Source: Escherichia phage PECP14. From it: a DNA stretch of 64,000 bases. Within the stretch, counting starts at the first letter, position 1, and every line of letters starts with the position of its first letter. The DNA lies in sequence record OQ870555.1, one strand, 5' to 3'. The position numbers were made by a program, and so were the translations under genes. Shown here in pieces: positions 1 through 64,000 of this stretch. Under the pieces are notes generated by a model. It had not been told where the DNA came from. It saw nothing but the letters and a program-made list of their open reading frames with translations, and ran no database searches.

Positions 1-28
1 AGTGTTTCTTCTCTAACTTACCAATATA

Positions 29-919
29 TTATACCAAATCTTTGAGCGATTCGGCAACTAAAATTTCAATACGTTGAGCCAACATATCGATCTCTTCTTT
101 ATTTAAATCACCTGGGTCTTTGCCTTCTGGAAGAAGGAAGTTACCAACTACAGGTGTTAAACGTGTTTTTGTACGAATTAGCTTCGCTAGTGCTTGAGCA
201 GCTTTATTACCAGAGGCATCATTATCTAATAGGATAACTACTACTCTTACTCCAGCAATAATGTAAGGACTGAACTTATCAGCAATGTTATCAGATGTAA
301 ACTGATGTGTACCAAAGCAGCAAGAAGCATAATCCACACCGTTATCTTCTAGATTTAACATATCAAAGATACCTTCAACTAGAACAAGAACTGGTGTATT
401 ATATCGTACAGGGAAAATCGGTGGTGAAACTTGTTTTGGTTTTACTAAGTATTTAGGAGGGGCAGAACCGTTTATAGAACGTCCCAGAAATAGGATATTG
501 CGTCCAACAGCATCTGTTATTGGGAATACAATTCTGCCTTCCCAGTCTGCTTGATGTTGGAAAGCAAAATATTTCTTCAAGGTCTTAGAACTGATACCTC
601 GGAAATCACCTTCGAAAAGGTAAGCAGATTCAGGAATTGCAAGATTCGTAGATCCATTCCTAATCTCTGAAATCTTTTTACGTACTTGTGACAATCTTGG
701 TGACTGTCTGTACTGAGTCTCATTAAAATAATGGTAAATGCTCGGTATTCCTCTACCGAAGCCACAACTCAAGCAGTGCATAATACCTGATTCAGGATCA
801 ATACGCAAACTTGGGTGTTTATCATCATGATCTGGATTGAGACAACAGATGAGGATGTCCCCACCTGTGTCTTTGTATTCAATGCCTTTCAGATCAAGTA
901 GTTCTGTTATTCTACTCAT
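29..919 (-). CDS. DNA primase (zinc-finger + TOPRIM-like)
   Basis: N-terminal Cys/His cluster (CCLNPDHDDKHP...HCLSCGFG) and acidic TOPRIM-like core (VLVEGIFDM, LLDNDASG); adjacent to helicase. Confidence 0.65.
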   Translation of the reverse strand: MSRITELLDLKGIEYKDTGGDILICCLNPDHDDKHPSLRIDPESGIMHCLSCGFGRGIPSIYHYFNETQYRQSPRLSQVRKKISEIRNGSTNLAIPESAYLFEGDFRGISSKTLKKYFAFQHQADWEGRIVFPITDAVGRNILFLGRSINGSAPPKYLVKPKQVSPPIFPVRYNTPVLVLVEGIFDMLNLEDNGVDYASCCFGTHQFTSDNIADKFSPYIIAGVRVVVILLDNDASGNKAAQALAKLIRTKTRLTPVVGNFLLPEGKDPGDLNKEEIDMLAQRIEILVAESLKDLV

Positions 920-2439
920 ATATCGCTGGCCTGTTCACCTGTTGAATTTTCAGCTTTGTCTTTCTTAGCACGTTTAGGTTGAGCTGGTTTATCCTTTTCA
1001 ATAGGAATAACGAACTCAGCTTCCATTTGCGCAATATCTTCCATTGCTAGGTTGGTAGTATTATCCATTCGCAGAGTTTCCCAGTTCATCTTAGGCATAA
1101 ACTTCACACTATCAGAGGAACGAGTCTTAACGAAGTCAAACATAATAGCACCTTGACCGTTATCAGCTTTTGCAGCATTAAGATTAGCAGCCATATCTGC
1201 GGAATCAAGAATCCCTTTAGACATACGCGTTCTACCATCTTGGTCAATCTGGTAAGGGGCAACACCAGCCACGTTATGTTTCTGGCAGATAGATTTGAAA
1301 GATGAACTAACAACCATCTGTTCTTTCCAGTCATACATATCAATGGTCTTTGAATCTGGAAGTCTTGTTTGGTTAATATAGTCTAGAAGAGCTACAGTAA
1401 CCTTATCACCATACTTAGCAACTAGTTTATTTAATTCTACGTCAACCGTCGTAATAGACAGTTCAGGATCGTAAACGATGATCATAGGAGTGTGAAGCTC
1501 ATAGCCTTCAAGGAGTTTACTTTCCATATCATAGAAGTCACTCATTTTAGCCATAGTGTATTGCTTAACGAAGTTATCGAAAAGCTCTTCACCACCATTA
1601 AACATCCTAGCCCTAGTTCTGGCTAATCTCAACAGAGCAGCACCTTCAAGAGTGTTATTACGCATTGCTAATGCAGATACTCCAGCTAACATAGCCAGAT
1701 TACGTCTAAACACTTCGTGCTCTTTCATCTCAATTGAGAAGTATGGAGCAATGTCTCCATTCAAATATTGCTGAACCTGTATGTTTGAACAGATAATGGA
1801 TTTACCAGTACCACGCCAACCACCAAGCAGTAACGTTTCTGTGCGAGCTAAACCAATTTGAGCGTCGAACTCATTACAAATACCAAGAGCGATCAAGTTC
1901 AGTTTGGTATCTTCTTCTCTCTGGAAAATACGCATTGTGTCTGCGTTGAATACCTTTCCAGTATTCGTTACTTTCTCTTCTAATTTTAAGTGAAGGGAGG
2001 CAACTCGGTTGAGAATTTCTCCCTGATCCAGCATTGTTAAATCTTGAAGCACGTCTGTTTCTAGAAGTTTCAGGAATAGATCCTGTGTATATTCGGCTTC
2101 TAGGACTTCAAGCGCCTGTTCCATGCTCACTTCTGGAATTTGAGTGTTAGCTAAGACGACAAGAGCTTGAGAAAGGCGGGCGTTCCTATTGGCCTCAAGC
2201 ATCAGTGCGTCAATGGACGGCATTGCGTTATATTTCTTATAATAATTCTGGACGGCTTGGTAAATTGAGGAGAAAGCGTCATTAAAATGATCTTTATGCA
2301 GTTTTGAGAATGTTTCCAATGCTATTTGCTTCTGTTCAGAAGCGAGAAGCATCTTCAACACTACAGCTTGCACGTTAAACAAGGTCATTCTCCTTTGCAC
2401 GCTTTCGTGCCTTCTAAATGCAAAAAGGGGAAGGAGCAT
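916..2439 (-). CDS. DnaB-like replicative DNA helicase
   Basis: Walker A-like GGWRGTGKS and FSIEM motif; 4-bp overlap with primase ORF; start may instead be the internal Met at 2388. Confidence 0.65.
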   Translation of the reverse strand: MLLPLFAFRRHESVQRRMTLFNVQAVVLKMLLASEQKQIALETFSKLHKDHFNDAFSSIYQAVQNYYKKYNAMPSIDALMLEANRNARLSQALVVLANTQIPEVSMEQALEVLEAEYTQDLFLKLLETDVLQDLTMLDQGEILNRVASLHLKLEEKVTNTGKVFNADTMRIFQREEDTKLNLIALGICNEFDAQIGLARTETLLLGGWRGTGKSIICSNIQVQQYLNGDIAPYFSIEMKEHEVFRRNLAMLAGVSALAMRNNTLEGAALLRLARTRARMFNGGEELFDNFVKQYTMAKMSDFYDMESKLLEGYELHTPMIIVYDPELSITTVDVELNKLVAKYGDKVTVALLDYINQTRLPDSKTIDMYDWKEQMVVSSSFKSICQKHNVAGVAPYQIDQDGRTRMSKGILDSADMAANLNAAKADNGQGAIMFDFVKTRSSDSVKFMPKMNWETLRMDNTTNLAMEDIAQMEAEFVIPIEKDKPAQPKRAKKDKAENSTGEQASDI

Positions 2440-2470
2440 AGCCCCCTCCCCTTAGGTTTAATTTACCAGA

Positions 2471-3238
2471 TTATTCAGCAGCCGCAGCTTTTGCATCCAG
2501 TTTAGCACGCTTAGCGGCACCATCATAGTCCTTAGCAACCAGACCACGACGAGACAGCATAGATTTAACACCGCGCTCAGACTTACCAGTTTTCTCAGCG
2601 ATCTCAGCAACAGTCATGTTAGCCAGATCCAGACCTTCTAACAGATCTTCACGAGTTTTAGCACTTGAAGTTTCCTGTACCGGCATAGCAGCGATACGAC
2701 CTTCACGAAGCAGACTCAGAGCTTTACCACGGATCTGCTTAATATTGCGACCGAAGTGAGCAGCGATAGCTTCAATAGTAGCACCAGCAACAACCTGATT
2801 AACGAAATCAGTTTCTTCGTCAGGAGTGAAGGAACGAACAGCAGCAGCTTTTTCGGTTGGCTTAACAGAAGCAGTCATTTCCAGACTCAGGATCTTACCC
2901 TGTACCTGCTTAGCACCGAACTGACCACCAGCTACAGCAGCAGCGATTTCAGCGTAAGTATACTGACCAGCATGAGCGTTCAGGAAATCAACCAGTTCAG
3001 CTTCCTGCTCAGGAGTCCACGGGGATTTCTGTACTTCGTTTGCTTTCTGTACTTCGAAACCTTCTTTACGCAGCTTAGAGCCAACAGAGCGAGCGGTAAC
3101 GTCTTTGCCAGTCTCGGTAGCCAATTCAGCAGCGATAGCAGCTACTTGTTCTTGAGAGATTACAGCAACACCCAGAGCAGTGGCTTTTGCTTTCAGAGAC
3201 TCGGTTACACCTTCTACGTTCCAGTTCAGTTTAGACAT
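2471..3238 (-). CDS. hypothetical protein with three HTH-like repeats
   Basis: three repeated segments (YAEIAAAVAGG.., IEAIAAHFGRN.., VAEIAEKTGKS..); E. coli-optimal codon bias. Confidence 0.5.
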   Translation of the reverse strand: MSKLNWNVEGVTESLKAKATALGVAVISQEQVAAIAAELATETGKDVTARSVGSKLRKEGFEVQKANEVQKSPWTPEQEAELVDFLNAHAGQYTYAEIAAAVAGGQFGAKQVQGKILSLEMTASVKPTEKAAAVRSFTPDEETDFVNQVVAGATIEAIAAHFGRNIKQIRGKALSLLREGRIAAMPVQETSSAKTREDLLEGLDLANMTVAEIAEKTGKSERGVKSMLSRRGLVAKDYDGAAKRAKLDAKAAAAE

Positions 3239-4013
3239 TATTATTTTTCTCCAATAGTTCTTTAATCGACAGGATTTCTATCCCATTCGTTTCGGCTTTC
3301 TTATAAGATGAGGAAGAACGTTTTGATTCATCCTCACAGATTAGGTATTTGACGTCTTTGGTAACGGACTTCTTAACCGTATATCCTAGACTTTCTAAAT
3401 AGTTTGTTGCATCCGTTCGATTTGCAAAATCTTGCAAAGATCCGGTAATACAGACCGTGATTCCATTTGGCTGGGTAACTAAATCATCTGTAATGATGAT
3501 ATCCGCTTTAGCACCTCGAATACCTGTTGAGAATTTCCACGGTAATTCAATAACATCCTTGCCTTGTGGGGAATTTAGCCAGGTTTTGTAATTTTCTCCA
3601 GCCTTGCCGTCAGCCTTCACATCGTGGAAGCTAGTGCAATTTTGGGACAGTTTCTTTGCTGCAACCTCTCCAATAAGAGGAATTCCTAAAGAACCGAGAA
3701 CTGAACCAAAGTCAGTGTCTCCGCGAACCTTAGTATTTAACTCGCTAATCAATTTAGCGGCAACCTTGCTACCCACAGCTCCGACCAAATCTTCTTCGGT
3801 CAGGTAAAACAGTTCTGAGATCTTAGTCAGCTCCAGCTTCTCAATAGTTTTCGGGCCAAAGCCCTTTAACTTCATTTTTGTGCAGAAGTTCTCGATTAAC
3901 TTACTTGATTGCGCTGGACAGTTGGACTTATTCCTACAGAATAATTGCCCGTTGACAAGATCTAGCTTAGAACCACAAGAGGGACATTGTGTTGGAATTT
4001 CGATTTTCATCAA
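3231..4013 (-). CDS. NAD-dependent DNA ligase, C-terminal fragment (Zn-finger/HhH/BRCT)
   Basis: CPSCGSKL..C..C zinc finger, HhH-like GIPLIGEVAAKKL, BRCT-like tail. Confidence 0.7.
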   Translation of the reverse strand: MMKIEIPTQCPSCGSKLDLVNGQLFCRNKSNCPAQSSKLIENFCTKMKLKGFGPKTIEKLELTKISELFYLTEEDLVGAVGSKVAAKLISELNTKVRGDTDFGSVLGSLGIPLIGEVAAKKLSQNCTSFHDVKADGKAGENYKTWLNSPQGKDVIELPWKFSTGIRGAKADIIITDDLVTQPNGITVCITGSLQDFANRTDATNYLESLGYTVKKSVTKDVKYLICEDESKRSSSSYKKAETNGIEILSIKELLEKNNNV

Positions 4014-4040
4014 ATTTCTTCCTTATCAATTTATATAAAT

Positions 4041-4069
4041 ATTATAACAAGTATTTAAGCATTTAGCAA
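4041..4069 (-). promoter_or_regulatory. leftward early promoter inside the ligase gap
   Basis: minus strand TTGCTA-17-TATAAT + TATAAATTGATAAGGAAG directly upstream of the ligase C-terminal ORF. Confidence 0.5.
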
Positions 4070-4212
4070 CTACAATTTTAACTAACTTTGCTTACCCTCG
4101 CCATAACTTTCTATCCCTCAACTGAATGATAATAGTATATACCTAAGCGGCGAAAATGTCAATAACCACTTTATAATTCCGACATGGTAAACGGGTAGCA
4201 AAGGGTTACGAA

Positions 4213-5184
4213 TTAGTCGTATACTCGCTCTACTATACAAGGGATTACACCACCAGCACGAATCACTCGAATCTGGCAACCGATCTCTAAATCGAGAGCG
4301 TTAATATAATCAACGTTATTAAGAGTTGCTTTAACGATTGTGGCATCATCAATAATCACCGGCTCGAAATAACCAACTGGAGTTACTTTACCAGAAGCCC
4401 CTACTTGCCATTCAACTTTAACAAGTGTGGTAATTTCGCCTTCTTCATCCTCTTTAATAGCAAATGCGCCACGAGGAAATTTATTAGTCCAACCTTCACG
4501 GAAGAATTTGTTGTTATCATTAATACGAACAACTTTACCATCTGTCGGAATCCATTTAAAGAAGGAACGAACATTAACAACTGTCAAGAAGTTCTCATTC
4601 TCTAGCCAAAGCATATCTTTTAAATAGGCTTCTGTAATACCGACTGTTTCCGCTGAACACTGGATACCATATGCAACGAAGATTAAACCACCTTCACCAA
4701 TACGTTGGATGAAATCATCGCTGTCTTTCAGGTTAATAGCACCTGAAGCGTAGTTACGTTTGTTCTCTACTTCTTTAGTAATGAGAACTTCACCAGTGAT
4801 TTGAGTTGGAACTTTTTGGGAAATAGTTTTAGGGATGTTCAGCATTTTAACATTATGCGTTACATCATTCCCTAGAATACCGTTACCACGAGTTAACGCT
4901 TGAACAAATTCACCATTAATATATAATAGAGAAATCGCACAACCATCTAACTTATCAGTTTCAACCTGACCTAATGGATTGAATGGAGCTTTATCACCGC
5001 GACCGTAATAGACTTTCTGCAAAGAATACATACGATACAAATGAGGAATATCACCTTTCGGTCCGATTTCTTCCTCCAGTGGGAATCTTTTAATCAGACG
5101 ATCATATTCTTCATCGGAAATAAGACTCATTCCCTGGTAGTACGCTTCTTGACAACGTTTGATAAAGTCTTTTACATTATTCAT
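4213..5184 (-). CDS. NAD-dependent DNA ligase, N-terminal adenylation fragment
   Basis: KLDGCAIS (KxDG adenylation motif), OB-fold region; separate ORF upstream of the C-terminal fragment. Confidence 0.7.
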   Translation of the reverse strand: MNNVKDFIKRCQEAYYQGMSLISDEEYDRLIKRFPLEEEIGPKGDIPHLYRMYSLQKVYYGRGDKAPFNPLGQVETDKLDGCAISLLYINGEFVQALTRGNGILGNDVTHNVKMLNIPKTISQKVPTQITGEVLITKEVENKRNYASGAINLKDSDDFIQRIGEGGLIFVAYGIQCSAETVGITEAYLKDMLWLENENFLTVVNVRSFFKWIPTDGKVVRINDNNKFFREGWTNKFPRGAFAIKEDEEGEITTLVKVEWQVGASGKVTPVGYFEPVIIDDATIVKATLNNVDYINALDLEIGCQIRVIRAGGVIPCIVERVYD

Positions 5185-5395
5185 CGTCTGCGATTTCCAT
5201 TTTGAGTTCTTTGTTATACTGAGCAGCCATACCAGCTAAATCAGCAGCTTCTTTCAACCACGCATCTTTGTACGCTTTCTGGTTTGGAGTGCCGATACTA
5301 TCCTGGTAATTGATTCTTGCTATGGAGAGCAAATTAAGTTTTGCTTGAATCTTTGGAAGTGTTATTGTCATTGCCATAATTGATCCTCTCATCAA
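5177..5395 (-). CDS. hypothetical protein
   Basis: ORF with early-type promoter immediately upstream (5407-5435); overlaps ligase start by 8 nt. Confidence 0.4.
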   Translation of the reverse strand: MMRGSIMAMTITLPKIQAKLNLLSIARINYQDSIGTPNQKAYKDAWLKEAADLAGMAAQYNKELKMEIADDE

Positions 5396-5406
5396 TTTAT
5401 ATAAAT

Positions 5407-5435
5407 ATTATATATGAAAACTGAGTCGAAAGCAA
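5407..5435 (-). promoter_or_regulatory. leftward early promoter cassette
   Basis: minus strand TTGCTT-17-TATAAT + ATAAATTGATGAGAGGA. Confidence 0.5.
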
Positions 5436-5462
5436 GTACATTTATAAAGAAAAAGCCAAGAA

Positions 5463-5771
5463 CTAGGCATTCTTGGCTTTGAGTTCTTCAGCTCGTTTCT
5501 GTACTTCATGCAAGACCTCGGATTCACTGAGGATTTGCGTAAAAGCGTAGAATAGCTGTGATGTAGTTTCTAGGGTATAAGGAAAAGAGAAGCCGGATTT
5601 CGTTGGAAACCACTCTCCAGTAATATCTTGGAGCCAGTAACGAATTCCCATGTATAGATTCCCACGAAATTCAGATACGGTTAGTCTTACTTGTTCCCCC
5701 TCCTTCTCCCAAAGCATGATGGACTGGTCGTCAACGTGTCCTTCATAGTTTTGATTTACCTGATCGCTCAT
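5463..5771 (-). CDS. hypothetical protein
   Basis: ORF in gene-dense minus-strand block; hairpin terminator just downstream (5794-5812). Confidence 0.5.
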   Translation of the reverse strand: MSDQVNQNYEGHVDDQSIMLWEKEGEQVRLTVSEFRGNLYMGIRYWLQDITGEWFPTKSGFSFPYTLETTSQLFYAFTQILSESEVLHEVQKRAEELKAKNA

Positions 5772-5789
5772 TTACATATCCCAAATACA

Positions 5790-5815
5790 CAAAAAGCCCC
5801 ATATAGGGGCTAATT
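5790..5815. terminator. hairpin, possibly bidirectional terminator
   Basis: AAAAAGCCCCATATAGGGGCT palindrome between minus-strand genes. Confidence 0.4.
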
Positions 5816-5821
5816 GGTTTC

Positions 5822-6118
5822 TTATCGGCCTACTGGAGAAGCACGATCTAACTCTGACTGGAGGCTCGTCACACGGCGAACTTTCGCAACAGGAATGAAA
5901 CGGAAGCTATCGTTAGTACGAGAGAAAACGAGGATTTCATCTTCTTTCGGCTTACGGATGCGCTCACGTTTAATACGCTCAGCCAGGTATTTATCCTGAG
6001 CTGGATCAAATTCCATTGTACCCTGAAGGTACGTGGTTCCTTTCTGACGAAGTTTTTCGTAATGAAGATAAAACTCACCAAATTTTTCGCATTGAGCAAT
6101 AATTTCAGCTTTATTCAT
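5822..6118 (-). CDS. hypothetical protein
   Basis: ORF, same strand as neighbours. Confidence 0.45.
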   Translation of the reverse strand: MNKAEIIAQCEKFGEFYLHYEKLRQKGTTYLQGTMEFDPAQDKYLAERIKRERIRKPKEDEILVFSRTNDSFRFIPVAKVRRVTSLQSELDRASPVGR

Positions 6119-6154
6119 AACTGTATTCCTTGTGTTGGTGGATTTATCTAAGAA

Positions 6155-6565
6155 TTACTTAGTGATAGCTCGGATAGCTTCTGCCAGATGAGCAGCTGCT
6201 TTACCGGTCAGCTTGTCGATGATTGCGTCGTCCAGGAAGTCCGGTGCTAAGCCAGCATCAGAGAATGCAGAGCGAAGATCGGAGTGAGCCTGAGCTTTGG
6301 AAGTACGAGAACCACCAGAAGCTTTTTCTCCAGTAGATGCGCTTGATTTAGAAGTAGAGCCAGCAGCTTTCTTGATATACAGACCTGCTTTGGTCAGCTT
6401 CATACGGAAACCGTTCGGAGTTACACCATTTTCCTGAGCAATTTCGCTAACAATTTCCATGCTAACGCCCGGACGCTCATCTTCTGGGAATTGCTCCATA
6501 CGAGCAACGTAGTCGGAAGACATTTTTTCGAACAGTTCATCAGTCCACTGAGTTGGAGTAGTCAT
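6155..6565 (-). CDS. hypothetical protein (Ala/Ser-rich, high-expression codon usage)
   Basis: ORF with early-type promoter upstream (6624-6652); GC3-rich codons. Confidence 0.5.
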   Translation of the reverse strand: MTTPTQWTDELFEKMSSDYVARMEQFPEDERPGVSMEIVSEIAQENGVTPNGFRMKLTKAGLYIKKAAGSTSKSSASTGEKASGGSRTSKAQAHSDLRSAFSDAGLAPDFLDDAIIDKLTGKAAAHLAEAIRAITK

Positions 6566-6623
6566 ATTTTTCGATTTCCTTAATTAAGAATTAAACAGAA
6601 TAGTTCTTTCAAACTATGAGAAT

Positions 6624-6652
6624 ATTATATCAAGAATTACAGGATTAAGCAA
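6624..6652 (-). promoter_or_regulatory. leftward early promoter cassette
   Basis: minus strand TTGCTT-17-TATAAT. Confidence 0.5.
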
Positions 6653-6672
6653 CTGAAATTTTTCAGTAACTG

Positions 6673-6927
6673 CTACACATCTAGTTCAACGATCTCCCAA
6701 TCGTTGGCCAGAGCTTCGTCTAGAGTTAGCTCAGTGGTTTTCCACGATGCATCGTCTAGCGTGAGTTTAGTGCGTCCATCTTTAGACCACCACCATGTAA
6801 ATTCTACGATGTCATTATTATCAACATCTACTTTGATAATAGTAGTAGAATAAGTATTGTTTTCCCAGCTATCTCGCTGGAGATATTTTACATCTCCAGC
6901 TTTTAACAGATCAGTTAGTTTACTCAC
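6673..6927 (-). CDS. hypothetical protein
   Basis: ORF; 8-nt overlap with upstream gene. Confidence 0.45.
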   Translation of the reverse strand: MSKLTDLLKAGDVKYLQRDSWENNTYSTTIIKVDVDNNDIVEFTWWWSKDGRTKLTLDDASWKTTELTLDEALANDWEIVELDV

Positions 6928-7624
6928 GGCGTTTTCCTTTCTCTTTATCGAGTTTCAGGGCAGCTTTAACAGCTTCATTAACCAACGTGATAACTTCTTC
7001 ACGACTCCACTTAAAGCCTAGAGCTTTAACGTCAACACCCAGCTTTTCCAGATGTTTAACAGAAGCTAATTCGTAGTGCATATAGTGCACGTTCTGTTGT
7101 TTACCTTCTGATAACAACCAAACACGATAACAACCAACTGGATTAGTCATTGCTTTCTTGATCTCACCAATACACTGATAGCCAGGAACCCAAACAAGTT
7201 CACCAACTTCAAACTCTTCTGCCATTGCATCATCAGGAATCAGCGGAGGATTCAATGGATCAACAATATCGTTTAAACGAAGCAGAGCACCATAACGTTC
7301 CAGAACAGATTTAATCATCGCTACAGAACGATAGTTACGATCAGCAATTTCTTCAAAAGAATCACCAGAAAGATACTGTTCAATTACGTTTGCAAGCTCA
7401 ACACCCTCAATCAGTGTTCCGCGCTTCTTCTTTTTCATTTCCGCAACTTGAACCTGACGATCTCTCCATTCTTCGATCATTCGTTCCATAGTTGGGTTAG
7501 AAGAAACACCGAGCATTTCACATGCTGCTTTCTTAGTACCACCATTCTCCAGATGTTCAATAACCTTTTTAAAGGTTTCATCAGGGATTTCATGGATAAG
7601 TTTCTTTCTACGAGAACCAGCCAT
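6920..7624 (-). CDS. putative DNA-binding protein (HTH)
   Basis: N-terminal HTH-like segment (TKKAACEMLGVSSNPTMERMIEEW); early-type promoter upstream. Confidence 0.5.
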   Translation of the reverse strand: MAGSRRKKLIHEIPDETFKKVIEHLENGGTKKAACEMLGVSSNPTMERMIEEWRDRQVQVAEMKKKKRGTLIEGVELANVIEQYLSGDSFEEIADRNYRSVAMIKSVLERYGALLRLNDIVDPLNPPLIPDDAMAEEFEVGELVWVPGYQCIGEIKKAMTNPVGCYRVWLLSEGKQQNVHYMHYELASVKHLEKLGVDVKALGFKWSREEVITLVNEAVKAALKLDKEKGKRRE

Positions 7625-7655
7625 ATTTAAACTCCTCTCTCAAATTTATGAATCT

Positions 7656-7684
7656 ATTATACAGAAAATTTTTCCTGAAAGCAA
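7656..7684 (-). promoter_or_regulatory. leftward early promoter cassette
   Basis: minus strand TTGCTT-17-TATAAT + AGATTCATAAATTTGAGAGAGGAG. Confidence 0.5.
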
Positions 7685-7693
7685 ATAAAATTT

Positions 7694-7927
7694 TTATGAT
7701 TCTTTGAGCAAAGAAGCAAGTTCAGCATAGACTTTATCTAACTCAAAGCCAATGCGAAGAGACACACGAGTCTTCCGTTGTTTAAGTAACCATATGGAGA
7801 CATTAGGGATGCCAGCGAGACGAGGTGGTACAACCCTACATAGTTTCTCCGCAGTATCGTAAACAGAAGTTTTACGTTCTTTTATGGGAAACTTCCTTGT
7901 TTCCCACTTTTTATTCTTCACTGTCAT
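7694..7927 (-). CDS. hypothetical protein
   Basis: ORF 7694-7978 trimmed to the internal Met to limit overlap with the upstream helicase gene; start uncertain. Confidence 0.35.
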   Translation of the reverse strand: MTVKNKKWETRKFPIKERKTSVYDTAEKLCRVVPPRLAGIPNVSIWLLKQRKTRVSLRIGFELDKVYAELASLLKES

Positions 7928-10700
7928 TTCTAGCTCCCAATTCAGCAAGAGCTTCCTCATGCATCTGACGTTCTTCATCTGTCATAAACTTAACTGGAAT
8001 CGGCATACATTCGATCTTACAGTAAGTTCTGTACCAGTCCACAATCTTTTCCGTATCCAGATCTTTACCGATACCCATCATGCCAAGATACATACGAGCA
8101 TATTTTGGGTTAGCGCTCTGACCTGTCTTAAGGAAGAAATCCTTCTTCTTATTCTTAAGAGCTTCGATAAACGGTTTGATTGTTACGTTTGAACACTTTT
8201 TAATATCTTCCCAGAACATCTCGTGCATCTTATGGAAAAATGCAGCTCGATCATTCGGTTTATCCTTGATATACTGTTCAACGTGTTCCACTGTTACATC
8301 TTTAATAGAATCCAGATGATAATAGCGAACCAGAAGTAACTTGGCTTCATAGGCATCTGCATGACGTGGTGCGCAATATTCAGGAGTTGAGTGCAGAATA
8401 GCTTTGATTCGCTCTTCTGTATACTCTTTGCCTGCACCTTCGATAGTCCCCCAGCTTTCACTGAAGATATCAATAGTTGCACCTTGATCGAGAAGATAAT
8501 AACGCAAAGTACTGGTATAGTTTCTAGATTCCAGCTCACGACGGCGTGCGTACAGTTGCTGAGCTAACTCAATCCAACCCTCGTCAATATTATATTGCTC
8601 GGAACCCGCAGAGAATCCACTCGTAGATTTATCAATAAAATAATAAATGTTCTGAGCACCACGGTCGCGCCTGATTGCTTGAAAACGCATGTTTGGCGCT
8701 TGGTTTGAGGTTCTAGTGATTACGAATACGTTATCAAAATAGTTAAAGTCAACACCACTCGTTACAGATGGACTACATAATAAACAATCAATCTGTTGAT
8801 CAATTAGCTCATTAGTTGTATAATCCAGAATACGTCGGATATCTACATCAGACGTAGAGTTTGAGTGAATTTCTTTAACTAACGCACCAGTATTACGACG
8901 TAATGCCATTCCCTTCTCATTCAGTTCATCCGGGCCACAGTCAGATACTAGGATTGATTTCTCCCCCATCTCTAAAGATGTTTGAAGTGCAACCCAAATA
9001 CTGGATTCATCAGGGAATTCATAAGCATGAGCTTTCGCCAGCATTTTACGGTGGTGATTATAAAATGCGACTGGTTTATCAAAATCAATCAAAGAACCAT
9101 AGGCTTCAATCGTTTCTGCACTGATATCACCATCGGATAAGATAACAGTTTTAGCAGTAATAAGGATATCACGAAGAACCTGAATACATTCACGACGGTT
9201 TTTAACAACCGGAGCGAATAACAGATCATTCATTACTGCGTCACATTCATCAATAAAGATCGTATCAATCTGACCCACAAAGCTCTTGAACTTATGGATA
9301 GAGTGAATAGTTGAAGACATACGATCAATGGCACCACGTTTGAAGTTCAGCATATCAACTGACTTATCATACTGACCAGCACCGAATTTCTTCGCGTTAG
9401 AAGATACAAGTGCCCTAGTATTTGTGATTGCAATAAAGTTTCCTGGAAGAACACCTGCATCTAGCCACTTAGTTACTGCTGTAGTTTTACCCGTACCAAG
9501 ACTTGCCTTAACAAATGTTAAATGTCCTTTTGGGGGTACAATGTTAATTTTCAGGTACGGAACTTCTGGTGGAGAATCTGTGTCTAGACGTTTTAATGGT
9601 ACACCTTTTAAGTTTGGTGGAATCTCACGTTTGGAGTTATTTACAAAGGCTTTGAGAGCCTGCTTACGACCGTTATTAAAGTAATCTTGAATATTACGAC
9701 TATTATCTTTAGTCGCAATATACTCAGATAAAGCTGGTTTAATCTCACGTTCTAACCACGTAAAGTCAACACCATCTTCTAACGCTCTGTGATAAAGTTT
9801 TGGGATAATACGCAGGTACACTCCATCCTCAGCTTCTTCTAGTTCGCTGATGGTTTCTTCCACTTTATCAGATGCAGCCTTCTTGCCTTTAATTTGATCA
9901 AGTAAGGAGTAGAACTCTTCTTTAAACTCACCTCTAGTTGTTTCAAAGTCAACTAGGTTATTAGGTAGATTCACCTTCGAACCCTTAACATATACAAGAC
10001 GTGGTTTATTCTCCGCTTTAAACGGATCGACTATACCATCATCAAATAAGGGATCTGCAAAATAGTGAAGCTGAACAGAAGAATAATAAGCTAAGTCAGC
10101 AATATCAAAGCCATACTTTTGCTTACTACTGTCATTGATAGATGTAAATAAGAACTTTAACTGTCCCTGCGTTACCTTGACATTAGATTCTAGCATTAAG
10201 TGCATTCGGATACCTGGTTTTAATCCAGCCGAAGACGATGCATGGGCAATAAACCCTGCATCAAGAGGAAACATATCCTCACTAATACTATTCAACATCT
10301 TAATAATATGACGTGCCATGCCAACAAGATTAAACTTGTCATAGCCACCAGTATCTACAATACCATCCACGTCCATAGCAATAATATGACTAGGATTGGA
10401 TACGTTAAAGTTTCCCCTGGTACGACGCACATTATCTTTTGGAGCTAAACATTTACCACGAATAGCTACAATATGCGGGTCTTTGGTAAGACGACGCATG
10501 ATAGGTAACATTTCAGCAAGGTTTTGCGGGTCAAGTTCTTCAAGTACATCAAATTTGAAGGGCATGGAAGCTGGTTTACCTTCTGGATGCTCTTTAGAGA
10601 ATCGCTTTGCAAAGGTGTAATCTTCCACTTTGATCTCTTTCCAGATGCCAGTGGCTTTATCTCTGGAAAATCCTGCGTGACCTTGTAGGATTGAGAACAC
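7911..10700 (-). CDS. SF2 helicase / replication-origin-binding-type protein
   Basis: Walker A VKASLGTGKTT, Walker B FIDECD; ORF is open to 10823 but GTG at 10698-10700 has an AGGAG 7 nt upstream. Confidence 0.55.
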   Translation of the reverse strand: MFSILQGHAGFSRDKATGIWKEIKVEDYTFAKRFSKEHPEGKPASMPFKFDVLEELDPQNLAEMLPIMRRLTKDPHIVAIRGKCLAPKDNVRRTRGNFNVSNPSHIIAMDVDGIVDTGGYDKFNLVGMARHIIKMLNSISEDMFPLDAGFIAHASSSAGLKPGIRMHLMLESNVKVTQGQLKFLFTSINDSSKQKYGFDIADLAYYSSVQLHYFADPLFDDGIVDPFKAENKPRLVYVKGSKVNLPNNLVDFETTRGEFKEEFYSLLDQIKGKKAASDKVEETISELEEAEDGVYLRIIPKLYHRALEDGVDFTWLEREIKPALSEYIATKDNSRNIQDYFNNGRKQALKAFVNNSKREIPPNLKGVPLKRLDTDSPPEVPYLKINIVPPKGHLTFVKASLGTGKTTAVTKWLDAGVLPGNFIAITNTRALVSSNAKKFGAGQYDKSVDMLNFKRGAIDRMSSTIHSIHKFKSFVGQIDTIFIDECDAVMNDLLFAPVVKNRRECIQVLRDILITAKTVILSDGDISAETIEAYGSLIDFDKPVAFYNHHRKMLAKAHAYEFPDESSIWVALQTSLEMGEKSILVSDCGPDELNEKGMALRRNTGALVKEIHSNSTSDVDIRRILDYTTNELIDQQIDCLLCSPSVTSGVDFNYFDNVFVITRTSNQAPNMRFQAIRRDRGAQNIYYFIDKSTSGFSAGSEQYNIDEGWIELAQQLYARRRELESRNYTSTLRYYLLDQGATIDIFSESWGTIEGAGKEYTEERIKAILHSTPEYCAPRHADAYEAKLLLVRYYHLDSIKDVTVEHVEQYIKDKPNDRAAFFHKMHEMFWEDIKKCSNVTIKPFIEALKNKKKDFFLKTGQSANPKYARMYLGMMGIGKDLDTEKIVDWYRTYCKIECMPIPVKFMTDEERQMHEEALAELGARNDSEE

Positions 10701-11196
10701 AACAATACTCCTATGTTGGTTATTCGGATATCTTTCTTTAGGACTATTCAAAAGAATAGAACAACTATTACTACCATTTACACAAACATTAATCATCATC
10801 AAGCAGTATGAATAAGTTATCATACCTCAGTGCTGCGCTCTCTTAACTCTTATCCAGATCAGAACCTAGGTCATTGGCCGCTAAGCCGATTCTGATTGCC
10901 CTCACTATCCTATTGGTAGGTGGCTACTGGACGTGTCACCATTCGCTGCTCTTTTCGTTCGCACCCCCATATAAAGCTCTGCCTATATAACGAGCTAAAT
11001 ATGCACGGTTTGGATTTACCTTTCCGAATTCAGGGTACGCAGATCACTTAATTGATAATTAACTAATGCAGTATAAACACTAGTAATAGTTAAAACAACC
11101 CTTAATGGGGCAGCCTAACTGTTCCGTATTGCGGATTGTAAACAAGAAAAATTAGCAAAATCAATTTTTACTAATGTCTCTCAATTCAATATAAAT

Positions 11197-11225
11197 ATTA
11201 TATCAAGATTTTGAGCATCCTGCAA
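11197..11225 (-). promoter_or_regulatory. leftward early promoter followed by long leader
   Basis: minus strand TTGCAG-17-TATAAT; ~500 nt ORF-free before the helicase ORF. Confidence 0.45.
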
Positions 11226-11316
11226 GTAAAATTTTTCCGAAGGTGCTATCAGTGTCTTTGAGCACAGAGAAAACCGAGTCAAAACGACTCGGTAATCAGG
11301 ATTGAGCTAATGAAAA

Positions 11317-11712
11317 TCAATCATCATTTAGGCCTGGGACATAGATTCCAATGCGATTTAATCGACCTTTAGCTTCTTCGAGAATATCTTCGGTGTACTC
11401 CCAAATATCATCTTCTACTTGCAAAAGATAAGGGGATTCACCAGTTTCGGGGTCACGTGTAATGGCTAAACCACGTGGATGGAATATAGAGAAGTTGAGG
11501 GCAACAATCAAGCCCATGCTGGACAATTCATTCCAGTCAGCTTCCCAACCATCATCTTCATCTTCGTCCACAAAGACACCTACACTAGGGTCTGTTACAG
11601 AAGTAAACGGAAATGTTACACTAACCTTGTCAACCCCCAACCAACGTGCAAGGAGCCCCTCAGCACGCTCTACCAAACTAGGATCTATCTGACGCCAAAA
11701 TACTTGTTCCAT
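11317..11712 (-). CDS. hypothetical protein (paralog 1 of tandem pair)
   Basis: shares DW.EL..MGL..ALN...F.P and C-terminal G(I/Y)x(V/I)PGL with the adjacent ORF. Confidence 0.5.
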   Translation of the reverse strand: MEQVFWRQIDPSLVERAEGLLARWLGVDKVSVTFPFTSVTDPSVGVFVDEDEDDGWEADWNELSSMGLIVALNFSIFHPRGLAITRDPETGESPYLLQVEDDIWEYTEDILEEAKGRLNRIGIYVPGLNDD

Positions 11713-11721
11713 TCTGCCTCC

Positions 11722-12150
11722 TTAAGCAGTTAAACCTGGGATCATATACCCGAAACGACGAAGTTTCTGAATCCCCTCATTTACTTCTTCGGGCGAGTAT
11801 GACCAGCCCTCACGTTCATTTACCTGGAAAGCAGGAGCTTCACCAGTGCGATAATTTACAATAAGACGGTGATTTGCAGGCATAAACAGCTTATGGTTCA
11901 AGGCAAAAACCAGACCCATTTCATCAAGTTCTTTCCAGTCTACAATCTCTTCTACTCCCTCGCCTAAATCCACACTAACTCCAATACACGGAGCTTCCTC
12001 TAGCGGGCCTTTAAAGGATAAGAAGATATCGTTATTCTCACACCAAATCTTGAGCAGATTGATGGTTTCATTATACATACCATTAGGGAGAGAGCGCCAG
12101 AAGTTGAGAAGCATAGGATTTACCTCTTTCATGAAAATATTATTGAACAT
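11722..12150 (-). CDS. hypothetical protein (paralog 2 of tandem pair)
   Basis: paralogous to 11317-11712. Confidence 0.5.
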   Translation of the reverse strand: MFNNIFMKEVNPMLLNFWRSLPNGMYNETINLLKIWCENNDIFLSFKGPLEEAPCIGVSVDLGEGVEEIVDWKELDEMGLVFALNHKLFMPANHRLIVNYRTGEAPAFQVNEREGWSYSPEEVNEGIQKLRRFGYMIPGLTA

Positions 12151-12152
12151 GC

Positions 12153-12692
12153 TTATACCTTAAGTTTCTGAAGAGCCTTACACATTTCAAGATCTGGACT
12201 AAATTCCAGCATATAGCTGATAGCATTTAAATCTTGAAGGTTTATTCCAGTCCTGCCATTTACAATAACAGTAGGAAATTGGTACATCATAGCACCAGCA
12301 TCATCTAGGACGCACCAATGCTTGAGCTTATGTTTTTCTACGAAACGTAAGACAGAATTACCCCGAGATAAACCACCTCCAGTAAAATCTGTTGTACCAA
12401 GAAAACGATCGATCAAACCGAGTCCGGTCATAATCTGAACGTTCTCCATTTCATTTCGTACAGAAAACCATGAAGATACCCCAACAATCATTATTGGGGA
12501 TGGCTTAAGAAAGTTCTGAAAAGCCTGGAGTAATGGCTTGTAAACCCAATCACCACCAAAGAATAGCTTCTCACTATCTGGAGCATGATGGTGAGAGATG
12601 CTCGAATTGAGCACCCCATCAATATCCAGGAAAATCACAGGAGTATTACTTATTTCCACCAGTAGCATCCCACGTCCAGACTTTAACTTCAT
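12153..12692 (-). CDS. HAD-superfamily hydrolase/phosphatase-like
   Basis: motif I VIFLDIDGVLN near N-terminus. Confidence 0.45.
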   Translation of the reverse strand: MKLKSGRGMLLVEISNTPVIFLDIDGVLNSSISHHHAPDSEKLFFGGDWVYKPLLQAFQNFLKPSPIMIVGVSSWFSVRNEMENVQIMTGLGLIDRFLGTTDFTGGGLSRGNSVLRFVEKHKLKHWCVLDDAGAMMYQFPTVIVNGRTGINLQDLNAISYMLEFSPDLEMCKALQKLKV

Positions 12693-12831
12693 CAGTAAAA
12701 GGAACTGGAACCTTCAATTCACCTTTACCCCACATAACAGATAGGAACAGAGAATAAATGGTAATCATACCGATTAGGTTGACAAACCATACTAGACCTT
12801 TCCAGATACCCTTAAAAATCTTCTTCACCAT
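12646..12831 (-). CDS. small membrane protein
   Basis: start reassigned to the Met preceded by AAGGAGGG; hydrophobic segment LVWFVNLIGMITIYSLFL. Confidence 0.4.
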   Translation of the reverse strand: MVKKIFKGIWKGLVWFVNLIGMITIYSLFLSVMWGKGELKVPVPFTDEVKVWTWDATGGNK

Positions 12832-12994
12832 ATTCTCCCTCCTTAATAAGGAACTCTTTCCATTCTGCTGTATCCTCATAGATAACGCAGAAATCATCAC
12901 TCTTCCATGAGAAGTCATCAGTAGCAAATTCGAAACGGTAGCACCAACTACCGTCTGGCCATACTAAAAGATCACACATGCTTTTCTGGGACAT
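12812..12994 (-). CDS. hypothetical small protein
   Basis: internal Met start with GGAGGG SD; acidic C-terminus. Confidence 0.35.
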   Translation of the reverse strand: MSQKSMCDLLVWPDGSWCYRFEFATDDFSWKSDDFCVIYEDTAEWKEFLIKEGEYGEEDF

Positions 12995-13823
12995 AAATAT
13001 TTCCCTCCATAAAAGCTTCAACTTGATCAATAAAGTGTTTATTACCAAAAACTTCGGCAGCTCCAGCACGCCATACAGTAACACCACGTTTCTCATACTC
13101 AAGCTGTTCGTCATAACGAACTTGTGGGTTAACAACCATCATCTTAGTTCCACGACATACAGCAGGAAATAGCTCCCAGTTGAAGTCGATTACTTGGTTG
13201 CTACAACCTACTACAATAACCATATCATTGCTAGTAAGTGTATCAAACAGGTTAATCTGACCCATATACCACGGAGCCGTCTCACCAAAGAATGTTACGT
13301 TTGGTTTTACCCATTCGTAATCCTCAGGGGCAATCGCAGTATACCCAACATCTTCGATGATTTGGTTGCGACCCTGACGATAGATCACCTCTTTCAAGTA
13401 CCCGTGAGCGTGAATGATTTCATCACGAGGGATACCAGCACGTTCCAGAAGGTCATCAACGTTAGTAGTGAAGTTCTTCACGCTATCCTCACCATAACGC
13501 TGGAACCATTCTGCAATTCGCAGATGGGCAATGTTAGGCTCAACAGTCTGTAATTCCTGACGACGCATGTTGTAGAACTCATGAGTCTTGAGATACAGAT
13601 CGTTACCATCTTTATCAATGCCAGGGAAACGAGCACTGAAGTAGTTAGGATCATCTTCACCACAGAAGCGACGGAAGCCAGCTTCAAAGTTAGGCAAGCT
13701 ACATACTTCCTCTAGATCGTACTCATCCCACAAGGATTTCCCACTAGCAGTATCAGTACGGAAAGCACGAACACCACTATCTACACTCAAACCTGCACCA
13801 CTAACAACGATTAGTCTACGCAT
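12972..13823 (-). CDS. Sir2-like NAD-dependent deacylase/ADP-ribosyltransferase
   Basis: GAGLSVDSGVRAFR (Rossmann NAD motif), TTNVDDL (TQNID-like), catalytic HG. Confidence 0.65.
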   Translation of the reverse strand: MRRLIVVSGAGLSVDSGVRAFRTDTASGKSLWDEYDLEEVCSLPNFEAGFRRFCGEDDPNYFSARFPGIDKDGNDLYLKTHEFYNMRRQELQTVEPNIAHLRIAEWFQRYGEDSVKNFTTNVDDLLERAGIPRDEIIHAHGYLKEVIYRQGRNQIIEDVGYTAIAPEDYEWVKPNVTFFGETAPWYMGQINLFDTLTSNDMVIVVGCSNQVIDFNWELFPAVCRGTKMMVVNPQVRYDEQLEYEKRGVTVWRAGAAEVFGNKHFIDQVEAFMEGNIYVPEKHV

Positions 13824-14017
13824 TATACGATTCCTTGCTTGAATCCTTCGATGATATTTTGGAGCAGAATTGCTTCTTCTGGGCGAACCTTCTCTTGCTT
13901 AATAAGCATATCCAAACCAGCAATACAGGTAGCTACTCCAGCATTATACCCAGCATTCCACTGCTCCATGAGCATATTTTCTAAATTACTTTTTAGATTC
14001 TGATTCAAGAAGTCCAT
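13823..14017 (-). CDS. hypothetical protein
   Basis: start set at the internal Met with GGAGG SD (ORF extends to 14101). Confidence 0.35.
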   Translation of the reverse strand: MDFLNQNLKSNLENMLMEQWNAGYNAGVATCIAGLDMLIKQEKVRPEEAILLQNIIEGFKQGIV

Positions 14018-14189
14018 AAAGTTTTTCCTCCAATTCCATAATACGATTTTCGTAAGAAGCACGCAGCTTCTCGATGGACAAAGCACGAACTGTAACTTCA
14101 TCTGAATTGATCGCTAGCTGAGCTAGATCTTCTGTTTCCATACGTCCGTTGTAAATTAAGCGATATTTAAGATGTTTTACGTTTTTCAT
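13986..14189 (-). CDS. hypothetical protein (coiled-coil)
   Basis: ORF with AAGGA SD. Confidence 0.4.
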   Translation of the reverse strand: MKNVKHLKYRLIYNGRMETEDLAQLAINSDEVTVRALSIEKLRASYENRIMELEEKLYGLLESESKK

Positions 14190-14198
14190 TCTTGTTCC

Positions 14199-14480
14199 TT
14201 AGTTCTGTACTGTAAATTCATTCTTATCACAGTGAGCATAATAATACCCATACATACGATAAATTTTCACAGCCTTAGTAGACCCCTTCGATTCTTCATA
14301 ATCAATCCAGAGCCACTTGTCTTTACCTACATAATGTACCCGAAACTTCTTAACTTTCTTATCATTCCATGTTGCAACAACACGACGATAATCAAATCCG
14401 CCCAACCAATCTAGAGCCTTACGTTCTTCACTAGGCTCTCCAAGATGGGAAACATCTACTTTTGGAAGCAATTCGCTCAT
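14199..14480 (-). CDS. hypothetical protein
   Basis: ORF with early-type promoter upstream (14509-14537). Confidence 0.5.
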   Translation of the reverse strand: MSELLPKVDVSHLGEPSEERKALDWLGGFDYRRVVATWNDKKVKKFRVHYVGKDKWLWIDYEESKGSTKAVKIYRMYGYYYAHCDKNEFTVQN

Positions 14481-14508
14481 AGCTTTCTCCTCTCAAATTT
14501 ATAAATCA

Positions 14509-14537
14509 ATTATACATAAGTTTTAGCTCGAAAGCAA
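14509..14537 (-). promoter_or_regulatory. leftward early promoter cassette
   Basis: minus strand TTGCTT-17-TATAAT + ATAAATTTGAGAGGAG. Confidence 0.5.
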
Positions 14538-14573
14538 ATAAAATAAAAGCCAGGTCGACTAGCAACCTGGCTG
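14535..14573 (-). terminator. intrinsic terminator after nrdD
   Basis: minus strand AGCCAGGT...ACCTGGCT + TTTTATTTTATTT. Confidence 0.55.
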
Positions 14574-14578
14574 ATTCA

Positions 14579-16453
14579 TTATTTAGCGCGAATGTCTTGA
14601 TGTTTCACTCGACCCATAACCTCATGTTGTTTACCTGGGTTAAACGGACGAGCACCTGGATTTCCAAGATATCCACAAACTCGACGAGTTACCTCAAGAG
14701 TCTCAGGATCATGATTGCCACAAATTGGGCATTTGAAACCATCCTCAGAAGCTATAGTTTCACCCAAGAACCCACATTCCCCACAAGAGTCTACTGGAGT
14801 ATTAATACCGAAGTAATGAACTTTACTTGCAGCATAGTTAATAACCCATTCCAGTGCATCAGGGAATCGTTTCATATCCGGTAATTCCACATAGGAAATG
14901 CACCCACCAGAAGCAATAGGAGTAAAGTTAGACTCATAATCAAACTTCACATTTGGAGCAACCTTACGTTCTACATCAAGGTGATGGGAATTAGTGTAAT
15001 ATCCTTTAGCCAGAATATCTTCATGCTCTGGGAAATACTCACGGTCTAGGCGACAGAAGCGATCACATAGAGATTCAGATGGTGTAGCATACAGACTATA
15101 CCCTAATTGAGTCTCTTCCTTCTTCTGATCAGCACGATCACGCATGTATTGTAGCACACGTTGAACGAACTTGATACAAGACTCAGACATTGTATCTACA
15201 TCTTTACCAAACATGAGCTGCAACATTTCGTGGCAACCAATATATCCTAGAGATACAGAAGCACGCTTGTAGAAATGATCAAATACATATTCATCTGGCC
15301 CCAGACGTAATCCAAAGGCTCCTGACATATAGAGGATGGGCGCAGCTTTAGCTTGAATGTATTTTAAGCGATCAACCCTCCACTCCAATGCTTTTAACGC
15401 GGTATCCACACGCAGCTCAAGCAGATCGAAGAATAGATCAATATTTCCTTCCGCTTCGATAGCGATTCGAGGAAGGTTTACGGAAACAACGCCTAAGTTG
15501 TTACGACCAGAAGTTTCACCATCTTCCGCAGCAGCCAGGAACGAACGACAGCCCATAGAGACTTTGTAGTCCCCCGTAACTTCTACAACCTTATCATAAC
15601 TGATGTAGTCAGGATACATACGTTCAGCAGTACATTTCATAGCTAACTTCTTGATATCATAGTTAACATCACCAGGTTTCATGTTTACGCCCTCACGCAA
15701 AACAAATACCAGTTTAGGGAAGATAGCTGTACGTTTATTGATACCCAAACCATCCATACGTACTTCTAGTATTGCTTTCTGTACAAGACGTGCTTCCCAA
15801 GAAGTTCCTAGACCAAAACCAAAGGTAATAAACGGACTTTGACCATTAGAGTTGAACATCGTATTGATTTCATACTCCAGGCCCTGACAGGCATCGTAAA
15901 CTTCTTTCTCAGTCATTTCCGTAGCCATTACAGATGCTTTGGCTTCATCCTTAGTCCAACGCTTTGCAAACGCATGATTCTTATCATAAGACTTACGAAC
16001 ATAAGGAGCCAATACTTCATCTAATCGGTCTACAGAAGTACCCCCATATTGATGTGAACTAACCTGAGTGATAATCTGAGCTGTGATAGCAGCCGCAGTA
16101 GTAATAGAGTTTGGTGTACTGATTTCAGCATTACCAACCTTCATACCATTCTTCAACATATCTTCCAAAGCAACCAGGCAACAGTTAGTCATACCTAATG
16201 CAGCGTAATCAGCATCATGGAAGTGAATATCACCAATCATGTGAGCATTTCGAATCTGGATTGGCATTTCTTCCAGAATCAGATATTTACTCAATTCCCC
16301 TGCAAGCATATCCCTTTGTGTAGGGAAACGTTCTGAGGGCTTATTGGCATTATTAAACAGCAGCTCTTCATCTGCTGAACCTTCGATAATTTCTTTGCAG
16401 TTTCGAATCAAGGACTGCATTCCTTTATACTTTAGTTCTTCATTGCGATTCAT
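14579..16453 (-). CDS. nrdD: anaerobic ribonucleoside-triphosphate reductase (class III)
   Basis: C-terminal Cys cluster (CGECG...CPICG) and glycyl-radical motif RVCGYLG. Confidence 0.85.
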   Translation of the reverse strand: MNRNEELKYKGMQSLIRNCKEIIEGSADEELLFNNANKPSERFPTQRDMLAGELSKYLILEEMPIQIRNAHMIGDIHFHDADYAALGMTNCCLVALEDMLKNGMKVGNAEISTPNSITTAAAITAQIITQVSSHQYGGTSVDRLDEVLAPYVRKSYDKNHAFAKRWTKDEAKASVMATEMTEKEVYDACQGLEYEINTMFNSNGQSPFITFGFGLGTSWEARLVQKAILEVRMDGLGINKRTAIFPKLVFVLREGVNMKPGDVNYDIKKLAMKCTAERMYPDYISYDKVVEVTGDYKVSMGCRSFLAAAEDGETSGRNNLGVVSVNLPRIAIEAEGNIDLFFDLLELRVDTALKALEWRVDRLKYIQAKAAPILYMSGAFGLRLGPDEYVFDHFYKRASVSLGYIGCHEMLQLMFGKDVDTMSESCIKFVQRVLQYMRDRADQKKEETQLGYSLYATPSESLCDRFCRLDREYFPEHEDILAKGYYTNSHHLDVERKVAPNVKFDYESNFTPIASGGCISYVELPDMKRFPDALEWVINYAASKVHYFGINTPVDSCGECGFLGETIASEDGFKCPICGNHDPETLEVTRRVCGYLGNPGARPFNPGKQHEVMGRVKHQDIRAK

Positions 16454-16483
16454 TATACCCTCCTTCTCTAACTAAGACTACTA

Positions 16484-16512
16484 TTATAACTCATTCGAAG
16501 GCGGATGTCAAC
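16484..16512 (-). promoter_or_regulatory. leftward consensus promoter for nrdD
   Basis: minus strand reads TTGACA-17-TATAAT, then GAAGGAGGG SD and nrdD ATG. Confidence 0.55.
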
Positions 16513-16562
16513 AATATTTTACTATAAAGTTCTGTAACATGATCTGAGTCAAAAAATTTTAT

Positions 16563-16591
16563 TTGCCAACCTCTACTAAAAATAGTATAAT
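16563..16591 (+). promoter_or_regulatory. rightward promoter in divergent control region
   Basis: TTGCCA-17-TATAAT on plus strand upstream of phoH. Confidence 0.45.
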
Positions 16592-16703
16592 CACGCACCC
16601 GTGTACGCGATATAAAATGATTATCTAGTACCATACATCTCCCAGTAAAAGCAAGTAAATTTTTTATTTAAATGCAATATCATAGGCTTATTTAAAATTG
16701 TAG

Positions 16704-16738
16704 TTGCCTTTTACTGTATATAATGGTATAATATATTT
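16704..16738 (+). promoter_or_regulatory. rightward promoter(s) upstream of phoH
   Basis: TTGCCT followed by two overlapping TATAAT hexamers. Confidence 0.45.
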
Positions 16739-16805
16739 GTAAGTTGATAAACAAGATCTTTTTGTTGATCCTCTGTTAGCGAAGTACACTATAGGAGTGT
16801 TATTT

Positions 16806-17558
16806 ATGGGAAAACCGCGTCAGAAAAGAGAGAACCGTAATGGTTCAAGAAAGCGTAGCAACAAGTACGAGAGTAACGTAATTCAGGCTGACTTTTCGAA
16901 TGATTACGCCAATCCAGTTGCTAAATCCCTAGTTGGTAAAAACCGTGAGCAAAAATCATATATCAATATGATCAAGAATAACACAGTGACTGTGGGTATT
17001 GGTGAACCAGGTACTGGTAAAACCTTCATCCCGTCAGTTCTTGCAGCTCAGGAACTCGTAGACATTCACTCAGATATTGAGCAAGTGATCCTCGTGCGTC
17101 CGAACGAACCTCTAGGTAAATCTCTTGGTATGCTCCCAGGTGATCTGGCAGAAAAGCTAGAGCCTTGGTTGGAACCAATAGCCGATGGCATGAAATGGGC
17201 AATCGGTGATCACGCCTACAAAGGATATGTCGAACGCCAGAAAATTAAATTCCTGGCTATCGAACATGCCCGTGGCCGAACTTTCAACAACTCCTATGTA
17301 ATTGTCGATGAAGCTCAGAATATCTCCGTTGAAGCAATGATCTGTCTCCTGACTCGTGTCGGACAGGATTGCCGTTTAATCATCTGTGGAGATATCGCTC
17401 AGAAAGACATTAAGGGTGACTCCGGTCTAGCACTTCTTATGGAAGTCTATGAGAAGTACGAGAACGCCCCTTTCTCAATGATCGAACTAATTGATAACGT
17501 TCGTTCTGTTGAGTCTAAAGCATTCTACGATATCTTTAAGGATATGGGGAAGGTATAA
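16806..17558 (+). CDS. phoH: PhoH-like ATPase
   Basis: Walker A GEPGTGKTF, Walker B VIVDEAQN; TAGGAG SD before ATG 16806. Confidence 0.75.
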   Translation: MGKPRQKRENRNGSRKRSNKYESNVIQADFSNDYANPVAKSLVGKNREQKSYINMIKNNTVTVGIGEPGTGKTFIPSVLAAQELVDIHSDIEQVILVRPNEPLGKSLGMLPGDLAEKLEPWLEPIADGMKWAIGDHAYKGYVERQKIKFLAIEHARGRTFNNSYVIVDEAQNISVEAMICLLTRVGQDCRLIICGDIAQKDIKGDSGLALLMEVYEKYENAPFSMIELIDNVRSVESKAFYDIFKDMGKV

Positions 17559-17559
17559 T

Positions 17560-17802
17560 ATGGGAAACGTCGTACATCTGCACCGCAAAACTAAGATCCA
17601 CCGTACTTCACTGAGTGCTGCTAATATGATTACACGCAAAGAAGGGGAAGAAAGTCCAAAGACTTCCCTAGCGTGGAAAATTGTAGCCTCTAACCCAAAC
17701 CGGCCATTCAATTATAACGAACTTTCAACATCAGTAGATATTCTTCTGAGGGCGAATGCGAAAGCAAAAGTAATTAATCAAGCCGAAAAACTAGACTGGT
17801 AA
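17560..17802 (+). CDS. hypothetical protein
   Basis: ORF starting at ATG 17560 directly after phoH. Confidence 0.4.
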   Translation: MGNVVHLHRKTKIHRTSLSAANMITRKEGEESPKTSLAWKIVASNPNRPFNYNELSTSVDILLRANAKAKVINQAEKLDW

Positions 17803-17923
17803 TATAGAAGGCCTGGGTATGAAAATACTCGGGCCTTTTCTATCAGAAAATTTTATTTGCCAAATGACTGAGAATAAAGTAAACTATTTCCTTAATCCTG
17901 ATAATTACAAAAAGGAAAGCCAA

Positions 17924-20254
17924 ATGAGCCATCGCATCGAAAAAGTAATTAAACGTGACGGTACTGTTCAGGACTTTGCTCCTGAAAAACTCAATGATTG
18001 GGCCGCATGGGCATGTAAAGATACTGACGTAAGTTGGTCTGCCGTAGTTATGGCTGCCCTGAAAAATCTACCCAAAGGTGTTGTAGACTCCGATACACTC
18101 CAAGATGTGTTAATTAAAGCCGCTGAAGGTCTTATCAAAGACAATCCAGCATATGATACTGTAGCAAAGGAATTACGTCTTGCGCAGATGCGTAAACGCC
18201 TATATGATTCCTTCGAACCACCTTCTCTGCGTTTCTTCCACGATCATATGGTTCGTGTTGGCGCTTGGGAAGACATGAGTGCATGGATTAGCGATGATCA
18301 GTTTGACGCTCTGAATCAAGTTATTGACCATGATCGCGATCGTTTATTCACCAGTGGTGGACTGAAACAGTTCTTCGACAAGTATTCCCGTCGTAATATT
18401 GCAACTGGTGAAATTTATGAAACCCCGCAGTTTGCCTACATGGGTATGGCAATGGCGATGTTATCTCAACCTAACTGGACAATTCTAGATGCAATCGACC
18501 TCTACAATGCAATGTCGCTCCACAAAATCAACGTTCCTACGCCGCCACTGGTTGGCCTGCGCTCTAGTGACCGTGGATTTGCTAGTTGCTGCCTCGTGGA
18601 TTCCACTGACACTCTGGATTCAATCGACACAGCCGAGCACATCGTCTTCAAAATGGTCGCAGCCAGAGCGGGAATCGGGTATCATCTTGAAAGCCGATCA
18701 ATTGCTGATCCGGTGCGAAATGGGGCATTCCCGCATTCCGGAAAACTGCCATATTATCGACACATTGACCGTTCAGTAAAAGCTAACACTCAGCAAACCC
18801 GTGGCGGTTCTGCTACTGTGTCTTATCCATACTTCGATCCTGAAATCATTCAGTTGATGCAGGTTAAACAGCAACGTGCTACAGACGAGAATAAAATCGA
18901 TAAAATGGATTACTCTCTGAGCTTTAACAACCTTCTGTTAAAACGTTACCTGAAAAACGAAGATATTACGCTAATGTCCTACTTCTACGCACCAGAAGTT
19001 CATGAAGCGTTTTATGGCGAAGATGAGGCTAAGTTTGAAGAAATCTACATGGCAGCGGAGAAACGTGTGGCATCTCTTACAAAGATCGACCACGAAGGGA
19101 AAACAATTCCAGCAGCTCCTAGAATCTCTGCAAAAGAAATCCTAGATACTTGGTTACGCATCCGTATGGAAACAGGGCGTATGTACGCTCATCATATTGG
19201 TGAATCTAACCGTCATGGTAACTTCCTTGACCCGATTCGTATGACCAACCTTTGTGTAGAGATTACTCAGCCTACTCGTCCATTCCAGCACATTACGGAA
19301 CTGTACAAAACTGCGGATCAATTAGATGATATGCGTCCAGAAGATATTGGTGAAGTATCTCTGTGTAACTTAGGTGGTGTTGTACTTGGACGCATGGAAT
19401 CTCTGGCTGAGTGGGAAAAAACTTGCTACATCCTACTGAAATTCGTTGATACAATTATTGAAATTCAGGATTATCCGTTCCCAACTATGGAATATACAGC
19501 TAAGAAACGTCGTAATGTTGGTATTGGCCTGATGAACGCAGCAGGTGCAATGGCAGCAGAAGGTCTGGCTTATGAAGGTATTGAAGCCCGTAACTGGATT
19601 CACCGTGAGGCTGAAAAACTGTCTTACTTCCTGCATAAAGCCTCTGTACGCCTAGCTAAAGAACAGGGTGCATGTGAGTGGTTTGATCGTACTAAACCAT
19701 CTAAAGGAATTCTGGTAATCGACACGTACAAGAAAACTGTTGATGAACTGGTATCCGTAGGTCTAGAAATGGATTGGGAGTCTCTGCGTGCAGATATTCT
19801 GAAATATGGTATGCGTAATTCTGTTCTGACTGCTCAGATGCCAGGAGAAAGTTCTTCTGTTCTGCTAGGAGTTACTAACTCTATCGAACCGCCTCGTAAG
19901 ATTGTATCTATCAAGGGTAGTGCAGTGAATAAAGTAATTGCAATTGCTCCAGGTGCAACCGATTGGGAAACGTTAATGAGCTATAAACTGGCTTATGATG
20001 TAGATCGTATCGAGTGGATCAAATGGGTAGCAACTATGCAGAAATTCTTCAGTCAGTCTATCAGTACGAATATGTACTATGACTACACCAAGTTTGATAA
20101 TGAAATCATTCCTGGCCCAGTAGTAGTTCGTGATTTCATGACTGCTGTTAAGTATGGGTGGAAAACTTTCTACTATGCAAACTTCAATACCGCAAATGGT
20201 GGAGGTGCTGGAGAAGAAGCAGCCGGTTGTGCATCCGGCGGTTGTACTATTTAA
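17924..20254 (+). CDS. nrdA: ribonucleotide reductase large subunit (class Ia)
   Basis: ATP-cone N-terminus (VIKRDGTVQDF), catalytic-site Cys motifs, C-terminal CxxC tail; start at Met with AAGGA SD. Confidence 0.85.
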   Translation: MSHRIEKVIKRDGTVQDFAPEKLNDWAAWACKDTDVSWSAVVMAALKNLPKGVVDSDTLQDVLIKAAEGLIKDNPAYDTVAKELRLAQMRKRLYDSFEPPSLRFFHDHMVRVGAWEDMSAWISDDQFDALNQVIDHDRDRLFTSGGLKQFFDKYSRRNIATGEIYETPQFAYMGMAMAMLSQPNWTILDAIDLYNAMSLHKINVPTPPLVGLRSSDRGFASCCLVDSTDTLDSIDTAEHIVFKMVAARAGIGYHLESRSIADPVRNGAFPHSGKLPYYRHIDRSVKANTQQTRGGSATVSYPYFDPEIIQLMQVKQQRATDENKIDKMDYSLSFNNLLLKRYLKNEDITLMSYFYAPEVHEAFYGEDEAKFEEIYMAAEKRVASLTKIDHEGKTIPAAPRISAKEILDTWLRIRMETGRMYAHHIGESNRHGNFLDPIRMTNLCVEITQPTRPFQHITELYKTADQLDDMRPEDIGEVSLCNLGGVVLGRMESLAEWEKTCYILLKFVDTIIEIQDYPFPTMEYTAKKRRNVGIGLMNAAGAMAAEGLAYEGIEARNWIHREAEKLSYFLHKASVRLAKEQGACEWFDRTKPSKGILVIDTYKKTVDELVSVGLEMDWESLRADILKYGMRNSVLTAQMPGESSSVLLGVTNSIEPPRKIVSIKGSAVNKVIAIAPGATDWETLMSYKLAYDVDRIEWIKWVATMQKFFSQSISTNMYYDYTKFDNEIIPGPVVVRDFMTAVKYGWKTFYYANFNTANGGGAGEEAAGCASGGCTI

Positions 20255-20263
20255 TAAAAACAA

Positions 20264-20290
20264 GGAGATCTTCGGGTCTCCTTTTTCTTT
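20264..20290 (+). terminator. intrinsic terminator after nrdA
   Basis: GGAGATC-TTCG-GGTCTCC hairpin + TTTTTCTTT. Confidence 0.6.
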
Positions 20291-20335
20291 GAAATTTTAC
20301 TTGCTAATCGCTACCAGATTTGCTATAATATCTAT

Positions 20336-20833
20336 ATGAAATTAACACAGAGTAGATTAAAAGAGCTAATCTCCTATGACCCTGAAACTGGCGAATTTAC
20401 CTGGCTCCCAAGAAAAACTTTAGCAAAGCATTTATGGAACGCTAAAGCAGGAACCTATGATAAATTAGGGTATCTTCGTATAAAAGTTGAAGGAGTTCAA
20501 TATTTAGCTCATCGCCTAGCCTTCTTGTATATGACTGGAGAAATACCAGAAGGAAAAATTGACCATAAAGATACTAATCCGTCTAATTGCGCCTGGGATA
20601 ATCTCCGTGAAGCCACGAGTTCTCAAAATTCTATGAACTCGTGTGCAAGATCGGATAACCAGCTTGGAATGAAAAATATTCGTGTAAAAGGCACTTCATT
20701 TCAGGTTAGGATAGGCAAAGACGGCAAATCTTATACAAAAACTTTTAAAACCCTAGAAGAAGCTATAGAATGGAGAGACACCAAACTACTAGAACTTCAT
20801 GGGGACTTTGCAAACAACGGAGAAGCTAAATGA
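20336..20833 (+). CDS. HNH homing endonuclease with AP2-like DNA-binding domain
   Basis: IDHKDTNPSNCAWDNLREATSSQN (HNH), NIRVKGTSFQVRIGKDGK (AP2-like); sits between nrdA and nrdB. Confidence 0.7.
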   Translation: MKLTQSRLKELISYDPETGEFTWLPRKTLAKHLWNAKAGTYDKLGYLRIKVEGVQYLAHRLAFLYMTGEIPEGKIDHKDTNPSNCAWDNLREATSSQNSMNSCARSDNQLGMKNIRVKGTSFQVRIGKDGKSYTKTFKTLEEAIEWRDTKLLELHGDFANNGEAK

Positions 20834-21975
20834 CTACTTTACTTAACTTAGAATGGGATCATACTAACGCTGATCTTTTCCTCGGTGATTCTTTGGGTAT
20901 CGCAGATTATGTGCGTGTGGCACACCCCGAACTAGAGCGATTAGCTCTGTTGCAGCGTTCCCAGTTCTGGACTGAAACTGAAATTAGTCTTGAAGCTGAT
21001 AAAAAGCAGTGGGGTAATCTCCCACGTGATATTCAGGAAATTACTCTCCTGAACTTAGCATGGCAGACCCAAACAGATTCTTTCATTAGCCGTGCTCCTG
21101 AAGCAGCTATTATGCCGCTTGTAAGCCGTCCTGAATTGGAGGGTATGCTCAAGCAGTGGAGCTACTTCGAAGATCTGCACAGCCGTGCGTATAGTAATAT
21201 TATTCGTAACGTTCTGACTGATCCAGCAGAATTTATTGATTCTGTAACTAAAAACCAAGAAGCATTTGCACGTATCGCAGATTCTGTTGAACTGTTTGAT
21301 GAATTGTATCTGTTAGGTCAGTATTTCCTTGCAGTACGTGATCATCGTGGTGATAATACTTATCCAGAAACTGAGTTCCCTGAAGTTAAACGTGAAACTC
21401 AGGCTAAGCTGTTAGATGCTTACTTTGCAATCTACGGTCTGGAAGCAATGCAGTTCTACGCATCCTTTGCATGTACCTTTGCTCTAGCAGAGAACGATAT
21501 TCTGCAAGGTATTGCTAAGAACCTGCAATTAATCGCTAAAGATGAAGCTCTACATACTCAAATGTCTAAAGCTATCATCCAGATTATGTTCCAGCAGTTT
21601 GATAAAGATCTGGTAGACGAAGCATTAGCTAAAGCACCAGCACAACTCCTAAAAACTCTGAAAACTGAGATTGAATGGGGTCACTTTATCTTTAAAGGCC
21701 GTAGTCTGATTGGTTTGAACGCAGAACTGCTTGAAGAATACCTTTACTTTGTAGGACGTAACGCATTTATGCACATTGGTGTAGAATGGCCAAGCCACTT
21801 ACCTGTAATTACTAAGAATCCGATTCCGTGGATCATGAACTGGTTGGATACTACTTCTCTACAACCTGCTCCGCAAGAGATTCAGATTGGTGCAGCCTAC
21901 CGCGTAGGTCAAGTCACAGAAACCTCTGCTGATACTCTGAAAGATCTTGGCAACGAATTTGAGGGTATGTTCTAA
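20830..21975 (+). CDS. nrdB: ribonucleotide reductase small subunit
   Basis: di-iron ligand E/H motifs (FEDLHSRAY, DEALH). Confidence 0.8.
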   Translation: MTTLLNLEWDHTNADLFLGDSLGIADYVRVAHPELERLALLQRSQFWTETEISLEADKKQWGNLPRDIQEITLLNLAWQTQTDSFISRAPEAAIMPLVSRPELEGMLKQWSYFEDLHSRAYSNIIRNVLTDPAEFIDSVTKNQEAFARIADSVELFDELYLLGQYFLAVRDHRGDNTYPETEFPEVKRETQAKLLDAYFAIYGLEAMQFYASFACTFALAENDILQGIAKNLQLIAKDEALHTQMSKAIIQIMFQQFDKDLVDEALAKAPAQLLKTLKTEIEWGHFIFKGRSLIGLNAELLEEYLYFVGRNAFMHIGVEWPSHLPVITKNPIPWIMNWLDTTSLQPAPQEIQIGAAYRVGQVTETSADTLKDLGNEFEGMF

Positions 21976-22505
21976 TGATAGCAGCAATCTATGCAACTGG
22001 GCCGAATGGGGAGTTCGGCCTCAATGGTAAGCTCCCCTGGGGTTCTTTCAAAGAAGAACTAGATATCTTCTATGCTACATTGGATTCTCTAGCACCTGAT
22101 AATATTATTGTAGGAGCAGGAACTTGGTTAGCCTTCCCTGAGACTCTGCAAAAAAGAATACTAGGAGATTCTGACCTATTTATTTATGCAAATAGACCAC
22201 TACCTAACTCTGTAGGATCAGCTACACGCATAAGCAACATTGGATACCGTCTGCCTGATTTTCTCAAGGAAGAGGTAACTGTAGTATTAGGGGGAGCAAC
22301 TCTGCTTCTTGAAATGTATGTCAAAAATCATCTAGATATGGCGTATATCTCTACTATTACTTCAGCCACACCATTATCCGCTGATGTACATCTGCATCAT
22401 CATATTACTTTAACTAATTCAATGGCAACTAGAATGGACTATGTGGCAGGACAGAATGCAGATAAAACGCTTTCATTCTTACAAGAATTGGTGATATTTA
22501 AATGA
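21975..22505 (+). CDS. frd: dihydrofolate reductase
   Basis: [23 protein letters not shown]-terminus typical of DHFR. Confidence 0.7.
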
Positions 22506-23356
22506 AGCAATATATTGAAACTGGAAAACGTATTCTTGAAGAGGGTGTATGGGTAACGAATCCTAGAACAGGGGTTCGTTGCCTAACCATTATTGATGCA
22601 GACTTTACCTTTAACGTAGGGGCGGGAGAACTGCCGCTAGTAACTACTCGTAAAGCATTTGCTAAACAAGCAATAATGGAAATGATCGGATATCTCCGTG
22701 GGTACGACTCAGCAGCACAATTCCGCGCTATTGGTGTTAATACATGGAATGCTAATGCAAATGAAAATATTGCCTGGCTAGGTAATCCATTCCGTAAAGG
22801 CGAGGATGATATGGGACGAGTCTATGGTGTTCAAGGACGTCATTGGACTAATTCTGATGGTATGGTATTTGATCAGTTAGCCAAAGTCTATCATAATTTG
22901 AAGAAAGGGATTGACGATCGTGGAGAAATTTTAACTTTTTGGAACCCTGGGGAATTTCGTAAAGGATGCTTACGTCCATGTATGCATACCCATCAATTCT
23001 CTATTTTAGGTGATACACTATACCTAAACTCTTTCCAGAGGTCTAATGATTTCTTGCTGGGCCAAGTATTTAATATGGTGCAATGTTATGCACTTCTAGC
23101 TATTATGGCACAGATTACAGGTCTTAAGCCAGGTATTGCTCGTCAAAAGATTATCAATCTTCATATCTATGAAGATCAGTATAATGTTCTGATGGAGCAC
23201 AAGCAATTCGATCGTAAACCTTTTGCATCTCCTACTTTAGAAATCAATCCAAATATCCAAACTTTGGATGATGTATTAACGTGGGTAAATAAGGATGATT
23301 TTACTGTTCGTGGCTATGAACACCATCCTGCTATTGCATACCCATTCACAGTCTAA
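22502..23356 (+). CDS. thyA: thymidylate synthase
   Basis: ThyA-like length and motifs including catalytic-site CLRPCMHT. Confidence 0.8.
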
Positions 23357-23362
23357 TTCAAA

Positions 23363-23388
23363 TAGCCCTTCGGGGCTATTATATTTAA
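23363..23388 (+). terminator. intrinsic terminator after thyA
   Basis: AGCCC-TTCG-GGGCT hairpin followed by AT-rich tract. Confidence 0.5.
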
Positions 23389-23396
23389 ATTTCATT

Positions 23397-23424
23397 TGCT
23401 TACTGAGTGAAATTCAAATATAAT
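23397..23424 (+). promoter_or_regulatory. early promoter cassette (TTGCTT -35, TATAAT -10)
   Basis: A-rich upstream tract, TTGCT, 16-18 bp spacer, TATAAT, then conserved leader; precedes 23450 CDS. Confidence 0.5.
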
Positions 23425-23449
23425 ATATTTTATAAATTGGAGACACTTA

Positions 23450-23703
23450 TGGGACTCTTTAAAAAGAAAGTTTATTTAACACAAAGTCAAGAACGCAGGT
23501 TCTTAGCTCTGTCTCAGTATTACCATTTACCTTTCGATCATTTCATAGAACGGGCGTTAGAACAATTCCTAGAAAAGGAATTAAGGGCAATTAGACCTGA
23601 ACCGCCAAGAGCACCAAATGATGCACAGAGAGGTCATCCACGTATCCCACCTATGCCGCCAGTTCCACCAGCGACTAGGGTCATTATAGAAGGTGATAAA
23701 TAA
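23450..23703 (+). CDS. hypothetical protein (Pro-rich C-terminus)
   Basis: start after promoter cassette and GGAGA SD. Confidence 0.45.
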
Positions 23704-23972
23704 TGTCTATTCTTTTATCTGCTTTAGAAGCAAAGCAAAATACTATTGCTAGTATTAAAAAGGAAGTAATTGATCTGGAATCACTTATCGCCGTAGAAAT
23801 CGATAAAGCCATTAAAGATAAAGAATTTAACTGCCACATCCAGGGACTGACTGAATACTCAGAAAACGCTAGAAATAGCGTTATGCAAAAACTTAGCAAA
23901 CTAGGTTATGTTGTAGAAGCTAAGTATGAACAGCGTGAAGGTTTTTGGCTTGAAATTGATTGGAGCAAATAA
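23703..23972 (+). CDS. hypothetical protein
   Basis: ORF. Confidence 0.45.
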   Translation: MSILLSALEAKQNTIASIKKEVIDLESLIAVEIDKAIKDKEFNCHIQGLTEYSENARNSVMQKLSKLGYVVEAKYEQREGFWLEIDWSK

Positions 23973-24448
23973 TGTCGGTTTTCCACATATATACAGATGG
24001 TGCATGTAAAGGCAATCCTGGTTTAGGTGCGTGGGGATTTGTTGTCTATAATGATAATGATGATCGTATTGGCTCTAAATCTGGCTTTAGCCCTAAAACT
24101 ACTAATAACGAAATGGAACTTACTGCAATTGTAGAAGTTCTTCGTTGGTCTACTAAGAAAGATAATCGTCCAGTAATTATCTACACTGATTCTGCTTACT
24201 GCAAAAATGGTATGGAAAGCTGGATGTGGTCTTGGCAGAAGAAAGGCTGGAAGAAGGGAGATGGTGAAACTCCTCTCAATTTAGAACTCTGGCAAGAAGC
24301 GTTTAAACTAACTCAACAGTATATTAATTTCCATGATACTAACCCAACCTTTGTTAAGGTTAAAGGTCACTCAGGTATTCGTGGTAATGAAGAAGTTGAT
24401 GCTCTATGCAATACTGTAATTACTGAGCAAGAACTTGATGAGATGTAA
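23972..24448 (+). CDS. rnh: ribonuclease H
   Basis: YTDGAC...ELTAIVE...YTDSAY RNase H motifs. Confidence 0.75.
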   Translation: MSVFHIYTDGACKGNPGLGAWGFVVYNDNDDRIGSKSGFSPKTTNNEMELTAIVEVLRWSTKKDNRPVIIYTDSAYCKNGMESWMWSWQKKGWKKGDGETPLNLELWQEAFKLTQQYINFHDTNPTFVKVKGHSGIRGNEEVDALCNTVITEQELDEM

Positions 24449-24468
24449 TAAATAAATTAAAAATTCAC

Positions 24469-24497
24469 TTGCTTAAAGCCCTCGAATTTAGTATAAT
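24469..24497 (+). promoter_or_regulatory. early promoter cassette
   Basis: AAAAATTCACTTGCTTAAAG...GTATAATATT; 17-bp spacer. Confidence 0.55.
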
Positions 24498-24524
24498 ATT
24501 CGTATTGAAAGTGAGGAGGGCTTT

Positions 24525-24803
24525 ATGCGAATTTACAACTCAAATTCATTAGGATTTAAACCTTTGAGAAAACGCGCACAATCTCCGCGTCAGATCAGAA
24601 AGGCAAATATTGGTGAGCCAGAAACTAGGCTTCCACCACCTCCGGAGCAACGTCTAGTTTACCTAGACGAAGAATTAGCCGAAAGGGAACGCAAAGCTCA
24701 AGAAGAAATTGAGCGTAAGAAACTATGTACTGCTCCTGCATATAATAAGGGTGGTTATCAGTACGTTTCCAGTGAGGAACAAGCTAAGATGATCGGCAGA
24801 TAA
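24525..24803 (+). CDS. hypothetical protein
   Basis: promoter cassette + GAGGAGG SD. Confidence 0.5.
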   Translation: MRIYNSNSLGFKPLRKRAQSPRQIRKANIGEPETRLPPPPEQRLVYLDEELAERERKAQEEIERKKLCTAPAYNKGGYQYVSSEEQAKMIGR

Positions 24804-24820
24804 TTTTTAAAAAATTCATT

Positions 24821-24849
24821 TGCTAAACGCTTCAAAATTTCGTATAATA
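24821..24849 (+). promoter_or_regulatory. early promoter cassette
   Basis: TTGCTA-17-TATAAT followed by ATAAATTGAT leader. Confidence 0.55.
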
Positions 24850-24887
24850 TATCTCATAAATTGATTAACAAAAAAGGAAAACAAATA

Positions 24888-25403
24888 ATGGCTAAGCAGA
24901 AAAACGCAAAAACTCAGGCAGCTCCGGCAGTTAAAACTTTCGCTCAGACCGAAGCCAATCGTAAGGCTCGTCTGGAACGTCATCTGCGTAAGCATCCTAC
25001 TGATGCTCAGGCTCAGACTGCCCTGAAGTCTGCGGCTCCGGTTCGCCAGAAGCCGAAGGCCAAGAACTCTACTCGCGCAACTGCTAAGCAGGTTGTGTTC
25101 ATCAAGGGTGAAGGTCATAAGTCTGTACCGGTAACTCTGAGCTTTAACGGCGGTGCTGAGATGTTCGCCCGCAACGGTATGGCTCTGAAAGACTACGAAA
25201 AAGCAGTCAATCAGAAGCGTAAGCCAATGGCTGACGTAATACGTGAATCCCGTGGACAGTTTGGCTCCGTTAAACCGAATATTTTCGGTGTAGAGTATAG
25301 CCGTGACAACGTTCGCGCTCTGTGCTACGGTATCGGTATTAAGTTTACTGGTGCTTCTGATCGTAAATCCGCTAAACCTACTCGTAAGCGTAAAGCGAAG
25401 TAA
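24888..25403 (+). CDS. highly basic Lys/Ala-rich protein
   Basis: promoter cassette upstream; GC3-rich high-expression codon usage. Confidence 0.5.
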   Translation: MAKQKNAKTQAAPAVKTFAQTEANRKARLERHLRKHPTDAQAQTALKSAAPVRQKPKAKNSTRATAKQVVFIKGEGHKSVPVTLSFNGGAEMFARNGMALKDYEKAVNQKRKPMADVIRESRGQFGSVKPNIFGVEYSRDNVRALCYGIGIKFTGASDRKSAKPTRKRKAK

Positions 25404-25408
25404 TGATT

Positions 25409-25432
25409 GATGGGGCGAAAGCCCCATATACT
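25409..25432 (+). terminator. GAAA-tetraloop hairpin (terminator/stability element)
   Basis: GGGGCGAAAGCCCC; same hairpin recurs at 25689-25704. Confidence 0.4.
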
Positions 25433-25464
25433 AACTCTTTCTCTGACTAATTAAGGATATTTTT

Positions 25465-25680
25465 ATGTTCTCTAAGAAACCACGTTCCGTTACTGAAATC
25501 GTTGCTTCCTTTACCACTATTACTGATGAACTTCAAGCTCGTATTGAAGCTGACCAGAAAACTGCTGCTGATATTCAGAAACAGCAGGAAGAACTCGCTC
25601 TGAAACTGGCTGAAACCAATAAGAGTGAAAAATCTGCTCAAACTATTAAGGAAAATATCCTTAAACTGCTGGACAAGTAA
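25465..25680 (+). CDS. hypothetical small coiled-coil protein
   Basis: ORF with SD; between two GGGGCGAAAGCCCC hairpins. Confidence 0.45.
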   Translation: MFSKKPRSVTEIVASFTTITDELQARIEADQKTAADIQKQQEELALKLAETNKSEKSAQTIKENILKLLDK

Positions 25681-25688
25681 TTTAAATC

Positions 25689-25712
25689 AGGGGGCGAAAG
25701 CCCCTCTTATTT
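25689..25712 (+). terminator. GAAA-tetraloop hairpin (terminator/stability element)
   Basis: GGGGCGAAAGCCCC + CTTATTT. Confidence 0.4.
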
Positions 25713-25721
25713 GGAGAAACT

Positions 25722-25934
25722 ATGCGTAACTTCGTTGCAAAGAATGATTTTAACCGTGCTAGCACTCACAAGTCTGCTAGAGACTACACTCGTCTTTCTA
25801 AACATGAGCTTCTAGAAGAAATCATGGAAGAAAACTGGGATGTTAGTGAAAATGGAACAGACCTGTTTGAAGAAGAGGAACTTCCTCTGAAAGACCCCAA
25901 ACAGTGGGAGTCTATTAAAGAGACAGCTCTTTAA
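25722..25934 (+). CDS. hypothetical protein
   Basis: ORF. Confidence 0.4.
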   Translation: MRNFVAKNDFNRASTHKSARDYTRLSKHELLEEIMEENWDVSENGTDLFEEEELPLKDPKQWESIKETAL

Positions 25935-25964
25935 TAGTTTTCTACAACAATAAAGGACATAATT

Positions 25965-26666
25965 ATGAAATTCAAGCCCTTTGGTATGCTGGACATTGAA
26001 TCTCTAGGTACTCCAGGAAATTGCGGTACTACTCATATTGCAATGCCTTCTTTCGCTTTTGTAGCGATGCACGGAATTGATAAAGATCCTGATCTGGTAT
26101 TCGTTACTCTAGACGTTCAAGATCAGCTTAATGCGGGTGCTAAGGTAACTGCCTCTACTATTGCATTCTGGATGGATCAAGCTAAAAACAGTCCATCTGC
26201 GCTCCATATTATGGAGGCTCTAAATGGTCGTAATCCTAAACTGATTGCCTTCCGTGATGGTAAGCATCACTGCACTAATGACGTAGGCTCTAATTATGCT
26301 GCCTTCTCTATGGCTCAGAACATTATGGAATTGTCTCTAGGAGATAATGCTCTGTATTACGGCAATGGCCCAGAGTTTGATATGACAATCTACTCTGCAA
26401 ATACGTTCCATGCCGGAACCCATGAAGAAATAGTTCCGTGGAAATTCTGGAACTTAGGTAACGTTCGATCTTTCCGTAATCAGTGGATGCAAGCTGGTTA
26501 TAGCTATAAAGATCTAGAAGCCGAAGGTGCTAGCTGGGCAAAAGCTAAAATGGAAAAGATGGACACCATTCGTTATGGAATCTATCCTGTGAAGCATGAT
26601 CCAGCATTCGATGCTTTAGTTGAAAGTTATTGTGTAGCCGTCATGATCGAAAAAATCAAAATTTGA
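25965..26666 (+). CDS. putative DEDDh-type 3'-5' exonuclease
   Basis: MLDIESLG (exo I-like) and HDPAFDALV (exo III-like H..D) motifs. Confidence 0.45.
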   Translation: MKFKPFGMLDIESLGTPGNCGTTHIAMPSFAFVAMHGIDKDPDLVFVTLDVQDQLNAGAKVTASTIAFWMDQAKNSPSALHIMEALNGRNPKLIAFRDGKHHCTNDVGSNYAAFSMAQNIMELSLGDNALYYGNGPEFDMTIYSANTFHAGTHEEIVPWKFWNLGNVRSFRNQWMQAGYSYKDLEAEGASWAKAKMEKMDTIRYGIYPVKHDPAFDALVESYCVAVMIEKIKI

Positions 26667-26667
26667 T

Positions 26668-26696
26668 TTGCTTTCAGCTCCAAAATTCTGTATAAT
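26668..26696 (+). promoter_or_regulatory. early promoter cassette
   Basis: TTGCTT-17-TATAAT. Confidence 0.55.
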
Positions 26697-26736
26697 ATAT
26701 TCATAAATTTGAGAGAACAACAAAAGGAAAACAATT

Positions 26737-26919
26737 ATGCCAGTATCTAAAAACGTCCGTAAAAATGGTAAAGTAGCAAAACGTAACCTGGGTCTGCGTC
26801 GTATGGCTGAACGTCAGTCCGGCATCCAGAAAATCTTTAACGTACTGAATCGCGCCAATCCGAATATTGATAACAGTTCTGATACTGTTCTGCGCACTCT
26901 GCTGGCAATCGGTCTGTAA
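26737..26919 (+). CDS. small basic protein
   Basis: promoter cassette upstream. Confidence 0.45.
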   Translation: MPVSKNVRKNGKVAKRNLGLRRMAERQSGIQKIFNVLNRANPNIDNSSDTVLRTLLAIGL

Positions 26920-26973
26920 TAGACCGTTTTTAAAACAAATTCAAATCTCAAACTTCATATAAGGAAGCAAATA

Positions 26974-27612
26974 ATGACTACTCGTATCTCTAAAACTCGT
27001 GCTCTGGCAACTATCAAGTCTCTGGAAGCTAAAATCCGTAAAGCTACTGAACAACAGCTTTTGATTGCTGTTGGTGAAGGTAAAGACAAGAATCAAGTTG
27101 TCGTTGGTGCTGCAATCGAAGTAGATGCTCTGTCTACTCGTATTAAAACTGATTTCCAGTCTCTGCTGGATATGATGACCCAGCGTGATCATCTGAAAGC
27201 AGCGCTGATCAAGAGCAATGCTGAAACTGTTGTAGAGATCGGTTCCCGCTCTATGACTGTTGCGGAAGCAATCGAAGCTAAGCGTTCTATGGAACTCAAA
27301 GCTCAGTTGCTGGCTAACATGCGTAAGCAGTTCCATGCTGCTACTGTTAAGTTTAACACTCAGAAGGCTCAGTTTGATGCCAAGTATGAGCGTTTGCAGG
27401 ATACCATGGCTACCCGCGACAAGAAGACTTCCGAGGATGAAGTTAAGATGCAGCTTAACCTGCTGGAACTCAAGAACACTCCGTTCCTGATCGATCCGCT
27501 GGAGCTGGAAAAGCTGATCAAGCAACACGACGAAGAATACCAGGACTTTGCAACCAACGTTGACTTTGTTCTGTCTGAGTCCAACGCCTCTACTTTTATC
27601 GAAGTAGAGTAA
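26974..27612 (+). CDS. hypothetical protein (coiled-coil)
   Basis: ORF with strong codon bias. Confidence 0.5.
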   Translation: MTTRISKTRALATIKSLEAKIRKATEQQLLIAVGEGKDKNQVVVGAAIEVDALSTRIKTDFQSLLDMMTQRDHLKAALIKSNAETVVEIGSRSMTVAEAIEAKRSMELKAQLLANMRKQFHAATVKFNTQKAQFDAKYERLQDTMATRDKKTSEDEVKMQLNLLELKNTPFLIDPLELEKLIKQHDEEYQDFATNVDFVLSESNASTFIEVE

Positions 27613-27996
27613 TAATTTAAAAGACTAGTAAATCGGTAGACGAAAGCCCAAGCATCTTACCTCGCAGCAGCGGTTGAAATACGAGGTTAAATAAGACCGC
27701 TGACCATACTATAAAGTATAATCTATTGGAGATTATGTTTATTACATCAGACATTTAATCTGACACGTAAAAACAAAAGGTCGTTGGTAGTACCAACACA
27801 ACTTCAAAGATCAACGCTCAAGTATGAAAGCTGAAAAGTTAAAAGCACTCAAACTTCTAACCTTCTAAAGCTAAAAGATGCAAAGTATTCGTTGATGATT
27901 CAAACCCTAGATCAAAGGTACATGGCTCATAAGATATGGCCTGTGGCGCCTCTAGGCTGTTTATCGGTTTACTAGTCTCTCAATTTAAAAATGTAT

Positions 27997-28025
27997 TTGC
28001 TAATTAGTTTAGTTTTCTGTATAAT
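27997..28025 (+). promoter_or_regulatory. early promoter cassette
   Basis: TTGCTA-17-TATAAT + ...TAAATTGATGAGA. Confidence 0.55.
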
Positions 28026-28055
28026 ATATTTTTAAATTGATGAGACGAGGCTATT

Positions 28056-28373
28056 ATGATTTTTCATATTCTGATTGATGATGTGCGTAACCTTCATGGA
28101 ATGGACATTATCATTCGAACCCCCGAAGCCGCTGTTGAGTTTCTGAATAAAACCGATACCACAGGTCATTTCGTTTATATGGATAACGATCTGGCTGTAG
28201 ATGGTATGGAAGGTTATCAAATTCTTCGTTTACTCCTAGAATTTGGTCAGAGACCCAAGAAAGTGGTACTAGTAACCTCGAACCCAGTAGCTAAAGAGAC
28301 CATGCGTAATGATCTCTTAGACGAAGGGTATCAAGAAAGCCCTAATCGTATTGAGTACGATTGGCCGGAGTAA
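28056..28373 (+). CDS. standalone receiver (CheY-like) domain protein
   Basis: ILIDD ... FVYMDNDLAVDGMEGYQIL ... KVVLVTSNP matches receiver-domain landmarks. Confidence 0.45.
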   Translation: MIFHILIDDVRNLHGMDIIIRTPEAAVEFLNKTDTTGHFVYMDNDLAVDGMEGYQILRLLLEFGQRPKKVVLVTSNPVAKETMRNDLLDEGYQESPNRIEYDWPE

Positions 28374-28378
28374 ATAAA

Positions 28379-28828
28379 ATGAAGGCAGCTTTGCTTTTAA
28401 TAGCTGCCCTAACCTATAGCTTCAATAGTCATGCGACCTACGACTCAAAGCAGATTGATTGCATTGCAAAAAATATCTACTTCGAAGCACGAGGTGAGGG
28501 CACTAAAGGAATGATCGCAGTTGCACAGGTTACTAAAAACCGTGTTAACTCTGGTACTTTTCCTGATTCTTACTGTAAAGTAGTATATCAGTCTAACCAG
28601 TTCTCTTGGGTGGCCAAGAGACCAAAAGTTGATAAAACCGATGAGGCTTGGCAAGTTGCTAAGAATTTAGCTAGAGTGATATACTACGTTGATTTACCAC
28701 AAGATCCAACACATGGAGCGTTATACTTCCATAGTGGTAAAGATAAACCGTACTGGACAAAGAAGTTTAAGAAAACAACGAAGATTCAAGGCCATACGTT
28801 TTACAAGCCTGTGGTTAAGAAAACTTAA
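28379..28828 (+). CDS. SleB/CwlJ-type cell-wall hydrolase, secreted
   Basis: signal peptide MKAALLLIAALTYSFNSHA; NIYFEARGE...AVAQVTKNRV...QFSW motifs. Confidence 0.7.
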   Translation: MKAALLLIAALTYSFNSHATYDSKQIDCIAKNIYFEARGEGTKGMIAVAQVTKNRVNSGTFPDSYCKVVYQSNQFSWVAKRPKVDKTDEAWQVAKNLARVIYYVDLPQDPTHGALYFHSGKDKPYWTKKFKKTTKIQGHTFYKPVVKKT

Positions 28829-28837
28829 AAAATTCGA

Positions 28838-28866
28838 TTGCTTAAAGCCTTAAATTTCTGTATAAT
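28838..28866 (+). promoter_or_regulatory. early promoter cassette
   Basis: TTGCTT-17-TATAAT + ATAAATTAATGAGAGGA. Confidence 0.55.
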
Positions 28867-28897
28867 ACTTTCATAAATTAATGAGAGGAAGCGAAAT

Positions 28898-29068
28898 ATG
28901 AAATCAGTTGTAATTATTGGTGTTAATACTCGTGGTATCCGTACTACGAAAACAGTTAAAACTACTAACGTTGCTGAAATTACTACAAACCCTAAGAAGT
29001 TTGATTTCGCCAAAGTCTCGGCAGTTATGACAGAACAATCTTTTAACCAAGCACTGGGAATTAAATAA
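28898..29068 (+). CDS. small hypothetical protein
   Basis: 56-codon ORF after promoter cassette and GAGAGGA SD. Confidence 0.3.
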   Translation: MKSVVIIGVNTRGIRTTKTVKTTNVAEITTNPKKFDFAKVSAVMTEQSFNQALGIK

Positions 29069-29517
29069 TGGAAGAGAATATTCTAGATGTTTTGCGTAGG
29101 GCTTTGCAGGAATCTAAGGTTGATGGTTCTGATAAAGAAGTAGCTAAAAGCTACCAGACCATAATCGGAGATCTTCAGCGTGTTGATAAAGACTTCATTA
29201 CTTCTGAACAGTTTGTATCTTATCTAAAAGCTCAACTGAAAAGCATTAATCAGACGAAAGCTAAACTTCACGGTCAAGACCTTGATAATTATAGCTTGCA
29301 GTCTGCTCAGTATGAATATATACTGAACAAATGGTTACAACAGTATCTGCCGCCTCAGCTTTCTGATTCTGAGATTCGCAAATACTTTGCAGAATTAGTT
29401 AAGTTGAACCCTGGGATTACGAAGGGTATGCTGATGAAAGCGATTAAGGAAGAATTCCCTGGTCGTTATGATGGTGGTATTGCTGCTCAAGTTGCTGGCG
29501 AATTCAATAAAAATTGA
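29068..29517 (+). CDS. GatB/YqeY-domain-like protein
   Basis: C-terminal GMLMKAIKEEFPGRYDGGIAAQVAGEF. Confidence 0.4.
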   Translation: MEENILDVLRRALQESKVDGSDKEVAKSYQTIIGDLQRVDKDFITSEQFVSYLKAQLKSINQTKAKLHGQDLDNYSLQSAQYEYILNKWLQQYLPPQLSDSEIRKYFAELVKLNPGITKGMLMKAIKEEFPGRYDGGIAAQVAGEFNKN

Positions 29518-29518
29518 T

Positions 29519-29547
29519 TTGCTAAACGCTTCAAAATTCTGTATAAT
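29519..29547 (+). promoter_or_regulatory. early promoter cassette driving a non-coding region
   Basis: TTGCTA-17-TATAAT; no ORF downstream until tRNA-Arg at 30382. Confidence 0.55.
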
Positions 29548-29569
29548 AGATTCATAAATTAGAGAACAG

Positions 29570-30381
29570 CGAGCCGATTACGCTGAGTGAGTTTAGTGAT
29601 TCCTAATAGGATAGCTATTCCACTGAATAGAGTCGGTGAGTTGGAGACTAGTAAGTACTCTGAGAGAGGCTACGAGCTAACGCTTATTGCTATTGATAGG
29701 GAACTGAAAATCTGCGGAAAACTCGGGAGCTGTCCCGAAATCTCGTAAACTCTTCTCTAGTTTATGTTAGTGGGGTGTCGAACTGACTTATGTGATAACA
29801 CTGCCAGATGCTCACAGGCTGACATTGAGCTTTACTGCTCCTTCTGGAAAGAATCGGATAACTCGGGCTTATACCGGATAAGCATTCGCTGCTGGAGTAC
29901 ATACTATGACGGTTCAGGAGGTACGCCACCTGATCAGTATTAGGTTAGAATCGAAACAGCTAAACCACGAGGAAACCTGACGGCCTCAACCAAACTCGGA
30001 ACTCGGGATCACTGCCTAGTGTGTACCCCGTTTAACCTGAGACTAGGCATCCAGCTTCGCATCGAAAATCGGAGGTGCGATTCTAACAGACCGCGTAACT
30101 ATGAGAGTGGGAAACGCTGACATGAGAGATGTCACTAATGGTGCCCAATAGTACAGGTAATTCGCGATAATTCCTGTTGAGCGGCAGCAGTAGGCTGGGA
30201 GTCATGACCTAAGCCTAACCGAGTTCTTCACATACGGAGAACATAACCACAAAGTCACCCTGACTTAAACTGGAAGATATTGTCTGACGGAAGGGCTGCA
30301 GAGCTTAATCTGAGGGGGCTGACCCTACCTACCGTCGGGTATCTTTAAGAGCTTTTATAAGAGTTCTTAAAAATACCTAAA
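29570..30381 (+). ncRNA. candidate long structured non-coding RNA / leader co-transcribed with tRNA-Arg
   Basis: ~810 bp downstream of an early promoter with no ORF of 60 aa or more on either strand; visibly GC-richer than flanking coding DNA. Confidence 0.35.
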
Positions 30382-30456
30382 CGGGGTGTAGTCTAAGGGA
30401 TAGGCAGGAGTCTTCTAAATTCCTTTATGCAGGTTCGAATCCTGTCACCTCGGCCA
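30382..30456 (+). tRNA. tRNA-Arg(TCT)
   Basis: hand-folded cloverleaf; AC loop CTTCTAA; T-arm GCAGG-TTCGAAT-CCTGT; CCA encoded. Confidence 0.6.
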
Positions 30457-30694
30457 ATTTTATTAACTGCTAGGAAAATAAAGTGAAAACACGATATATA
30501 GTAAAAGTAGTAGGTGAACATTCACAAGTAAATACCACCGATGTTACAGCGCTAGCATTTGAAGTAGTCTCCGGTATAGTCATATTTCATAACGGAGATA
30601 TCAAAGCTCCTGAATTTGCTGTGGATGCTAGCCTGTTTATTTCTGCAACTAAAGTAACTGTAGTAGCTAACTCTTCTAAATAATAAGGAAATAT

Positions 30695-31639
30695 ATGTTT
30701 ACTAAAAACACTAAAGAACTGACTTCCGATCAAAAAGTAATTCGTACTATTAAACGTTGGGGTGTTGGTGCTGTAGTTGGTCTTGGCGCTCTTATTCTGG
30801 CTCTCAATTCCTATACAGTTGTTCAGGACGGTACGGTTAAAACTCAGACTTTCCTGGGTAAAGTTAGTCCTAATCCTGTATTGCCGGGGTTCCATATTGT
30901 CAACCCATTCGCCTCTTTTGATACTTTTAGTACGAAAGATATTTCTATGAAACTGGATAAACTTCAGGTTCCTAGCCAGGATAAGTTTAAGTCTACAGTT
31001 GACATTACCGTTATGTTGCAGTTTGATGGTGCTAAAGCTCCTATGAACCGTGTTAACGCAGGTACTCAGGATCAAGCTCTGAACAAGTACGTTGAAGAGA
31101 AGATGCTGTCTACGATTCGTGAGTTTGGTAAGTCTGTACCAAAAGCACAAGATCTGTTCGACGCTAAGATTCAGGCTCAACTGCAAACCGCTATTCAGCA
31201 AGAAGTAGAAGAGTATGCGCGTCCTTATGGTTACACCGTTAAGCAAGTATTCCTTCAGGATATTACTCTGCCACCGGTAATCATGGAACAGGTACAGAAC
31301 ACCAAAGTTCGTGAAGAACAAGTTAACGCTGCAAAAGCTGAACTGGCTCGTGTTGAACAAGAAGCACAGCAGAAAGTTAAGCAAGCTGAGGCAGATCGTT
31401 CCGCTCGTGAAAACATGGCAGTAGCTAACGAACGTGACGCAGATGCTAAACTGTACGCAGCTAAGAAAGAAGCTGAAGCTAACGCCGCTCTGCAACGTAC
31501 CATTACTCCTGAAATGATTCGTTGGAAGCAGCTGGAAGTTGAAATGCTTCGTGCTGAAAAATACCAAGGGGGTGTACCACAGACTGTTGTCGGTACTGGC
31601 TACGATGGTCAAATGATCATGGATATGCGTAACAAGTAA
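30695..31639 (+). CDS. SPFH/band-7 (prohibitin/HflK-like) membrane protein
   Basis: N-terminal TM helix, SPFH core, long Ala/Glu/Gln coiled-coil tail; two terminators downstream. Confidence 0.65.
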   Translation: MFTKNTKELTSDQKVIRTIKRWGVGAVVGLGALILALNSYTVVQDGTVKTQTFLGKVSPNPVLPGFHIVNPFASFDTFSTKDISMKLDKLQVPSQDKFKSTVDITVMLQFDGAKAPMNRVNAGTQDQALNKYVEEKMLSTIREFGKSVPKAQDLFDAKIQAQLQTAIQQEVEEYARPYGYTVKQVFLQDITLPPVIMEQVQNTKVREEQVNAAKAELARVEQEAQQKVKQAEADRSARENMAVANERDADAKLYAAKKEAEANAALQRTITPEMIRWKQLEVEMLRAEKYQGGVPQTVVGTGYDGQMIMDMRNK

Positions 31640-31662
31640 TAGTTACACGTAATCTTCGAACC

Positions 31663-31698
31663 AAGCCCGCGTTTCCTTCGAGAGCGCGGGCTTTTCTG
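31663..31698 (+). terminator. intrinsic terminator after SPFH gene
   Basis: AGCCCGCG...CGCGGGCT stem + TTTTCTG. Confidence 0.6.
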
Positions 31699-31714
31699 TA
31701 TTTAAGGCAAAAGA

Positions 31715-31754
31715 AAAAGCCCCTTACCTTTCGGCAGGGGCTTTTGTTTTTTGG
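31715..31754 (+). terminator. second, possibly bidirectional terminator
   Basis: AAAAAGCCCCT...AGGGGCTTTTGTTTTTT at the convergence point of plus and minus genes. Confidence 0.6.
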
Positions 31755-31959
31755 TTTAGAACCATACTCTCTTGTTACAACAACCACTCATACGGGAGAC
31801 CAATCTTGACTGAAAATCTACTCTAGGGGGCAGGATAAGAGTAGGCTTAAAGGCAAACGGATTGAACACCGGTATTTGTGTAAACATTGCTGGAGAGCAA
31901 CAACGTGCTACAGGTATTGGGCAGCACGAAACAGATTTTCTGCAACACATAATTCCTCC

Positions 31960-32376
31960 TTAGGAGTTATTACCGCCATTTTGAGCTTTTGCAACTTGGC
32001 TTTGGCAGAAGCTATTAAACTTACCCATAAGTGCTACAAGCTGTTTCCCATCCTCTGTCTTTGCGAAGTCTTCGAAAAGGGCTAGTACTGCCTGTCCTTC
32101 CGCAGAAACCTGCGGTTGTTGGGTTTGTTGCTGAACTTGCTGCTGAGGCACCTGTTGCTGCATTTGTTGAGGCATTTGCGACTGCCCGCTCATTTGCTGC
32201 ATCATTTGCATAGGACTCACACTTCCAGGGTTTTGCTGGAGTTGCTGCTGCATCTGTTGCGCTTCTGCTAAACGCTGTTGCAACTGTTGTAGGTAAGGGT
32301 TATCCAGACCCGGAATGGGCTGCTGAGAGCCCATTGGTTGATTAAATCCGTTGTTCACAAAACCATATTTACTCAT
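31960..32376 (-). CDS. glutamine-rich low-complexity protein
   Basis: over 30% Gln with poly-Q(M/P) tracts; convergent with neighbouring plus-strand genes. Confidence 0.45.
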   Translation of the reverse strand: MSKYGFVNNGFNQPMGSQQPIPGLDNPYLQQLQQRLAEAQQMQQQLQQNPGSVSPMQMMQQMSGQSQMPQQMQQQVPQQQVQQQTQQPQVSAEGQAVLALFEDFAKTEDGKQLVALMGKFNSFCQSQVAKAQNGGNNS

Positions 32377-32398
32377 AATGGGCTCCTCCCCTTAAAGA

Positions 32399-33400
32399 TT
32401 AGGCTGGTACTTTAGCCTGTAGAGCTGCTAGAGTCTGAGTAATTGCACCCAGGCTTACAGCGATTTGATTGATTACCTGACCGTTTGCACCGCTACCTGC
32501 AGCGATTGCTTCACGCAGACGGCATTCATTCAGTTCGTCTTGGATACGCGCAGTAGTTACACCAGCAATCGCAGTCTGAAGTTCGCAGCAGCACTCAGCA
32601 AGCTGACGTTCGATAGCGTTCTGGTTAGCACACATCTGAGCCTGAACAGCGGCAAACTGGTTGTTAGTCTGAAGAGACTGCTGGAAAGCAATCTGGGCAG
32701 AGTCAAACTTGTCTTGTGCACGAGCGATCTGGTTAGCAGCGAAAGCTTGATCCATCTGGCGAGAAAGATCGAACTGACCCTGAATAACGTTACGAGTTTC
32801 CTGACAGATCTGGTTGGACAGGTTAGCACCAGTACCATACACAGTAGTCAGAATCTGTTGAGTGCTAGAAGCTTGAGCAGCACCTACACCATTAACAGCG
32901 CTCAGAACAGCACCAGTACCTTGATTCGCTTCGGTACGAGCAGTGTTGATTGCAGCTAGAATACTTGCAGTATCCTGGTTAGATAGGATAGCATCCACAG
33001 CAGTTCCCTCAGCGGCAACACCAGCACCACGTCCGAAACCACCGAAACCACCGAATCCGCCTGTTAATAGAGCACCAATCAGGATAGCTCCGAATAGACC
33101 CATACCTTCACCGCCGAAAGCACCATTTGCTACTGCTGGGTAACCACCCATCAGACCTGGGAAGCCGCTAGTGAATACGTTTACTGGTTCTTGCATTTTA
33201 TGTTTCCTATGTTTATGACAGCCCTCATGGTCGTCATCTTCATCATCTTCATCGTCATCATCGTGATCACGATGTTTCTTTTCGTAGGCCTTGACCTTCT
33301 CCCACTTATGTTTGTCTGATTCCTCATGACGTCTCAGTTCTGCTGCGACTTCACTGACGGTCTCAGGTTTCTTAGTTGCTTCTTCTGTCATTTTTGACAC
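32399..33400 (-). CDS. hypothetical protein: acidic/His-rich N-term, Gly-zipper segment, Ala/Gln-rich domain
   Basis: DDDDEDDEDDDHEGCHKHRKHK then GGFGGFGGFGRG; TTGACA-type promoter and AGGAGGTG SD upstream. Confidence 0.5.
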   Translation of the reverse strand: MSKMTEEATKKPETVSEVAAELRRHEESDKHKWEKVKAYEKKHRDHDDDDEDDEDDDHEGCHKHRKHKMQEPVNVFTSGFPGLMGGYPAVANGAFGGEGMGLFGAILIGALLTGGFGGFGGFGRGAGVAAEGTAVDAILSNQDTASILAAINTARTEANQGTGAVLSAVNGVGAAQASSTQQILTTVYGTGANLSNQICQETRNVIQGQFDLSRQMDQAFAANQIARAQDKFDSAQIAFQQSLQTNNQFAAVQAQMCANQNAIERQLAECCCELQTAIAGVTTARIQDELNECRLREAIAAGSGANGQVINQIAVSLGAITQTLAALQAKVPA

Positions 33401-33459
33401 CTCCTAGTATATAGAAAATGTGTGTCTCTTTGATCACTCATCTATAACATATACTTTAC

Positions 33460-33500
33460 ACTACCCCAGCGAAAATGTCAAGGGGTCTTTAAAAATTGCC
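33460..33500 (-). promoter_or_regulatory. leftward sigma70-like promoter for the convergent module
   Basis: minus strand CCTTGACATTTT...TAAAGT, then TAGGAGGTG SD before 33400 ATG; coordinates approximate. Confidence 0.4.
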
Positions 33501-33597
33501 CCCGGATTTTTAGTGGGATAACAATTTCTGGACCTCACCACTCACCTGCTACCCTTAAGTGCCCTGCGATTTTCCACTAAAAAGTTTAAAAATTCGA

Positions 33598-33626
33598 TTG
33601 CTTGAATGCTAAATTCTCTGTATAAT
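33598..33626 (+). promoter_or_regulatory. early promoter cassette
   Basis: TTGCTT-17-TATAAT + TTATAAATTTGAGAGAGGAA. Confidence 0.55.
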
Positions 33627-33656
33627 ATATTTATAAATTTGAGAGAGGAATCAAAT

Positions 33657-34712
33657 ATGATTAAGACTGGTCTAGTAATTGGTAAGTTCGCACCATTAAC
33701 GCGTGGTCATATTAACCTAATAAACACAGCAGCAACTATGTGTGAACGAGTTATTGTTGTAGTTAGTCATGATAATCGTTGGCTGGATAAGCAGAACACA
33801 CGTGATCAGGAAGTATTACAGTTAAAGAATCGACTTCGTTGGTTAGAACAAACTTACGCGGATATTGAGCACGTTTCGGTAGAGTACATTATTGAAGATG
33901 ATATTCCTGAATATCCGAATGGTTGGCCGGAATATGCTAGAATCCTTAATGAAAATTATGGACATTTGCCTGAGATCACCATTTTCTCTAGCGAACTAGA
34001 CTATGATGCAGAATATAAGAAATATCTGCCGAAGTTTGGTCATTATATTGTAGATTCTGATCGGACTCGTGTTCCAATCTCAGCTACAATGATTCGTAAT
34101 GATCTTATGAAGTATTGGGAGTTTCTTCCTAGCGTAGTTCGTAAAGATTACGTGCGTAAGGTTGTAATCATTGGGACTGAAAGCTCAGGCAAAACAACTT
34201 TAACAAAGTACCTTGCGAAATTATATAATACTTCGTGGGTAGAAGAATATGGTCGTACTTACTGCGAAGTTGATCTAGTTGGTAATGAAGAACTCCTGAC
34301 TAGCGAGGACTATAATAAAATTGCATTCAGGCACAAAGAGCTAGAGTTTGAGGCAGAACGTACTGCAAATAAGATCATGTTTGTAGACACAAATGCTTTC
34401 ATTACAGAGTTTTATCACAGACTTTACGAGCATCGTAAAAATCCGGTTGTAACAGCTATTGCTAAAGAAGAGCATTATGATTTAGTTATAGTTTTAGCAC
34501 CTACTGTTAAGTGGGTAGATGATGGTTTACGTATTAACTCCGATCGTTCAATTACTTCTGAACTGTTCGAGCAGATGAAGAAAGAATTTCCTAATCAGTT
34601 TCCAGAAGGGCGTACTGTATATATTGACTCCCCGGACTATAAGGTTCGTATGGACGAAGCAGTAAACGCAGTAGACTGGCTGATTCATCACTTTAACGTT
34701 GGAGAGTTTTAA
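33657..34712 (+). CDS. NadR-like NMN adenylyltransferase / ribosylnicotinamide kinase
   Basis: GKFAPLTRGH (HxGH nucleotidyltransferase) and GTESSGKTTL (Walker A kinase). Confidence 0.65.
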   Translation: MIKTGLVIGKFAPLTRGHINLINTAATMCERVIVVVSHDNRWLDKQNTRDQEVLQLKNRLRWLEQTYADIEHVSVEYIIEDDIPEYPNGWPEYARILNENYGHLPEITIFSSELDYDAEYKKYLPKFGHYIVDSDRTRVPISATMIRNDLMKYWEFLPSVVRKDYVRKVVIIGTESSGKTTLTKYLAKLYNTSWVEEYGRTYCEVDLVGNEELLTSEDYNKIAFRHKELEFEAERTANKIMFVDTNAFITEFYHRLYEHRKNPVVTAIAKEEHYDLVIVLAPTVKWVDDGLRINSDRSITSELFEQMKKEFPNQFPEGRTVYIDSPDYKVRMDEAVNAVDWLIHHFNVGEF

Positions 34713-34713
34713 T

Positions 34714-35391
34714 ATGACTAACTATCTTGTAAATGACTTTAAAAACTGGAAACCTTTGGAATATCTGTGGCTGTTTATAGCAGTCGCCTTTATTAGTTTA
34801 GCTAACTATAATGGTACAGCTCTAGATTGGGCTACTGCAATAACCAACGTGGTTTGTGTTATTCTGGTTGCAAAAGGACGTGTTTCCAACTATATTTGGG
34901 GCTTAGTTGGTGTTCTTACCTATGGTATTACAGCTTTAAACGCAGATCTTTATGGTAACGCTGCACTAAACCTGCTATACTACGTTCCTATGCAGTTTTA
35001 TGGAATGTACTTATGGCATAAAAATAAGCCAAGTAATCTGCCAGATGTTCCAACTAAGGTTCTGACTAAAGCCCAAGCTCTGCTGACTCTAGGGATTCTA
35101 GCAGTAGCCACGTTAGGGTATGGTAGTTTCTTAGCTACTACGGCTGATCCATTCCCAATGTTGGATGCATTTACTGCGGTAGGTAGTGTGATCGCTATGT
35201 GGCTTATGGTTAAGCAGTATGCCGAGCAGTGGCTGATCTGGATTGCTATTAACATTGGTACTGTATATATTTGGCTTGTAACTGCCCAGTCTACGGGTGC
35301 TTCTTATGCAATCCTAGCAATGTGGCTGGTGTTCTTAGGTAACTCTATTATGGGAGCCTATAAAGGCTACTTTGTAAGAGTTAACAAATAA
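34714..35391 (+). CDS. pnuC: PnuC-like nicotinamide riboside transporter
   Basis: polytopic membrane protein with PnuC-like W/Y-rich helices; directly follows NadR-like gene. Confidence 0.6.
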   Translation: MTNYLVNDFKNWKPLEYLWLFIAVAFISLANYNGTALDWATAITNVVCVILVAKGRVSNYIWGLVGVLTYGITALNADLYGNAALNLLYYVPMQFYGMYLWHKNKPSNLPDVPTKVLTKAQALLTLGILAVATLGYGSFLATTADPFPMLDAFTAVGSVIAMWLMVKQYAEQWLIWIAINIGTVYIWLVTAQSTGASYAILAMWLVFLGNSIMGAYKGYFVRVNK

Positions 35392-35396
35392 AGTAG

Positions 35397-35425
35397 TTAT
35401 AGCCCTCTAAGCGAGGGCTATTATA
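35397..35425 (+). terminator. hairpin terminator after pnuC
   Basis: ATAGCCCTC-TAAGC-GAGGGCTAT. Confidence 0.5.
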
Positions 35426-35438
35426 CAGAAATTTTCAC

Positions 35439-35467
35439 TTGCTTTATATAGAAAATTTCTGTATAAT
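35439..35467 (+). promoter_or_regulatory. early promoter cassette
   Basis: TTGCTT-17-TATAAT; near-identical leader to the 33598 copy. Confidence 0.55.
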
Positions 35468-35497
35468 ATATTTATAAATTTGAGAGAGGAATCAAAC

Positions 35498-35794
35498 ATG
35501 AAACACATTGTACTTGCATTGACTCTAGTATCTACTTCTGTATTTGCTGCTCCACAACAGGAACTTTGTCAAGTTCAAGTTTGTAATAAGCTAGAACGAT
35601 TTACTCTAGACATTTGGTCGCACATTAAAGATAATATGGGTGAACAGTGTTTTGATATTGTTCTGCCAAAAGAACAAGCTGTTCCTGGGGCTGTTCTCAG
35701 CTCAGAATCACGTTGGTGGCAGGGTTCTTCTATCAACCCAACTAAGAAGTCAGTGACACGTATCAAACAAGTATATCAGTGCAATGTTCAGTAA
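35498..35794 (+). CDS. small secreted Cys-containing protein
   Basis: signal peptide MKHIVLALTLVSTSVFAAP. Confidence 0.45.
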   Translation: MKHIVLALTLVSTSVFAAPQQELCQVQVCNKLERFTLDIWSHIKDNMGEQCFDIVLPKEQAVPGAVLSSESRWWQGSSINPTKKSVTRIKQVYQCNVQ

Positions 35795-35802
35795 AATTTC
35801 AC

Positions 35803-35831
35803 TTGCTTAATGCCGAAATTTTCTGTATAAT
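35803..35831 (+). promoter_or_regulatory. early promoter cassette preceding tRNA-Ser
   Basis: TTGCTT-17-TATAAT. Confidence 0.55.
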
Positions 35832-35845
35832 ATATTCATAAATTC

Positions 35846-35939
35846 GGAAGATTAACCCTAAAGGTAAGGGAGCTGTTTGCTAAACAGCCAGTAGCTGTGG
35901 AGACACGGTGTGCCAGTTCGAATCTGGCATCTTCCTCCA
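35846..35939 (+). tRNA. tRNA-Ser(GCT)
   Basis: acceptor GGAAGAT/ATCTTCC; AC loop TTGCTAA; long variable arm; follows promoter. Confidence 0.7.
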
Positions 35940-35944
35940 AATTT

Positions 35945-36022
35945 GGTTCTCAAGCTCATTTGGTATGAGCCGTCGCCTCATAAGCGAAAGGTAGGTAGGT
36001 TCGAATCCTCCGGGAGCCACCA
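35945..36022 (+). tRNA. tRNA-Met/Ile2(CAT)
   Basis: D-stem GCTC/GAGC; AC loop CTCATAA; T-loop TTCGAAT; CCA encoded. Confidence 0.55.
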
Positions 36023-36039
36023 ATTAACTAGGAGACTAT

Positions 36040-36225
36040 ATGTCTAGATTCTATGAAATGAAGAAAGCATTAGAAGAATGTCGGTGTAAGGATTGTCATG
36101 GTGGTGGTAGGCAGGATGATGCAGAACCTGGGGATATTTTCTGTAGAGAATGGGAATGTCCTACATGTAAAGGTACTGGTATCAACCCTGAATATGCAAT
36201 TTGTCTAGACATTGAGCGAGGCTAA
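36040..36225 (+). CDS. small Cys-rich (zinc-ribbon-like) protein
   Basis: CRCKDC...CREWECPTC. Confidence 0.4.
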   Translation: MSRFYEMKKALEECRCKDCHGGGRQDDAEPGDIFCREWECPTCKGTGINPEYAICLDIERG

Positions 36226-36565
36226 GATGGATATTTTTACTACTCCGGCAATAAACCTTTTAGGTGTTGGCTTGTTCCAAGCTACGGTGTATCGTACTGA
36301 TGATTCTACTGATGTGGTAACGTTCATCGTACCTGAGTTCTTCCTAGAAAAGTTCTTTGAAGAGTTTGAGCAGTTCCGTGAAGAACACAATGCTCATTCC
36401 GATATGGAAGATCTAGCAGCTATGTTCCCTGTGGTTTACGGCTATATCTTTGAAGGTAATGGCCTAGATCTTAATAAATCTGAACTCGTTGAACTTAATT
36501 GGGGCATCAATTTTGAAGTTGGCTCTCCATTCCCTCGATATTTCCAGGGTTTAGAGATTCGCTAA
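36212..36565 (+). CDS. hypothetical protein
   Basis: ORF. Confidence 0.45.
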   Translation: MSEAKMDIFTTPAINLLGVGLFQATVYRTDDSTDVVTFIVPEFFLEKFFEEFEQFREEHNAHSDMEDLAAMFPVVYGYIFEGNGLDLNKSELVELNWGINFEVGSPFPRYFQGLEIR

Positions 36566-36573
36566 GATTACAT

Positions 36574-36650
36574 GGGGGTGTAATCGAATTGGCATAGGTA
36601 CTGGACTTAAAATTCAGGTTTTGTGGGTTCGAATCCCACCACCCCTACCA
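36574..36650 (+). tRNA. tRNA, anticodon TAA (isotype uncertain)
   Basis: acceptor GGGGGTG/CACCCCT; T-arm GTGGG-TTCGAAT-CCCAC; AC loop CTTAAAA with short variable loop. Confidence 0.5.
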
Positions 36651-36665
36651 AATTAAGGAAATAAA

Positions 36666-36788
36666 ATGAAAGCTATTAAGAAAGCACTACGTAAATTTAT
36701 GTACTGTCGTTTTCATAGCATCAAGACTTCAACTAATGGTACGACTTATGATCGCTATGATCCTAAGTTTGGCTTACATTCTAAATAA
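36666..36788 (+). CDS. small hypothetical protein
   Basis: 40-codon ORF with AAGGAAA SD after a tRNA. Confidence 0.3.
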   Translation: MKAIKKALRKFMYCRFHSIKTSTNGTTYDRYDPKFGLHSK

Positions 36789-36801
36789 CTGGAGATAATA
36801 A

Positions 36802-37008
36802 ATGGCTAATCCTGAAATTACTGCACAGCGCTTTATGCTGAAAGGTATTATTGCTGAAGCAGGCATGACAGAAGAAGTTGCAGATTTTCAAAAGCAGTTC
36901 CTAAATATTCTCACTCAAGCCAAAGAGCTAGGAGAGAAAGAACATGGCGCGGCTATTATGGCAATCACATTGGTTGGGCTTGATCTGGCAGAAGAATCAG
37001 GAGTTTAA
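36802..37008 (+). CDS. hypothetical protein
   Basis: ORF. Confidence 0.4.
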   Translation: MANPEITAQRFMLKGIIAEAGMTEEVADFQKQFLNILTQAKELGEKEHGAAIMAITLVGLDLAEESGV

Positions 37009-37038
37009 CTCCTCCAAGCAGAAATTTTAAAAATGTAC

Positions 37039-37068
37039 TTGCTTTTTACTTAAGATTTCTGCTATAAT
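37039..37068 (+). promoter_or_regulatory. early promoter cassette
   Basis: TTGCTT-18-TATAAT. Confidence 0.5.
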
Positions 37069-37098
37069 AGTTATATAAATTGATGAAGGAGTTAACGA

Positions 37099-37374
37099 AT
37101 GTCAAAACGTGTTACTGCAACTGGTGTTGAAAGTGCTGTTTGTAAATCCTGGGGTGGCTGGGAAGGTGAGATTGAATGGCTTTATTTCTACGATGTAGAA
37201 CTTCTGCCGGAAGTCAAAGCTAAATGTGTGGAAGCTGGTATGGCTCCTGATGCAAAGGCTGATATCGAAATCACCATGACTAAGCTAGAAGGTCGTGTAA
37301 TTACGCTCAATGATGATTATGAAGAAGTGTTCGAGCTTCCATTCAAACTGAGTGTCACCCCTAGCTTCGAGTAA
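37099..37374 (+). CDS. hypothetical protein
   Basis: promoter cassette + AAGGAG SD. Confidence 0.45.
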   Translation: MSKRVTATGVESAVCKSWGGWEGEIEWLYFYDVELLPEVKAKCVEAGMAPDAKADIEITMTKLEGRVITLNDDYEEVFELPFKLSVTPSFE

Positions 37375-37410
37375 CTGATATAGCACTGAGCAAGTTCTTT
37401 AAAATTTGAC

Positions 37411-37439
37411 TTGCTCAGTCCTTCAAAACTTGATATAAT
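37411..37439 (+). promoter_or_regulatory. early promoter preceding tRNA cluster
   Basis: TTGACTTGCTC / TATAAT. Confidence 0.5.
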
Positions 37440-37503
37440 AGTTATCTAATTTGGAAAACATATTTAAAAGTGTTTAAACTAGTATTTGAATATTTCTAAA
37501 TAT

Positions 37504-37594
37504 GTTGGATTAGTATCGTAGAGGTAGCGAAGCAGACTGTAAATCTGCCGACTCGGAAGGGTCTCGGGTGGTTCGACTCCATCATCCAACACCA
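37504..37594 (+). tRNA. tRNA-Tyr(GTA)
   Basis: AC arm GCAGA-CTGTAAA-TCTGC; long variable arm. Confidence 0.6.
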
Positions 37595-37601
37595 AATTTA
37601 A

Positions 37602-37678
37602 GTCCTGTTAGACAAACTGGTAAAGTCACTACCCTTTCAAGGTAGGATTTGCGGGTTCGATCCCCGCACAGGACGCCA
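37602..37678 (+). tRNA. tRNA-Glu(TTC)
   Basis: acceptor GTCCTGT/ACAGGAC; AC loop CTTTCAA; T-arm GCGGG-TTCGATC-CCCGC. Confidence 0.7.
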
Positions 37679-37687
37679 AATTCTGCA

Positions 37688-37763
37688 TTCCTAGAGTGTT
37701 ACTGGACAGCATGTCGGTCTCCAAAACCGTACGGTCTAGGTTCGAGTCCTAGTAGGTTTGCCA
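37688..37763 (+). tRNA. tRNA-like, anticodon CCA (Trp?), non-canonical acceptor
   Basis: AC arm TCGGT-CTCCAAA-ACCGT and T-arm CTAGG-TTCGAGT-CCTAG are good but acceptor stem does not pair. Confidence 0.35.
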
Positions 37764-37769
37764 ATATTT

Positions 37770-37844
37770 GCACCTTTAGCTGAGATGGATTAGCGCTTGC
37801 CTGAAGAGCTTGAGAGGTTGGATCGTTACCAACGGGGTGCACCA
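37770..37844 (+). tRNA. tRNA-Phe(GAA)
   Basis: acceptor GCACCTT/GGGGTGC; AC loop CTGAAGA; T-arm GTTGG-ATCGTTA-CCAAC (atypical loop). Confidence 0.5.
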
Positions 37845-37846
37845 AT

Positions 37847-38134
37847 TTGAAGGAGATGCTGATGCATCCTGAAAACTTCTTTATTTACTGTGCGGATAAG
37901 TCACTGAAACGCAGAATTAACAAAGTCTATCATTATCGTGCTAGTCAACAGCCTTATGTTTATGCTTTTGATGGAGAAACCATTCCACTAGAGCAGTTGG
38001 CTTGTGATTACATGGTATTGAAGAACTTTGATGAGACAAAGATCTCAAGCGTTCATAATCGACAGAACCCATTAACGTGGAAGTATAAGAAGAAAAAGAA
38101 AGGCATCATATTTCTGAAAAATGTAGTTGCTTAA
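37847..38134 (+). CDS. hypothetical protein
   Basis: ORF after tRNA cluster. Confidence 0.4.
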   Translation: MKEMLMHPENFFIYCADKSLKRRINKVYHYRASQQPYVYAFDGETIPLEQLACDYMVLKNFDETKISSVHNRQNPLTWKYKKKKKGIIFLKNVVA

Positions 38135-38155
38135 CCGCTTAAAGTTCTGTATAAT
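38127..38155 (+). promoter_or_regulatory. early promoter cassette
   Basis: TTGCTT-17-TATAAT. Confidence 0.5.
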
Positions 38156-38184
38156 TATTACATAAATTGAACTGGAGAAGCAAC

Positions 38185-38409
38185 ATGACAGAACAAGAAT
38201 TGAAAGAACGTAAGCTGGTAATGCTTCGCTTACTAAACATTTTCTCTGGTATGGATGGTGGTATTGACTTCGTTAATCTACGTTGCTTTGTAGAAGAAGC
38301 AGAAGGTGAGGCTATCACTAGGATTCTTAAACATATGGGTTTGTTATTAGATGTTGCTAATGTGGCTACTCAATATAAGCTCGAAGATTTACCGGAGCGT
38401 GTTAAATGA
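38185..38409 (+). CDS. hypothetical protein
   Basis: promoter cassette + GGAGA SD. Confidence 0.4.
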   Translation: MTEQELKERKLVMLRLLNIFSGMDGGIDFVNLRCFVEEAEGEAITRILKHMGLLLDVANVATQYKLEDLPERVK

Positions 38410-38597
38410 AAATGTTAGTTAAATTTAAGTGTTGTGGTTCTGAACATATTTTCACTCGTTATAGAGAGTTTAAGATGTGTGAGTGTGGTAAGTCAGGCTA
38501 TGATGCTGGAGATGGCTATTATGCTAGATCTATAGGACATTATAAAGATCTAGAGTTTACTAATCTCGAAAAGCAAGATAAATCGACCGTTGGCTGA
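38406..38597 (+). CDS. small Cys-containing protein
   Basis: ORF overlapping previous stop. Confidence 0.4.
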   Translation: MKMLVKFKCCGSEHIFTRYREFKMCECGKSGYDAGDGYYARSIGHYKDLEFTNLEKQDKSTVG

Positions 38598-38659
38598 ATG
38601 GCTTAGGCGGAGGCCTGCAAAACCTCCTTATGTGAGTTCGAATCTCATGCGGTCGTCCA
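38584..38659 (+). tRNA. tRNA-Cys(GCA)
   Basis: acceptor CGACCGT/GCGGTCG; AC loop CTGCAAA; T-loop TTCGAAT. Confidence 0.6.
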
Positions 38660-38666
38660 AATTTTA

Positions 38667-38749
38667 GGGTCGTTAGCCAAGCGGTTTGGCGGTGGACTGT
38701 TAATCCATGTCGAAAGACAACGTAGGTTCGAATCCTACACGGCCCGCCA
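38667..38749 (+). tRNA. tRNA-Asn(GTT), extended variable region
   Basis: acceptor GGGTCGT/ACGGCCC; AC arm GTGGA-CTGTTAA-TCCAT; T-arm GTAGG-TTCGAAT-CCTAC. Confidence 0.55.
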
Positions 38750-38852
38750 TATTCTGTGTAGAGTTAAGTAAACCGGTAGCCAACCAGCTATCATTACTGA
38801 TATCGAATTCAGTCACAGATACCATTTTTCATTAACAACTGAGGAAATAGAT

Positions 38853-39038
38853 ATGACAACTCGTGCAATTGCTCGACTAGAAGCTGATCGTGATAATCTG
38901 ATTAATAATATTAAGGTTCGTGGTAATATTATTAAGGCTCTGAAAGCTGAACTTCTTGAAGAACTTCAAGGTCAAGTAGAGCGTCGTGAAGCTCTAAAAG
39001 AGGTTGAGGAAGCTATCGAAAAACTCAAAACTGAGTAA
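38853..39038 (+). CDS. small coiled-coil protein
   Basis: ORF with GAGGAAA SD. Confidence 0.4.
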   Translation: MTTRAIARLEADRDNLINNIKVRGNIIKALKAELLEELQGQVERREALKEVEEAIEKLKTE

Positions 39039-39047
39039 ATAAATTAT

Positions 39048-39124
39048 GCGATCGGGGCTGGCTTGGTAATGGTACTCCCCTGTCACGGGAGAGAATGTGG
39101 GTTCGAATCCCATCGGTCGCGCCA
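39048..39124 (+). tRNA. tRNA-Asp(GTC)
   Basis: AC arm CTCCC-CTGTCAC-GGGAG; T-arm GTGGG-TTCGAAT-CCCAT. Confidence 0.7.
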
Positions 39125-39138
39125 ATTTAGGCTATAGT

Positions 39139-39330
39139 ATGACACGCAAATATTTAGTTATTAAAGGTGAACATGCAGGACAAACTGTATACTCATTGAA
39201 ATTTCATGATTATGGTTTAGCCTCAGATGATACTCGATATACTGGAATAGAGCATACAAGTGTAACATTAGACGAAACAGGTGATTATCCTAGTTTTACT
39301 ATTCCTAAAGATTTCTTAAAAGAGATTTAA
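39139..39330 (+). CDS. hypothetical protein
   Basis: start moved downstream of tRNA-Asp. Confidence 0.4.
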   Translation: MTRKYLVIKGEHAGQTVYSLKFHDYGLASDDTRYTGIEHTSVTLDETGDYPSFTIPKDFLKEI

Positions 39331-39331
39331 T

Positions 39332-39408
39332 GCTTCCATAGCTCAACTGGTTAGAGCTACCGCCTCTTAAGCGGAGGGTTGAAGGTTCAAGTCCTTCTGG
39401 GAGTACCA
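39332..39408 (+). tRNA. tRNA-Lys(CTT)
   Basis: D-stem GCTC/GAGC; AC loop CTCTTAA; T-arm GAAGG-TTCAAGT-CCTTC. Confidence 0.6.
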
Positions 39409-39611
39409 AACAAATAGAGTAAAGGCTACAGTAGGTGCACCCTTACGGACTGCTACACCGGACTCTATTCATTAACAAACATTCTAGCGTGGTGGAGAGG
39501 GGACACCAGCTTGCCGAGGGTAGAAGCTCGTTCGATTCGAGTGAAAGAATGGTTCTCGTAAATCCGCACAAGTGATAGCAGGTTCAAGTCCTGCCTAGAT
39601 TGACTTATTAT
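39409..39611 (+). other. degenerate tRNA-like elements
   Basis: two T-arm-like hairpins (CTCG-TTCGATT-CGAG; GCAGG-TTCAAGT-CCTGC) with no complete cloverleaf. Confidence 0.3.
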
Positions 39612-39685
39612 GCGTTCGTAGTTAAAAGGTATAATTTTTGGTTGCCAACCAGAAGTTGAGGGTTCGATTCCCTCCGACCGCACCA
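39612..39685 (+). tRNA. tRNA-Gly(GCC)
   Basis: AC arm TTTGG-TTGCCAA-CCAGA; T-arm GAGGG-TTCGATT-CCCTC. Confidence 0.6.
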
Positions 39686-39933
39686 AATTTAGGTTTCTGC
39701 TTCCTAGAGAACGAACTCCTAGATAAACAAGGTGATGAGTTTCCGGCCGGTTCTAGTCGCTGAAAATCCTCCCGACCAGGTAGGTGTAAGTAAACGAAAG
39801 TTTACTTATTAAGTAAGTCCGACACATCGGCGGGTGTGTTCTAGTACTTAAAGAAGGTCTAGCAAACTTTCTCGCTAGCATGAGTTGATAGCTCGGTGAC
39901 TTACCTAATAAGTAAATTTATTAAAAAATGTAG

Positions 39934-39962
39934 TTGCTATTTAGCTTAATTCTCTGTATAAT
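39934..39962 (+). promoter_or_regulatory. early promoter preceding tRNA-Pro/Met cluster
   Basis: TTGCTA-17-TATAAT. Confidence 0.5.
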
Positions 39963-39994
39963 ATATTTTATAAAGTGAGTTAACAAAGAATATT

Positions 39995-40072
39995 CTCCGT
40001 GTAGCTCAGTTTGGCCAGAGCGTTTCGTTTGGGGCGATAGGGTCGGGGGTTCAAATCCTCCCACGGAGACCA
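39995..40072 (+). tRNA. tRNA-Pro(TGG)
   Basis: acceptor CTCCGTG/CACGGAG; D-stem GCTC/GAGC; AC loop TTTGGGG. Confidence 0.7.
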
Positions 40073-40078
40073 AACAAT

Positions 40079-40156
40079 TGCGGGTTAGATCTCTGGTAGA
40101 GATCGCTAGTCTCATAAGCTAGAAAGAGGTAGGTTCGATTCCTGCACCCGCTTCCA
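40079..40156 (+). tRNA. tRNA-Met(CAT), possibly initiator (1:72 mismatch)
   Basis: D-stem GATC/GATC; AC arm CTAGT-CTCATAA-GCTAG; T-arm GTAGG-TTCGATT-CCTGC. Confidence 0.55.
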
Positions 40157-40177
40157 ATTCAATAGAAGGATTTCGAA

Positions 40178-40342
40178 ATGAAATTATTTCGCTTAAAAGT
40201 AAGTGATCTACGTTCTAGTAAAGATCGTAAGAAGTATCTATTAGCCCATTACGGTAAAGATAAAAATGAAGTAATGGCGGAATTTGGTATTAATCATCCT
40301 TACTTGAAAGTCTACTCTATTAAAGAAGTATACATGTACTAA
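40178..40342 (+). CDS. small hypothetical protein
   Basis: 54-codon ORF between tRNAs. Confidence 0.3.
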   Translation: MKLFRLKVSDLRSSKDRKKYLLAHYGKDKNEVMAEFGINHPYLKVYSIKEVYMY

Positions 40343-40344
40343 AT

Positions 40345-40423
40345 AGATCGCTAGCTCAATTGGTTTAGCAGCACCCGGCTTTTAACCGGAAGGTTCTGGG
40401 TTCGAGTCCCAGGCGGTCTACCA
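40345..40423 (+). tRNA. tRNA-Lys(TTT)
   Basis: acceptor AGATCGC/GCGGTCT; AC loop CTTTTAA; T-arm CTGGG-TTCGAGT-CCCAG. Confidence 0.65.
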
Positions 40424-40440
40424 ATTTAAAGGAATTTGTT

Positions 40441-40758
40441 ATGAATATTAACAAAGTTCTAGAAACAATATCAGAAATGTCTGGTAGAGCTGGAAAACGC
40501 TTTACTGAACTATGTATTAAAAATCAAAAAGTACCAGAACATCAATGTCATTATTGTCGAGATTGTGAACAATACCATGAAATGTGTATGGTTGAAGATT
40601 GGGTCTGGAATCAGATAAGAAAAGAACAACCCAAAGATATTGTTCTATGTTTTACTTGTATGGAACGACGTTTAGGACGTAAAATTACTCTTAAAGATCT
40701 TAAACATGTTCCCTGTAACGCTCCTTACTTCATTGGCTTTAGAATGGAGAGATTTTAA
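40441..40758 (+). CDS. Cys/His-rich protein, possible HNH-type nuclease
   Basis: CHYCRDCEQYHEMC...CFTCMERR. Confidence 0.35.
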   Translation: MNINKVLETISEMSGRAGKRFTELCIKNQKVPEHQCHYCRDCEQYHEMCMVEDWVWNQIRKEQPKDIVLCFTCMERRLGRKITLKDLKHVPCNAPYFIGFRMERF

Positions 40759-40891
40759 TGACTATCTGGTTTTACTTAATGAAGCAGAAAATAAAAGATC
40801 CCTATGTATTCTCTGCCGATTTTACAATAGGTATGTTTATAGCAGGTTTCTGTGAATTTGTAGTTGAAGCCTACATTATAGGAAGTCTTTT

Positions 40892-40965
40892 GCTCGGTTA
40901 GTTTAATGGGAGAACCCCGTCTTTACACGGCGGTTGCGATAGTTCGATTCTATCACCGAGTACCA
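40892..40965 (+). tRNA. tRNA-Val(TAC)
   Basis: AC arm CCGTC-TTTACAC-GGCGG; T-arm GATAG-TTCGATT-CTATC. Confidence 0.65.
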
Positions 40966-40990
40966 ATTAACTCAAAATAAGGAATTGCAA

Positions 40991-41344
40991 ATGCAATTAT
41001 CAAGCAAGGTTCAAGGCTATTTCGGACATGTAACAATGGAGTTCGCTATCTCTAAAGGTTGGGACTTCGAACAAGATTTAGCTGAGTTCTACAAAGATAT
41101 TGATCTGAACGTACCGTACATGGGACTCTCAACTGGTCAAGAGATCACAGAAGCCGACGTGTTCAAGGCAAGTCAAGGTGAGGTAACACCTAGTTTTGCC
41201 GAGTTCTGGTTAGGTATCACACTGAAAGAAGATGCACCGGATAGTGGAGTACTAATGACTAGTATGCACTCTGGAAGCTCTGATTACCTTTTCGTTAGTG
41301 ACGTTAAGGAAATACAAGAAATCTGCAAAAATGTACTTGCTTGA
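40991..41344 (+). CDS. hypothetical protein
   Basis: ORF after tRNA-Val. Confidence 0.45.
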   Translation: MQLSSKVQGYFGHVTMEFAISKGWDFEQDLAEFYKDIDLNVPYMGLSTGQEITEADVFKASQGEVTPSFAEFWLGITLKEDAPDSGVLMTSMHSGSSDYLFVSDVKEIQEICKNVLA

Positions 41345-41365
41345 TGCTTAATTTCTTGTTATAAT
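41337..41365 (+). promoter_or_regulatory. early promoter driving a non-coding stretch
   Basis: TTGCTT-17-TATAAT; next ORF starts 360 bp downstream. Confidence 0.5.
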
Positions 41366-41725
41366 ATTTATATAAATTGATGTGAAAATAGCTGCCTAGA
41401 TATTAGGTGTATGACGTCTACACTAGCAGAGCTACCGAAAAAAGAGATCCTCAGGATAAACGCCGTAGCAAAATTAGTCTGATATCCATCAATTTAGTTC
41501 ACTAAGGTATTAGCTCGACCTAGGACTGGCTGCCAAAAAGCACGGTTGCAATTAGACCCATAATGGCGGGGGATACTTTGCAAGAAGTTCTAGATTAGTC
41601 CACTAGATTCAGCGGCAACTGAATAGTGTATCGGGTTTGTGGAGAGCGGTTATCCTCTACTGGCTAATGTCTGAGGGTAATACGCACACCGAGCTAATAG
41701 CCTTAGTAAACTAGAAGGAATATCT
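41366..41725 (+). ncRNA. candidate promoter-driven non-coding RNA
   Basis: 360 bp with no ORF after the promoter at 41337-41365; GC-rich. Confidence 0.3.
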
Positions 41726-41989
41726 ATGTTTGATCTTAAAGATATGGCTAAGAAACTAATGTCGCAACGTTATCAACAAAGAACCCTCCATAAACGAGTT
41801 TCCGATATGAAGAAACGTTGCAATAATGCTAAGTATTATAATAGTCTTAATAAACTATCTGATATAGATCTTGCTAAAACTGAAGCAATATATAATCACT
41901 TAGTAGTAGAATCTGATATAGTGAATAAAGATATTGCTAGGCTAGAAGCTCAGATTGTAGCAACTGTTCTCGATATGTATAGAGAATAA
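41726..41989 (+). CDS. hypothetical protein
   Basis: ORF. Confidence 0.45.
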   Translation: MFDLKDMAKKLMSQRYQQRTLHKRVSDMKKRCNNAKYYNSLNKLSDIDLAKTEAIYNHLVVESDIVNKDIARLEAQIVATVLDMYRE

Positions 41990-41998
41990 ATAAATTTT

Positions 41999-42077
41999 GG
42001 GGAATGGGTCTGCATGGAGTGGACACCTCGCTTGCACCGAGGACATCAGAACGGTTCGATTCCGTTATTCTCCACCA
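41999..42077 (+). tRNA. tRNA-Ala(TGC)
   Basis: AC arm CCTCG-CTTGCAC-CGAGG; T-arm AACGG-TTCGATT-CCGTT. Confidence 0.6.
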
Positions 42078-42083
42078 AAATTC

Positions 42084-42159
42084 GGGGTCATAGGTTATTT
42101 GGTTAAACTTACTGCCTTGCAAGCAGTGGAACTCAGTTCAATTCTGAGTGACTCCACCA
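42084..42159 (+). tRNA. tRNA, anticodon TGC (second Ala-type)
   Basis: AC arm ACTGC-CTTGCAA-GCAGT; T-arm CTCAG-TTCAATT-CTGAG. Confidence 0.55.
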
Positions 42160-42178
42160 AACAAATTAAGGAAATAAT

Positions 42179-42397
42179 ATGGTATTCTTAGCAGCCTCTG
42201 TAGTTCTTGCAGCTTTAGCACTAGCTATCTATTTTAGAACTATTAAAGATTTAGCTAAAGAAAAGAAAACTTTCTTTACTGATTATTCTTGGGGCGCTCC
42301 ATATACCGTCCGCTTTATCAGCTTAGAAGCTATGCTGATAATGGTATTCAGTGGTATAGGTTCCGTTGTTACAGGGTTACTATTTATTTCTAACTAA
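42179..42397 (+). CDS. small membrane protein
   Basis: two hydrophobic helices. Confidence 0.45.
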   Translation: MVFLAASVVLAALALAIYFRTIKDLAKEKKTFFTDYSWGAPYTVRFISLEAMLIMVFSGIGSVVTGLLFISN

Positions 42398-42404
42398 ATA
42401 AAAT

Positions 42405-42485
42405 GGGGATGTGGCGAAATTGGCAGACGCGCTAGATTTAGGTTCTAGTCTTCGGGTGTGGGTTCGAGTCCCTCCATCCCTACCA
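42405..42485 (+). tRNA. tRNA-Leu(TAG)
   Basis: AC arm CTAGA-TTTAGGT-TCTAG; long variable arm. Confidence 0.6.
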
Positions 42486-42659
42486 AACATTGGATTAACT
42501 CATGATGAAAACTCCTATAACTGATATCTGGTTAGCTGTTAATACATTAACTAAAGAGTATGTGTTTATAGAGTATGGTCAGAGGTATGACCAAAAGATG
42601 TATAATCTCATACTTCCAGTATCCGCTAATGAAGTTTATGATTTAATCCTGAGATCTAC

Positions 42660-42750
42660 GGAAGAGCAAATCGATTAGGTGACGAAAACCACTTGGAAAG
42701 TGGCTGACTGGTAAAACGGCTTGAGAGTTCGAATCTCTCTTCTTCCGCCA
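42660..42750 (+). tRNA. tRNA-Ser(GGA)
   Basis: AC loop TTGGAAA; long variable arm; T-arm GAGAG-TTCGAAT-CTCTC. Confidence 0.55.
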
Positions 42751-42757
42751 AACAACT

Positions 42758-42847
42758 GGAAGGTAGGACATAGTGGTATGTAACAGGTCTTGAAAACCTG
42801 CCCGCTGTAGCGATATGGTGATGGTTCGACTCCATTACCTTCCTCCA
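42758..42847 (+). tRNA. tRNA-Ser(TGA)
   Basis: AC arm CAGGT-CTTGAAA-ACCTG; long variable arm; T-loop TTCGACT. Confidence 0.65.
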
Positions 42848-42865
42848 ACTAATAAGGAAAACCTT

Positions 42866-43069
42866 ATGAAACACATTGTTAAGTATACCGAAAGCGAACG
42901 TGGCTGGGGTGGTGAAATCTGGTATCGTCCATTTGACACCGAGGCCGAAGCCTTGATGGAAGTTAATGATGTAAATAAAGATCTACCTAAAGATCATGTG
43001 CCAACATACTACATCCAAGCTGAGTATATTGGTGTTAAGGATAAGGTTCCCGAAGGTTACAAGTTTTAA
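42866..43069 (+). CDS. hypothetical protein
   Basis: start after tRNA-Ser with AAGGAAA SD. Confidence 0.45.
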   Translation: MKHIVKYTESERGWGGEIWYRPFDTEAEALMEVNDVNKDLPKDHVPTYYIQAEYIGVKDKVPEGYKF

Positions 43070-43388
43070 ATAATTCTTGAAGTATGCCGGAATCGGTAGA
43101 CGGGGCTTCCTAAAGGGCGTAAGGGGAACATCCACTCCTCATAAGATACCCGAAAACGAGGCTGAGATAAATGGTCTATCTCGTGAAGGTTCAAGTCCTT
43201 CTGCTTCTTGATACATCAATGGCTCAAAGAGTAACGGTGCACCTTTCTAGAGAATTTCCTGGGCGAGAATCCAGGTGTAATCAACTAGTTGTTAGTGTGA
43301 TGAGTTTCGGAGAGCCGCCACAATTGAAGTCTTTAGAATGGGTATCGCCCTTTAGCCCCTCCGAAAGGGATAACTAGAGATTTCAATT

Positions 43389-43465
43389 GTGGCTATATCA
43401 TAATTGGTTAATGATCCTGATTGTGAATCAGGCCTATGTGGATTCGAATTCCACTAGCCACCCCA
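43389..43465 (+). tRNA. tRNA-His(GTG)
   Basis: AC arm CCTGA-TTGTGAA-TCAGG; T-arm GTGGA-TTCGAAT-TCCAC. Confidence 0.7.
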
Positions 43466-43471
43466 AATATT

Positions 43472-43546
43472 GCGTCCTTATTTCAATGGAAAGAATGTAA
43501 AGCTACGAACTTTACGATCGGGGTTCGATTCCCTGAGGATGCACCA
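43472..43546 (+). tRNA. tRNA-Arg(ACG)
   Basis: AC arm TAAAG-CTACGAA-CTTTA; T-loop TTCGATT. Confidence 0.65.
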
Positions 43547-43570
43547 ATTAACTTATATAGGAACTAAAAT

Positions 43571-43771
43571 ATGGCTGATTTCTGCAAAGAATGCTCTATC
43601 GATATGTGGGGCAAAGATACTGGTGATCTTTCTGGTCTGATTACAGAAGCCGAAGTTAAAGAAGGCTATGGTGCTGTTGTAATCTGTGAAGGTTGTGGTA
43701 TTATTCGTGTTGATCATAATGGTAAACGTCTAGAAGAACCAGATCCAATTGCCACGGTTCCTGTAGAATAA
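43571..43771 (+). CDS. small Cys-rich protein
   Basis: CKEC...CEGCG. Confidence 0.4.
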   Translation: MADFCKECSIDMWGKDTGDLSGLITEAEVKEGYGAVVICEGCGIIRVDHNGKRLEEPDPIATVPVE

Positions 43772-43778
43772 AAATTAT

Positions 43779-43854
43779 TGGGATGTAGATCAATTGGCAG
43801 ATCGTCGGCCTCTGACTCCGAAGGTTCCACGTTCGATCCGTGGCATCCCAGCCA
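43779..43854 (+). tRNA. tRNA-Gln(CTG)
   Basis: AC loop CTCTGAC; T-arm CCACG-TTCGATC-CGTGG. Confidence 0.65.
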
Positions 43855-43860
43855 AATACT

Positions 43861-43936
43861 TGGAGAGTAGTGTAACGGTTAGCACAACGGCCTTTGACTC
43901 CGTTAATGGTAGGTTCGATTCCTCCTTCTCCAGCCA
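43861..43936 (+). tRNA. tRNA-Gln(TTG)
   Basis: AC loop CTTTGAC; T-loop TTCGATT. Confidence 0.6.
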
Positions 43937-43942
43937 ATTTAT

Positions 43943-44017
43943 GCGTGATTAGTTCAGTGGCTAGAATAACTGGCTTCCAACCAGTAGACACGAGTTCGAC
44001 TCTCGTATCCCGCACCA
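43943..44017 (+). tRNA. tRNA-Gly(TCC)
   Basis: AC arm ACTGG-CTTCCAA-CCAGT; T-arm ACGAG-TTCGACT-CTCGT. Confidence 0.65.
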
Positions 44018-44033
44018 AATATAAGGAAACGTT

Positions 44034-44255
44034 ATGCACGTTTTTGAGTTTCGTAATAAAAACCCTAATAGACGAGTTTTAATTATTGGTGAAACATATC
44101 GAGCTTATGAGCAAGAAGATGGTTCGGTTTTATTAAATGATGAAAAGCAAGGCTATAGTTTTCATCCAGAAGAAACATATGAGGAATTTCGTACTAAGTT
44201 TCTTTTACCAGACTGGCTAGCAATAGCTGAGCAAAGAGAACCCGAAGATGGCTGA
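44034..44255 (+). CDS. hypothetical protein
   Basis: ORF. Confidence 0.45.
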   Translation: MHVFEFRNKNPNRRVLIIGETYRAYEQEDGSVLLNDEKQGYSFHPEETYEEFRTKFLLPDWLAIAEQREPEDG

Positions 44256-44422
44256 TAATCTAAAGCTAAAGGTAGATAAACAAATGAAGTGCGTTGAGGT
44301 TGAGTTGGGTGAAGAACGTTTAAAACTCTCCTTCGAATTCTTACAACAGTTGGCTATGACAGTAATGTCTGATAAGTCTCCTGTATTTGAAAAAGAAATT
44401 CCGTTGAAATAACGGGTTTATT

Positions 44423-44497
44423 GCTCCTAAAGCATTGCTGGCAATGCAGTTGCCTTGTAAGCATCTGAACCGGGTTCGATTCCTGGTGGGAGCACCA
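44423..44497 (+). tRNA. tRNA-Thr(TGT)
   Basis: D-stem GCAT/ATGC; AC loop CTTGTAA; T-loop TTCGATT. Confidence 0.65.
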
Positions 44498-44512
44498 AAT
44501 TTAAAAATTCAT

Positions 44513-44541
44513 TTGCCTTCTCTCTTATTTCTTGTTATAAT
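44513..44541 (+). promoter_or_regulatory. early promoter cassette
   Basis: TTGCCT-17-TATAAT. Confidence 0.5.
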
Positions 44542-44571
44542 ATTTATATAAATTAATGAGAGGGAAGGCAA

Positions 44572-44865
44572 ATGAAACGTTATCTTTCTGTCGTATTCCA
44601 AACGGGTGGTCAACGCTACACTTACGAATTTCCTGAGTCTTGGAAAATCAAAGAGGGTGATCAAGTTGTTGTGCTAACACCTCGTGAAGGCTTCAAAGTA
44701 GTAACGGTTAAACAAGTATTTCCAAAAGATCACGAACCATCTAAGTCTATTAACTATAAGATGATTCATGGTCTGGTACGAAAAGTACCTAGAACAGAAG
44801 TCGAAGTAGATAAAACTGGAGAAGCTAAATACCAGTATACCTCTTACTTAGACGAAATGATGTAA
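44572..44865 (+). CDS. hypothetical protein
   Basis: promoter cassette + GAGGGAAGG SD. Confidence 0.5.
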   Translation: MKRYLSVVFQTGGQRYTYEFPESWKIKEGDQVVVLTPREGFKVVTVKQVFPKDHEPSKSINYKMIHGLVRKVPRTEVEVDKTGEAKYQYTSYLDEMM

Positions 44866-44866
44866 T

Positions 44867-44942
44867 GCTCCGATAGTTCAAACGGTTAGAACAGGCGACC
44901 GATAATCATCAAATCTTGGTTCGATCCCAAGTCGGAGTACCA
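44867..44942 (+). tRNA. tRNA-Ile(GAT)
   Basis: D-stem GTTC/GAAC; AC loop CCGATAA; T-arm CTTGG-TTCGATC-CCAAG. Confidence 0.55.
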
Positions 44943-44948
44943 AATTAT

Positions 44949-45021
44949 AGTTAGTTGGCAGAGTGGTTATGCACCTCCTTCATACGGAGTGACTACAGTG
45001 GTTCAAATCCACTACTAACTA
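44949..45021 (+). tRNA. tRNA-Met/Ile2(CAT), CCA not encoded
   Basis: acceptor AGTTAGT/ACTAACT; AC loop TTCATAC; T-arm AGTGG-TTCAAAT-CCACT. Confidence 0.55.
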
Positions 45022-45393
45022 CTAAACAGAGGATCAGGTCATTGTACCAGATCCTGCTGAGAAGAGAGTCCACATTCTATAAATGCCCGGGCGTGACAGC
45101 AGGAAGTAGACTGCAACTCCATGCTATCCAGGAGTATAAATGTAGAAGCTAGGACTTTAGATAGACATTGTCTTAGCGTGAGCAATCACGTAGTTGCAAC
45201 AGACCTGGAAGATCGCAACGTTAAAATCAAAGTTCCAGTGCTTATTTATCTAATCGAGACCATCAATCTCACCGGAATGCTAGCACCCCAACAGTAGCTA
45301 GTGATTAGATAATAAGCAAGCCTGCCTTCCAGTTTTTATCTTGCTTCTGGGTTAACAAAAAGCTGAGCCAAATTCTAACATCAGGGAGATCTA
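45022..45393 (+). ncRNA. candidate non-coding RNA downstream of tRNA cluster
   Basis: 370 bp ORF-poor GC-rich stretch between the last tRNA and the grcA-like gene. Confidence 0.25.
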
Positions 45394-45762
45394 ATGAAAG
45401 CATATCAAAGTCTTAAGTCTGGCGTAATTAACATTGTTCATAACAATCAGATCATTCAACTATATTCTAAAGATGGTGAACTTAAACAGAAAGTTCTAGT
45501 CGAAGATCTAGAAGGTATCACACCTCACTTTGACCCTGAGGCCTTTCGCATTGTAGATGTGGAAGTGGTTCCTCAAGTCGAGGGTGGTCAGCACCTAAAT
45601 GTCAATGTGTTAAGCCGTGATCAGCTTTTGGATGCACAGAAACATCCTGAAAAATATCCTCAGTTGACCATCCGTGTCTCTGGCTATGCTGTTCGATTTA
45701 ACGCATTGACGCGTGAACAACAGAACGACGTTATTAGTCGTACATTTACTCAGGCGATATAA
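45394..45762 (+). CDS. grcA: autonomous glycyl-radical cofactor (GrcA/YfiD-like)
   Basis: C-terminus [35 protein letters not shown] (glycyl-radical motif RVSGY). Confidence 0.75.
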
Positions 45763-45843
45763 TGGGGTTTGGATACGATTTCTCCCAGCTACGCAAGGTA
45801 GTCGAGCAAACTCCATTTATCTCCCAAGTTTTAGGAGAAATGT

Positions 45844-46137
45844 GTGGATCGAGCATTAAGACGCCATCACCGGCAACGTGTGAAAAACAATCGCAAGAAG
45901 TATTGGACAGTCTTCCCACATGAAGAAAGCCCTAAGCGGTTAGGCATTATCACTACCACTCCTTGCATCTGTTCTTGTTGGATGTGTGGGAATCCTCGCA
46001 AATACCATAAGAATAGTAAAGCAGGCATGAAAATCTCGGAGATTAAAAAGATGGATGCAATGATCTTAGGTATCGGATACGGCGAAGGTATTTCAAATGA
46101 TGAATTTGATGGCTTCGTAGGTTTCGGTGAAGGTTAA
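45844..46137 (+). CDS. hypothetical protein
   Basis: ORF followed by hairpin terminator. Confidence 0.4.
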   Translation: MDRALRRHHRQRVKNNRKKYWTVFPHEESPKRLGIITTTPCICSCWMCGNPRKYHKNSKAGMKISEIKKMDAMILGIGYGEGISNDEFDGFVGFGEG

Positions 46138-46145
46138 TTAATAAC

Positions 46146-46184
46146 AAACCCCAGCTATTGAATAAGTAGTCTGGGGTTTTCTTG
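46146..46184 (+). terminator. intrinsic terminator
   Basis: AACCCCAG...CTGGGGTT + TTTCTT. Confidence 0.55.
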
Positions 46185-46201
46185 TATATAGGATTTTCGA
46201 A

Positions 46202-46387
46202 ATGAAAATTTTTAAAGTGAACTATAGCGGCCTGTGGTTAGGTGGTACAGCTATTGTTGTTGCGGAAACTGCGGAAGAAGCAATCGAACTGGCTAGAAAC
46301 CATAGAAGTTCTATAGAATTCGAGAATGTGACAGTAGAAGAACTCCCTAGCAGTGGGGTAGTGTACAACGACAACGGAGATTACTAA
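46202..46387 (+). CDS. hypothetical protein
   Basis: ORF. Confidence 0.4.
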   Translation: MKIFKVNYSGLWLGGTAIVVAETAEEAIELARNHRSSIEFENVTVEELPSSGVVYNDNGDY

Positions 46388-46445
46388 TGTTATATTTTGA
46401 AGTTCGTCCACATTAAGTTAATTTAAGAGACTTAATGGAGGTAAT

Positions 46446-46841
46446 ATGAGCCGTACATATCGTAAACAATCTGGTAATCGTCACTGGCGTGATGCACATC
46501 GTTCTACTTATAATTTTCATAGCACTAATATCCGTATTCCATATATCTACACGGATAGGGATGGTAAGCAGTGGAAATATTATCAAGTTCGATCCAATGA
46601 AGCATGGGCTAAAACTTGGGATGAAATTGAGAAGGAGATCCAGGAAAACATCATTCGTAACGAGAAGAAAGATGGGCACTGGTGGGATTCTATTAGTAGA
46701 AGTGTTAAGTGGCATTCTAACAAAATGGTTCGTCAGGGAAACCGTCGTGAACTTCACCGTGTGATGAAAGATCCAGAAAATTACGACTATAATCGTGATC
46801 ATGACCTGCGTAAGCGTGGGTTATGGTGGGTTTACGACTAA
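46446..46841 (+). CDS. hypothetical protein (basic, Trp-rich)
   Basis: ORF. Confidence 0.45.
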   Translation: MSRTYRKQSGNRHWRDAHRSTYNFHSTNIRIPYIYTDRDGKQWKYYQVRSNEAWAKTWDEIEKEIQENIIRNEKKDGHWWDSISRSVKWHSNKMVRQGNRRELHRVMKDPENYDYNRDHDLRKRGLWWVYD

Positions 46842-46858
46842 TTTCATAAATAATTCAT

Positions 46859-46888
46859 TTGCTAAAACCCTCTCCTTTTGATATAATA
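46859..46888 (+). promoter_or_regulatory. early promoter cassette
   Basis: TTGCTA-18-TATAAT + ATAAATTGATGAGAGGG. Confidence 0.5.
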
Positions 46889-46917
46889 TTTATATAAATT
46901 GATGAGAGGGCTTTGAA

Positions 46918-47190
46918 ATGAAAGAAGCAGAAATTAATGAAATGGCTAGAGTATTCATCGTTTCCTATATGCAAGGCAGTTGCAATAGTTTATTCGAGTC
47001 TGCTGTAGTATTTCAGGAAATGTTAGCCGAGAAAGGCGTACATATGGAAGATACTGAAATTGAAGATCTTCTAATGGAAACTTGTAGTAGTGCTGAAGTC
47101 TTCCAGTGTGGTAACTGTAATTGGTGGTGTCCAGAGCATGACCGTTCTGAAGAAGGTTCCTACTGTTCCGATTGTGAAGGAGAAGAATAA
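46918..47190 (+). CDS. Cys-rich hypothetical protein
   Basis: CGNCNWWC...CSDCEGEE. Confidence 0.45.
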   Translation: MKEAEINEMARVFIVSYMQGSCNSLFESAVVFQEMLAEKGVHMEDTEIEDLLMETCSSAEVFQCGNCNWWCPEHDRSEEGSYCSDCEGEE

Positions 47191-47489
47191 TGAATAAGTT
47201 TATTATTGCTCTGGTAATTTCAGCAGTCAGTTTCGGTTCTCTGGCATCTACCAAAGTTTCTATGAAAAATGGTAATGTTAAAGTTCAGCAGAATGGCATT
47301 ACCACCGAATATGGTAAAGTACGTGATGTAAAAGAACGTAATGGCAAAGTAGAAATATATACTAATAAAAACTTCTCTACTCCGGCTGTTACTGTTAGTA
47401 AACGTGGTGAAATCACTACTCAACGTACTAATAGTTCTGATTCTTTTACTTGCCGTTATGACTGCGGCTTTGAAGGTGAAGATGAGTAA
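47190..47489 (+). CDS. secreted hypothetical protein
   Basis: signal peptide MNKFIIALVISAVSFGSLAS. Confidence 0.45.
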   Translation: MNKFIIALVISAVSFGSLASTKVSMKNGNVKVQQNGITTEYGKVRDVKERNGKVEIYTNKNFSTPAVTVSKRGEITTQRTNSSDSFTCRYDCGFEGEDE

Positions 47490-47901
47490 TTTAGACCCTA
47501 GAATTAAACATGCAGTTGAAGAAATCCAAGATCAAATCGATGAGGATTTCACTGTTTGGTCAAGATTTGGTAATGGTGAAGGTTGTCAGCTTTATAGCAT
47601 GAAAATGGGTATCTCGATTGAACTTAGTATCAATCCCGAGGGTAACGTAGAAGCCCAACCCATGTTCAGTGTTCCAGGCTTCTCTGGATTTGTTATGGGC
47701 ATGAAACTATGTCTACCAAATAAACATCTTTACCGTGTTATCTGTCAGCTAGAAACAATTAAACATTTCTTGCCAGAAGATAACATTAATGACTACTATC
47801 ATGAAGTTGTAGCAGCTTACATGATGAAAGAACGCAAACGTCGGAGAGCAGAACGTGAAAGAGCTAAATCTCAACAGTCTAGTACAGATTCCAGCAACTG
47901 A
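47482..47901 (+). CDS. hypothetical protein
   Basis: start set to the internal Met overlapping previous stop. Confidence 0.4.
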   Translation: MSNLDPRIKHAVEEIQDQIDEDFTVWSRFGNGEGCQLYSMKMGISIELSINPEGNVEAQPMFSVPGFSGFVMGMKLCLPNKHLYRVICQLETIKHFLPEDNINDYYHEVVAAYMMKERKRRRAERERAKSQQSSTDSSN

Positions 47902-48151
47902 TGCTGTACTAGACTTCCTCAAGCAGGAACATATTAAGTTCTGGACTAACTATGCAGAACAGTACGAAGAAACTTCTAGTGCAATAACATTCGCGGATAA
48001 ACGAATAGCTGAGTATACAGATCCTAGAGTTAAGAATGGTATGATTACTTTACCGCTTTGGGATGTAATGGAAAAGTTTGGTAAAGATTTGTGCCCAGGT
48101 TGTATACCATTATTTGTTACTATTCTAATTGATGAAAAGGATCTTAAATGA
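47855..48151 (+). CDS. hypothetical protein
   Basis: GTG-initiated ORF. Confidence 0.35.
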   Translation: MKELNLNSLVQIPATDAVLDFLKQEHIKFWTNYAEQYEETSSAITFADKRIAEYTDPRVKNGMITLPLWDVMEKFGKDLCPGCIPLFVTILIDEKDLK

Positions 48152-48432
48152 TTATCTCTCCATTTGCTTTGTGGTTTGTTATTGGTGCAGTTGTCGCGAT
48201 TTACAGTCTGATTGATGATCTGTATATCTCTAAAAATAAAGATGTTATTCTTTATGTTATAAACAAATATCGTCCACCAGAATTAGCAGAATTTGACGAT
48301 GAAAAGATGTTCAAATTCATTATGTCAGGTATGCTTATTATGGACACCTTGTTCGGGCCAGTAGCTACTTATTTCTTCTTCCGTAAAACTCGTAAGATGA
48401 AAAAGTTCCGTGCTGAAATGCAGAGCAAGTAA
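48148..48432 (+). CDS. small membrane protein
   Basis: hydrophobic helices. Confidence 0.45.
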   Translation: MIISPFALWFVIGAVVAIYSLIDDLYISKNKDVILYVINKYRPPELAEFDDEKMFKFIMSGMLIMDTLFGPVATYFFFRKTRKMKKFRAEMQSK

Positions 48433-48548
48433 AGAACTCGCGTAGGACCGAGTTGCGTCACCTGCAACTGTTACGGATAAGGGAGTCGTGCCCCTTAGTG
48501 CGGTAAGTGGTGAGTTGGTCGCTGACCTCAACTTTAACTGGAGATATC

Positions 48549-48896
48549 ATGAGCTTTATTTTATTCATTGTAGCAACATGGTTTATTATTGGTTTAGGCT
48601 ATGCTATTGCAGTTATTCGTCATCTGGATGAATACTCTGCTGAATGGTTTATTAAGTACCTACGTTTAGACGATCAAGAACACGAGTTCGACAGTGCTGA
48701 GGAAAGGCAGGCTGTCCAGTCAATGACTCCCAAAGAATGCTTGCTTTACATGCGTGTAATTGGTTTCTTTGGACTGTTGGTAGCAGGGCCATTAGGTCTT
48801 ACTATTGCTCCCTACAAAGAAGTTGTTGACGACATTAAACTATGGAGAACCGCTGGATCGCTACGTCGTGCTAGAGAATTAAGTAAACAAGAGTGA
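48549..48896 (+). CDS. membrane protein
   Basis: GGAGA SD; TM helices; terminator follows. Confidence 0.45.
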   Translation: MSFILFIVATWFIIGLGYAIAVIRHLDEYSAEWFIKYLRLDDQEHEFDSAEERQAVQSMTPKECLLYMRVIGFFGLLVAGPLGLTIAPYKEVVDDIKLWRTAGSLRRARELSKQE

Positions 48897-48930
48897 TGAT
48901 AATCACCTCCTAGCAAGAATAATAATGACA

Positions 48931-48968
48931 AAGCCCAGCCTGCAATTTTGCGACTGGGCTATTTTTGT
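48931..48968 (+). terminator. intrinsic terminator
   Basis: AGCCCAG...CTGGGCT + ATTTTTG. Confidence 0.55.
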
Positions 48969-48981
48969 AATAAAATTTCAG

Positions 48982-49010
48982 TTGCTCAGATGCCACAAGT
49001 ATTGTATAAT
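48982..49010 (+). promoter_or_regulatory. early promoter
   Basis: TTGCTC-17-TATAAT. Confidence 0.5.
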
Positions 49011-49041
49011 ATGTTTATAGATTGAGGCAAAAGGATAATTT

Positions 49042-49740
49042 ATGAGAATCATTTCAAAGTTCAATGATGTATACGATTTGCAGAATAGTTTATTTGATCC
49101 AGATCGTGTCTGGGAGCGTAAAACTGAAGAGCTGCTAGTAAAAGTAACTGACGATGTAGAAAAGAATATCGTTCATAATCGTCAGGTGTTTCGTGAGGGT
49201 TCCTTATCCTTCCGTGGTGACTTCGAATACTCAGTAAATCCACTGTTTATTGCAGGTGAAGTTTACTGGTTACATGAACTGTCCTGCTGGCATCCAGCAT
49301 TCAGTTTCAAAACGTTCAACATCGATGCTGTGTTCGATAAAATGGAAGAAATGGGATTACATGCCCGTTCTTACTTACTAGATAAGAATCGTGGTGATGT
49401 TCGTGAAACCATGCGAGATATGTTGGTTGAAGCAAAACCTAAAGCAGAACGTATCTTATCTGAACTGCGCGTACCAATTGCATATGTGAAGGGTATTAAG
49501 AAGAACGATAACGACGATGTTCGTAACTTCGTAATTCAGACCAACATTCGTTTCCACCAGTCGGGTATTCCGTGGCAGGAAATTGAAAGTAACTTATACC
49601 GTTTACACCAAGTTCTCGAACAGTATATTTTCGGTGTACTAGGAACTGGTGAGCCTGATATGATTACCGTATCAGATAAAGACAGGTTAGCAGCACATGG
49701 ATTTGATACAAAAACTTCTTTCAGGAATATGGCAAGGTAA
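49042..49740 (+). CDS. hypothetical protein
   Basis: promoter cassette upstream. Confidence 0.5.
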   Translation: MRIISKFNDVYDLQNSLFDPDRVWERKTEELLVKVTDDVEKNIVHNRQVFREGSLSFRGDFEYSVNPLFIAGEVYWLHELSCWHPAFSFKTFNIDAVFDKMEEMGLHARSYLLDKNRGDVRETMRDMLVEAKPKAERILSELRVPIAYVKGIKKNDNDDVRNFVIQTNIRFHQSGIPWQEIESNLYRLHQVLEQYIFGVLGTGEPDMITVSDKDRLAAHGFDTKTSFRNMAR

Positions 49741-50146
49741 GTGGTATATCCTGGGAGCTGGTCTTGCGATAGGTATCGGATTCGGTGCTTATCACTTAGT
49801 AAGTAAGGTTGAAACTCTAGCTGGAGATCTTGCAGTTGCGACTAAAAAGATCTCCACTCTAGAGACTTCCCTTAATAAGGTGAAAACTGAGAGTGAACTT
49901 CGTGAGACTCGAATGAACCAGTATTTCACAATGAATAATATTTCGCAAGCAGATCTAGACAAAAAGATTAAGCAGCTAGATAAAGCTCTTAGTCGTCAAG
50001 ATGTTATCGCTGCAAAGCCTGGATTGGTAACATTAATTGCTAAAAAGCAGAATAAAGAGTTCGAGGAAAGATTAGCATGTTTAACTGGAAACTTGGAGTA
50101 CTGCTCGCAGCCGCAATCACAATCACAGGCTGTGCAGAAGAAATAA
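49697..50146 (+). CDS. membrane-anchored coiled-coil protein
   Basis: N-terminal TM then coiled coil. Confidence 0.45.
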   Translation: MDLIQKLLSGIWQGKWYILGAGLAIGIGFGAYHLVSKVETLAGDLAVATKKISTLETSLNKVKTESELRETRMNQYFTMNNISQADLDKKIKQLDKALSRQDVIAAKPGLVTLIAKKQNKEFEERLACLTGNLEYCSQPQSQSQAVQKK

Positions 50147-50430
50147 AACCAGAGCCATCTCATGAGTTAAAGCAAGCTCATGTTGACTGGCCTAAAGGAC
50201 TTCAGCCGTGTAGCTTTGATTTCAAATTCGAAAAGAAATTAGCTACAAATGGTGAAGATGGCGTAGTAGTTGTTGTACCTTACAAAGATTGGAATGCAAA
50301 AGCAAAATGCGAGGAAGCAGTTTACTCTTACATTTCACGACTGACCGGTATGGTTTGCTTCTATCGTCAAGATTTACAAGAAAAACGTTGCTTAGTTTAC
50401 TATCCACCCATTACAAATAGGAAAGATTAA
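50077..50430 (+). CDS. putative lipoprotein
   Basis: lipobox LAAAITITGC. Confidence 0.45.
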   Translation: MFNWKLGVLLAAAITITGCAEEIKPEPSHELKQAHVDWPKGLQPCSFDFKFEKKLATNGEDGVVVVVPYKDWNAKAKCEEAVYSYISRLTGMVCFYRQDLQEKRCLVYYPPITNRKD

Positions 50431-51182
50431 TGTCAGTATTAGTCGGTTTACATGGTGAGGCTGGTGCGGGAAAAGATACCGTTGCAGAATTAATGATTGA
50501 CTGGTGTAATGACACGTTCCCAACGTGTTTATCCCGTCGTTACAGTTTTGCTAAACCCGTTTACGAACTTGCATCCGTAATCCTCGGGGTAACTCCAGAG
50601 TTTCTGGGAGAGCGCAGGGGAAAAGAGATTGACCAATGGTTTACGGTCACACAATCTCAATTGGAGCGAGCTAGAGACGTATGGTTTAAGTATGGTATCG
50701 ATAAGTTTGAGGACTTCTCGTACGTTTGGCCGATTTTTGAAGGAAAATACCTTGATCCTCAGCAGTTAATTGGGCAAGCTGATGATGCGCTGTATAGCGT
50801 ATTTATCTCCCCAAGAAAAATGCTACAGCTTGTAGGTACTGAGTTAGGAAGGCAGCTGGTGCATGAACGCATTTGGCTCATAATTCTGGAGCAATCCATC
50901 GATAAAGACGACCCAGACGTCGCAATCGTTACCGATGTGCGTTTCCCCAATGAGGGAGAGCTAATCATGGAAACCAATACTCTAGATATGGATTCCATGC
51001 TTATTAAGGTTGAATCTGGTATTACTAATAAGTATCGCATCGAGACAGATCATCCGTCTGAAAGCGGTATTCCTGAAAAATACATTTCTCATAAATTTGA
51101 GAATACCTTCAACGGACTTGATGCACTTCGTACTGATGTGTACCACTTCTGTGACTTAGAGCTAGAACCACTAGTTGGATAA
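50430..51182 (+). CDS. deoxynucleoside monophosphate kinase-like P-loop kinase
   Basis: P-loop GEAGAGKDT at N-terminus. Confidence 0.55.
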   Translation: MSVLVGLHGEAGAGKDTVAELMIDWCNDTFPTCLSRRYSFAKPVYELASVILGVTPEFLGERRGKEIDQWFTVTQSQLERARDVWFKYGIDKFEDFSYVWPIFEGKYLDPQQLIGQADDALYSVFISPRKMLQLVGTELGRQLVHERIWLIILEQSIDKDDPDVAIVTDVRFPNEGELIMETNTLDMDSMLIKVESGITNKYRIETDHPSESGIPEKYISHKFENTFNGLDALRTDVYHFCDLELEPLVG

Positions 51183-51194
51183 TTAAGGATCACT

Positions 51195-51794
51195 ATGACT
51201 AATAAGAAAGAAGAAAAGACTAACCTGTTTCACACTGTTCGCCAATCTAACGAATATACCTTTTTCTTTGATGAAGAATTAGGCTCACCGGATGAGTATC
51301 GTGACCTATCCATGATACTGATGCAGGCTGGTGAAGATGATGAAATTAATCTGATGATTAATGGGCCTGGTGGTTACGTTGATACTGCTGCACAACTATC
51401 TAATCTAATCGCTAACTGTCGTGGAACGGTTATTGGACACCTGCTCGGTCCTAGTGCTTCTGCTTACTGCACAATCTTCCTGTCTTGCCACGGTTGGGTT
51501 GTACATCCACATGCTACGCTTATGGGACATACGTTCTCTGGCGGATTCTGTGAGAAAGGTCAAGAAATCAAGAAAGCCTATGAATCTTACAACCAGTTTG
51601 TAGAAGATATGATGCTCGATGTTTACTTCCCGTTCTTCTCTATTGACGAGATCGAGGACATGGTAAAAGAGAATAAGAATATCTACCTCAACAGCAAAGA
51701 AATCAATAAGCGTATTGAAATTTTGGCGAATTATCGCAAAGAGCAATATAGTAAAGCTCAAGCTCCACATCCAGAAGAACATGGAGAAGTGTAA
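51195..51794 (+). CDS. ClpP/S14-like peptidase domain protein (tentative)
   Basis: INGPGGYVDTAAQLSNLI...GPSASAYCTIFLSC resembles ClpP core. Confidence 0.35.
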   Translation: MTNKKEEKTNLFHTVRQSNEYTFFFDEELGSPDEYRDLSMILMQAGEDDEINLMINGPGGYVDTAAQLSNLIANCRGTVIGHLLGPSASAYCTIFLSCHGWVVHPHATLMGHTFSGGFCEKGQEIKKAYESYNQFVEDMMLDVYFPFFSIDEIEDMVKENKNIYLNSKEINKRIEILANYRKEQYSKAQAPHPEEHGEV

Positions 51795-51802
51795 GTAGTT
51801 TT

Positions 51803-51836
51803 AAGCCAGAGTTGTTAAACTCTGGCTTTTCTTTTG
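51803..51836 (+). terminator. intrinsic terminator
   Basis: AGCCAGAGTT-GTTA-AACTCTGGCT + TTTCTTTT. Confidence 0.6.
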
Positions 51837-51897
51837 CCTAAAATTCTTCTTGACAACGACAAAAAATTATGCTCCAGAAGTGATCTTTAAAAACACG

Positions 51898-51926
51898 TTG
51901 TAATTTTCCTCTAGAATTAGTATAAT
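51898..51926 (+). promoter_or_regulatory. sigma70-like promoter upstream of holin-like gene
   Basis: TTGTAA-17-TATAAT followed by GGAGG SD and GTG start. Confidence 0.45.
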
Positions 51927-51950
51927 GGTAATGGTTAGAGGAGGTTACAA

Positions 51951-52607
51951 GTGGAAAAGTTTCTACAACTATTAACGGTACTGCTCCAAGAAGCGAAAGA
52001 TCCAGCTTCGCTACTAAAACGTCTGCTAACTATCTTAGTTGCTGTCATTATTTTCTTGTTTGTAAGTAACACTAGCGAGGTGATGTCATTTTTAAAGACT
52101 TTCTCCACGTCTGCGGTTTTACAGGATGTTCAAACCCAAAGGATAGATAACTTTCCTAATGTAGCACGAGAAAAGAGCATGGTCCTTTTCTCTCAGACGG
52201 GTGCGGATGCTGTTTTTGTAGTCAAGTATAAACCCGATGCTATAAACGATTATTCGAACATTATTGCATGGGAAAGCAATGCGCAATTGGATAGGGCTGA
52301 CTTGGCCGATAAAGCAGTAAACAAGACGTCTGAACTTTATAGACGTCACCTGGAAGGCTTTAACTACGCTTCGGATTTAAGTGTAAAAGTAAATAAATAT
52401 ATGGGGTCAAATATACCCGCGTTTAAGAACGTTACTTTTAATTACGTCTACACTTGTCCGTATTTCAATCTAAATAATATCTATGCTGGATACATAGGTA
52501 TTGCCTGGAAGGATAAACCCGTAGATACAGCTGACTCGGAACAATTTAATGAGTACTTAACAAAGCTTTGCTCACCGCAGCAAAGATCATTAGGTAGATC
52601 TATATGA
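51951..52607 (+). CDS. membrane protein, holin candidate
   Basis: GTG start with GGAGG SD; N-terminal TM; immediately upstream of endolysin. Confidence 0.4.
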   Translation: MEKFLQLLTVLLQEAKDPASLLKRLLTILVAVIIFLFVSNTSEVMSFLKTFSTSAVLQDVQTQRIDNFPNVAREKSMVLFSQTGADAVFVVKYKPDAINDYSNIIAWESNAQLDRADLADKAVNKTSELYRRHLEGFNYASDLSVKVNKYMGSNIPAFKNVTFNYVYTCPYFNLNNIYAGYIGIAWKDKPVDTADSEQFNEYLTKLCSPQQRSLGRSI

Positions 52608-53017
52608 GTTTTAAATTTGGTAAAAATAGCGAAAAACAATTAGCAACTGTTAAGCCCGAGCTACAAAAGGTAGCTCGTAGGGCTTTAGAACTATCTCCGT
52701 ATGATTTCACAATCGTACAAGGTATTCGTACAGTAGCACAAAGTGCCCAAAACATTGCTAATGGTACTTCATTTTTGAAAGACCCTAGCAAGAGTAAACA
52801 TGTAACGGGAGACGCTATCGATTTTGCACCATATATTAATGGTAAGATTGATTGGAAAGATCTGGAAGCATTTTGGGCTGTTAAGAAGGCTTTTGAACAA
52901 GCTGGTAAGGAACTTGGTGTCAAACTTCGTTTTGGTGCCGACTGGAATAGTTCTGGTGATTATCATGATGAGATCGATCGTGGTACTTACGACGGTGGTC
53001 ACGTAGAATTAGTCTGA
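52604..53017 (+). CDS. lys: endolysin, L-alanyl-D-glutamate peptidase (M15-like)
   Basis: SKHVTGDAIDF ... DGGHVEL zinc-ligand H/D/H pattern; 137 aa. Confidence 0.65.
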   Translation: MSFKFGKNSEKQLATVKPELQKVARRALELSPYDFTIVQGIRTVAQSAQNIANGTSFLKDPSKSKHVTGDAIDFAPYINGKIDWKDLEAFWAVKKAFEQAGKELGVKLRFGADWNSSGDYHDEIDRGTYDGGHVELV

Positions 53018-53027
53018 TAATAAATCA

Positions 53028-53052
53028 AGGCGGGGTAATTCCCGCCTTTTAA
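53028..53052 (+). terminator. intrinsic terminator after endolysin
   Basis: GGCGGG-GTAATT-CCCGCC + TTTT. Confidence 0.55.
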
Positions 53053-53092
53053 AGCAAAGGGGGCTTTAAAAACTTAATGATAGGAGAAAGCC

Positions 53093-53509
53093 ATGTTTGC
53101 AGAACTATTCACCATGATATTACTAGGAATATGGAAAATAAGCCTAGTAATTTTCATCTTAATGATAATTCTCACTATTGTCGCACTAGTTACCCAAAAT
53201 GATACATTAAAGAAAGTCGTTCATGGGCTAGAGTATATAATTATGGGCACATTCGGCGTTTGCAAATGCAACTGCCAGAGGAATACGAAATATTGTTGGC
53301 TTTGGATGGAGTTAGAGAACTGCATCACAGTAGCCCTGGCTGTCTCATTCGGTATGATTCTTATGGCCCTTACTCTAGCATTGATACCACTAATGTTAGC
53401 TGGGGGAGTCACGGCTTATTTCACCCTTTTCTCCCCTATACTTATGTATTCAATATATCCAATAACTATGTACTTAGTTAGGAAGAGATTCCCACATCAA
53501 GCACACTAA
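53093..53509 (+). CDS. polytopic membrane protein
   Basis: four hydrophobic helices. Confidence 0.45.
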   Translation: MFAELFTMILLGIWKISLVIFILMIILTIVALVTQNDTLKKVVHGLEYIIMGTFGVCKCNCQRNTKYCWLWMELENCITVALAVSFGMILMALTLALIPLMLAGGVTAYFTLFSPILMYSIYPITMYLVRKRFPHQAH

Positions 53510-53522
53510 TATAAAAAAGTAG

Positions 53523-53551
53523 TTGACTTTCCGCTGAAATTTTTATATAAT
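53523..53551 (+). promoter_or_regulatory. early promoter (TTGACT variant)
   Basis: TTGACT-17-TATAAT + ATAAATTGAATCAGAGGAG. Confidence 0.55.
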
Positions 53552-53584
53552 ATTTGTATAAATTGAATCAGAGGAGTTTCACAA

Positions 53585-53995
53585 ATGTCAGATCGTTACT
53601 ATACTCAGATGGCTAACCATTACAATATGGCTCCGTATGAATTGAACATCGCATTACGTGACCTCGATTCACCAGAGCGTGCAAAACTTGAGAAAAAGGC
53701 GGGAATTCGTATGTCTAGCAAGGGCAAGAAACTTACTCGTATTGACTTAAATACCATGCTAATGGAAGAGCTTGGCGTGAATATTGAAGGTCAGAAGTTG
53801 CCTCTCAATGTTCTTGAAACGATGCTGGATAAAGTCAAAAAGAAAACCTATAAGAAAGTACAAGTACCGGAAGGCAGGCTAAAAGCCCCTTATCAGGCTG
53901 CTGTATCTGAGTGCTTAGGTGCTACCTTAGATCTTAGCACTGCAACAGTAAAAGTAATGAAGGCATTTTTGGAGGCCATTAATAAACATGAGTAA
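53585..53995 (+). CDS. hypothetical protein
   Basis: promoter cassette upstream. Confidence 0.5.
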   Translation: MSDRYYTQMANHYNMAPYELNIALRDLDSPERAKLEKKAGIRMSSKGKKLTRIDLNTMLMEELGVNIEGQKLPLNVLETMLDKVKKKTYKKVQVPEGRLKAPYQAAVSECLGATLDLSTATVKVMKAFLEAINKHE

Positions 53996-54278
53996 ATTAG
54001 TATATCTATTGAAGGGATCTACCTGCAATCCATGCAAGATGTTTGAGCCTGTATTTGATAAAGTAGTACAGGATTACAGTTTAGAAGTTCATAAAGAGAC
54101 TGATAACACAGAACTTATGCAGAAATTTGGCGTTCGTCAGGTTCCTGTAGTAGTTCTAGCAGATCGTCTCCCGAATGGTCGTGTGGAAGCCAACCACATT
54201 CTGATTGGTCGTCAGCTTCGTAAGGAAACTATGCACGATGCAATCAAAAACTTCCTGGAAGATAATCCAGAAGATTAA
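53988..54278 (+). CDS. thioredoxin/glutaredoxin-like protein
   Basis: CNPC active-site-like motif. Confidence 0.5.
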   Translation: MSKLVYLLKGSTCNPCKMFEPVFDKVVQDYSLEVHKETDNTELMQKFGVRQVPVVVLADRLPNGRVEANHILIGRQLRKETMHDAIKNFLEDNPED

Positions 54279-54284
54279 TACCCA

Positions 54285-54316
54285 AAGCCTAGTCTTAGCT
54301 GACTAGGCTTTTTTAT
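54285..54316 (+). terminator. intrinsic terminator
   Basis: AAGCCTAGTC...GACTAGGCTT + TTTTT. Confidence 0.6.
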
Positions 54317-54319
54317 TAC

Positions 54320-54349
54320 TTGCTTTCTGCTAAAAATTTTGATATAATA
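54320..54349 (+). promoter_or_regulatory. early promoter cassette
   Basis: TTGCTT-18-TATAAT. Confidence 0.5.
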
Positions 54350-54379
54350 TATGTATAAATTGATGAGAGGAGTATCACA

Positions 54380-54760
54380 TTGAATTACGCATATCTTATA
54401 ATACATAACAACGTGGTCTGTGGTACTCGTGCTGTAGAAATGGGAATCACAGAAGAAAAATATAAGTCACTGCCTGAAAAGGAGCAAGAATATTATGTTG
54501 AGCAAGCTGCTTGGGAATATGCTGAAGTTTATCCCGAAGAACGTGAAGGCCGTGTTACTATTGTTGTTGCTCTGGGGCTGGTGGGCTGTGATACCGAAGT
54601 TGATACAGATCTAGAAACACTTGAAGAATGGGAAGGATTGGATATTGCAGAACAAAATGCTATCATCCGTCAATCTTTCTGGGAAGTAGTAGACTGTCAC
54701 GTTGTCTTTGAGCCAAATGATACAGAAGCTGAAAAACACACTAATTGGATGACTCGATAA
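54380..54760 (+). CDS. hypothetical acidic protein
   Basis: TTG start after promoter cassette. Confidence 0.4.
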   Translation: MNYAYLIIHNNVVCGTRAVEMGITEEKYKSLPEKEQEYYVEQAAWEYAEVYPEEREGRVTIVVALGLVGCDTEVDTDLETLEEWEGLDIAEQNAIIRQSFWEVVDCHVVFEPNDTEAEKHTNWMTR

Positions 54761-55623
54761 TGAAAAAAGAATTTAACCTGCACGAAATGTTAGTAGTACC
54801 AGACGATGTTAACCTGTTCTTCGTAGGAGATATTCACGGCTGTAATGATATGCTGGAAGATGCTCTTAAACTAGCAGGATATAAAGAAAAGCGTGACTAT
54901 GTTGTCTGTGTTGGCGACTTAATTGACCGTGGCCCGCAGAACTTACAGGTTCTAGCCAAATTCTTATATAACCCACGCTTCCGTAGCGTTCGTGGCAACC
55001 ATGATCAGTTTATGATTGCCGGGGATTATGCCAACTGGATGTATAATGGTGGAATGTGGGCAATGAATGATCTGGATACCGATACAATTAAAGGTATCGC
55101 AGAAGATATGGCAGTTAAAATGCCAGTATTCATGACTGTACTCCATCGTGGCAAGAAATACGGTGTTGTTCATGGTGGAATACCATTCCAGTATAAAGAT
55201 GCGGGATTCGATGTACATACACCTAATTGGGACGATATTATTGATCATATCGCTGCAAGTGAAAATGATCCTAATGATCATCCTAGTTATTACATTGAGC
55301 CATATCTATGGGATCGTGATGTAATTCAGGAAATTGGTTTTCATCTGTCTAAGCAAGGTGCAGAGCACCCCTATTTCCAGCGTTATGCAGGATTTAAAGA
55401 TGAATTGACTGTGGAAGTACCAGAAGTTGAGAGTGTGGATTTCGTATTCCACGGACACACTGGTGTTCCTTACCCAATTCTGTACAAGAACCGTGTTTAT
55501 CTCGATACTGGCGGTGTTTTCAACGGGCAGTTGACGGTTGCGCAAGTTAATGATGAAGCTGGTAAGATTATGACATTTACCACTGACAAAGATGATAGCT
55601 GTGGTGTACAGAGGATTCTATAA
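54760..55623 (+). CDS. Ser/Thr protein phosphatase (PPP-family metallophosphatase)
   Basis: GDIHGC, GDLIDRG, RGNHD motifs. Confidence 0.75.
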   Translation: MKKEFNLHEMLVVPDDVNLFFVGDIHGCNDMLEDALKLAGYKEKRDYVVCVGDLIDRGPQNLQVLAKFLYNPRFRSVRGNHDQFMIAGDYANWMYNGGMWAMNDLDTDTIKGIAEDMAVKMPVFMTVLHRGKKYGVVHGGIPFQYKDAGFDVHTPNWDDIIDHIAASENDPNDHPSYYIEPYLWDRDVIQEIGFHLSKQGAEHPYFQRYAGFKDELTVEVPEVESVDFVFHGHTGVPYPILYKNRVYLDTGGVFNGQLTVAQVNDEAGKIMTFTTDKDDSCGVQRIL

Positions 55624-55991
55624 TGGAACGTGAAGAACGTTATGTAGTTATAAAGCTGTCTGATATTGAGAAAGCCCTAGAATTAGGGCATATCACTCAA
55701 AGTAACTTTACCACTTTGGAACATATCTTGTCCAAACTATGGTATAGTCGAGCACAACGTGGTAAAGAAGATCTCAAAACCGTCGTGGTAGAGCATGATT
55801 GGCCAGAGTACGAAGAAGTCTGGAAAATGCTAGAGAATCGTGTTGGTTTTGAGCAAGCACGACAGGAAGAACTTGACAAAGGATATCAAGAAGCGAAAGA
55901 GCACCATGAGGTTTATGATGAAATATTCAAACTTCGTGGTATTAGTAGTTATTGTCAGGGTTGGAATAAATATGCGGAGGAAGTTCTGTAA
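55623..55991 (+). CDS. hypothetical protein
   Basis: ORF. Confidence 0.45.
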   Translation: MEREERYVVIKLSDIEKALELGHITQSNFTTLEHILSKLWYSRAQRGKEDLKTVVVEHDWPEYEEVWKMLENRVGFEQARQEELDKGYQEAKEHHEVYDEIFKLRGISSYCQGWNKYAEEVL

Positions 55992-56197
55992 TGAAGAGAT
56001 TACTACTATTATCAGTACTAATACTAGCTGGATGTGATTCCTACGATGATAATATGAGATTTACTGCAGAAGATACAAAACACTTATGTGATGTAGCTGG
56101 AGGTGAGCTAGATTATTCCAGTATTCAAATTGGACTCACAAAAGGTATATTCTACGATAGTTATACTATTACATCCACATGTGTAAGGGATAAATAA
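55991..56197 (+). CDS. putative lipoprotein
   Basis: lipobox LILAGC. Confidence 0.4.
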   Translation: MKRLLLLSVLILAGCDSYDDNMRFTAEDTKHLCDVAGGELDYSSIQIGLTKGIFYDSYTITSTCVRDK

Positions 56198-56787
56198 TGA
56201 AAGTTAAATTCTGGAGTGAACTCCACTTAGACCACCCAGGGATTCTTCGTTTTCGCCCCTGGTTTAAGAACATGAAAGAGCACGATGAGTATATCCTAGA
56301 TACTTTGTCCAAGCACATTGGCAAGCGTACAAAACTTGTGCTGCTAGGAGATAGTGCCGTGGGGCGAGAAGGGTTGGCCAAGTTGAAGTCGGTTATCCAC
56401 AACGTGCCTAACCAGCTAATTATGGGAAACCACGATGCAGAGCGTCAGGGTCTACGTATTAAAGATCTTGTAGACGTTTATGACGATATTCAGGCTCTAG
56501 GTAAGCAAACAGGTGGTGGCAAGAAGTTCTGGCTGTCGCACTGTCCTTTACACCCAGAGGAACTTCGTGGTAAGCTGAACATTCACGGACATGTGCACAC
56601 CAATTCTGTGCGTGACCCACGTTATATCAACGTCTCTTTTGAGATGAGCAAGACTCCTATTCCTTTAGAGGATATTGTGTCTGGCAAGTTCACAAGCTAT
56701 GATAAAGTGGTTAACTGCACTACTGGTGAAGTACTCCAAATCGATGAAGATGTGGTAGCGGTATTGAGGGAAGATATCAATGTTTGA
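56197..56787 (+). CDS. calcineurin-like metallophosphoesterase
   Basis: LLGDSAVG, GNHD, GHVHT motifs. Confidence 0.55.
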   Translation: MKVKFWSELHLDHPGILRFRPWFKNMKEHDEYILDTLSKHIGKRTKLVLLGDSAVGREGLAKLKSVIHNVPNQLIMGNHDAERQGLRIKDLVDVYDDIQALGKQTGGGKKFWLSHCPLHPEELRGKLNIHGHVHTNSVRDPRYINVSFEMSKTPIPLEDIVSGKFTSYDKVVNCTTGEVLQIDEDVVAVLREDINV

Positions 56788-56849
56788 TTTTGATGGCATG
56801 GCTCGTGAGATATTTATAGCAATAGGGATAGTAGTTCTTATCTCTTTCT

Positions 56850-56880
56850 TTATAGGCCTAGGCTTAGGCCTTTTATTTTA
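56850..56880 (+). terminator. palindromic hairpin + T-run
   Basis: GGCCTAGGCTTAGGCC + TTTTATTTTA. Confidence 0.45.
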
Positions 56881-56888
56881 AAACTTCA

Positions 56889-56918
56889 TTTGCTAAAACG
56901 CTTAGTTTTCTGTATAAT
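56889..56918 (+). promoter_or_regulatory. early promoter cassette
   Basis: TTGCTA-18-TATAAT. Confidence 0.5.
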
Positions 56919-56948
56919 TACTTTATAAATTGATGAGAAGGAATCAAA

Positions 56949-57380
56949 ATGCAAAAGATTGATAAAGCACTCTTAATCGCAACAGCAGATAAGTTTGAGC
57001 AAGTTAAAGCTACTTTTAAGGCAGTCTTTCAGTCCTATGTTCAAGACAAATCGAACCCGATTTCTGAGCGTTTGATGATGTGGGAATGTTTTGCTTGCAA
57101 TGCTCTGCTAATTTCCGATTATAAGGGAGAAGTATCTGAGGAATTGCATGAGATCTTTATTAATGAGGATACTCCACGCTATCAGTTAGTGAACTTCCAA
57201 GATCTAGCTGAGCAAGTTATTCCTGATGATCTTTGGGACAAGTATTACGGTGATCCTGAAGAAGATGGTATGGAACCTGAGAAGTGCATTGAACTGATCT
57301 GTAAGGATCATCCTGAAATTGCTGAGAAATTTGAGTTAGTATTTGCTTCTGAGTTCTCAGGTTTCGTTAACGATTGGTAA
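56949..57380 (+). CDS. hypothetical protein
   Basis: promoter cassette upstream. Confidence 0.5.
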   Translation: MQKIDKALLIATADKFEQVKATFKAVFQSYVQDKSNPISERLMMWECFACNALLISDYKGEVSEELHEIFINEDTPRYQLVNFQDLAEQVIPDDLWDKYYGDPEEDGMEPEKCIELICKDHPEIAEKFELVFASEFSGFVNDW

Positions 57381-57397
57381 GTAAATAAAAAATTCAG

Positions 57398-57426
57398 TTG
57401 CTTTTAGCTTTAAAATTCTGTATAAT
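57398..57426 (+). promoter_or_regulatory. early promoter cassette
   Basis: TTGCTT-17-TATAAT. Confidence 0.5.
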
Positions 57427-57458
57427 AAGTTCATAAATTAATGAGAGAGGAAATTCTA

Positions 57459-57710
57459 ATGGAAAACATGACTAAAACTGAAATGGCTAACGTTCTGGCA
57501 ATTCTCCTCGATATGCAGGGTTTTGAAGGTCAGCTCATGAAGATGTCTATTCCGGCAATGAAAAAGATGTACGATTCTCTGAACAAGAATGCTATGGCAT
57601 TCAACCTCGCAAAACAGGAAGCACGTTTTGCGAAAGAGCATCAAGCAACTGCCGAACGTCGTGCAGCATCTTTTGAGCGTGAAGTTAAGCAACTAAAAGG
57701 TAAGAAATAA
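57459..57710 (+). CDS. hypothetical protein
   Basis: promoter cassette + GAGAGAGG SD. Confidence 0.45.
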   Translation: MENMTKTEMANVLAILLDMQGFEGQLMKMSIPAMKKMYDSLNKNAMAFNLAKQEARFAKEHQATAERRAASFEREVKQLKGKK

Positions 57711-58123
57711 TGACTTACAGCCAATTCTTCTATTCACTAGGGCTTGGTGCCTTAGTTTCACTCTGTATTTCGATGGGCACGACGGGCTATATGCTTAGTC
57801 AAAGAGATGCAGATTTACCAAAACCAGTAACTAAAGAAGTATACGTTTATTCTAGTCCTGAAGTACAAGCAATAGCGGAACGTAATAGAGTGCTCGCAGA
57901 AGCAAACGTTGCACTTAAACAAACAGAATTAGATGAAGCGTTATCGAAATATTCTGGGGTTGAAGTAGTAGATGCCTACAAAATGGAAGACTCAATTGAA
58001 GTCAAGCTTCAAATTGAAGAGGGTAAAAGATTCTGTAAAATGAATGATTCCTCCTTATTAAAAATTAAGTTTTATGAAACTATAAGCCCCTACATTAAAT
58101 GTAGTAATGGAGTAACGGATTAA
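57710..58123 (+). CDS. membrane-anchored protein
   Basis: N-terminal TM. Confidence 0.45.
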   Translation: MTYSQFFYSLGLGALVSLCISMGTTGYMLSQRDADLPKPVTKEVYVYSSPEVQAIAERNRVLAEANVALKQTELDEALSKYSGVEVVDAYKMEDSIEVKLQIEEGKRFCKMNDSSLLKIKFYETISPYIKCSNGVTD

Positions 58124-58404
58124 TGATTACAGAAATTTTAATTGGATTGCTGGTTCTCACGACTTTAGCAGCAATTGGTGGAATCATTGGCATTCTTAAT
58201 GCTAATAAAAATATGGAAGCAATGAAGGCCACCAATAATGCGCTTTGGGAAAAATATATAGCTGCTGAAAAAGATATCGAAGACACGCAAAGACGTTCAG
58301 ATCTTCTTAAAGAAAAGCTAAAGAATGTTGAAGCTCTTGTTGGTAACACTAAACTTCCTATTAAAGTCCTGCGCGCTCAGGTAATCACGGAGATTAAGAA
58401 ATGA
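58123..58404 (+). CDS. small membrane protein
   Basis: ORF. Confidence 0.4.
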   Translation: MITEILIGLLVLTTLAAIGGIIGILNANKNMEAMKATNNALWEKYIAAEKDIEDTQRRSDLLKEKLKNVEALVGNTKLPIKVLRAQVITEIKK

Positions 58405-58646
58405 TGTTAATTATCTTAGCTTTTTATCTGGTTATTATTGGTGTTCTGGTTACTAAGTATCACACCTGGACTCCAAAGAACGTTGGTAAAGTAGCACTGT
58501 TTGTTCTGCCAGTTCCTATCATCATTGTTGCTATGTTGTTCACGATGTTGGCAGGTAAAGTGACAAAAACTGACGTAAAACGCATTGTAGACGAACTACA
58601 GCAATCTTCTGACCTGATCGAGGATATTCTGAAAGATGAAGCTTAA
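58401..58646 (+). CDS. small membrane protein
   Basis: ORF. Confidence 0.4.
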   Translation: MMLIILAFYLVIIGVLVTKYHTWTPKNVGKVALFVLPVPIIIVAMLFTMLAGKVTKTDVKRIVDELQQSSDLIEDILKDEA

Positions 58647-58968
58647 TTTTAGTGAATTAACCCTGCTGGACGAGTTTCTAGGTTTTGTTACTGAACGTGG
58701 GTTTATTAACGTAGACCCCCAGACACTAGAAGTCCTTCAATCTATCCAGAATAAAACTAAAACAGATCTGGAAGACTTATGGCGACCGCTTTCTGAGTTA
58801 ACTCCTCTTAATATGAAGGTGATTGTTAAAAATATTGAAACTGGTGAAGAACGTGAGATGGTTCGTAAAGAACTAGCTAATAGTTATTCTCCAGAGTCCT
58901 TAGTGATGCATCATGACGATGAACCAGAAACACTTTGGACAGCCCATTACGTTTGGCGTCTACCTTGA
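58636..58968 (+). CDS. hypothetical protein
   Basis: ORF. Confidence 0.45.
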   Translation: MKLNFSELTLLDEFLGFVTERGFINVDPQTLEVLQSIQNKTKTDLEDLWRPLSELTPLNMKVIVKNIETGEEREMVRKELANSYSPESLVMHHDDEPETLWTAHYVWRLP

Positions 58969-59067
58969 TTGATTTAACAACTGTTACGGCAATCCTAATC
59001 TTCGGTTTAGTGGTTGCCGTTTTCATAATCGTTGAGCAGGCCAAAGTAATACGGAGACTTAAAAACA

Positions 59068-59268
59068 ATGCTAAGACTTCTTAGTTCTAAGCTCTCCCAA
59101 TCCATTTGGGAGTATTTTATAATTTTACCAGCTTTTATGTTAAGTTGTGCAATCATTAACATTATGTATCAAGAAGCTGGTTGGACAGTTCAAGATTTCC
59201 ACATTTCACAAGTTCTTCCTTTCATGTATGAAGGCGTTATCGCAGCAATAAATGGAGTTCGTAAATGA
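59068..59268 (+). CDS. small membrane protein
   Basis: ORF. Confidence 0.4.
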   Translation: MLRLLSSKLSQSIWEYFIILPAFMLSCAIINIMYQEAGWTVQDFHISQVLPFMYEGVIAAINGVRK

Positions 59269-59732
59269 CAGCACTGCAAAGATTACAGAATTACTGGTTT
59301 GATGGCCAATTTAATGATCTATTCATCCAGTTGTTTGTCGAAACGAACGGACGTTTTAATTACCGCTTCTTTAATACTTTCCATGAGACGAAGTTCTCGC
59401 ATACAGAGATTAATGCAGCGATTCAAGATCTCACCGGTTCTAAGGTAATTCCTTATCGTGATGTAGATTTTGCACCTGATTGTTTTGGTTTTGAACTGTT
59501 TAAGAAAGCGTATAAGTTCGGTAAGTTCGAAGATGCACGACATTGGATTCATGACTTCTGGTATAACACCGATATCGTTCCTAGCCGTGTACTGATCCTC
59601 AACTGGATTGCTAAACAACATCCGCCGAAAGCACAGTCGGCATTCCTTCCAACTGATACAGGAAATCTTTACCATGACACAAAAGAAAAATCCAGTGCTA
59701 GAGCAGATGAAGCAGTTGGAGAAGCAGATTGA
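59265..59732 (+). CDS. hypothetical protein
   Basis: ORF. Confidence 0.45.
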   Translation: MTALQRLQNYWFDGQFNDLFIQLFVETNGRFNYRFFNTFHETKFSHTEINAAIQDLTGSKVIPYRDVDFAPDCFGFELFKKAYKFGKFEDARHWIHDFWYNTDIVPSRVLILNWIAKQHPPKAQSAFLPTDTGNLYHDTKEKSSARADEAVGEAD

Positions 59733-60057
59733 GGAAGGAAGCGTTGATGGGCAGTCAATTGTCAATCATGCTTTCGATCTTACAGTAGGATGTGCTAATC
59801 CGCTGGTGGCAGGTGAAACAGCAGATATTCTTGGGCTTTTAATGGCAGTTGGCCAGTTAATCGAGATTACCCAAGAAGAGCTAGATAATGATGAAGAAGT
59901 AACTGTTCATGATGTTCTCGGTGCTCTAGATCTGATTGTTAATGCTTATGCCTATAAACGCCGCCACTCAATTGATGAATATCTAGTTTCTCGTGAGATT
60001 ACTGAATCTCTTCTGGAAACTGCTGATATGGCCTTAAACGGCAAGCAACTTCACTAA
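59674..60057 (+). CDS. hypothetical protein
   Basis: internal Met start; overlaps previous ORF by 59 nt; terminator follows. Confidence 0.35.
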   Translation: MTQKKNPVLEQMKQLEKQIEEGSVDGQSIVNHAFDLTVGCANPLVAGETADILGLLMAVGQLIEITQEELDNDEEVTVHDVLGALDLIVNAYAYKRRHSIDEYLVSREITESLLETADMALNGKQLH

Positions 60058-60062
60058 TCCTA

Positions 60063-60092
60063 GAGGCCAGGACTTAATTGTTCTGGCCTTTC
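60063..60092 (+). terminator. hairpin terminator
   Basis: GGCCAG...CTGGCC + TTTCGTG. Confidence 0.45.
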
Positions 60093-60614
60093 GTGTATAC
60101 TATGAGAGATAAAATAAACGAATTACTTTATGAGGAAGCATTACAATTCCCCATAAATAGATTCACTAAATCAGATGGATCTATTAATAGAACTAAGCTC
60201 AAACAACTTCATCCAGACTTCCAGCAAGATGCACTTAATCTTATCTTTATCAGGAGAGCTGTAGAAGCACATGGTAAGTTCTTTGGATATGAAAGAGTTA
60301 AGTATAGAACTATGCAGCAGCAGGTTGAGATCTATTGCCCAGATCACGATGGTTACTTCTTGCAAACTGCACGGTCTCACTTAGAAGGACATGGTTGCCG
60401 ATTATGCGCTCATAAAGTTGTGACACGCTTAACAGAATATGGAGTGTACACCGTACCAGCACCTTTCCACAAATTTGTAGTTGACGGTGAGCATATAATT
60501 TGGTATAATAAAGATCAAAAGTTAAAACAGGAGTTAAAGAAAGATGGAGTACGTAGTCTGGTCAAACCCATTAGCTCTACTCTCCCACAAACTGTTCAAG
60601 ACGACGTGGGGTAG
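60078..60614 (+). CDS. hypothetical Cys/His-containing protein
   Basis: YCPDHDG...HGCRLCAHK. Confidence 0.4.
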   Translation: MFWPFVYTMRDKINELLYEEALQFPINRFTKSDGSINRTKLKQLHPDFQQDALNLIFIRRAVEAHGKFFGYERVKYRTMQQQVEIYCPDHDGYFLQTARSHLEGHGCRLCAHKVVTRLTEYGVYTVPAPFHKFVVDGEHIIWYNKDQKLKQELKKDGVRSLVKPISSTLPQTVQDDVG

Positions 60615-60828
60615 GAATGAGATAACTGTTAATGAGAATCCACTTAATCATCAACATCCTTTAGTCCCAATTCTCTATAAGATTATTATAAATGGTACAG
60701 AATACTTATTAGATGATTTTGGTAAAGAGTTTGTACAAGAAGCCATAGAAGATAATAGTATCTCTATGCGTGAAGTAATTAATAGAGCAGCCAACTTTGA
60801 TAAGAGTTGGATGCTAATCTGGGGTTAA
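60544..60828 (+). CDS. hypothetical protein
   Basis: ORF overlapping previous by 71 nt; start uncertain. Confidence 0.3.
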   Translation: MEYVVWSNPLALLSHKLFKTTWGRNEITVNENPLNHQHPLVPILYKIIINGTEYLLDDFGKEFVQEAIEDNSISMREVINRAANFDKSWMLIWG

Positions 60829-60829
60829 T

Positions 60830-61063
60830 ATGGAAATTATAGCAAGTGTCTTAGTAGTTATGTTATTCATCGTAATACTTGTATCTTTCGTTATTATGCG
60901 TAGAGCTAGAGAACTAGCGGAGGACGTAATGAAGTTACGTGGCGAGGTGGCTACTCTTAAATTACAGCGTGAGTCTCTTAAGTTATTTGTGGCTCAAGGT
61001 AGCCTAGAACATACAGCGGAAGACTTCATCGTATATCTTAAACGTTACATGGGAATCAAATAA
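60830..61063 (+). CDS. small membrane protein
   Basis: ORF. Confidence 0.4.
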   Translation: MEIIASVLVVMLFIVILVSFVIMRRARELAEDVMKLRGEVATLKLQRESLKLFVAQGSLEHTAEDFIVYLKRYMGIK

Positions 61064-61248
61064 TGGAAACACTACTTCTTGTACTACTAGGTGGCTCACT
61101 CTTAACCATTCTAGGCTTGATAATTGTATGCAGTCGCCTCAATGTTAAGAATCTAGAATTAAATAGTGAGAATGAGATTCTTAACCGAGAAATTAAACAA
61201 CATAATATCGCAGCTCGTAAGCTATTAGATAAACTGGAGAATAAATAA
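61063..61248 (+). CDS. small membrane protein
   Basis: ORF. Confidence 0.4.
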   Translation: METLLLVLLGGSLLTILGLIIVCSRLNVKNLELNSENEILNREIKQHNIAARKLLDKLENK

Positions 61249-61859
61249 TGTTTACACAACAAACCATTAAAGTAGTTGCAGATCATGAACTAGACACATG
61301 GGATTACAGCTTTAAAGATCTGACTGCTACAGTACAGTTTAAATCTATGCAACTGTCGTTTTTACACACTGATCTTCAAGGTTGTAAAGAGTTTCAGGCT
61401 AAACTCATGAATGCTCGTGCTATCTTTGGCACAGCTCGCATTCCGGCTGATAATCTGATTAATGCACTGATCGATGCAGGATACAAACTTGTGAAGACTG
61501 AGGTGAACCGCCCAAGTACTCCAGTGACTATTCGGGATCCGTGGCAGTCAGGGCCAATCGCAATGCTGAATAATTCTGATAAAAGATTAATGTCGGATAT
61601 GCACAATGTTCCTTGTGGTGGCGTGGTAAGTAATACGCAATCATATAAGTTTGGGGAAGATTGCAGTCCTTCTGTACAATTGAAACATACTCAAGAAGCT
61701 CTCGAATCTGATATGCGAAGCGTAGCACCTGCGGATGCTGGAGTTTCTAGGAACTCATATACTATTCATCTGAGCACGCCATCTAGTAAGAATGAGAGCT
61801 TAGCTGATGCTGTTATGGAAGCTCTTGTTGATCTGACTAACAGTAAGGGTTTTAATTAA
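61248..61859 (+). CDS. hypothetical protein
   Basis: ORF. Confidence 0.5.
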   Translation: MFTQQTIKVVADHELDTWDYSFKDLTATVQFKSMQLSFLHTDLQGCKEFQAKLMNARAIFGTARIPADNLINALIDAGYKLVKTEVNRPSTPVTIRDPWQSGPIAMLNNSDKRLMSDMHNVPCGGVVSNTQSYKFGEDCSPSVQLKHTQEALESDMRSVAPADAGVSRNSYTIHLSTPSSKNESLADAVMEALVDLTNSKGFN

Positions 61860-62590
61860 TGAAAGATTTGGCTGTAAAGTTTAAGAATATTCTAGCCCTC
61901 GCTAAGGGGGCAGATCATCGCTGTTTCTCTGATCTAACCGCTGAGGAGAAACATGCAGTAATGTTTGTTTGTGAGATGTTCCCTGCTAGATGGGAAGGTG
62001 GTAAGATTAAGTATGATAACAAAGCTGCAAAAGCTGACCTTGCTTACTCTTACGTTGATATGAATAAACTTCTCAAGTCTTTAGACCCAACTGCTAAAGG
62101 CCACATGGGAAACTATATTCACGTTATTATTGATGAACCTCTCCCAGCTTATAGAGAAACATCCGCTAGAGAAGCATTAGAAGCATATCCAGAACAATTG
62201 TACATTCCACCTAAGAAATGTAAGTTCGATCATCTTCCAACATTAGCATTTGAAACTAGCATCACATTTGAAGATATTTATAGAACGATTGGAGCTGTAG
62301 TAGCACGGATTGCAGTGGCACATCATCGTGATATAGAACTTACTACAGCGGAAGATTATATTCTATATGCTATTCATGATGAAAAGGATTCTTTCAAACG
62401 TTTAATGGATGCCCTAGGATTAGGTAGTCTCACTGCGCTTGTGCTTAACCAGGCTCCTAGAACCAAGCGTTATGCAAAAGGATCTATTACTCTCGAAGAA
62501 ACAGGATCTACATCTTCATTCCTTGCTACATATATTTATCTAGCATCTAAAGGAATCTATCTAAAGGCTAGAAAGAATGTCACTATATAA
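61859..62590 (+). CDS. hypothetical protein
   Basis: ORF. Confidence 0.5.
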   Translation: MKDLAVKFKNILALAKGADHRCFSDLTAEEKHAVMFVCEMFPARWEGGKIKYDNKAAKADLAYSYVDMNKLLKSLDPTAKGHMGNYIHVIIDEPLPAYRETSAREALEAYPEQLYIPPKKCKFDHLPTLAFETSITFEDIYRTIGAVVARIAVAHHRDIELTTAEDYILYAIHDEKDSFKRLMDALGLGSLTALVLNQAPRTKRYAKGSITLEETGSTSSFLATYIYLASKGIYLKARKNVTI

Positions 62591-62933
62591 AGTATATATT
62601 CTTGCAAATAGGGATCTGACGAAGATCCCTAAGAGAACAAAGATCGGTATTAGTATGAATCCACATAATAGGATTCAAACACTAAACTTAGATAAGATAG
62701 TTTATCGAGGTTTTGACGATCTATATGTATATGGAATCTATGAAACCCACAATCCTAGAGATCTAGAAGCCGCTGCACATATCTACTTTAAGAAATACCG
62801 CTGTAACTTAAAAGGATTCGAAGGATGCACAGAGTTCTTTGATATTCACCCACAACTTGCAGAACGATTCCTATTAAATACAGGAGCCAAGAAGATTTAC
62901 GAACCCAATATCAATCTCGAAGAGGATGTATAA
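62577..62933 (+). CDS. GIY-YIG-like (T5orf172-type) domain protein
   Basis: YKVYILAN...KIGISMNPHNRIQTLN resembles GIY-YIG/T5orf172 core. Confidence 0.45.
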   Translation: MSLYKVYILANRDLTKIPKRTKIGISMNPHNRIQTLNLDKIVYRGFDDLYVYGIYETHNPRDLEAAAHIYFKKYRCNLKGFEGCTEFFDIHPQLAERFLLNTGAKKIYEPNINLEEDV

Positions 62934-62950
62934 ACGTTAACAAAATCTTC

Positions 62951-62980
62951 TTGACAACTCATTGCGGCACATGTTATAAT
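62951..62980 (+). promoter_or_regulatory. sigma70 consensus-like promoter facing the repeat region
   Basis: TTGACA-18-TATAAT; no ORF downstream within the window. Confidence 0.5.
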
Positions 62981-63256
62981 AATCTCATAGATTAAAAACA
63001 ACTCTTGTTTTGAACTCTAGGGGCGATGATTATTACACTTAGTATTACGTCTATACGTTGCGACAGCACGAGTATAGATCTAATTACTAAGTCTTCCGTA
63101 ATACTCACGCGCCCCACGGGTAAGCTCTCATGAAATGGGGGCTACTTTACTTTTTTATTTATATGAATATATTTAAAGGCAATATTTGTGTTCAAGATGA
63201 TACACTTGTTGCCTCCGCTCTTCCTAGGATGGCACAACACTTTCTAGTAGACTCCT

Positions 63257-63880
63257 AAGTTTCTAGGAAAACTCTTGCATTCTAGGGCAGTTTCTCACCT
63301 ACTATAAATATCCTAGGCCGGTTTCCTATACAGGGCGGTTATAGGGAGGGCGGTTATTTCTAGAAGACATTTTTCCAAAACACATTTCTGGAAATTGCTA
63401 TCGGATTTGCACATTATGTTTCTAGAAATTTATGGTCGGATTTGCACATTGATAGGAGTCTCCGAAGTTTTTAGGAACACTGAAAATAGCAGCATTATTT
63501 CGGGCCGAAGGCCCATGATTGCCTGAGTTTTTAGAGCCACAGGAATTTTCACTTGTCAAGCGATTTTGCCCCATTTTGCTAATAAAATTTCGCAGAATCT
63601 CCACTAATCTCAATTCTAGCCAAAACATCTCACATTATCCCCAAAAACGCAGCAAATCGGTGCTAAAGCACCAACACCGCTGCTCCTCTCGTAGTTCCTC
63701 CCAAAATCTCGTCGAATTCGCACTTCTCCCCAAACTCACACAATCACACACCCTCTCATCGAAGTCACAAAAATCTTGTCGGATTCGCACACCTTAACAC
63801 TTGCCAGATTTGCACATATTCTAGCTAATTCCACAAGAATCGAGCCGCGCTCGTGATTGCTGGAGTTTTTAGGAAAATTC
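63257..63880 (+). repeat. second dispersed repeat family (A/G)AGTTT(T/C)TAG(G/A)
   Basis: copies near 63257, 63463, 63525, 63862; plus GGGCGGTTAT tandem pair at 63335-63358 and GGGCCGAAGGCCC hairpin at 63501-63515. Confidence 0.55.
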
Positions 63881-64000
63881 ATTGTCGGATTCGCACATAT
63901 AAAAAATATTTCCCATCGGATTTGCACACTACCAAAAATTGTCGGATTCGCACATGCACGCTGGCACGTAATCCGTGGGGGCAAATGTCGGATTTGCACA
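63401..64000 (+). repeat. array of 8 direct copies of a ~15-bp motif (T)GTCGGAT(T/C)(T/C)GCACA
   Basis: copies near 63401, 63435, 63777, 63807 (partial), 63883, 63915, 63939, 63986; same orientation, irregular spacing, no ORF. Confidence 0.7.

What the first reader, a model, noticed from the sequence alone, without database searches (positions are those of the whole stretch)
35846..45021. About 30 tRNA genes in 9 kb, with three CAT and two TGC anticodons
The array is interleaved with small ORFs and promoter cassettes. It includes three CAT-anticodon tRNAs (35945, 40079, 44949; likely elongator Met, initiator and lysidine-Ile), two adjacent TGC tRNAs (41999, 42084), and pairs for Gln, Gly, Lys and Arg, plus three Ser. 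The codons served broadly match the AT-rich codon usage of the phage genes. All folds were done by hand, so isotypes are provisional.
Basis: partly seen in the sequence, partly recalled or inferred. Interest (0 to 1): 0.45.

Follow-up and report, generated by a model that had tools for sequence, protein, structure and literature searches.

The report
T5-like phage tRNA gene cluster
This is the well-known tRNA-rich early region of a T5-like (Epseptimavirus) phage, with 29 tRNA genes in 9.2 kb plus one upstream, interleaved with strong promoters, tiny genes and a few tRNA-like RNAs; it is real, but ordinary for this phage family and already annotated in near-identical genomes.

Summary
ARAGORN finds 27 tRNA genes in 35846-45022 at default settings, and 29 at 90% threshold, which adds Phe-GAA and Ser-GGA. 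Arg-TCT lies upstream at 30382. Rfam agrees.

The promoter cassettes are real: the T5-type motif occurs 31 times in the window against 1.5 expected.

The window is 97% identical to Epseptimavirus phages (NG_S8, 3-29, Sw2), which carry the same anticodon set in the same order. It is syntenic with the curated tRNA region of phage T5.

By orthology and identity elements:
- 35945 is tRNA-Ile2 (lysidine type).
- 40079 is the initiator, identical to T5 tRNA-fMet.
- 44949 is elongator Met.

The two Ala-TGC genes are divergent types (59% identity), not a recent duplication.

The isoacceptors the phage carries read codons enriched in phage genes. The ones it lacks read depleted codons (p = 0.002, a post hoc test).

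Published T5 work shows that such tRNAs also rescue infection from the tRNA-cleaving defences PARIS and retron-Eco7.

Verdict: already known, low interest. Several tRNAs have conserved non-canonical features that are minor leads.

The parts
30382..30456 (+). tRNA-Arg(TCT), upstream outlier of the set
   Evidence: ARAGORN; Rfam 49.3 bits; 99% identical to T5 tRNA-Arg
35846..35939 (+). tRNA-Ser(GCT), long variable arm
   Evidence: 48.4 bits; starts about 6-8 nt after the predicted transcription start of promoter 35803
35945..36022 (+). tRNA-Ile2(CAT), lysidine type
   Evidence: 40 bits; 86% to T5 tRNAI2(CAU) and 92% to the IME260 homolog
36574..36650 (+). tRNA-Leu(TAA), 77 nt, short variable loop
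   Evidence: (57.4 bits)
37504..37594 (+). tRNA-Tyr(GTA)
   Evidence: 32.6 bits; anticodon stem-loop identical to E. coli tyrT
37602..37678 (+). tRNA-Glu(TTC)
   Evidence: 61.1 bits
37687..37763 (+). tRNA-Trp(CCA) with U2.U71 and U3.U70 mismatches
   Evidence: (36.3 bits)
37770..37844 (+). tRNA-Phe(GAA), atypical T-loop AUCGUUA
   Evidence: Rfam 33.4 bits; ARAGORN only at -ps90; first 50 nt identical to T5 tRNA-Phe; covariation
38584..38659 (+). tRNA-Cys(GCA)
   Evidence: 40.7 bits
38667..38749 (+). tRNA-Asn(GTT) with long variable arm
   Evidence: (59 bits)
39048..39124 (+). tRNA-Asp(GTC)
   Evidence: 46.8 bits
39332..39408 (+). tRNA-Lys(CTT)
   Evidence: 62.8 bits
39612..39685 (+). tRNA-Gly(GCC)
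   Evidence: 61.1 bits
39995..40072 (+). tRNA-Pro(TGG)
   Evidence: 54.4 bits
40079..40156 (+). initiator tRNA-fMet(CAT)
   Evidence: 78/78 identical to T5 tRNAfM; U1xU72, A11:U24
40345..40423 (+). tRNA-Lys(TTT)
   Evidence: 54.3 bits; anticodon stem differs from E. coli lysT at most positions
40892..40965 (+). tRNA-Val(TAC)
   Evidence: 57.8 bits
41999..42077 (+). tRNA-Ala(TGC) type 1 (G3.U70, G8, 7-nt variable loop)
   Evidence: ARAGORN; Rfam 36.3 bits; 5 compensatory pairs against Sw2 and IME260
42084..42159 (+). tRNA-Ala(TGC) type 2 (G3.U70)
   Evidence: 59.6 bits; 59% identical to type 1
42405..42485 (+). tRNA-Leu(TAG), shortened variable arm
   Evidence: (53.5 bits)
42660..42750 (+). tRNA-Ser(GGA), irregular D-arm connector
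   Evidence: ARAGORN -ps90; homolog of T5 tRNAS2(GGA); 8 compensatory pairs
42758..42847 (+). tRNA-Ser(TGA)
   Evidence: ARAGORN; 89% to T5 tRNAS1
43389..43465 (+). tRNA-His(GTG)
   Evidence: 59.9 bits; 100% identical to T5
43472..43546 (+). tRNA-Arg(ACG)
   Evidence: 55 bits
43779..43854 (+). tRNA-Gln(CTG)
   Evidence: 56.4 bits
43861..43936 (+). tRNA-Gln(TTG)
   Evidence: 50 bits
43943..44017 (+). tRNA-Gly(TCC)
   Evidence: 65.5 bits
44423..44497 (+). tRNA-Thr(TGT)
   Evidence: 51 bits
44867..44942 (+). tRNA-Ile(GAT) with C33
   Evidence: (53.7 bits)
44949..45022 (+). elongator tRNA-Met(CAT); 3' CCA not encoded (ends ...ACTAA)
   Evidence: 52.5 bits; 99% to T5 tRNA-Met
35439..35467 (+). T5-type early promoter (-35 TTGCTT, 17 nt, TGTATAAT)
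35803..35831 (+). T5-type promoter driving Ser-Ile2 and downstream ORFs
   Evidence: same position as T5 P15b
37039..37068 (+). T5-type promoter (18-nt spacer)
37411..37439 (+). T5-type promoter driving Tyr-Glu-Trp-Phe
   Evidence: same position as T5 P14a
38127..38155 (+). T5-type promoter
39934..39962 (+). T5-type promoter driving Pro-fMet
   Evidence: same position as T5 P13a
41337..41365 (+). T5-type promoter
   Evidence: same position as T5 P13b
44513..44541 (+). T5-type promoter after tRNA-Thr
   Evidence: same position as T5 P11
29748..30381 (+). pieces homologous to T5 stable RNA 'RNAX', directly upstream of Arg(TCT)
   Evidence: blastn 79-88% in four pieces
38752..38824 (+). homolog of T5 'RNA3' (tRNA-like, ends ACCA)
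   Evidence: 96% over 73 nt; fold z = -2.7
39480..39604 (+). homolog of T5 'RNA2' (tRNA-like stable RNA, has a T-arm)
   Evidence: 90% over 125 nt
39818..39869 (+). partial homolog of T5 'RNAIV'
   Evidence: 79% over 53 nt
41508..41639 (+). homolog of T5 'RNA2H'
   Evidence: 79% over 132 nt
43076..43220 (+). homolog of T5 'RNA1' (tRNA-like, with T-arm GAAGGUUCAAGUCCUUC)
   Evidence: 81% over 145 nt
43221..43320 (+). homolog of T5 'RNAI' (both ends conserved, ends GCCGCCA)
43321..43388 (+). 15-bp hairpin at the position of T5 'RNAIII'
   Evidence: fold z = -3.8; no blast similarity to T5 RNAIII
35480..35794 (+). small ORF, phrog_6894 (unknown function)
36040..36225 (+). small ORF, phrog_6060 ('anti-termination protein Q-like')
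36212..36565 (+). small ORF, phrog_9447
36666..36788 (+). small ORF, phrog_5441
36802..37008 (+). small ORF, phrog_5153
37099..37374 (+). small ORF, phrog_4551
37847..38134 (+). small ORF, phrog_5876
38167..38409 (+). small ORF, phrog_8408
38406..38597 (+). small ORF, phrog_7042 (3' end overlaps tRNA-Cys)
38853..39038 (+). small ORF, phrog_5473
39097..39330 (+). ORF fragment matching only the N-terminal 69 of 172 positions of phrog_7900
40178..40342 (+). small ORF, phrog_6221
40441..40758 (+). small ORF, phrog_6053
40758..40901 (+). small ORF, phrog_13931 (3' end overlaps tRNA-Val)
40985..41344 (+). small ORF, phrog_7572
41726..41989 (+). small ORF without a PHROG match; DNA conserved in related Salmonella phages
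42179..42397 (+). small ORF, phrog_15739
42502..42678 (+). small ORF, phrog_11405 (3' end overlaps tRNA-Ser(GGA))
42815..43069 (+). small ORF, phrog_14410 (match starts at residue 18)
43571..43771 (+). small ORF, phrog_2210
44034..44255 (+). small ORF, phrog_5598
44248..44412 (+). small ORF, phrog_5919
44572..44865 (+). small ORF, phrog_4760

Best explanation
This is the tRNA-rich early region of a T5-like siphophage (Demerecviridae, genus Epseptimavirus).

Contents: 29 tRNA genes in 9.2 kb, plus tRNA-Arg(UCU) 5.4 kb upstream. Together they cover all 20 amino acids, with a separate initiator and a lysidine-type tRNA-Ile2.

Transcription and processing (inferred):
- At least eight strong T5-type sigma-70 promoters (TTGCTT, 17-18 nt, TGnTATAAT) would drive transcription by host RNA polymerase.
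- The transcripts would be mixed precursors carrying runs of 2-4 tRNAs 5-8 nt apart, small ORFs, and tRNA-like stable RNAs known from T5.
- Host RNase P and 3'-end nucleases would release the tRNAs. 29 of the 30 already encode CCA.
- The Met tRNA does not encode CCA and would need the host CCA-adding enzyme.

Function:
- In every four-codon box the phage keeps the U34 isoacceptor. It also keeps the rare-codon readers Arg-UCU, Ile-CAU, Leu-UAA and Leu-UAG.
- This gives a near-complete decoder set weighted toward the A/U-ending codons that phage genes prefer.
- The pool would support phage translation in two ways. It tops up tRNAs that are scarce in the host. It also replaces host tRNAs that are cleaved or depleted during infection, as shown experimentally in T5 for tRNA-Lys (PARIS) and tRNA-Tyr (retron-Eco7).

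Shown here: the genes, their order, homology, covariation, promoter motifs and codon statistics. Inferred: expression, processing, charging, modification and the defence-evasion role in this particular phage.
For: Gene calls.

Identity of the region:
- 97% identity over 92-94% of the region to Epseptimavirus genomes that annotate the same tRNAs.
- Sw2 has the same anticodons in the same order.
- Synteny with the curated T5 record includes the pairs Ser3-Ile2(CAU), Pro-fMet, Ile1-Met, Trp-Phe and Ser2-Ser1, and the annotated promoters P11 to P15.

CAT identities.

The doubtful genes are functional types. Compensatory pairs number 5 for Ala1, 4 for Phe and 8 for Ser-GGA.

Promoters: a ~59-nt repeat family, and 31 motif matches against 1.48 expected, with strand following gene orientation.

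Spacing and CCA ends.

Codon usage:
- A-ending codons cognate to the phage U34 tRNAs are enriched 1.3- to 6.9-fold compared with E. coli K-12 ORFs.
- Among amino acids with a choice of isoacceptor, the median phage/host codon ratio is 1.98 for isoacceptors present and 0.43 for those absent (one-sided Mann-Whitney p = 0.002).
- 84% of phage codons are read under strict wobble, and 96.6% if U34 also reads U.

Literature:
- T5 tRNA-Lys resists AriB and rescues infection from PARIS (PMC11464382).
- T5-like tRNA-Tyr, expressed from a very strong phage promoter, rescues infection from retron-Eco7 (PMC11555353).
- The window's tRNA-Tyr sits about 58 nt downstream of such a promoter.
Against: - There are no expression, charging or modification data for this phage.
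- T5 mutants with large deletions in the tRNA region are viable on laboratory hosts, so the array is conditionally useful, not essential (PMC11464382).
- The isoacceptor-choice test was designed after a first, cruder test was not significant (p = 0.40). It uses E. coli K-12 long ORFs as a stand-in for the unknown host.
- Several tRNAs are non-canonical: Trp has U.U pairs, Ile has C33, Phe has an odd T-loop, and the initiator has only one of the three G-C pairs.
- The T5 record notes that many homologs could not be converted into suppressors, so some genes may be weak or inactive.
- The window's tRNA-Lys(UUU) and tRNA-Tyr are different alleles from those tested in T5. Their resistance to nucleases is not established.
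Confidence: 0.87

Rival explanations
1. Codon compensation only. The array exists solely to supply tRNAs for codons that are common in the 40% G+C phage genes but rare in the host, and has no role in evading host defences.
For: - Isoacceptors present read phage-enriched codons and isoacceptors absent read depleted ones.
- Examples: AGA is enriched 6.9-fold, CTA 5.9-fold, GGA 2.5-fold, ACA 2.5-fold and ATA 2.0-fold.
Against: - The set also includes tRNAs for codons that are not enriched, or that the host reads abundantly: GGC 0.34, AGC 0.48, AAA 0.80, CAG 0.74, and all the two-codon boxes.
- Experiments in T5 show specific tRNAs acting against PARIS and retron-Eco7 (PMC11464382, PMC11555353).
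- The anticodon stem of the window's tRNA-Lys(UUU) differs from the host's at nearly every position, which codon supply alone does not require.
Confidence: 0.3
2. Counter-defence and host independence only. The array is a replacement tRNA pool selected because host tRNAs are cleaved or depleted during infection. The match to codon usage is a by-product of keeping the minimal U34-based decoder set.
For: - The set covers all 20 amino acids plus an initiator, and reads 84-97% of phage codons.
- U34 isoacceptors are kept in every four-codon box.
- Many anticodon stem-loops differ from the host's.
- The T5 experiments support this role.
Against: - The window's tRNA-Tyr anticodon stem-loop is identical to that of E. 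coli tyrT, so sequence escape is not general.
- Redundant pairs such as Gln-CUG/UUG, Lys-CUU/UUU, Gly-GCC/UCC and two Ala-UGC are more than a minimal set needs.
- The rare-codon readers match the strong phage codon biases.
Confidence: 0.35
3. Largely passive baggage. The tRNA genes persist as a recombination-prone mosaic, in T5 associated with homing endonucleases, with many members decaying into pseudogenes and tRNA-like remnants and giving little benefit to the phage.
For: - The array is a mosaic. Some genes are 100% identical to T5 (His, fMet) while their neighbours have no detectable similarity to the T5 isoacceptor.
- T5 carries HNH endonuclease genes inside its array.
- The window holds tRNA-like RNAs with T-arm remnants and a truncated ORF.
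Against: - Compensatory substitutions keep the cloverleaf even in the weakest-scoring genes.
- The same 30-gene set is kept across many Epseptimavirus isolates.
- No intact endonuclease ORF lies in this array. The largest ORF is 119 aa.
- Functional roles have been shown in T5.
Confidence: 0.05

Closest known systems
tRNA gene region of Escherichia phage T5 (NC_005859, curated annotation; Tequintavirus)
   Same: - Same genomic neighbourhood and gene order, with the same adjacent pairs: Ser-GCU/Ile2-CAU, Tyr-Glu-Trp-Phe, Cys/Asn, Pro/fMet, Ser-GGA/Ser-UGA, Gln/Gln/Gly and Ile-GAU/Met.
- Same early promoters at the same places.
- Homologs of the T5 stable RNAs 1, 2, 2H, 3, I, IV and X are present.
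- fMet and His are 100% identical, and Met and Arg-UCU are 99% identical.
   Different: - The window has five tRNA genes that T5 lacks: Leu-UAA, Lys-CUU, Gly-GCC, a second Ala-UGC and Arg-ACG.
- It has no intact HNH endonuclease genes inside the array.
- Many syntenic isoacceptors are unrelated alleles: Ser-GCU, Trp, Asn, Pro, Lys-UUU, Ala, Leu-UAG, Gln, Gly-UCC and Ile-GAU.
Epseptimavirus genomes such as Salmonella phage Sw2 (NC_048062), Salmonella phage 3-29 and E. coli phage NG_S8
   Same: - 96-97% nucleotide identity over 92-94% of the region.
- Sw2 has the same anticodons in the same order.
- 21 of the 30 tRNAs are 100% identical to Sw2 and most of the rest are 97-99% identical.
   Different: - Small indels: about 200 nt between Asp and Lys-CUU, and about 390 nt before Ala1, which is present in other relatives such as STK8t.
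- Lys-CUU, Ala1 and Ser-GGA are only 91-92% identical to Sw2.
- Sw2 does not annotate the Phe gene, although its sequence is identical.
Sugarlandvirus array (Klebsiella phage vB_Kpn_IME260, NC_041899)
   Same: - A large tRNA array with three CAT tRNAs of the same three types.
- The same unusual Ala1 type, C33 tRNA-Ile(GAU), U.U-mismatched tRNA-Trp and Lys-UUU allele.
   Different: Different gene order, 24 genes, a single Ala gene, and different intervening ORFs.
Phage T4 tRNA cluster (own knowledge, not tested here: 8 tRNA genes plus two small stable RNAs of unknown function)
   Same: Clustered tRNA genes are co-transcribed with small stable RNAs and processed by host enzymes. The classical interpretation is codon supplementation.
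   Different: It is far smaller and covers 8 amino acids rather than 20. T4 counters the anticodon nuclease PrrC by tRNA repair rather than by replacement (PMC10264068).

Membership tests
tRNA (Rfam RF00005 / ARAGORN cloverleaf) | Sequence and structure score at or above the curated gathering threshold (29 bits) | tested here: met
   27 of the 29 genes in the interval, plus Arg-TCT, score 32.6-65.5 bits. Ser-TGA and Ser-GGA are listed under the related tRNA-Sec model because of their long arms. Both are called by ARAGORN, Ser-GGA only at -ps90.
tRNA (Rfam RF00005 / ARAGORN cloverleaf) | Helices maintained by compensatory substitutions in relatives (tested for the doubtful members) | tested here: met
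   Ala1 has 5 compensated pairs, Phe 4 and Ser-GGA 8. Trp pairs 6:67 and 7:66 are compensated against IME260. Only 3-4 sequences were compared in each case.
tRNA (Rfam RF00005 / ARAGORN cloverleaf) | Universal nucleotides U8, U33 and the T54-A58 T-loop | tested here: inconclusive
   Most genes conform. Exceptions:
- Ile-GAT has C33.
- Ala1, Trp and Asp have G at the eighth position of the ARAGORN call.
- Phe has an A54/U58 T-loop.
The Ile C33 and Ala1 G8 exceptions recur in relatives of another genus, so they argue for variant tRNAs, not decay.
T5-type tRNA gene region of Demerecviridae | Synteny and nucleotide homology with the T5 and Epseptimavirus arrays, T5-type early promoters, and T5 stable-RNA homologs | tested here: met
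tRNA-Ile2 (CAU anticodon, lysidine-modified) - gene at 35945 | CAU anticodon with an A37-A38 loop; IleRS identity elements A73, U12-A23 and C29-G41 (E. coli rules recalled from the literature) | tested here: met
   The loop is CUCAUAA. A73, U12-A23 and C29-G41 are present, and C29-G41 is kept in the T5 and IME260 orthologs.
tRNA-Ile2 (CAU anticodon, lysidine-modified) - gene at 35945 | TilS acceptor-stem determinants C4-G69 and C5-G68 (E. coli rule recalled from the literature) | tested here: inconclusive
   It has U4-A69 and C5-G68, so one of the two. The other two CAT tRNAs have neither: Met has U4-A69/A5-U68 as in E. coli metT, and fMet has G4-C69/G5-C68.
tRNA-Ile2 (CAU anticodon, lysidine-modified) - gene at 35945 | C34 is actually converted to lysidine and the tRNA is charged with Ile | not testable with these tools
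   This needs mass spectrometry or in vitro TilS/IleRS assays. The assignment rests on orthology to T5 tRNAI2(CAU).
Bacterial initiator tRNA - gene at 40079 | Unpaired 1:72 position, G2-C71 and C3-G70, and A11:U24 | tested here: met
   U1xU72 (E. coli has C1xA72), G2-C71, C3-G70 and A11:U24 are all present. The gene is 78/78 identical to T5 tRNAfM.
Bacterial initiator tRNA - gene at 40079 | Three consecutive G-C pairs (29:41, 30:40, 31:39) in the anticodon stem | tested here: not met
   The stem is CUAGU/GCUAG. Only G30-C40 is a G-C pair, 29:41 is A-U and 31:39 is U.G. The initiator label is therefore by orthology and acceptor/D-stem features only.
Elongator tRNA-Met - gene at 44949 | CAU anticodon, A73, and an acceptor stem of the tRNA-Met type (U4-A69, A5-U68) | tested here: met
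   It is 99% identical to T5 tRNA-Met. The CCA end is not encoded.
tRNA-Ala - genes at 41999 and 42084 | G3.U70 wobble pair, the major AlaRS determinant (established knowledge) | tested here: met
   Both genes have G3.U70 and A73.

The most novel reading that the evidence does not exclude
Several tRNAs here depart from the canonical form in ways that recur in related phages:
- C33 in tRNA-Ile(GAU).
- U.U mismatches in the tRNA-Trp acceptor stem.
- A G8 tRNA-Ala kept beside a canonical one.
- A long-arm tRNA-Asn.
- Short-arm tRNA-Leu.
- An A54/U58 tRNA-Phe.

The most novel reading not excluded is that these are not drift. They would be selected disguises that keep the tRNAs usable by synthetases and ribosomes while hiding them from host tRNA-cleaving defence nucleases. 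The T5-type tRNA-like stable RNAs would act as decoys or inhibitors of such nucleases.
Probability: 0.2. Interest if true: 0.5.

Novelty: already known. Interest (0 to 1): 0.12.

Why it matters
As a discovery it matters little. T5-like phages have been known for decades to carry such arrays, and near-identical arrays are annotated in GenBank.

It is useful in three smaller ways:
- As a correction of the CAT isotype order.
- As a reminder that default tRNA finders miss two or three members, and miss all the T5-type stable RNAs, some of which relatives annotate as protein-coding genes.

The conserved non-canonical tRNAs could become interesting if they are linked to evasion of tRNA-targeting defences.

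Tried and rejected
1. Two TGC genes as a recent tandem duplication. Rejected. They are 59% identical, and Ala1 is orthologous to the single Ala gene of a Klebsiella Sugarlandvirus.

2. Phe, Ser-GGA and Ala1 as pseudogenes, because ARAGORN or Rfam missed them at default settings. Rejected on covariation and orthology to curated T5 genes.

3. Generic sigma-70 scan. There was no enrichment (33 found against 36 expected). The specific T5-type motif is strongly enriched.

4. First codon test, comparing all Watson-Crick-cognate codons with unserved codons. Not significant (p = 0.40), because two-codon boxes offer no choice of isoacceptor. It was replaced by the present-versus-absent isoacceptor test (p = 0.002), which is post hoc.

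5. ARAGORN at 80% threshold gave 12 extra calls on both strands with odd anticodons. These were treated as noise.

6. miRNA-like Rfam hits at 44498-44586 and the other sub-threshold Rfam hits. They fall on the A/T-rich promoter cassette or on tRNA antisense strands, and none reaches a gathering score.

7. The ~650-nt stretch before Ala1, including ORF 41726-41989 with no PHROG match. Checked for novelty and found 98-99% identical in several Salmonella phages.

8. No homology search of the big protein databases, structure prediction or metagenome scan was run. The region was fully explained by annotated relatives.

Full report

ARAGORN on the whole window finds 28 tRNA genes, all on the + strand. 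27 lie between 35846 and 45022, and tRNA-Arg(TCT) lies at 30382-30456.

Rfam's tRNA model independently reaches its gathering score for these. It adds a gene at 37770-37841 (33.4 bits) that ARAGORN missed. With laxer filters it also scores the first Ala gene at 36.3 bits. The two long-arm Ser genes appear under the related tRNA-Sec model, below its threshold.

By eye, the 37770 gene has anticodon GAA (Phe) and 42660-42750 has GGA (Ser). At 90% of its default threshold ARAGORN calls exactly these two and nothing else, giving 30 in all.

So the interval holds 29 tRNA genes, which is 2289 of 9180 bases. The Gln, Gly and Lys pairs and the three Ser genes are confirmed. Of the Arg pair, only ACG is inside the interval.

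**2. What is it?**

The 9.8 kb around the array is 96-97% identical over 92-94% of its length to E. coli phage NG_S8 and to Salmonella phages 3-29 and Sw2. Hundreds of other T5-like genomes also match. Sw2 belongs to Demerecviridae, genus Epseptimavirus, and annotates 28 tRNAs here. ARAGORN on the Sw2 locus gives the same anticodons in the same order.

The curated record of phage T5 shows the same architecture:
- The same adjacent pairs: Ser3(GCU)-Ile2(CAU), Tyr-Glu-Trp-Phe, Pro-fMet, Ser2(GGA)-Ser1(UGA), Gln-Gln-Gly and Ile1(GAU)-Met.
- Named early promoters between the tRNA groups.
- Small ORFs.
- A set of 'stable RNAs with unknown functions'.

A published genome report for a 96%-identical relative lists 27 tRNAs (PMC12887010). 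The feature is therefore a known one in a new isolate.

**3. Anatomy beyond the tRNAs**

*Promoters.* A ~59-nt repeat family has the form AAAAATGTAnTTGCTT, about 17 nt, then TGnTATAAT and an A/T-rich tail. Copies lie at 35429, 35793, 38117, 39924, 41327 and 44503, with related copies at 37029 and 37411.
- The core motif TTGC-N15-19-TATAAT occurs 31 times in the window against 1.48 expected. It is on the - strand up to 14.5 kb and on the + strand from 16.5 kb, following gene orientation.
- A generic sigma-70 scan was not enriched.
- The promoter at 35803-35831 would start transcription only a few bases before tRNA-Ser at 35846.
- The promoter at 37411-37439 lies about 58 nt before tRNA-Tyr.

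*tRNA grouping.* The tRNAs sit in runs with 5-8 nt spacers. 29 of the 30 encode the 3' CCA. Met at 44949 ends ...ACTAA instead.

*Stable-RNA homologs*:
- RNA3: 38752-38824, 96% identity.
- RNA2: 39480-39604, 90%.
- Part of RNAIV: 39818-39869.
- RNA2H: 41508-41639, 79%.
- RNA1: 43076-43220, 81%.
- RNAI: 43221-43320, with both ends conserved.
- Pieces of RNAX upstream of Arg-TCT.

Several of these have a terminal stem and a T-arm-like hairpin.

*Small ORFs.* 22 of the 23 tested within the array interval match PHROG families of unknown function. One is labelled anti-termination Q-like. One, at 39097-39330, matches only the N-terminal fragment of a 172-residue family. No ORF in the array exceeds 119 aa, so the HNH endonuclease genes found inside the T5 array are absent here.

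**4. The three CAT tRNAs**

- **40079** is 78/78 identical to T5 tRNA-fMet. It has an unpaired 1:72 position (U x U), G2-C71, C3-G70 and A11:U24. It has only one of the three anticodon-stem G-C pairs that define E. coli initiators.
- **35945** is 86% identical to T5 tRNAI2(CAU) and 92% to a homolog in Klebsiella phage IME260. It lies next to Ser-GCU, as in T5. It carries A73, U12-A23, C29-G41 and the CUCAUAA loop shared with E. coli ileX, and C5-G68 but U4-A69.
- **44949** is 99% identical to T5 tRNA-Met. It has U4-A69/A5-U68 as in E. coli metT, T29-A41 and C38.

The rules for TilS and IleRS recognition are recalled from the literature, not tested here. On this evidence 35945 is the lysidine-Ile candidate and 44949 the elongator Met. 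All three types recur in IME260, so they are three maintained functions.

**5. The two TGC tRNAs**

Both have G3.U70 and A73, so both should accept alanine. They are only 59% identical.

Ala1 (41999) is 91% identical to Sw2 Ala1 and 84% to the only Ala gene of IME260. Five base pairs changed on both sides with pairing kept. The pair is therefore two distinct alleles kept side by side, not a recent duplication and not a pseudogene.

**6. Codon usage**

The comparison used 60 long ORFs of the window and 81 long ORFs from 130 kb of E. coli K-12, as a proxy for the unknown enterobacterial host.
- Codons that pair exactly with the phage's U34 and rare-codon tRNAs are enriched in the phage: AGA 6.9-fold, CTA 5.9, GGA 2.5, ACA 2.5, GTA 2.4, CCA 2.2, ATA 2.0, TTA 2.0 and GCA 1.7.
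- A first global test was not significant (p = 0.40), because two-codon boxes offer no choice of isoacceptor.
- The test was then restricted to amino acids where E. coli has alternative isoacceptors (repertoire from established knowledge). The 13 the phage carries have a median phage/host ratio of 1.98. The 13 it lacks have 0.43 (one-sided p = 0.002). This test is post hoc.
- The set reads 84% of phage codons under strict wobble, and 96.6% if U34 also reads U as cmo5U does in E. coli. The remainder is only the C-ending family-box codons plus CGG, the rarest phage codon.

**7. Mechanism**

The sequence shows a near-complete decoder set under strong early promoters. The rest is inference.

Published work on T5 gives direct support for a second role:
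- T5 tRNA-Lys is not cut by the PARIS nuclease AriB and restores infection (PMC11464382).
- tRNA-Tyr of T5-like phages, driven by an exceptionally strong promoter, overcomes retron-Eco7. E. coli tRNA-Tyr under that promoter also works (PMC11555353).

In this window:
- The anticodon stem of tRNA-Lys(UUU) (CCCGG/CCGGA) differs from E. coli lysT (GTTGA/TCAAT) at nearly every position. It is also a different allele from T5's.
- The anticodon stem-loop of tRNA-Tyr is identical to that of E. coli tyrT. This fits the dosage mechanism proposed for Tyr.

T5 mutants lacking much of the array are viable, so the benefit is conditional. I conclude that codon supply and replacement of depleted host tRNAs both operate. 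Their relative weight cannot be settled from sequence.

**8. Non-canonical members**

Several tRNAs deviate from universal rules:
- Ile-GAU has C33, shared with Sw2 and IME260 but not with T5 or BF23. The window copy also has a C29xA41 mismatch.
- Trp has U2.U71 and U3.U70, conserved in IME260 with compensated neighbouring pairs.
- Asn has a long variable arm. The same type is found at about 79% identity in T4-like Klebsiella, Enterobacter and Shigella phages.
- Leu-UAA has a short variable loop, and Leu-UAG a miniature arm.
- Phe has an AUCGUUA T-loop with a compensated stem change relative to T5.
- Ala1 has G8.

The array is also a mosaic. Some genes are identical to T5, while their neighbours are unrelated alleles of the same isoacceptor. 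These are leads for the idea that phage tRNAs diverge to escape tRNA-targeting nucleases (PMC10264068). Nothing here tests that.

**9. Verdict**

The feature is the standard tRNA region of T5-like phages, already annotated and experimentally studied. Novelty: already known. Interest: low.

Noticed in passing
window 38752-38824, 39480-39604, 39818-39869, 41508-41639, 43076-43220, 43221-43320, 29748-30381: These are homologs of the 'stable RNAs with unknown functions' annotated in phage T5 (RNA3, RNA2, RNAIV, RNA2H, RNA1, RNAI, RNAX). Several are tRNA-like, with a terminal stem, a T-arm and in some a CCA end. No Rfam family matches them. Sw2 annotates short hypothetical CDSs in the corresponding stretch between Ser-UGA and His.
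   Followed up: partly
window 44867-44942: tRNA-Ile(GAT) has C at position 33 (loop CCGATAA) instead of the near-universal U33. Sw2 and Klebsiella phage IME260 share this, but T5 and BF23 do not. The window copy also has a C29xA41 mismatch where Sw2 has C-G.
   Followed up: partly
window 37687-37763: tRNA-Trp has two U.U mismatches (2:71 and 3:70) in the acceptor stem. They are conserved in IME260, while pairs 6:67 and 7:66 change in a compensated way. E. coli tRNA-Trp has G-C at these positions.
   Followed up: partly
window 38667-38749: tRNA-Asn(GTT) is 83 nt with a long variable arm (GUC-GAAA-GAC), a feature normally limited to Leu, Ser and Tyr in bacteria. The same type occurs at about 79% identity in T4-like Klebsiella, Enterobacter and Shigella phages.
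   Followed up: partly
window 36574-36650 and 42405-42485: The Leu tRNAs lack the usual long variable arm. Leu(TAA) is 77 nt with a short loop. Leu(TAG) is 81 nt with a C-UUCG-G mini-arm. T5, IME260 and E. coli leuW have full arms.
   Followed up: no
window 37770-37844: The T-arm of tRNA-Phe differs from T5 (GTTGG-ATCGTTA-CCAAC against GTTCG-TTCAATT-CGAAC). Positions 54 and 58 are swapped to A and U, and one stem pair is compensated. This is why ARAGORN misses the gene at default settings. The anticodon stem has two U.U mismatches in T5 as well.
   Followed up: partly
window 44949-45025: Elongator tRNA-Met is the only one of the 30 without an encoded CCA (it ends ...ACTAA, where T5 has ACCA). 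It would depend on the host CCA-adding enzyme.
   Followed up: no
whole window: The T5-type promoter motif TTGC-N15-19-TATAAT occurs 31 times against 1.5 expected. All copies up to 14.5 kb are on the - strand and all from 16.5 kb are on the + strand, matching a sign change of GC skew near 16-18 kb. This marks a divergent transcription switch point.
   Followed up: partly
window 31663-31693: A strong 12-bp G+C-rich hairpin followed by a T-run lies between convergent genes, at the place where T5 annotates an 'efficient bidirectional rho-independent terminator'.
   Followed up: no
window 43321-43388: A 15-bp perfect hairpin (z = -3.8) lies immediately upstream of tRNA-His, at the position of T5 RNAIII but without sequence similarity to it.
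   Followed up: no
window 39097-39330: This ORF matches only the first 69 of 172 positions of phrog_7900. It looks like a truncated gene remnant inside an insertion of about 200 nt, relative to Sw2, between tRNA-Asp and tRNA-Lys(CTT).
   Followed up: no
window 29068-29517 and 33606-35391: Flanking genes are a YqeY-like 'tRNA amidotransferase' ORF (phrog_1460) just upstream of Arg-TCT, and, by the Sw2 annotation, a NadR-like nicotinamide-nucleotide adenylyltransferase and a PnuC-like transporter just before the array.
   Followed up: no

What the first reader, a model, noticed from the sequence alone, without database searches (positions are those of the whole stretch)
39409..39611. Degenerate tRNA-like elements and non-canonical tRNAs
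39409-39611 holds two T-arm-like hairpins without a complete cloverleaf. The CCA-anticodon candidate at 37688-37763 has good anticodon and T arms but no pairing acceptor stem. The TAA-anticodon tRNA (36574-36650) has a short variable loop unlike type II Leu tRNAs, and the GTT tRNA (38667-38749) has an unusually long variable region. These could be pseudo-tRNAs, recombination scars, or atypical functional tRNAs.
Basis: seen in the sequence. Interest (0 to 1): 0.5.

Follow-up and report, generated by a model that had tools for sequence, protein, structure and literature searches.

The report
Phage tRNA mimic with interrupted anticodon loop
The flagged spacer in this T5-like phage's tRNA cluster holds the already-annotated but functionally unexplained "RNA2" gene, which is a complete tRNA-Arg-like cloverleaf with a 48-base structured insert in its anticodon loop, plus a separate small hairpin RNA shared by three phage families; the other flagged tRNAs are ordinary working phage tRNAs.

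Summary
The window is a T5-like (Epseptimavirus) phage tRNA cluster.

**Two independent modules in 39409-39611**
- A 55-57-nt hairpin at 39414-39468.
- The orthologue of T5/phage 5 gene rna2 at 39480-39604, annotated in GenBank as a "tRNA-like RNA with unknown functions".

**The two T-arm-like hairpins are real.** Chance expectation is 0.004 per 203 nt. "No complete cloverleaf" is wrong, though.
- RNA2 has an 8-bp acceptor, a D arm, a 5-bp anticodon stem, a GAUA variable loop and a true T arm.
- A 48-nt insert sits between anticodon-loop positions 32 and 33.
- The first "T arm" lies inside that insert.
- Nine pairs carry compensatory changes.
- With the insert deleted in silico, ARAGORN calls tRNA-Arg(CCG).
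- T5 RNA1 (43076-43220) has the same design.

**RNA2 is probably not a decoder.** It lacks an encoded CCA, has C37, and CGG is the rarest Arg codon. I read it as a processed, non-decoding tRNA mimic. A decoy role is speculative.

**The three flagged tRNAs** (Leu-UAA, Trp-CCA, Asn-GUU) are 100 % identical to phage 5 genes that GenBank notes describe as convertible to amber suppressors.

**Verdict:** a known gene of unknown function. New here: the architecture, and the hairpin module seen in Demerecviridae, Ackermannviridae and Schitoviridae.

The parts
39414..39468 (+). Module 1: a 55-57-nt hairpin RNA unit. It has a 7-bp terminal stem ATAGAGU/ACUCUAU (8 bp counting A39413-U39469), an inner hairpin GUAGG-UGCACC-CUUAC, and the motif GCUACA twice. 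It starts 5 nt after the CCA of tRNA-Lys(CUU).
   Evidence: Absent from T5, L022 and L038, where RNA2 follows the upstream gene directly, so it is independent of RNA2. Found in 346 phage records: T5-like phages, about 237 Ackermannviridae, and a Schitoviridae phage where it fills the 72-nt gap between tRNA-Gln and tRNA-Met. The terminal stem co-varies, with 3 pairs changed on both sides among 6 sequences. G.U pairs fit only the tRNA-sense strand. No Rfam hit, no E. coli match.
39480..39604 (+). Module 2: RNA2 gene, the orthologue of T5 rna2 / phage 5 RNA2. A tRNA-Arg(CCG)-type cloverleaf with an interrupted anticodon loop.
   Evidence: 89.6 % identical to T5 rna2 and 92.0 % to phage 5 RNA2 over 125 nt. 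Annotations. Structure.
39480..39487 (+). Acceptor stem, 5' strand CAUUCUAG. It pairs with 39595-39602.
   Evidence: Invariant in 24 distinct sequences. 8/8 paired in 20 of them; the window copy has one U.U.
39490..39508 (+). D arm UGGUG-GAGAGGGGA-CACCA. The loop holds the GG of a D loop.
   Evidence: 5/5 paired in all 24 variants. Three different pairs are compensated in three lineages: window, SIY1lw and L038.
39509..39513 (+). Anticodon stem, 5' strand GCUUG. It pairs with 39569-39573 (CAAGU). C39514 is loop position 32.
   Evidence: The long-range helix was found by RNAalifold. My1 and DU_PP_V carry GCCAU/GUGGU, so three pairs are compensated.
39515..39562 (+). 48-nt insertion in the anticodon loop, between positions 32 and 33. 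Layout: conserved CGAGGG, a purine run, the T-arm-like hairpin, a GG-containing linker, then CUCGUAAA.
   Evidence: 48 nt in 21 variants, 50 nt in 1 and 53 nt in 2. Deleting it in silico gives an MFE cloverleaf and a default ARAGORN call of tRNA-Arg(ccg) in 5 of 6 lineages. The proposed helix GGGY/RUCC (alignment A3 columns 39-42 with 88-91) has one compensated pair.
39526..39542 (+). T-arm-like hairpin 1 (GCUCG-UUCGAUU-CGAGU), inside the insertion.
   Evidence: Two stem versions, GCUCG/CGAGU and UACGG/CCGUA, both fully paired, so four of five pairs are compensated. A possible distant relative, L047, lacks this hairpin.
39563..39568 (+). Residual anticodon loop UCCGCA: U33, anticodon CCG, C37, A38.
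   Evidence: Invariant in all 24 variants. With C39514 it forms a 7-nt loop once the insert is removed.
39569..39577 (+). Anticodon stem 3' strand CAAGU (39569-39573) and variable loop GAUA (39574-39577).
   Evidence: GAUA is invariant.
39578..39594 (+). True T arm GCAGG-UUCAAGU-CCUGC, stacked directly on the acceptor 3' strand.
   Evidence: 11 stem/loop variants. Compensated versions include GGAGG/CCUCC, GUAGG/CCUAC and ACAGG/CCUGU.
39595..39604 (+). Acceptor 3' strand CUAGAUUG, then AC(U). There is no encoded CCA.
   Evidence: The tail is ACA, ACU or ACC in 22 of 24 variants. Only SIY1lw (G-CCA) and the fusion variant L017 carry CCA. 28 of the 29 tRNA genes listed encode CCA.
36574..36650 (+). 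tRNA-Leu(UAA): class I shape, 5-nt variable loop, A73.
   Evidence: Rfam 57.4 bits, cloverleaf. 100 % identical to phage 5 tRNAL2, annotated as an 'effective amber suppressor' after an anticodon change.
37687..37763 (+). tRNA-Trp(CCA), with U.U mismatches at 2:71 and 3:70.
   Evidence: Rfam 36.3 bits, cloverleaf. 100 % identical to phage 5 tRNAW, which carries an amber-suppressor note.
38667..38749 (+). tRNA-Asn(GUU), with a 13-nt variable arm.
   Evidence: Rfam 59.0 bits, cloverleaf. 100 % identical to phage 5 tRNAN, which carries an amber-suppressor note.
43076..43220 (+). RNA1: a sister gene of the same design. A type II, Leu-like cloverleaf with a 40-41-nt insert at the 5' edge of the anticodon loop; the insert hairpin has an invariant ACAUCCAC loop.
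   Evidence: 82-88 % identical to T5 and phage 5 RNA1. ARAGORN intron mode calls it in the window, T5, phage 5 and L022, with 0 calls in 320 kb of shuffles. Acceptor, anticodon-stem and insert stems co-vary, but the residual anticodon is not conserved.

Best explanation
The 203-nt spacer holds two separate non-coding RNA units that sit in tRNA-sized slots of the phage's polycistronic tRNA array.

The main one (39480-39604) is the orthologue of T5 gene rna2. It is a tRNA-Arg(CCG)-derived cloverleaf. Its anticodon loop carries a 48-nt structured insertion between positions 32 and 33. The insertion turns the anticodon arm into a long irregular rod. It probably pairs with U33-C34-C35 and is capped by a T-arm-like hairpin.

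INFERRED: because the acceptor/T-arm coaxial helix, D arm and elbow-forming loops are intact, RNase P and the 3'-trimming enzymes should cut it out like its tRNA neighbours, and it should accumulate as a stable RNA of about 125 nt.

INFERRED: because the anticodon is buried, position 37 is C, and CCA is not encoded, it is not a decoder. It is a tRNA mimic.

SPECULATIVE, about 0.25 on its own: it acts as a decoy or ligand for proteins that bind or cut tRNA anticodon arms. Candidates are host tRNA-targeting defence nucleases and the phage's own RNA-repair set.

The second unit (39414-39468) is an independent hairpin RNA of unknown role. It travels with tRNA arrays between phage families.

The three flagged tRNAs are functional phage tRNAs with T5-typical oddities.
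For: Identity: 89.6-92 % identical to annotated rna2/RNA2.

Structure:
- A long-range anticodon stem was found independently by RNAalifold and by ARAGORN intron mode.
- For the explicit model, 97.1 % of cells pair, against 28-40 % when partners are slid.
- 9 pairs change on both sides, against 0-1 in the slid controls, and 0 of 500 shuffles reach the observed values.
- Every arm is paired in 24 distinct sequences from 42 loci, with independent compensations in the D stem (3 lineages), the anticodon stem (My1 lineage), T arm 2 (3 or more) and the insert hairpin.
- Insert-less versions give an MFE cloverleaf and a default ARAGORN tRNA-Arg(ccg) call in 5 of 6.

tRNA-slot position:
- RNA2 starts 6 nt after the CCA of tRNA-Lys in L022 and L038.
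- tRNA-Gly begins 7-9 nt after it in the window.
- No promoter or terminator is predicted inside.

Selection: identity to T5, phage 5, SIY1lw and My1 is 90, 92, 84 and 73 %. That is within the tRNA range and above the neighbouring small ORFs at 61-79 %.

Non-decoder:
- No encoded CCA in 22 of 24 variants, whereas 28 of 29 tRNA genes have it.
- CGG is 2.0 % of Arg codons.
- The sister gene RNA1 has the same design but no conserved anticodon.

Context for a tRNA-conflict role:
- T5 tRNAs neutralise PARIS and retron Eco7 (PMC11464382, PMC11555353).
- The window encodes cREC, SIR2 and HAD 'Swiss-army-knife RNA repair' proteins and a YqeY-like protein (PMC9503650).
Against: - No expression, end-mapping or binding data were available. 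I found no paper that describes RNA2, so 'stable RNA' rests on GenBank annotation and on inference from RNase P substrate rules.
- The MFE of the whole RNA is no better than shuffles, z = 0.00. The case is comparative, not thermodynamic.
- The acceptor stem shows no compensatory change. Its three 3'-strand variants give a G.U, a U.U (this window) and an A.C.
- Lineage diversity is small, about six lineages, so several 'events' are single lineages.
- The interior fold of the insert, apart from the T-arm-like hairpin, is uncertain. Two mutually exclusive helices are both compatible.
- T5 mutants deleted across the tRNA region are viable (PMC11464382), so any role is conditional.
- Nothing links RNA2 directly to any defence system.
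Confidence: 0.6

Rival explanations
1. RNA2 is an intron-containing tRNA-Arg(CCG) gene. The 48-nt insert is excised and the halves rejoined, for example by a nuclease plus the phage end-healing enzymes and host RtcB. The product is a 77-nt decoder for the rare CGG codon.
For: - Removing the insert restores a textbook cloverleaf that ARAGORN accepts as tRNA-Arg(ccg).
- U33 plus CCG is invariant in all 24 variants.
- The insert probably pairs with the anticodon, as introns do in pre-tRNAs.
- The cluster has no other tRNA-Arg(CCG).
- The SIY1lw variant encodes G-CCA.
- The phage carries predicted RNA end-healing genes: cREC, SIR2 and HAD_SAK (PMC9503650).
Against: - No splicing endonuclease or RNA ligase is annotated in the close relative across the ~50 kb checked, window ~1-49900.
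- From general knowledge, enterobacteria have no tRNA-splicing endonuclease, and the only known bacterial tRNA introns are group I.
- 48 nt is far too short for a group I intron, and there is no Rfam intron hit.
- The insert sits at 32/33, not 37/38. The flanking structure is a 4x3 internal loop, a 4-bp helix and a 5-nt bulge, which is not a bulge-helix-bulge motif.
- C37 is very unusual for a decoder.
- No CCA in 22 of 24 variants.
- CGG is only 2 % of Arg codons.
- The sister gene RNA1 has no conserved anticodon.
Confidence: 0.08
2. RNA2 is a functionless relic: a tRNA-Arg gene inactivated by a partial internal duplication. It is still transcribed and trimmed only because it lies in the array, and it is conserved by hitch-hiking or shortage of time.
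For: - The insert looks like a degenerate second copy of the 3' half of the same tRNA. It has a CCG/GCG/UCG/GCU loop, a T arm, and AGAAUG that can pair with the 5' CAUUCU.
- ARAGORN at relaxed thresholds, and at default in SIY1lw, calls a tRNA-Arg from the 5' half plus that copy.
- The acceptor carries uncompensated mismatches.
- tRNA-region deletions are viable (PMC11464382).
- No function is known after decades (note).
Against: - Compensatory changes in four different stems across lineages.
- UCCGCA, GAUA and CGAGGG are invariant.
- Conservation equals that of real tRNAs and exceeds that of flanking ORFs and intergenic DNA.
- It is retained across two subfamilies, Markadamsvirinae and Mccorquodalevirinae, while the flanking gene content is reshuffled.
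- An independent second gene (RNA1) has the same design.
Confidence: 0.17
3. RNA2 and the hairpin are purely cis-acting processing 'punctuation'. They are structured spacers that give RNase P and exonucleases defined stop and cut sites, so neighbouring tRNAs and small mRNAs mature correctly. The released RNA has no trans-acting role.
For: - Both units sit in tRNA-sized slots with tRNA-like spacing.
- The array mixes tRNAs with small ORFs whose mRNAs must be separated.
- The acceptor/T-arm helix is the best-kept part.
Against: - Punctuation would need only the acceptor/T-arm minihelix. It does not explain the invariant UCCGCA, the covarying D arm, anticodon stem and insert hairpin, or the invariant ACAUCCAC loop of RNA1.
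- In some phages tRNA-Lys and tRNA-Gly flank RNA2, but in T5 they do not, so it is not tied to particular neighbours.
Confidence: 0.12
4. The region encodes a small protein, as some GenBank records annotate ('hypothetical protein').
For: - Stop-free runs of 48-66 codons exist.
- Several records annotate a CDS here.
- ORFs are listed at 39435-39575 (+) and 39465-39686 (-).
Against: - Lineages differ by 1-, 2- and 5-nt indels inside the region.
- Substitutions are paired across stems, including G.U intermediates, rather than following codon positions.
- The curated T5 and phage 5 records call it an RNA.
- No start codon with a Shine-Dalgarno context is conserved.
Confidence: 0.02

Closest known systems
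T5 rna2 / Salmonella phage 5 RNA2 (GenBank AY692264, AJ604531; Ksenzenko laboratory annotation 'tRNA-like RNA with unknown functions')
   Same: The same gene: 89.6-92 % identity over all 125 nt, the same place in the tRNA cluster, the same strand.
   Different: In this phage it is flanked by tRNA-Lys(CUU) and tRNA-Gly(GCC) and preceded by the 57-nt hairpin module. T5 has an ORF upstream and RNAIV downstream. The window copy has a compensated D-stem pair and one U.U in the acceptor. The records give no structure or function.
T5 / phage 5 RNA1 (also annotated as 'tRNA-like RNA'; window 43076-43220)
   Same: The same design: a complete cloverleaf with a 40-41-nt structured insert at the 5' edge of the anticodon loop, in the same array.
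   Different: Type II (Leu-like) body with a long variable arm. The insert has no T-loop; it has a hairpin with an invariant ACAUCCAC loop. The residual anticodon is not conserved. There is no sequence similarity to RNA2.
Phage T4 small stable RNAs, species 1 and 2 (rnaC, rnaD)
   Same: Small stable RNAs of unknown function at the end of a phage tRNA cluster, next to tRNA-Arg. rnaC has a canonical T-arm-like hairpin (CCGGG-UUCGAAU-CCCGG) next to its 3' end.
   Different: No meaningful sequence similarity; the best match is 10 nt. rnaC and rnaD did not resolve into a clean cloverleaf with an insert.
Intron-containing tRNA genes: archaeal/eukaryal bulge-helix-bulge introns and bacterial group I introns in anticodon loops
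   Same: An intervening sequence in the anticodon loop whose removal restores a canonical tRNA. The insert probably pairs with anticodon nucleotides.
   Different: 48 nt rules out group I. The position is 32/33 rather than 37/38 and there is no canonical bulge-helix-bulge. No splicing endonuclease or ligase was found. There is no evidence of excision.
Phage tRNAs used against tRNA-targeting defences: T5 tRNA-Lys against PARIS AriB and T5 tRNA-Tyr against retron Eco7 PtuAB (PMC11464382, PMC11555353)
   Same: The same gene cluster and the same phage family. The logic matches: an RNA of tRNA shape whose anticodon arm differs from the host's so that a nuclease cannot act on it.
   Different: Those are working decoders that replace cleaved host tRNAs. 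RNA2 cannot decode as transcribed, so it could act only as a decoy or ligand. That has not been tested.

Membership tests
T5 rna2 gene family (tRNA-like RNA of T5-like phages) | Sequence homology over the full annotated 125-nt gene | tested here: met
   Window 39480-39604 is 89.6 % identical to T5 rna2 and 92.0 % to phage 5 RNA2, positions 1-124 of 125. 454 phage records match.
T5 rna2 gene family (tRNA-like RNA of T5-like phages) | Location in the early tRNA cluster, same strand, between the tRNA-Asp block and the P13a promoter/tRNA-Pro | tested here: met
   Gene order. A promoter-like site at 39934-39962 matches the P13a position.
T5 rna2 gene family (tRNA-like RNA of T5-like phages) | Accumulates as a discrete stable RNA in infected cells | not testable with these tools
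   Needs Northern blot or RNA-seq. I found no paper that reports it.
Canonical tRNA (Rfam RF00005) | Covariance-model score at or above 29 bits | tested here: not met
   No tRNA hit in 39409-39611 at the gathering threshold or at E<=10. ARAGORN default finds none either.
Canonical tRNA (Rfam RF00005) | Acceptor stem, D arm, anticodon stem, and a T arm with a UUCRANY loop, all in cloverleaf order | tested here: met
   All four helices are present and paired in 24 variants. 9 pairs have changes on both sides.
Canonical tRNA (Rfam RF00005) | Seven-nucleotide anticodon loop | tested here: not met
   The loop is 55 nt in the window: 7 plus a 48-nt insert.
Canonical tRNA (Rfam RF00005) | Encoded 3' CCA, as in the other tRNA genes of this cluster | tested here: not met
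   The window tail is G-ACU, and 22 of 24 variants lack CCA. 28 of the 29 tRNA genes listed encode CCA.
Intron-containing tRNA | Removing the intervening sequence restores a canonical tRNA | tested here: met
   MFE cloverleaf for insert-less T5 and phage 5. ARAGORN default calls tRNA-Arg(ccg) in 5 of 6 lineages.
Intron-containing tRNA | Group I intron core, the only intron type known in bacterial tRNA genes | tested here: not met
   The insert is 48-53 nt. No intron family hit at E<=10.
Intron-containing tRNA | Bulge-helix-bulge motif at the junctions, usually at position 37/38 | tested here: not met
   The insert lies between 32 and 33. The best model gives a 4x3 internal loop, a 4-bp helix and a 5-nt bulge. 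The interior fold is uncertain.
Intron-containing tRNA | A splicing endonuclease and an RNA ligase are available | tested here: inconclusive
   None is annotated in the relative 'ende' over the ~50 kb checked, window ~1-49900. Predicted end-healing genes are present: cREC, SIR2 and HAD_SAK_2. The small hypothetical ORFs were not examined.
tmRNA | A tRNA-like domain with a G3:U70 alanine identity pair, plus a tag reading frame | tested here: not met
   The ARAGORN tRNA/tmRNA search of the window finds no tmRNA. The 3:70 pair is U-A, U.G or U.U. The only Rfam tmRNA hit is a weak chance match elsewhere.
T4 species 1/2 stable RNAs (rnaC/rnaD) | Sequence or structural homology to rnaC or rnaD | tested here: not met
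   The best blastn-short match is 10 nt, E = 0.02. The folds differ. They share only the setting in a tRNA cluster and a T-arm-like hairpin.

The most novel reading that the evidence does not exclude
RNA2, and perhaps RNA1, are true split-by-insert tRNA genes that are cut and resealed during infection. A nuclease would cut them, and the phage's predicted NAD-dependent end-healing enzymes (cREC, SIR2, HAD) plus a ligase such as host RtcB would rejoin them. That would be the first short, non-group-I tRNA intron, or a programmed tRNA cut-and-repair cycle, in a bacterial virus.
Probability: 0.07. Interest if true: 0.9.

Novelty: already known. Interest (0 to 1): 0.42.

Why it matters
Phage tRNA clusters have recently been shown to be weapons against host tRNA-cleaving defences such as PARIS and retron Eco7. 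The conserved non-tRNA RNAs inside these clusters (T5 RNA1-3, T4 species 1 and 2) have had no explanation for decades.

Two T5-family RNAs turn out to be intact tRNA bodies whose anticodon loops are deliberately occupied by conserved structured inserts. They sit in a phage that also carries predicted RNA end-healing enzymes. That gives a concrete, testable idea: they may be uncleavable tRNA mimics, decoys, or substrates of a cut-and-repair pathway.

There are also practical points:
- Standard tRNA finders and Rfam miss these genes.
- Many deposited genomes annotate false 'hypothetical proteins' over them.
- A 55-nt hairpin RNA shared by three phage families is unannotated and absent from Rfam.

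Tried and rejected
1. Rfam at E<=10 over 35500-45500 gave nothing in the spacer.
2. Literature searches for T5 RNA2, stable RNAs or tRNA-like RNAs found no paper describing them. Recent T5/BF23 papers discuss only tRNAs. The T4 genome review (PMC150520) is not held.
3. I first read RNA2 as two fused half-tRNAs, with the 5' end pairing to the internal AGAAUG. I rejected this as the conserved fold because My1 lacks that internal strand, while the terminal acceptor and the long-range anticodon stem are conserved or compensated. I keep it only as a likely evolutionary origin (partial duplication).
4. I searched for an insert-less homologue or a bacterial ancestor with four pattern scans: viral, metagenome and genome collections. 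None was found; all non-phage hits are chance. My first pattern was mis-designed and matched nothing.
5. Insert-less RNA2 and the hairpin have no match in E. coli genomes.
6. L047, an AT-rich 109-kb viral contig, shares a 42-nt 3' module with a different acceptor and a short insert. It is a single truncated locus, neither ARAGORN nor Rfam calls it, and it is left unresolved.
7. To extend the 'insert' design to Kuttervirus: ARAGORN intron-mode calls there have poor acceptor stems and are not convincing.
8. T4 rnaC/rnaD as homologues: rejected.
9. Thermodynamic support: the z-score is 0.00 for RNA2 and -1.46 for the hairpin, so it is uninformative.
10. The interior fold of the insert: CGAG/CUCG and GGGY/RUCC are mutually exclusive and both compatible, so it is not settled.
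11. I did not build a covariance model. The MAFFT alignment puts the insert hairpin of My1 and SIY1lw one column out of register, so that arm was scored by a direct per-arm script instead.
Full report
**What the window is.** ARAGORN finds 28 tRNA genes on the plus strand between 30382 and 45022. Rfam adds a tRNA-Phe at 37770-37841. blastn places the region in T5-like phages (Demerecviridae): 422-454 records match, mostly Salmonella and Escherichia phages. The closest relatives are Epseptimavirus such as Salmonella phage ende, which is 100 % identical over the flagged 203 nt.

**Checking the observation.**
- The two T-arm-like hairpins are at 39526-39542 (GCUCG-UUCGAUU-CGAGU) and 39578-39594 (GCAGG-UUCAAGU-CCUGC).
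- A scan for 5-bp stems closing a TTCRANN loop finds 29 on the plus strand of the 64-kb window. 26 are in tRNA genes. Only three lie outside: these two and one at 43185.
- None lie on the minus strand. Shuffles give 1.3 per 64 kb, or 0.004 per 203 nt.
- ARAGORN and Rfam, at the gathering threshold and at E<=10, report no tRNA or other family in 39409-39611.

**What is already on record.** The T5 st0 record AY692264 and the phage 5 tRNA-region record AJ604531 annotate a misc_RNA 'rna2'/'RNA2' under the 3' two-thirds of the spacer. The same records list RNA1 and RNA3 (also 'tRNA-like') and RNAI, RNAIII, RNAIV and RNA2H ('stable RNA with unknown functions'). Mapping these onto the window:

| Feature | Window position | Identity |
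|---|---|---|
| RNA2 | 39480-39604 | 89.6 % to T5, 92.0 % to phage 5 |
| RNA3 | 38752-38824 | 95.9 % to phage 5 |
| RNA1 | 43076-43220 | 82-88 % |
| RNA2H | partial | partial |
| RNAIV | partial | partial |

**The three flagged tRNAs.** The Leu(UAA), Trp(CCA) and Asn(GUU) genes are 100 % identical to phage 5 tRNAL2, tRNAW and tRNAN. The GenBank notes for those genes say that replacing the anticodon with CUA turns them into amber suppressors, 'effective' for Leu. This is evidence from annotation, not from a paper I could read.
- Their Rfam scores are 57.4, 36.3 and 59.0 bits.
- Leu(UAA) is a class I shaped tRNA with a 5-nt variable loop and A73.
- Asn has a 13-nt variable arm.
- The Trp acceptor pairs at 5 of 7 positions, with U.U at 2:71 and 3:70, once the start is set at 37687 rather than 37688.

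These are atypical but functional T5-family tRNAs, not pseudogenes.

**The spacer has two modules.** In L022 and L038, RNA2 starts 6 nt after the CCA of tRNA-Lys(CUU). T5 and phage 5 have different sequence upstream. The window, My1 and others carry a ~57-nt element in between. So 39414-39468 and 39480-39604 are independent units.

**RNA2 is a complete cloverleaf with an interrupted anticodon loop.**
- RNAalifold on 14 sequences (alignment A3) found a long-range helix GCUUG (39509-39513) with CAAGU (39569-39573). In the My1 lineage it is GCCAU/GUGGU.
- ARAGORN in intron mode independently drew T5 RNA2 as 'tRNA-Arg(ccg) with a 48-nt intron at 33/34'.
- The full model is:
  - an 8-bp acceptor CAUUCUAG/CUAGAUUG (one U.U in the window);
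  - a 5-bp D stem with a GG-containing loop;
  - a 5-bp anticodon stem;
  - loop nucleotide 32, then a 48-nt insert (39515-39562), then UCCGCA (U33, CCG, C37, A38);
  - a GAUA variable loop;
  - a canonical T arm stacked on the acceptor.
- Counting pairs for this model on A3: 97.1 % of cells pair, against 28-40 % with slid partners. 9 pairs change on both sides, against 0-1. No shuffle of 500 reaches the observed values.
- A per-arm tabulation over 24 distinct sequences from 42 loci shows all arms paired almost everywhere, with independent compensations:
  - D stem: UGGUG/CACCA, UGGCU/AGCCA, CGGUU/AACCG.
  - T arm: GGAGG/CCUCC, GUAGG/CCUAC, ACAGG/CCUGU.
  - Insert hairpin: GCUCG/CGAGU versus UACGG/CCGUA.
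- Deleting the insert in silico gives a textbook MFE cloverleaf for T5 and phage 5. It also gives a default-threshold ARAGORN call of tRNA-Arg(ccg) in 5 of 6 lineages.

**Limits of the structural case.**
- The whole RNA is not unusually stable, z = 0.00.
- The acceptor shows only one-sided changes.
- Only about six lineages exist.
- The interior fold of the insert is unsettled. GGGY/RUCC would bury U33-C34-C35 and has one compensated pair. It competes with CGAG/CUCG.

**A sister gene of the same design.** ARAGORN intron mode calls RNA1 (window 43078-43209) as a tRNA with a 40-41-nt insert in the anticodon loop. It does so in the window, T5, phage 5 and L022, and makes no calls in 320 kb of shuffled sequence.
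- RNA1 has a type II, Leu-like body.
- Its acceptor and anticodon stems and its insert stems co-vary.
- The insert hairpin loop ACAUCCAC is invariant.
- The residual anticodon is not conserved: UAA in T5, different in phage 5 and in the window.

**Is RNA2 a decoder?** Probably not as transcribed.

Against decoding:
- The anticodon is inside a 55-nt loop.
- Position 37 is C.
- 22 of 24 variants lack an encoded CCA, whereas 28 of the 29 tRNA genes listed have one.
- CGG is the rarest Arg codon in 35 long ORFs of the window: 10 of 493, or 2.0 %.

Against splicing:
- 48 nt cannot be a group I intron.
- The position (32/33) and the flanking loops are not a bulge-helix-bulge.
- The close relative 'ende' annotates no RNA ligase or splicing endonuclease across the ~50 kb checked, window ~1-49900.

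For splicing:
- The clean restoration of a tRNA.
- The invariant U33-CCG.
- The encoded G-CCA of SIY1lw.

**Origin.** The insert resembles a degenerate second copy of the 3' half of the same tRNA. It has an NCG/GCU loop, a T arm, and AGAAUG complementary to the 5' end. ARAGORN calls a tRNA-Arg from the 5' half plus this copy, at default in SIY1lw and at relaxed thresholds in the window and T5. A partial internal duplication is therefore the likely origin (inference). The duplicate acceptor strand is lost in My1, so that alternative fold is not the conserved one.

**Selection and distribution.**
- RNA2 is 90, 92, 84 and 73 % identical to T5, phage 5, SIY1lw and My1. That is within the range of the real tRNAs and above the neighbouring small ORFs at 61-79 %.
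- It is kept while its neighbours change: ORF and RNAIV in T5; tRNA-Lys and tRNA-Gly here and in My1.
- No insert-less version and no bacterial or host relative was found in viral, metagenome, genome or E. coli collections.
- One AT-rich viral contig (L047) shares a 42-nt 3' module but could not be resolved.

**The hairpin module (39414-39468).**
- It occurs in 346 phage records: about 110 T5-like phages, about 237 Ackermannviridae (Kuttervirus, Taipeivirus, Limestonevirus and others), and an N4-like Schitoviridae phage.
- It always lies inside a tRNA array, 5-9 nt after a CCA end. In the Schitoviridae phage it fills a 72-nt gap between tRNA-Gln and tRNA-Met.
- Its 7-bp terminal stem co-varies: ATAGAGT/ACTCTAT, ACAGAGT/ACTCTGT, CAGAGTG/CACTCTG, TAGAGTG/CACTCTA, AAAGAGT/ACTCTTT. 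The core is nearly invariant.
- G.U pairs fit only the tRNA-sense strand.
- It is not in Rfam, has no E. coli match, and is never annotated as an RNA. Its function is unknown.

**Context.**
- No promoter or terminator is predicted inside the spacer. The next plus-strand promoter-like site, at 39934-39962, matches T5 P13a. So both modules should be co-transcribed with tRNA-Lys and tRNA-Gly (inference).
- The window also encodes:
  - a cREC 'cyclic-phosphate processing' protein (28056-28373);
  - a YqeY-like protein (29068-29517);
  - SIR2 (12972-13823);
  - a HAD 'Swiss-army-knife RNA repair' protein (12153-12692);
  - NMN adenylyltransferase and PnuC.
- PMC9503650 predicts that exactly this sirtuin-plus-HAD set in SP15-type (T5-like) phages heals cleaved RNA ends.
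- T5 tRNAs are proven counter-measures to PARIS and retron Eco7, and tRNA-region deletions are viable.

**Conclusion.** The flagged element is a known, annotated gene family of unknown function. I place high confidence, about 0.9, on its identity and on the cloverleaf-plus-insert architecture. I place moderate confidence, about 0.6, on it being a processed, non-decoding stable tRNA mimic. I place low confidence, about 0.25, on a decoy or ligand role in the conflict over tRNA integrity. Rivals are a functionless duplication relic (0.17), pure processing punctuation (0.12), a spliced tRNA-Arg(CCG) (0.08) and a small protein (0.02).

Noticed in passing
window 43076-43220: RNA1, the orthologue of T5 RNA1, has the same design as RNA2. 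It is a type II, Leu-like cloverleaf with a 40-41-nt insert at the 5' edge of the anticodon loop. The insert hairpin loop ACAUCCAC is invariant, the stems co-vary, and the residual anticodon is not conserved.
   Followed up: partly
window 38752-38824: RNA3 orthologue, 95.9 % identical to phage 5. It is a 73-nt tRNA-like gene directly after tRNA-Asn, ending in ACCA. It has a 6/7-paired acceptor, an 8-nt T loop (UAUCGAAU) and a non-7-nt anticodon loop. Neither ARAGORN (even at relaxed thresholds) nor Rfam calls it.
   Followed up: partly
window 42660-42750: A tRNA-Ser(GGA) gene that ARAGORN misses and Rfam scores only as a weak tRNA-Sec-like hit (23.6 bits). It aligns end to end with T5/phage 5 tRNAS2 and ends in GCCA. 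With tRNA-Phe this brings the cluster to 30 tRNA genes.
   Followed up: yes
window 37770-37844: tRNA-Phe(GAA) with a non-canonical T loop (AUCGUUA, no UUC) and two U.U pairs in the anticodon stem. ARAGORN misses it at default settings; Rfam gives 33.4 bits. It is 93 % identical to phage 5 tRNAF, which has a different T arm.
   Followed up: partly
window 12153-13823 (-), 28056-28373 (+), 29068-29517 (+), 33606-35391 (+): A predicted RNA-repair and NAD toolkit around the tRNA cluster: HAD_SAK_2 'Swiss-army-knife RNA repair', SIR2, a cREC cyclic-phosphate processing domain, a YqeY-like protein (PHROG name 'tRNA amidotransferase'), NadR-like NMN adenylyltransferase and PnuC. It matches the sirtuin-centred RNA end-healing system predicted for SP15-type phages in PMC9503650. 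No RNA ligase was seen.
   Followed up: partly
window 44508-44576: A near-perfect hairpin with a 22-bp stem directly after tRNA-Thr, -34.6 kcal/mol, z = -8.2. It produced spurious microRNA-family hits in Rfam on both strands. Its role is unknown; it could be a terminator, a processing site or another stable RNA.
   Followed up: partly
window 39686-39930: A 245-nt non-coding stretch between tRNA-Gly(GCC) and the P13a-like promoter. Only 39818-39869 resembles T5 RNAIV (77-79 % over 52 nt). There are no convincing ORFs, so it may hold a diverged RNAIV-type stable RNA.
   Followed up: no
L047 1049-1150 (IMGVR_UViG_3300032322_002195, 109-kb AT-rich viral contig): Shares a 42-nt near-identical module with RNA2 (CUUCGUAAUUCCGCAUGGGUGAUAGCAGGUUCGAAUCCUGUC). 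It has a different, fully paired acceptor (UAGUCAG/CUGACUA), a different D stem, and a 28-nt insert without the T-arm-like hairpin. The flanking promoters look Bacteroidota-like. It may be a distant relative in an unrelated phage.
   Followed up: partly
L005 2386-2641 (Kuttervirus STML-13-1), also L041 and L045: Between tRNA-Asn and tRNA-Tyr, Kuttervirus phages carry three consecutive small units with paired ends: GAAGUAG...CUACUUC, the 57-nt hairpin, and UCUACCGC...GCGGUAGA followed by CCA. This suggests further unannotated tRNA-slot RNAs in Ackermannviridae.
   Followed up: no
L004 1501-1630 (SIY1lw) and L017 (SHSML-45): The SIY1lw RNA2 variant ends in G-CCA like a real tRNA. In SHSML-45 the RNA2 3' end is fused to the spacer that normally precedes tRNA-fMet (GACCAAACAAUUGCGGG). 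This shows recombination between tRNA-slot boundaries.
   Followed up: no
phage records under window 39409-39611 (e.g. H37, H38, H41, H48, H95): Several deposited T5-like genomes annotate a 'hypothetical protein' CDS over RNA2 or the hairpin. These are probably false gene calls over structured RNA genes.
   Followed up: partly
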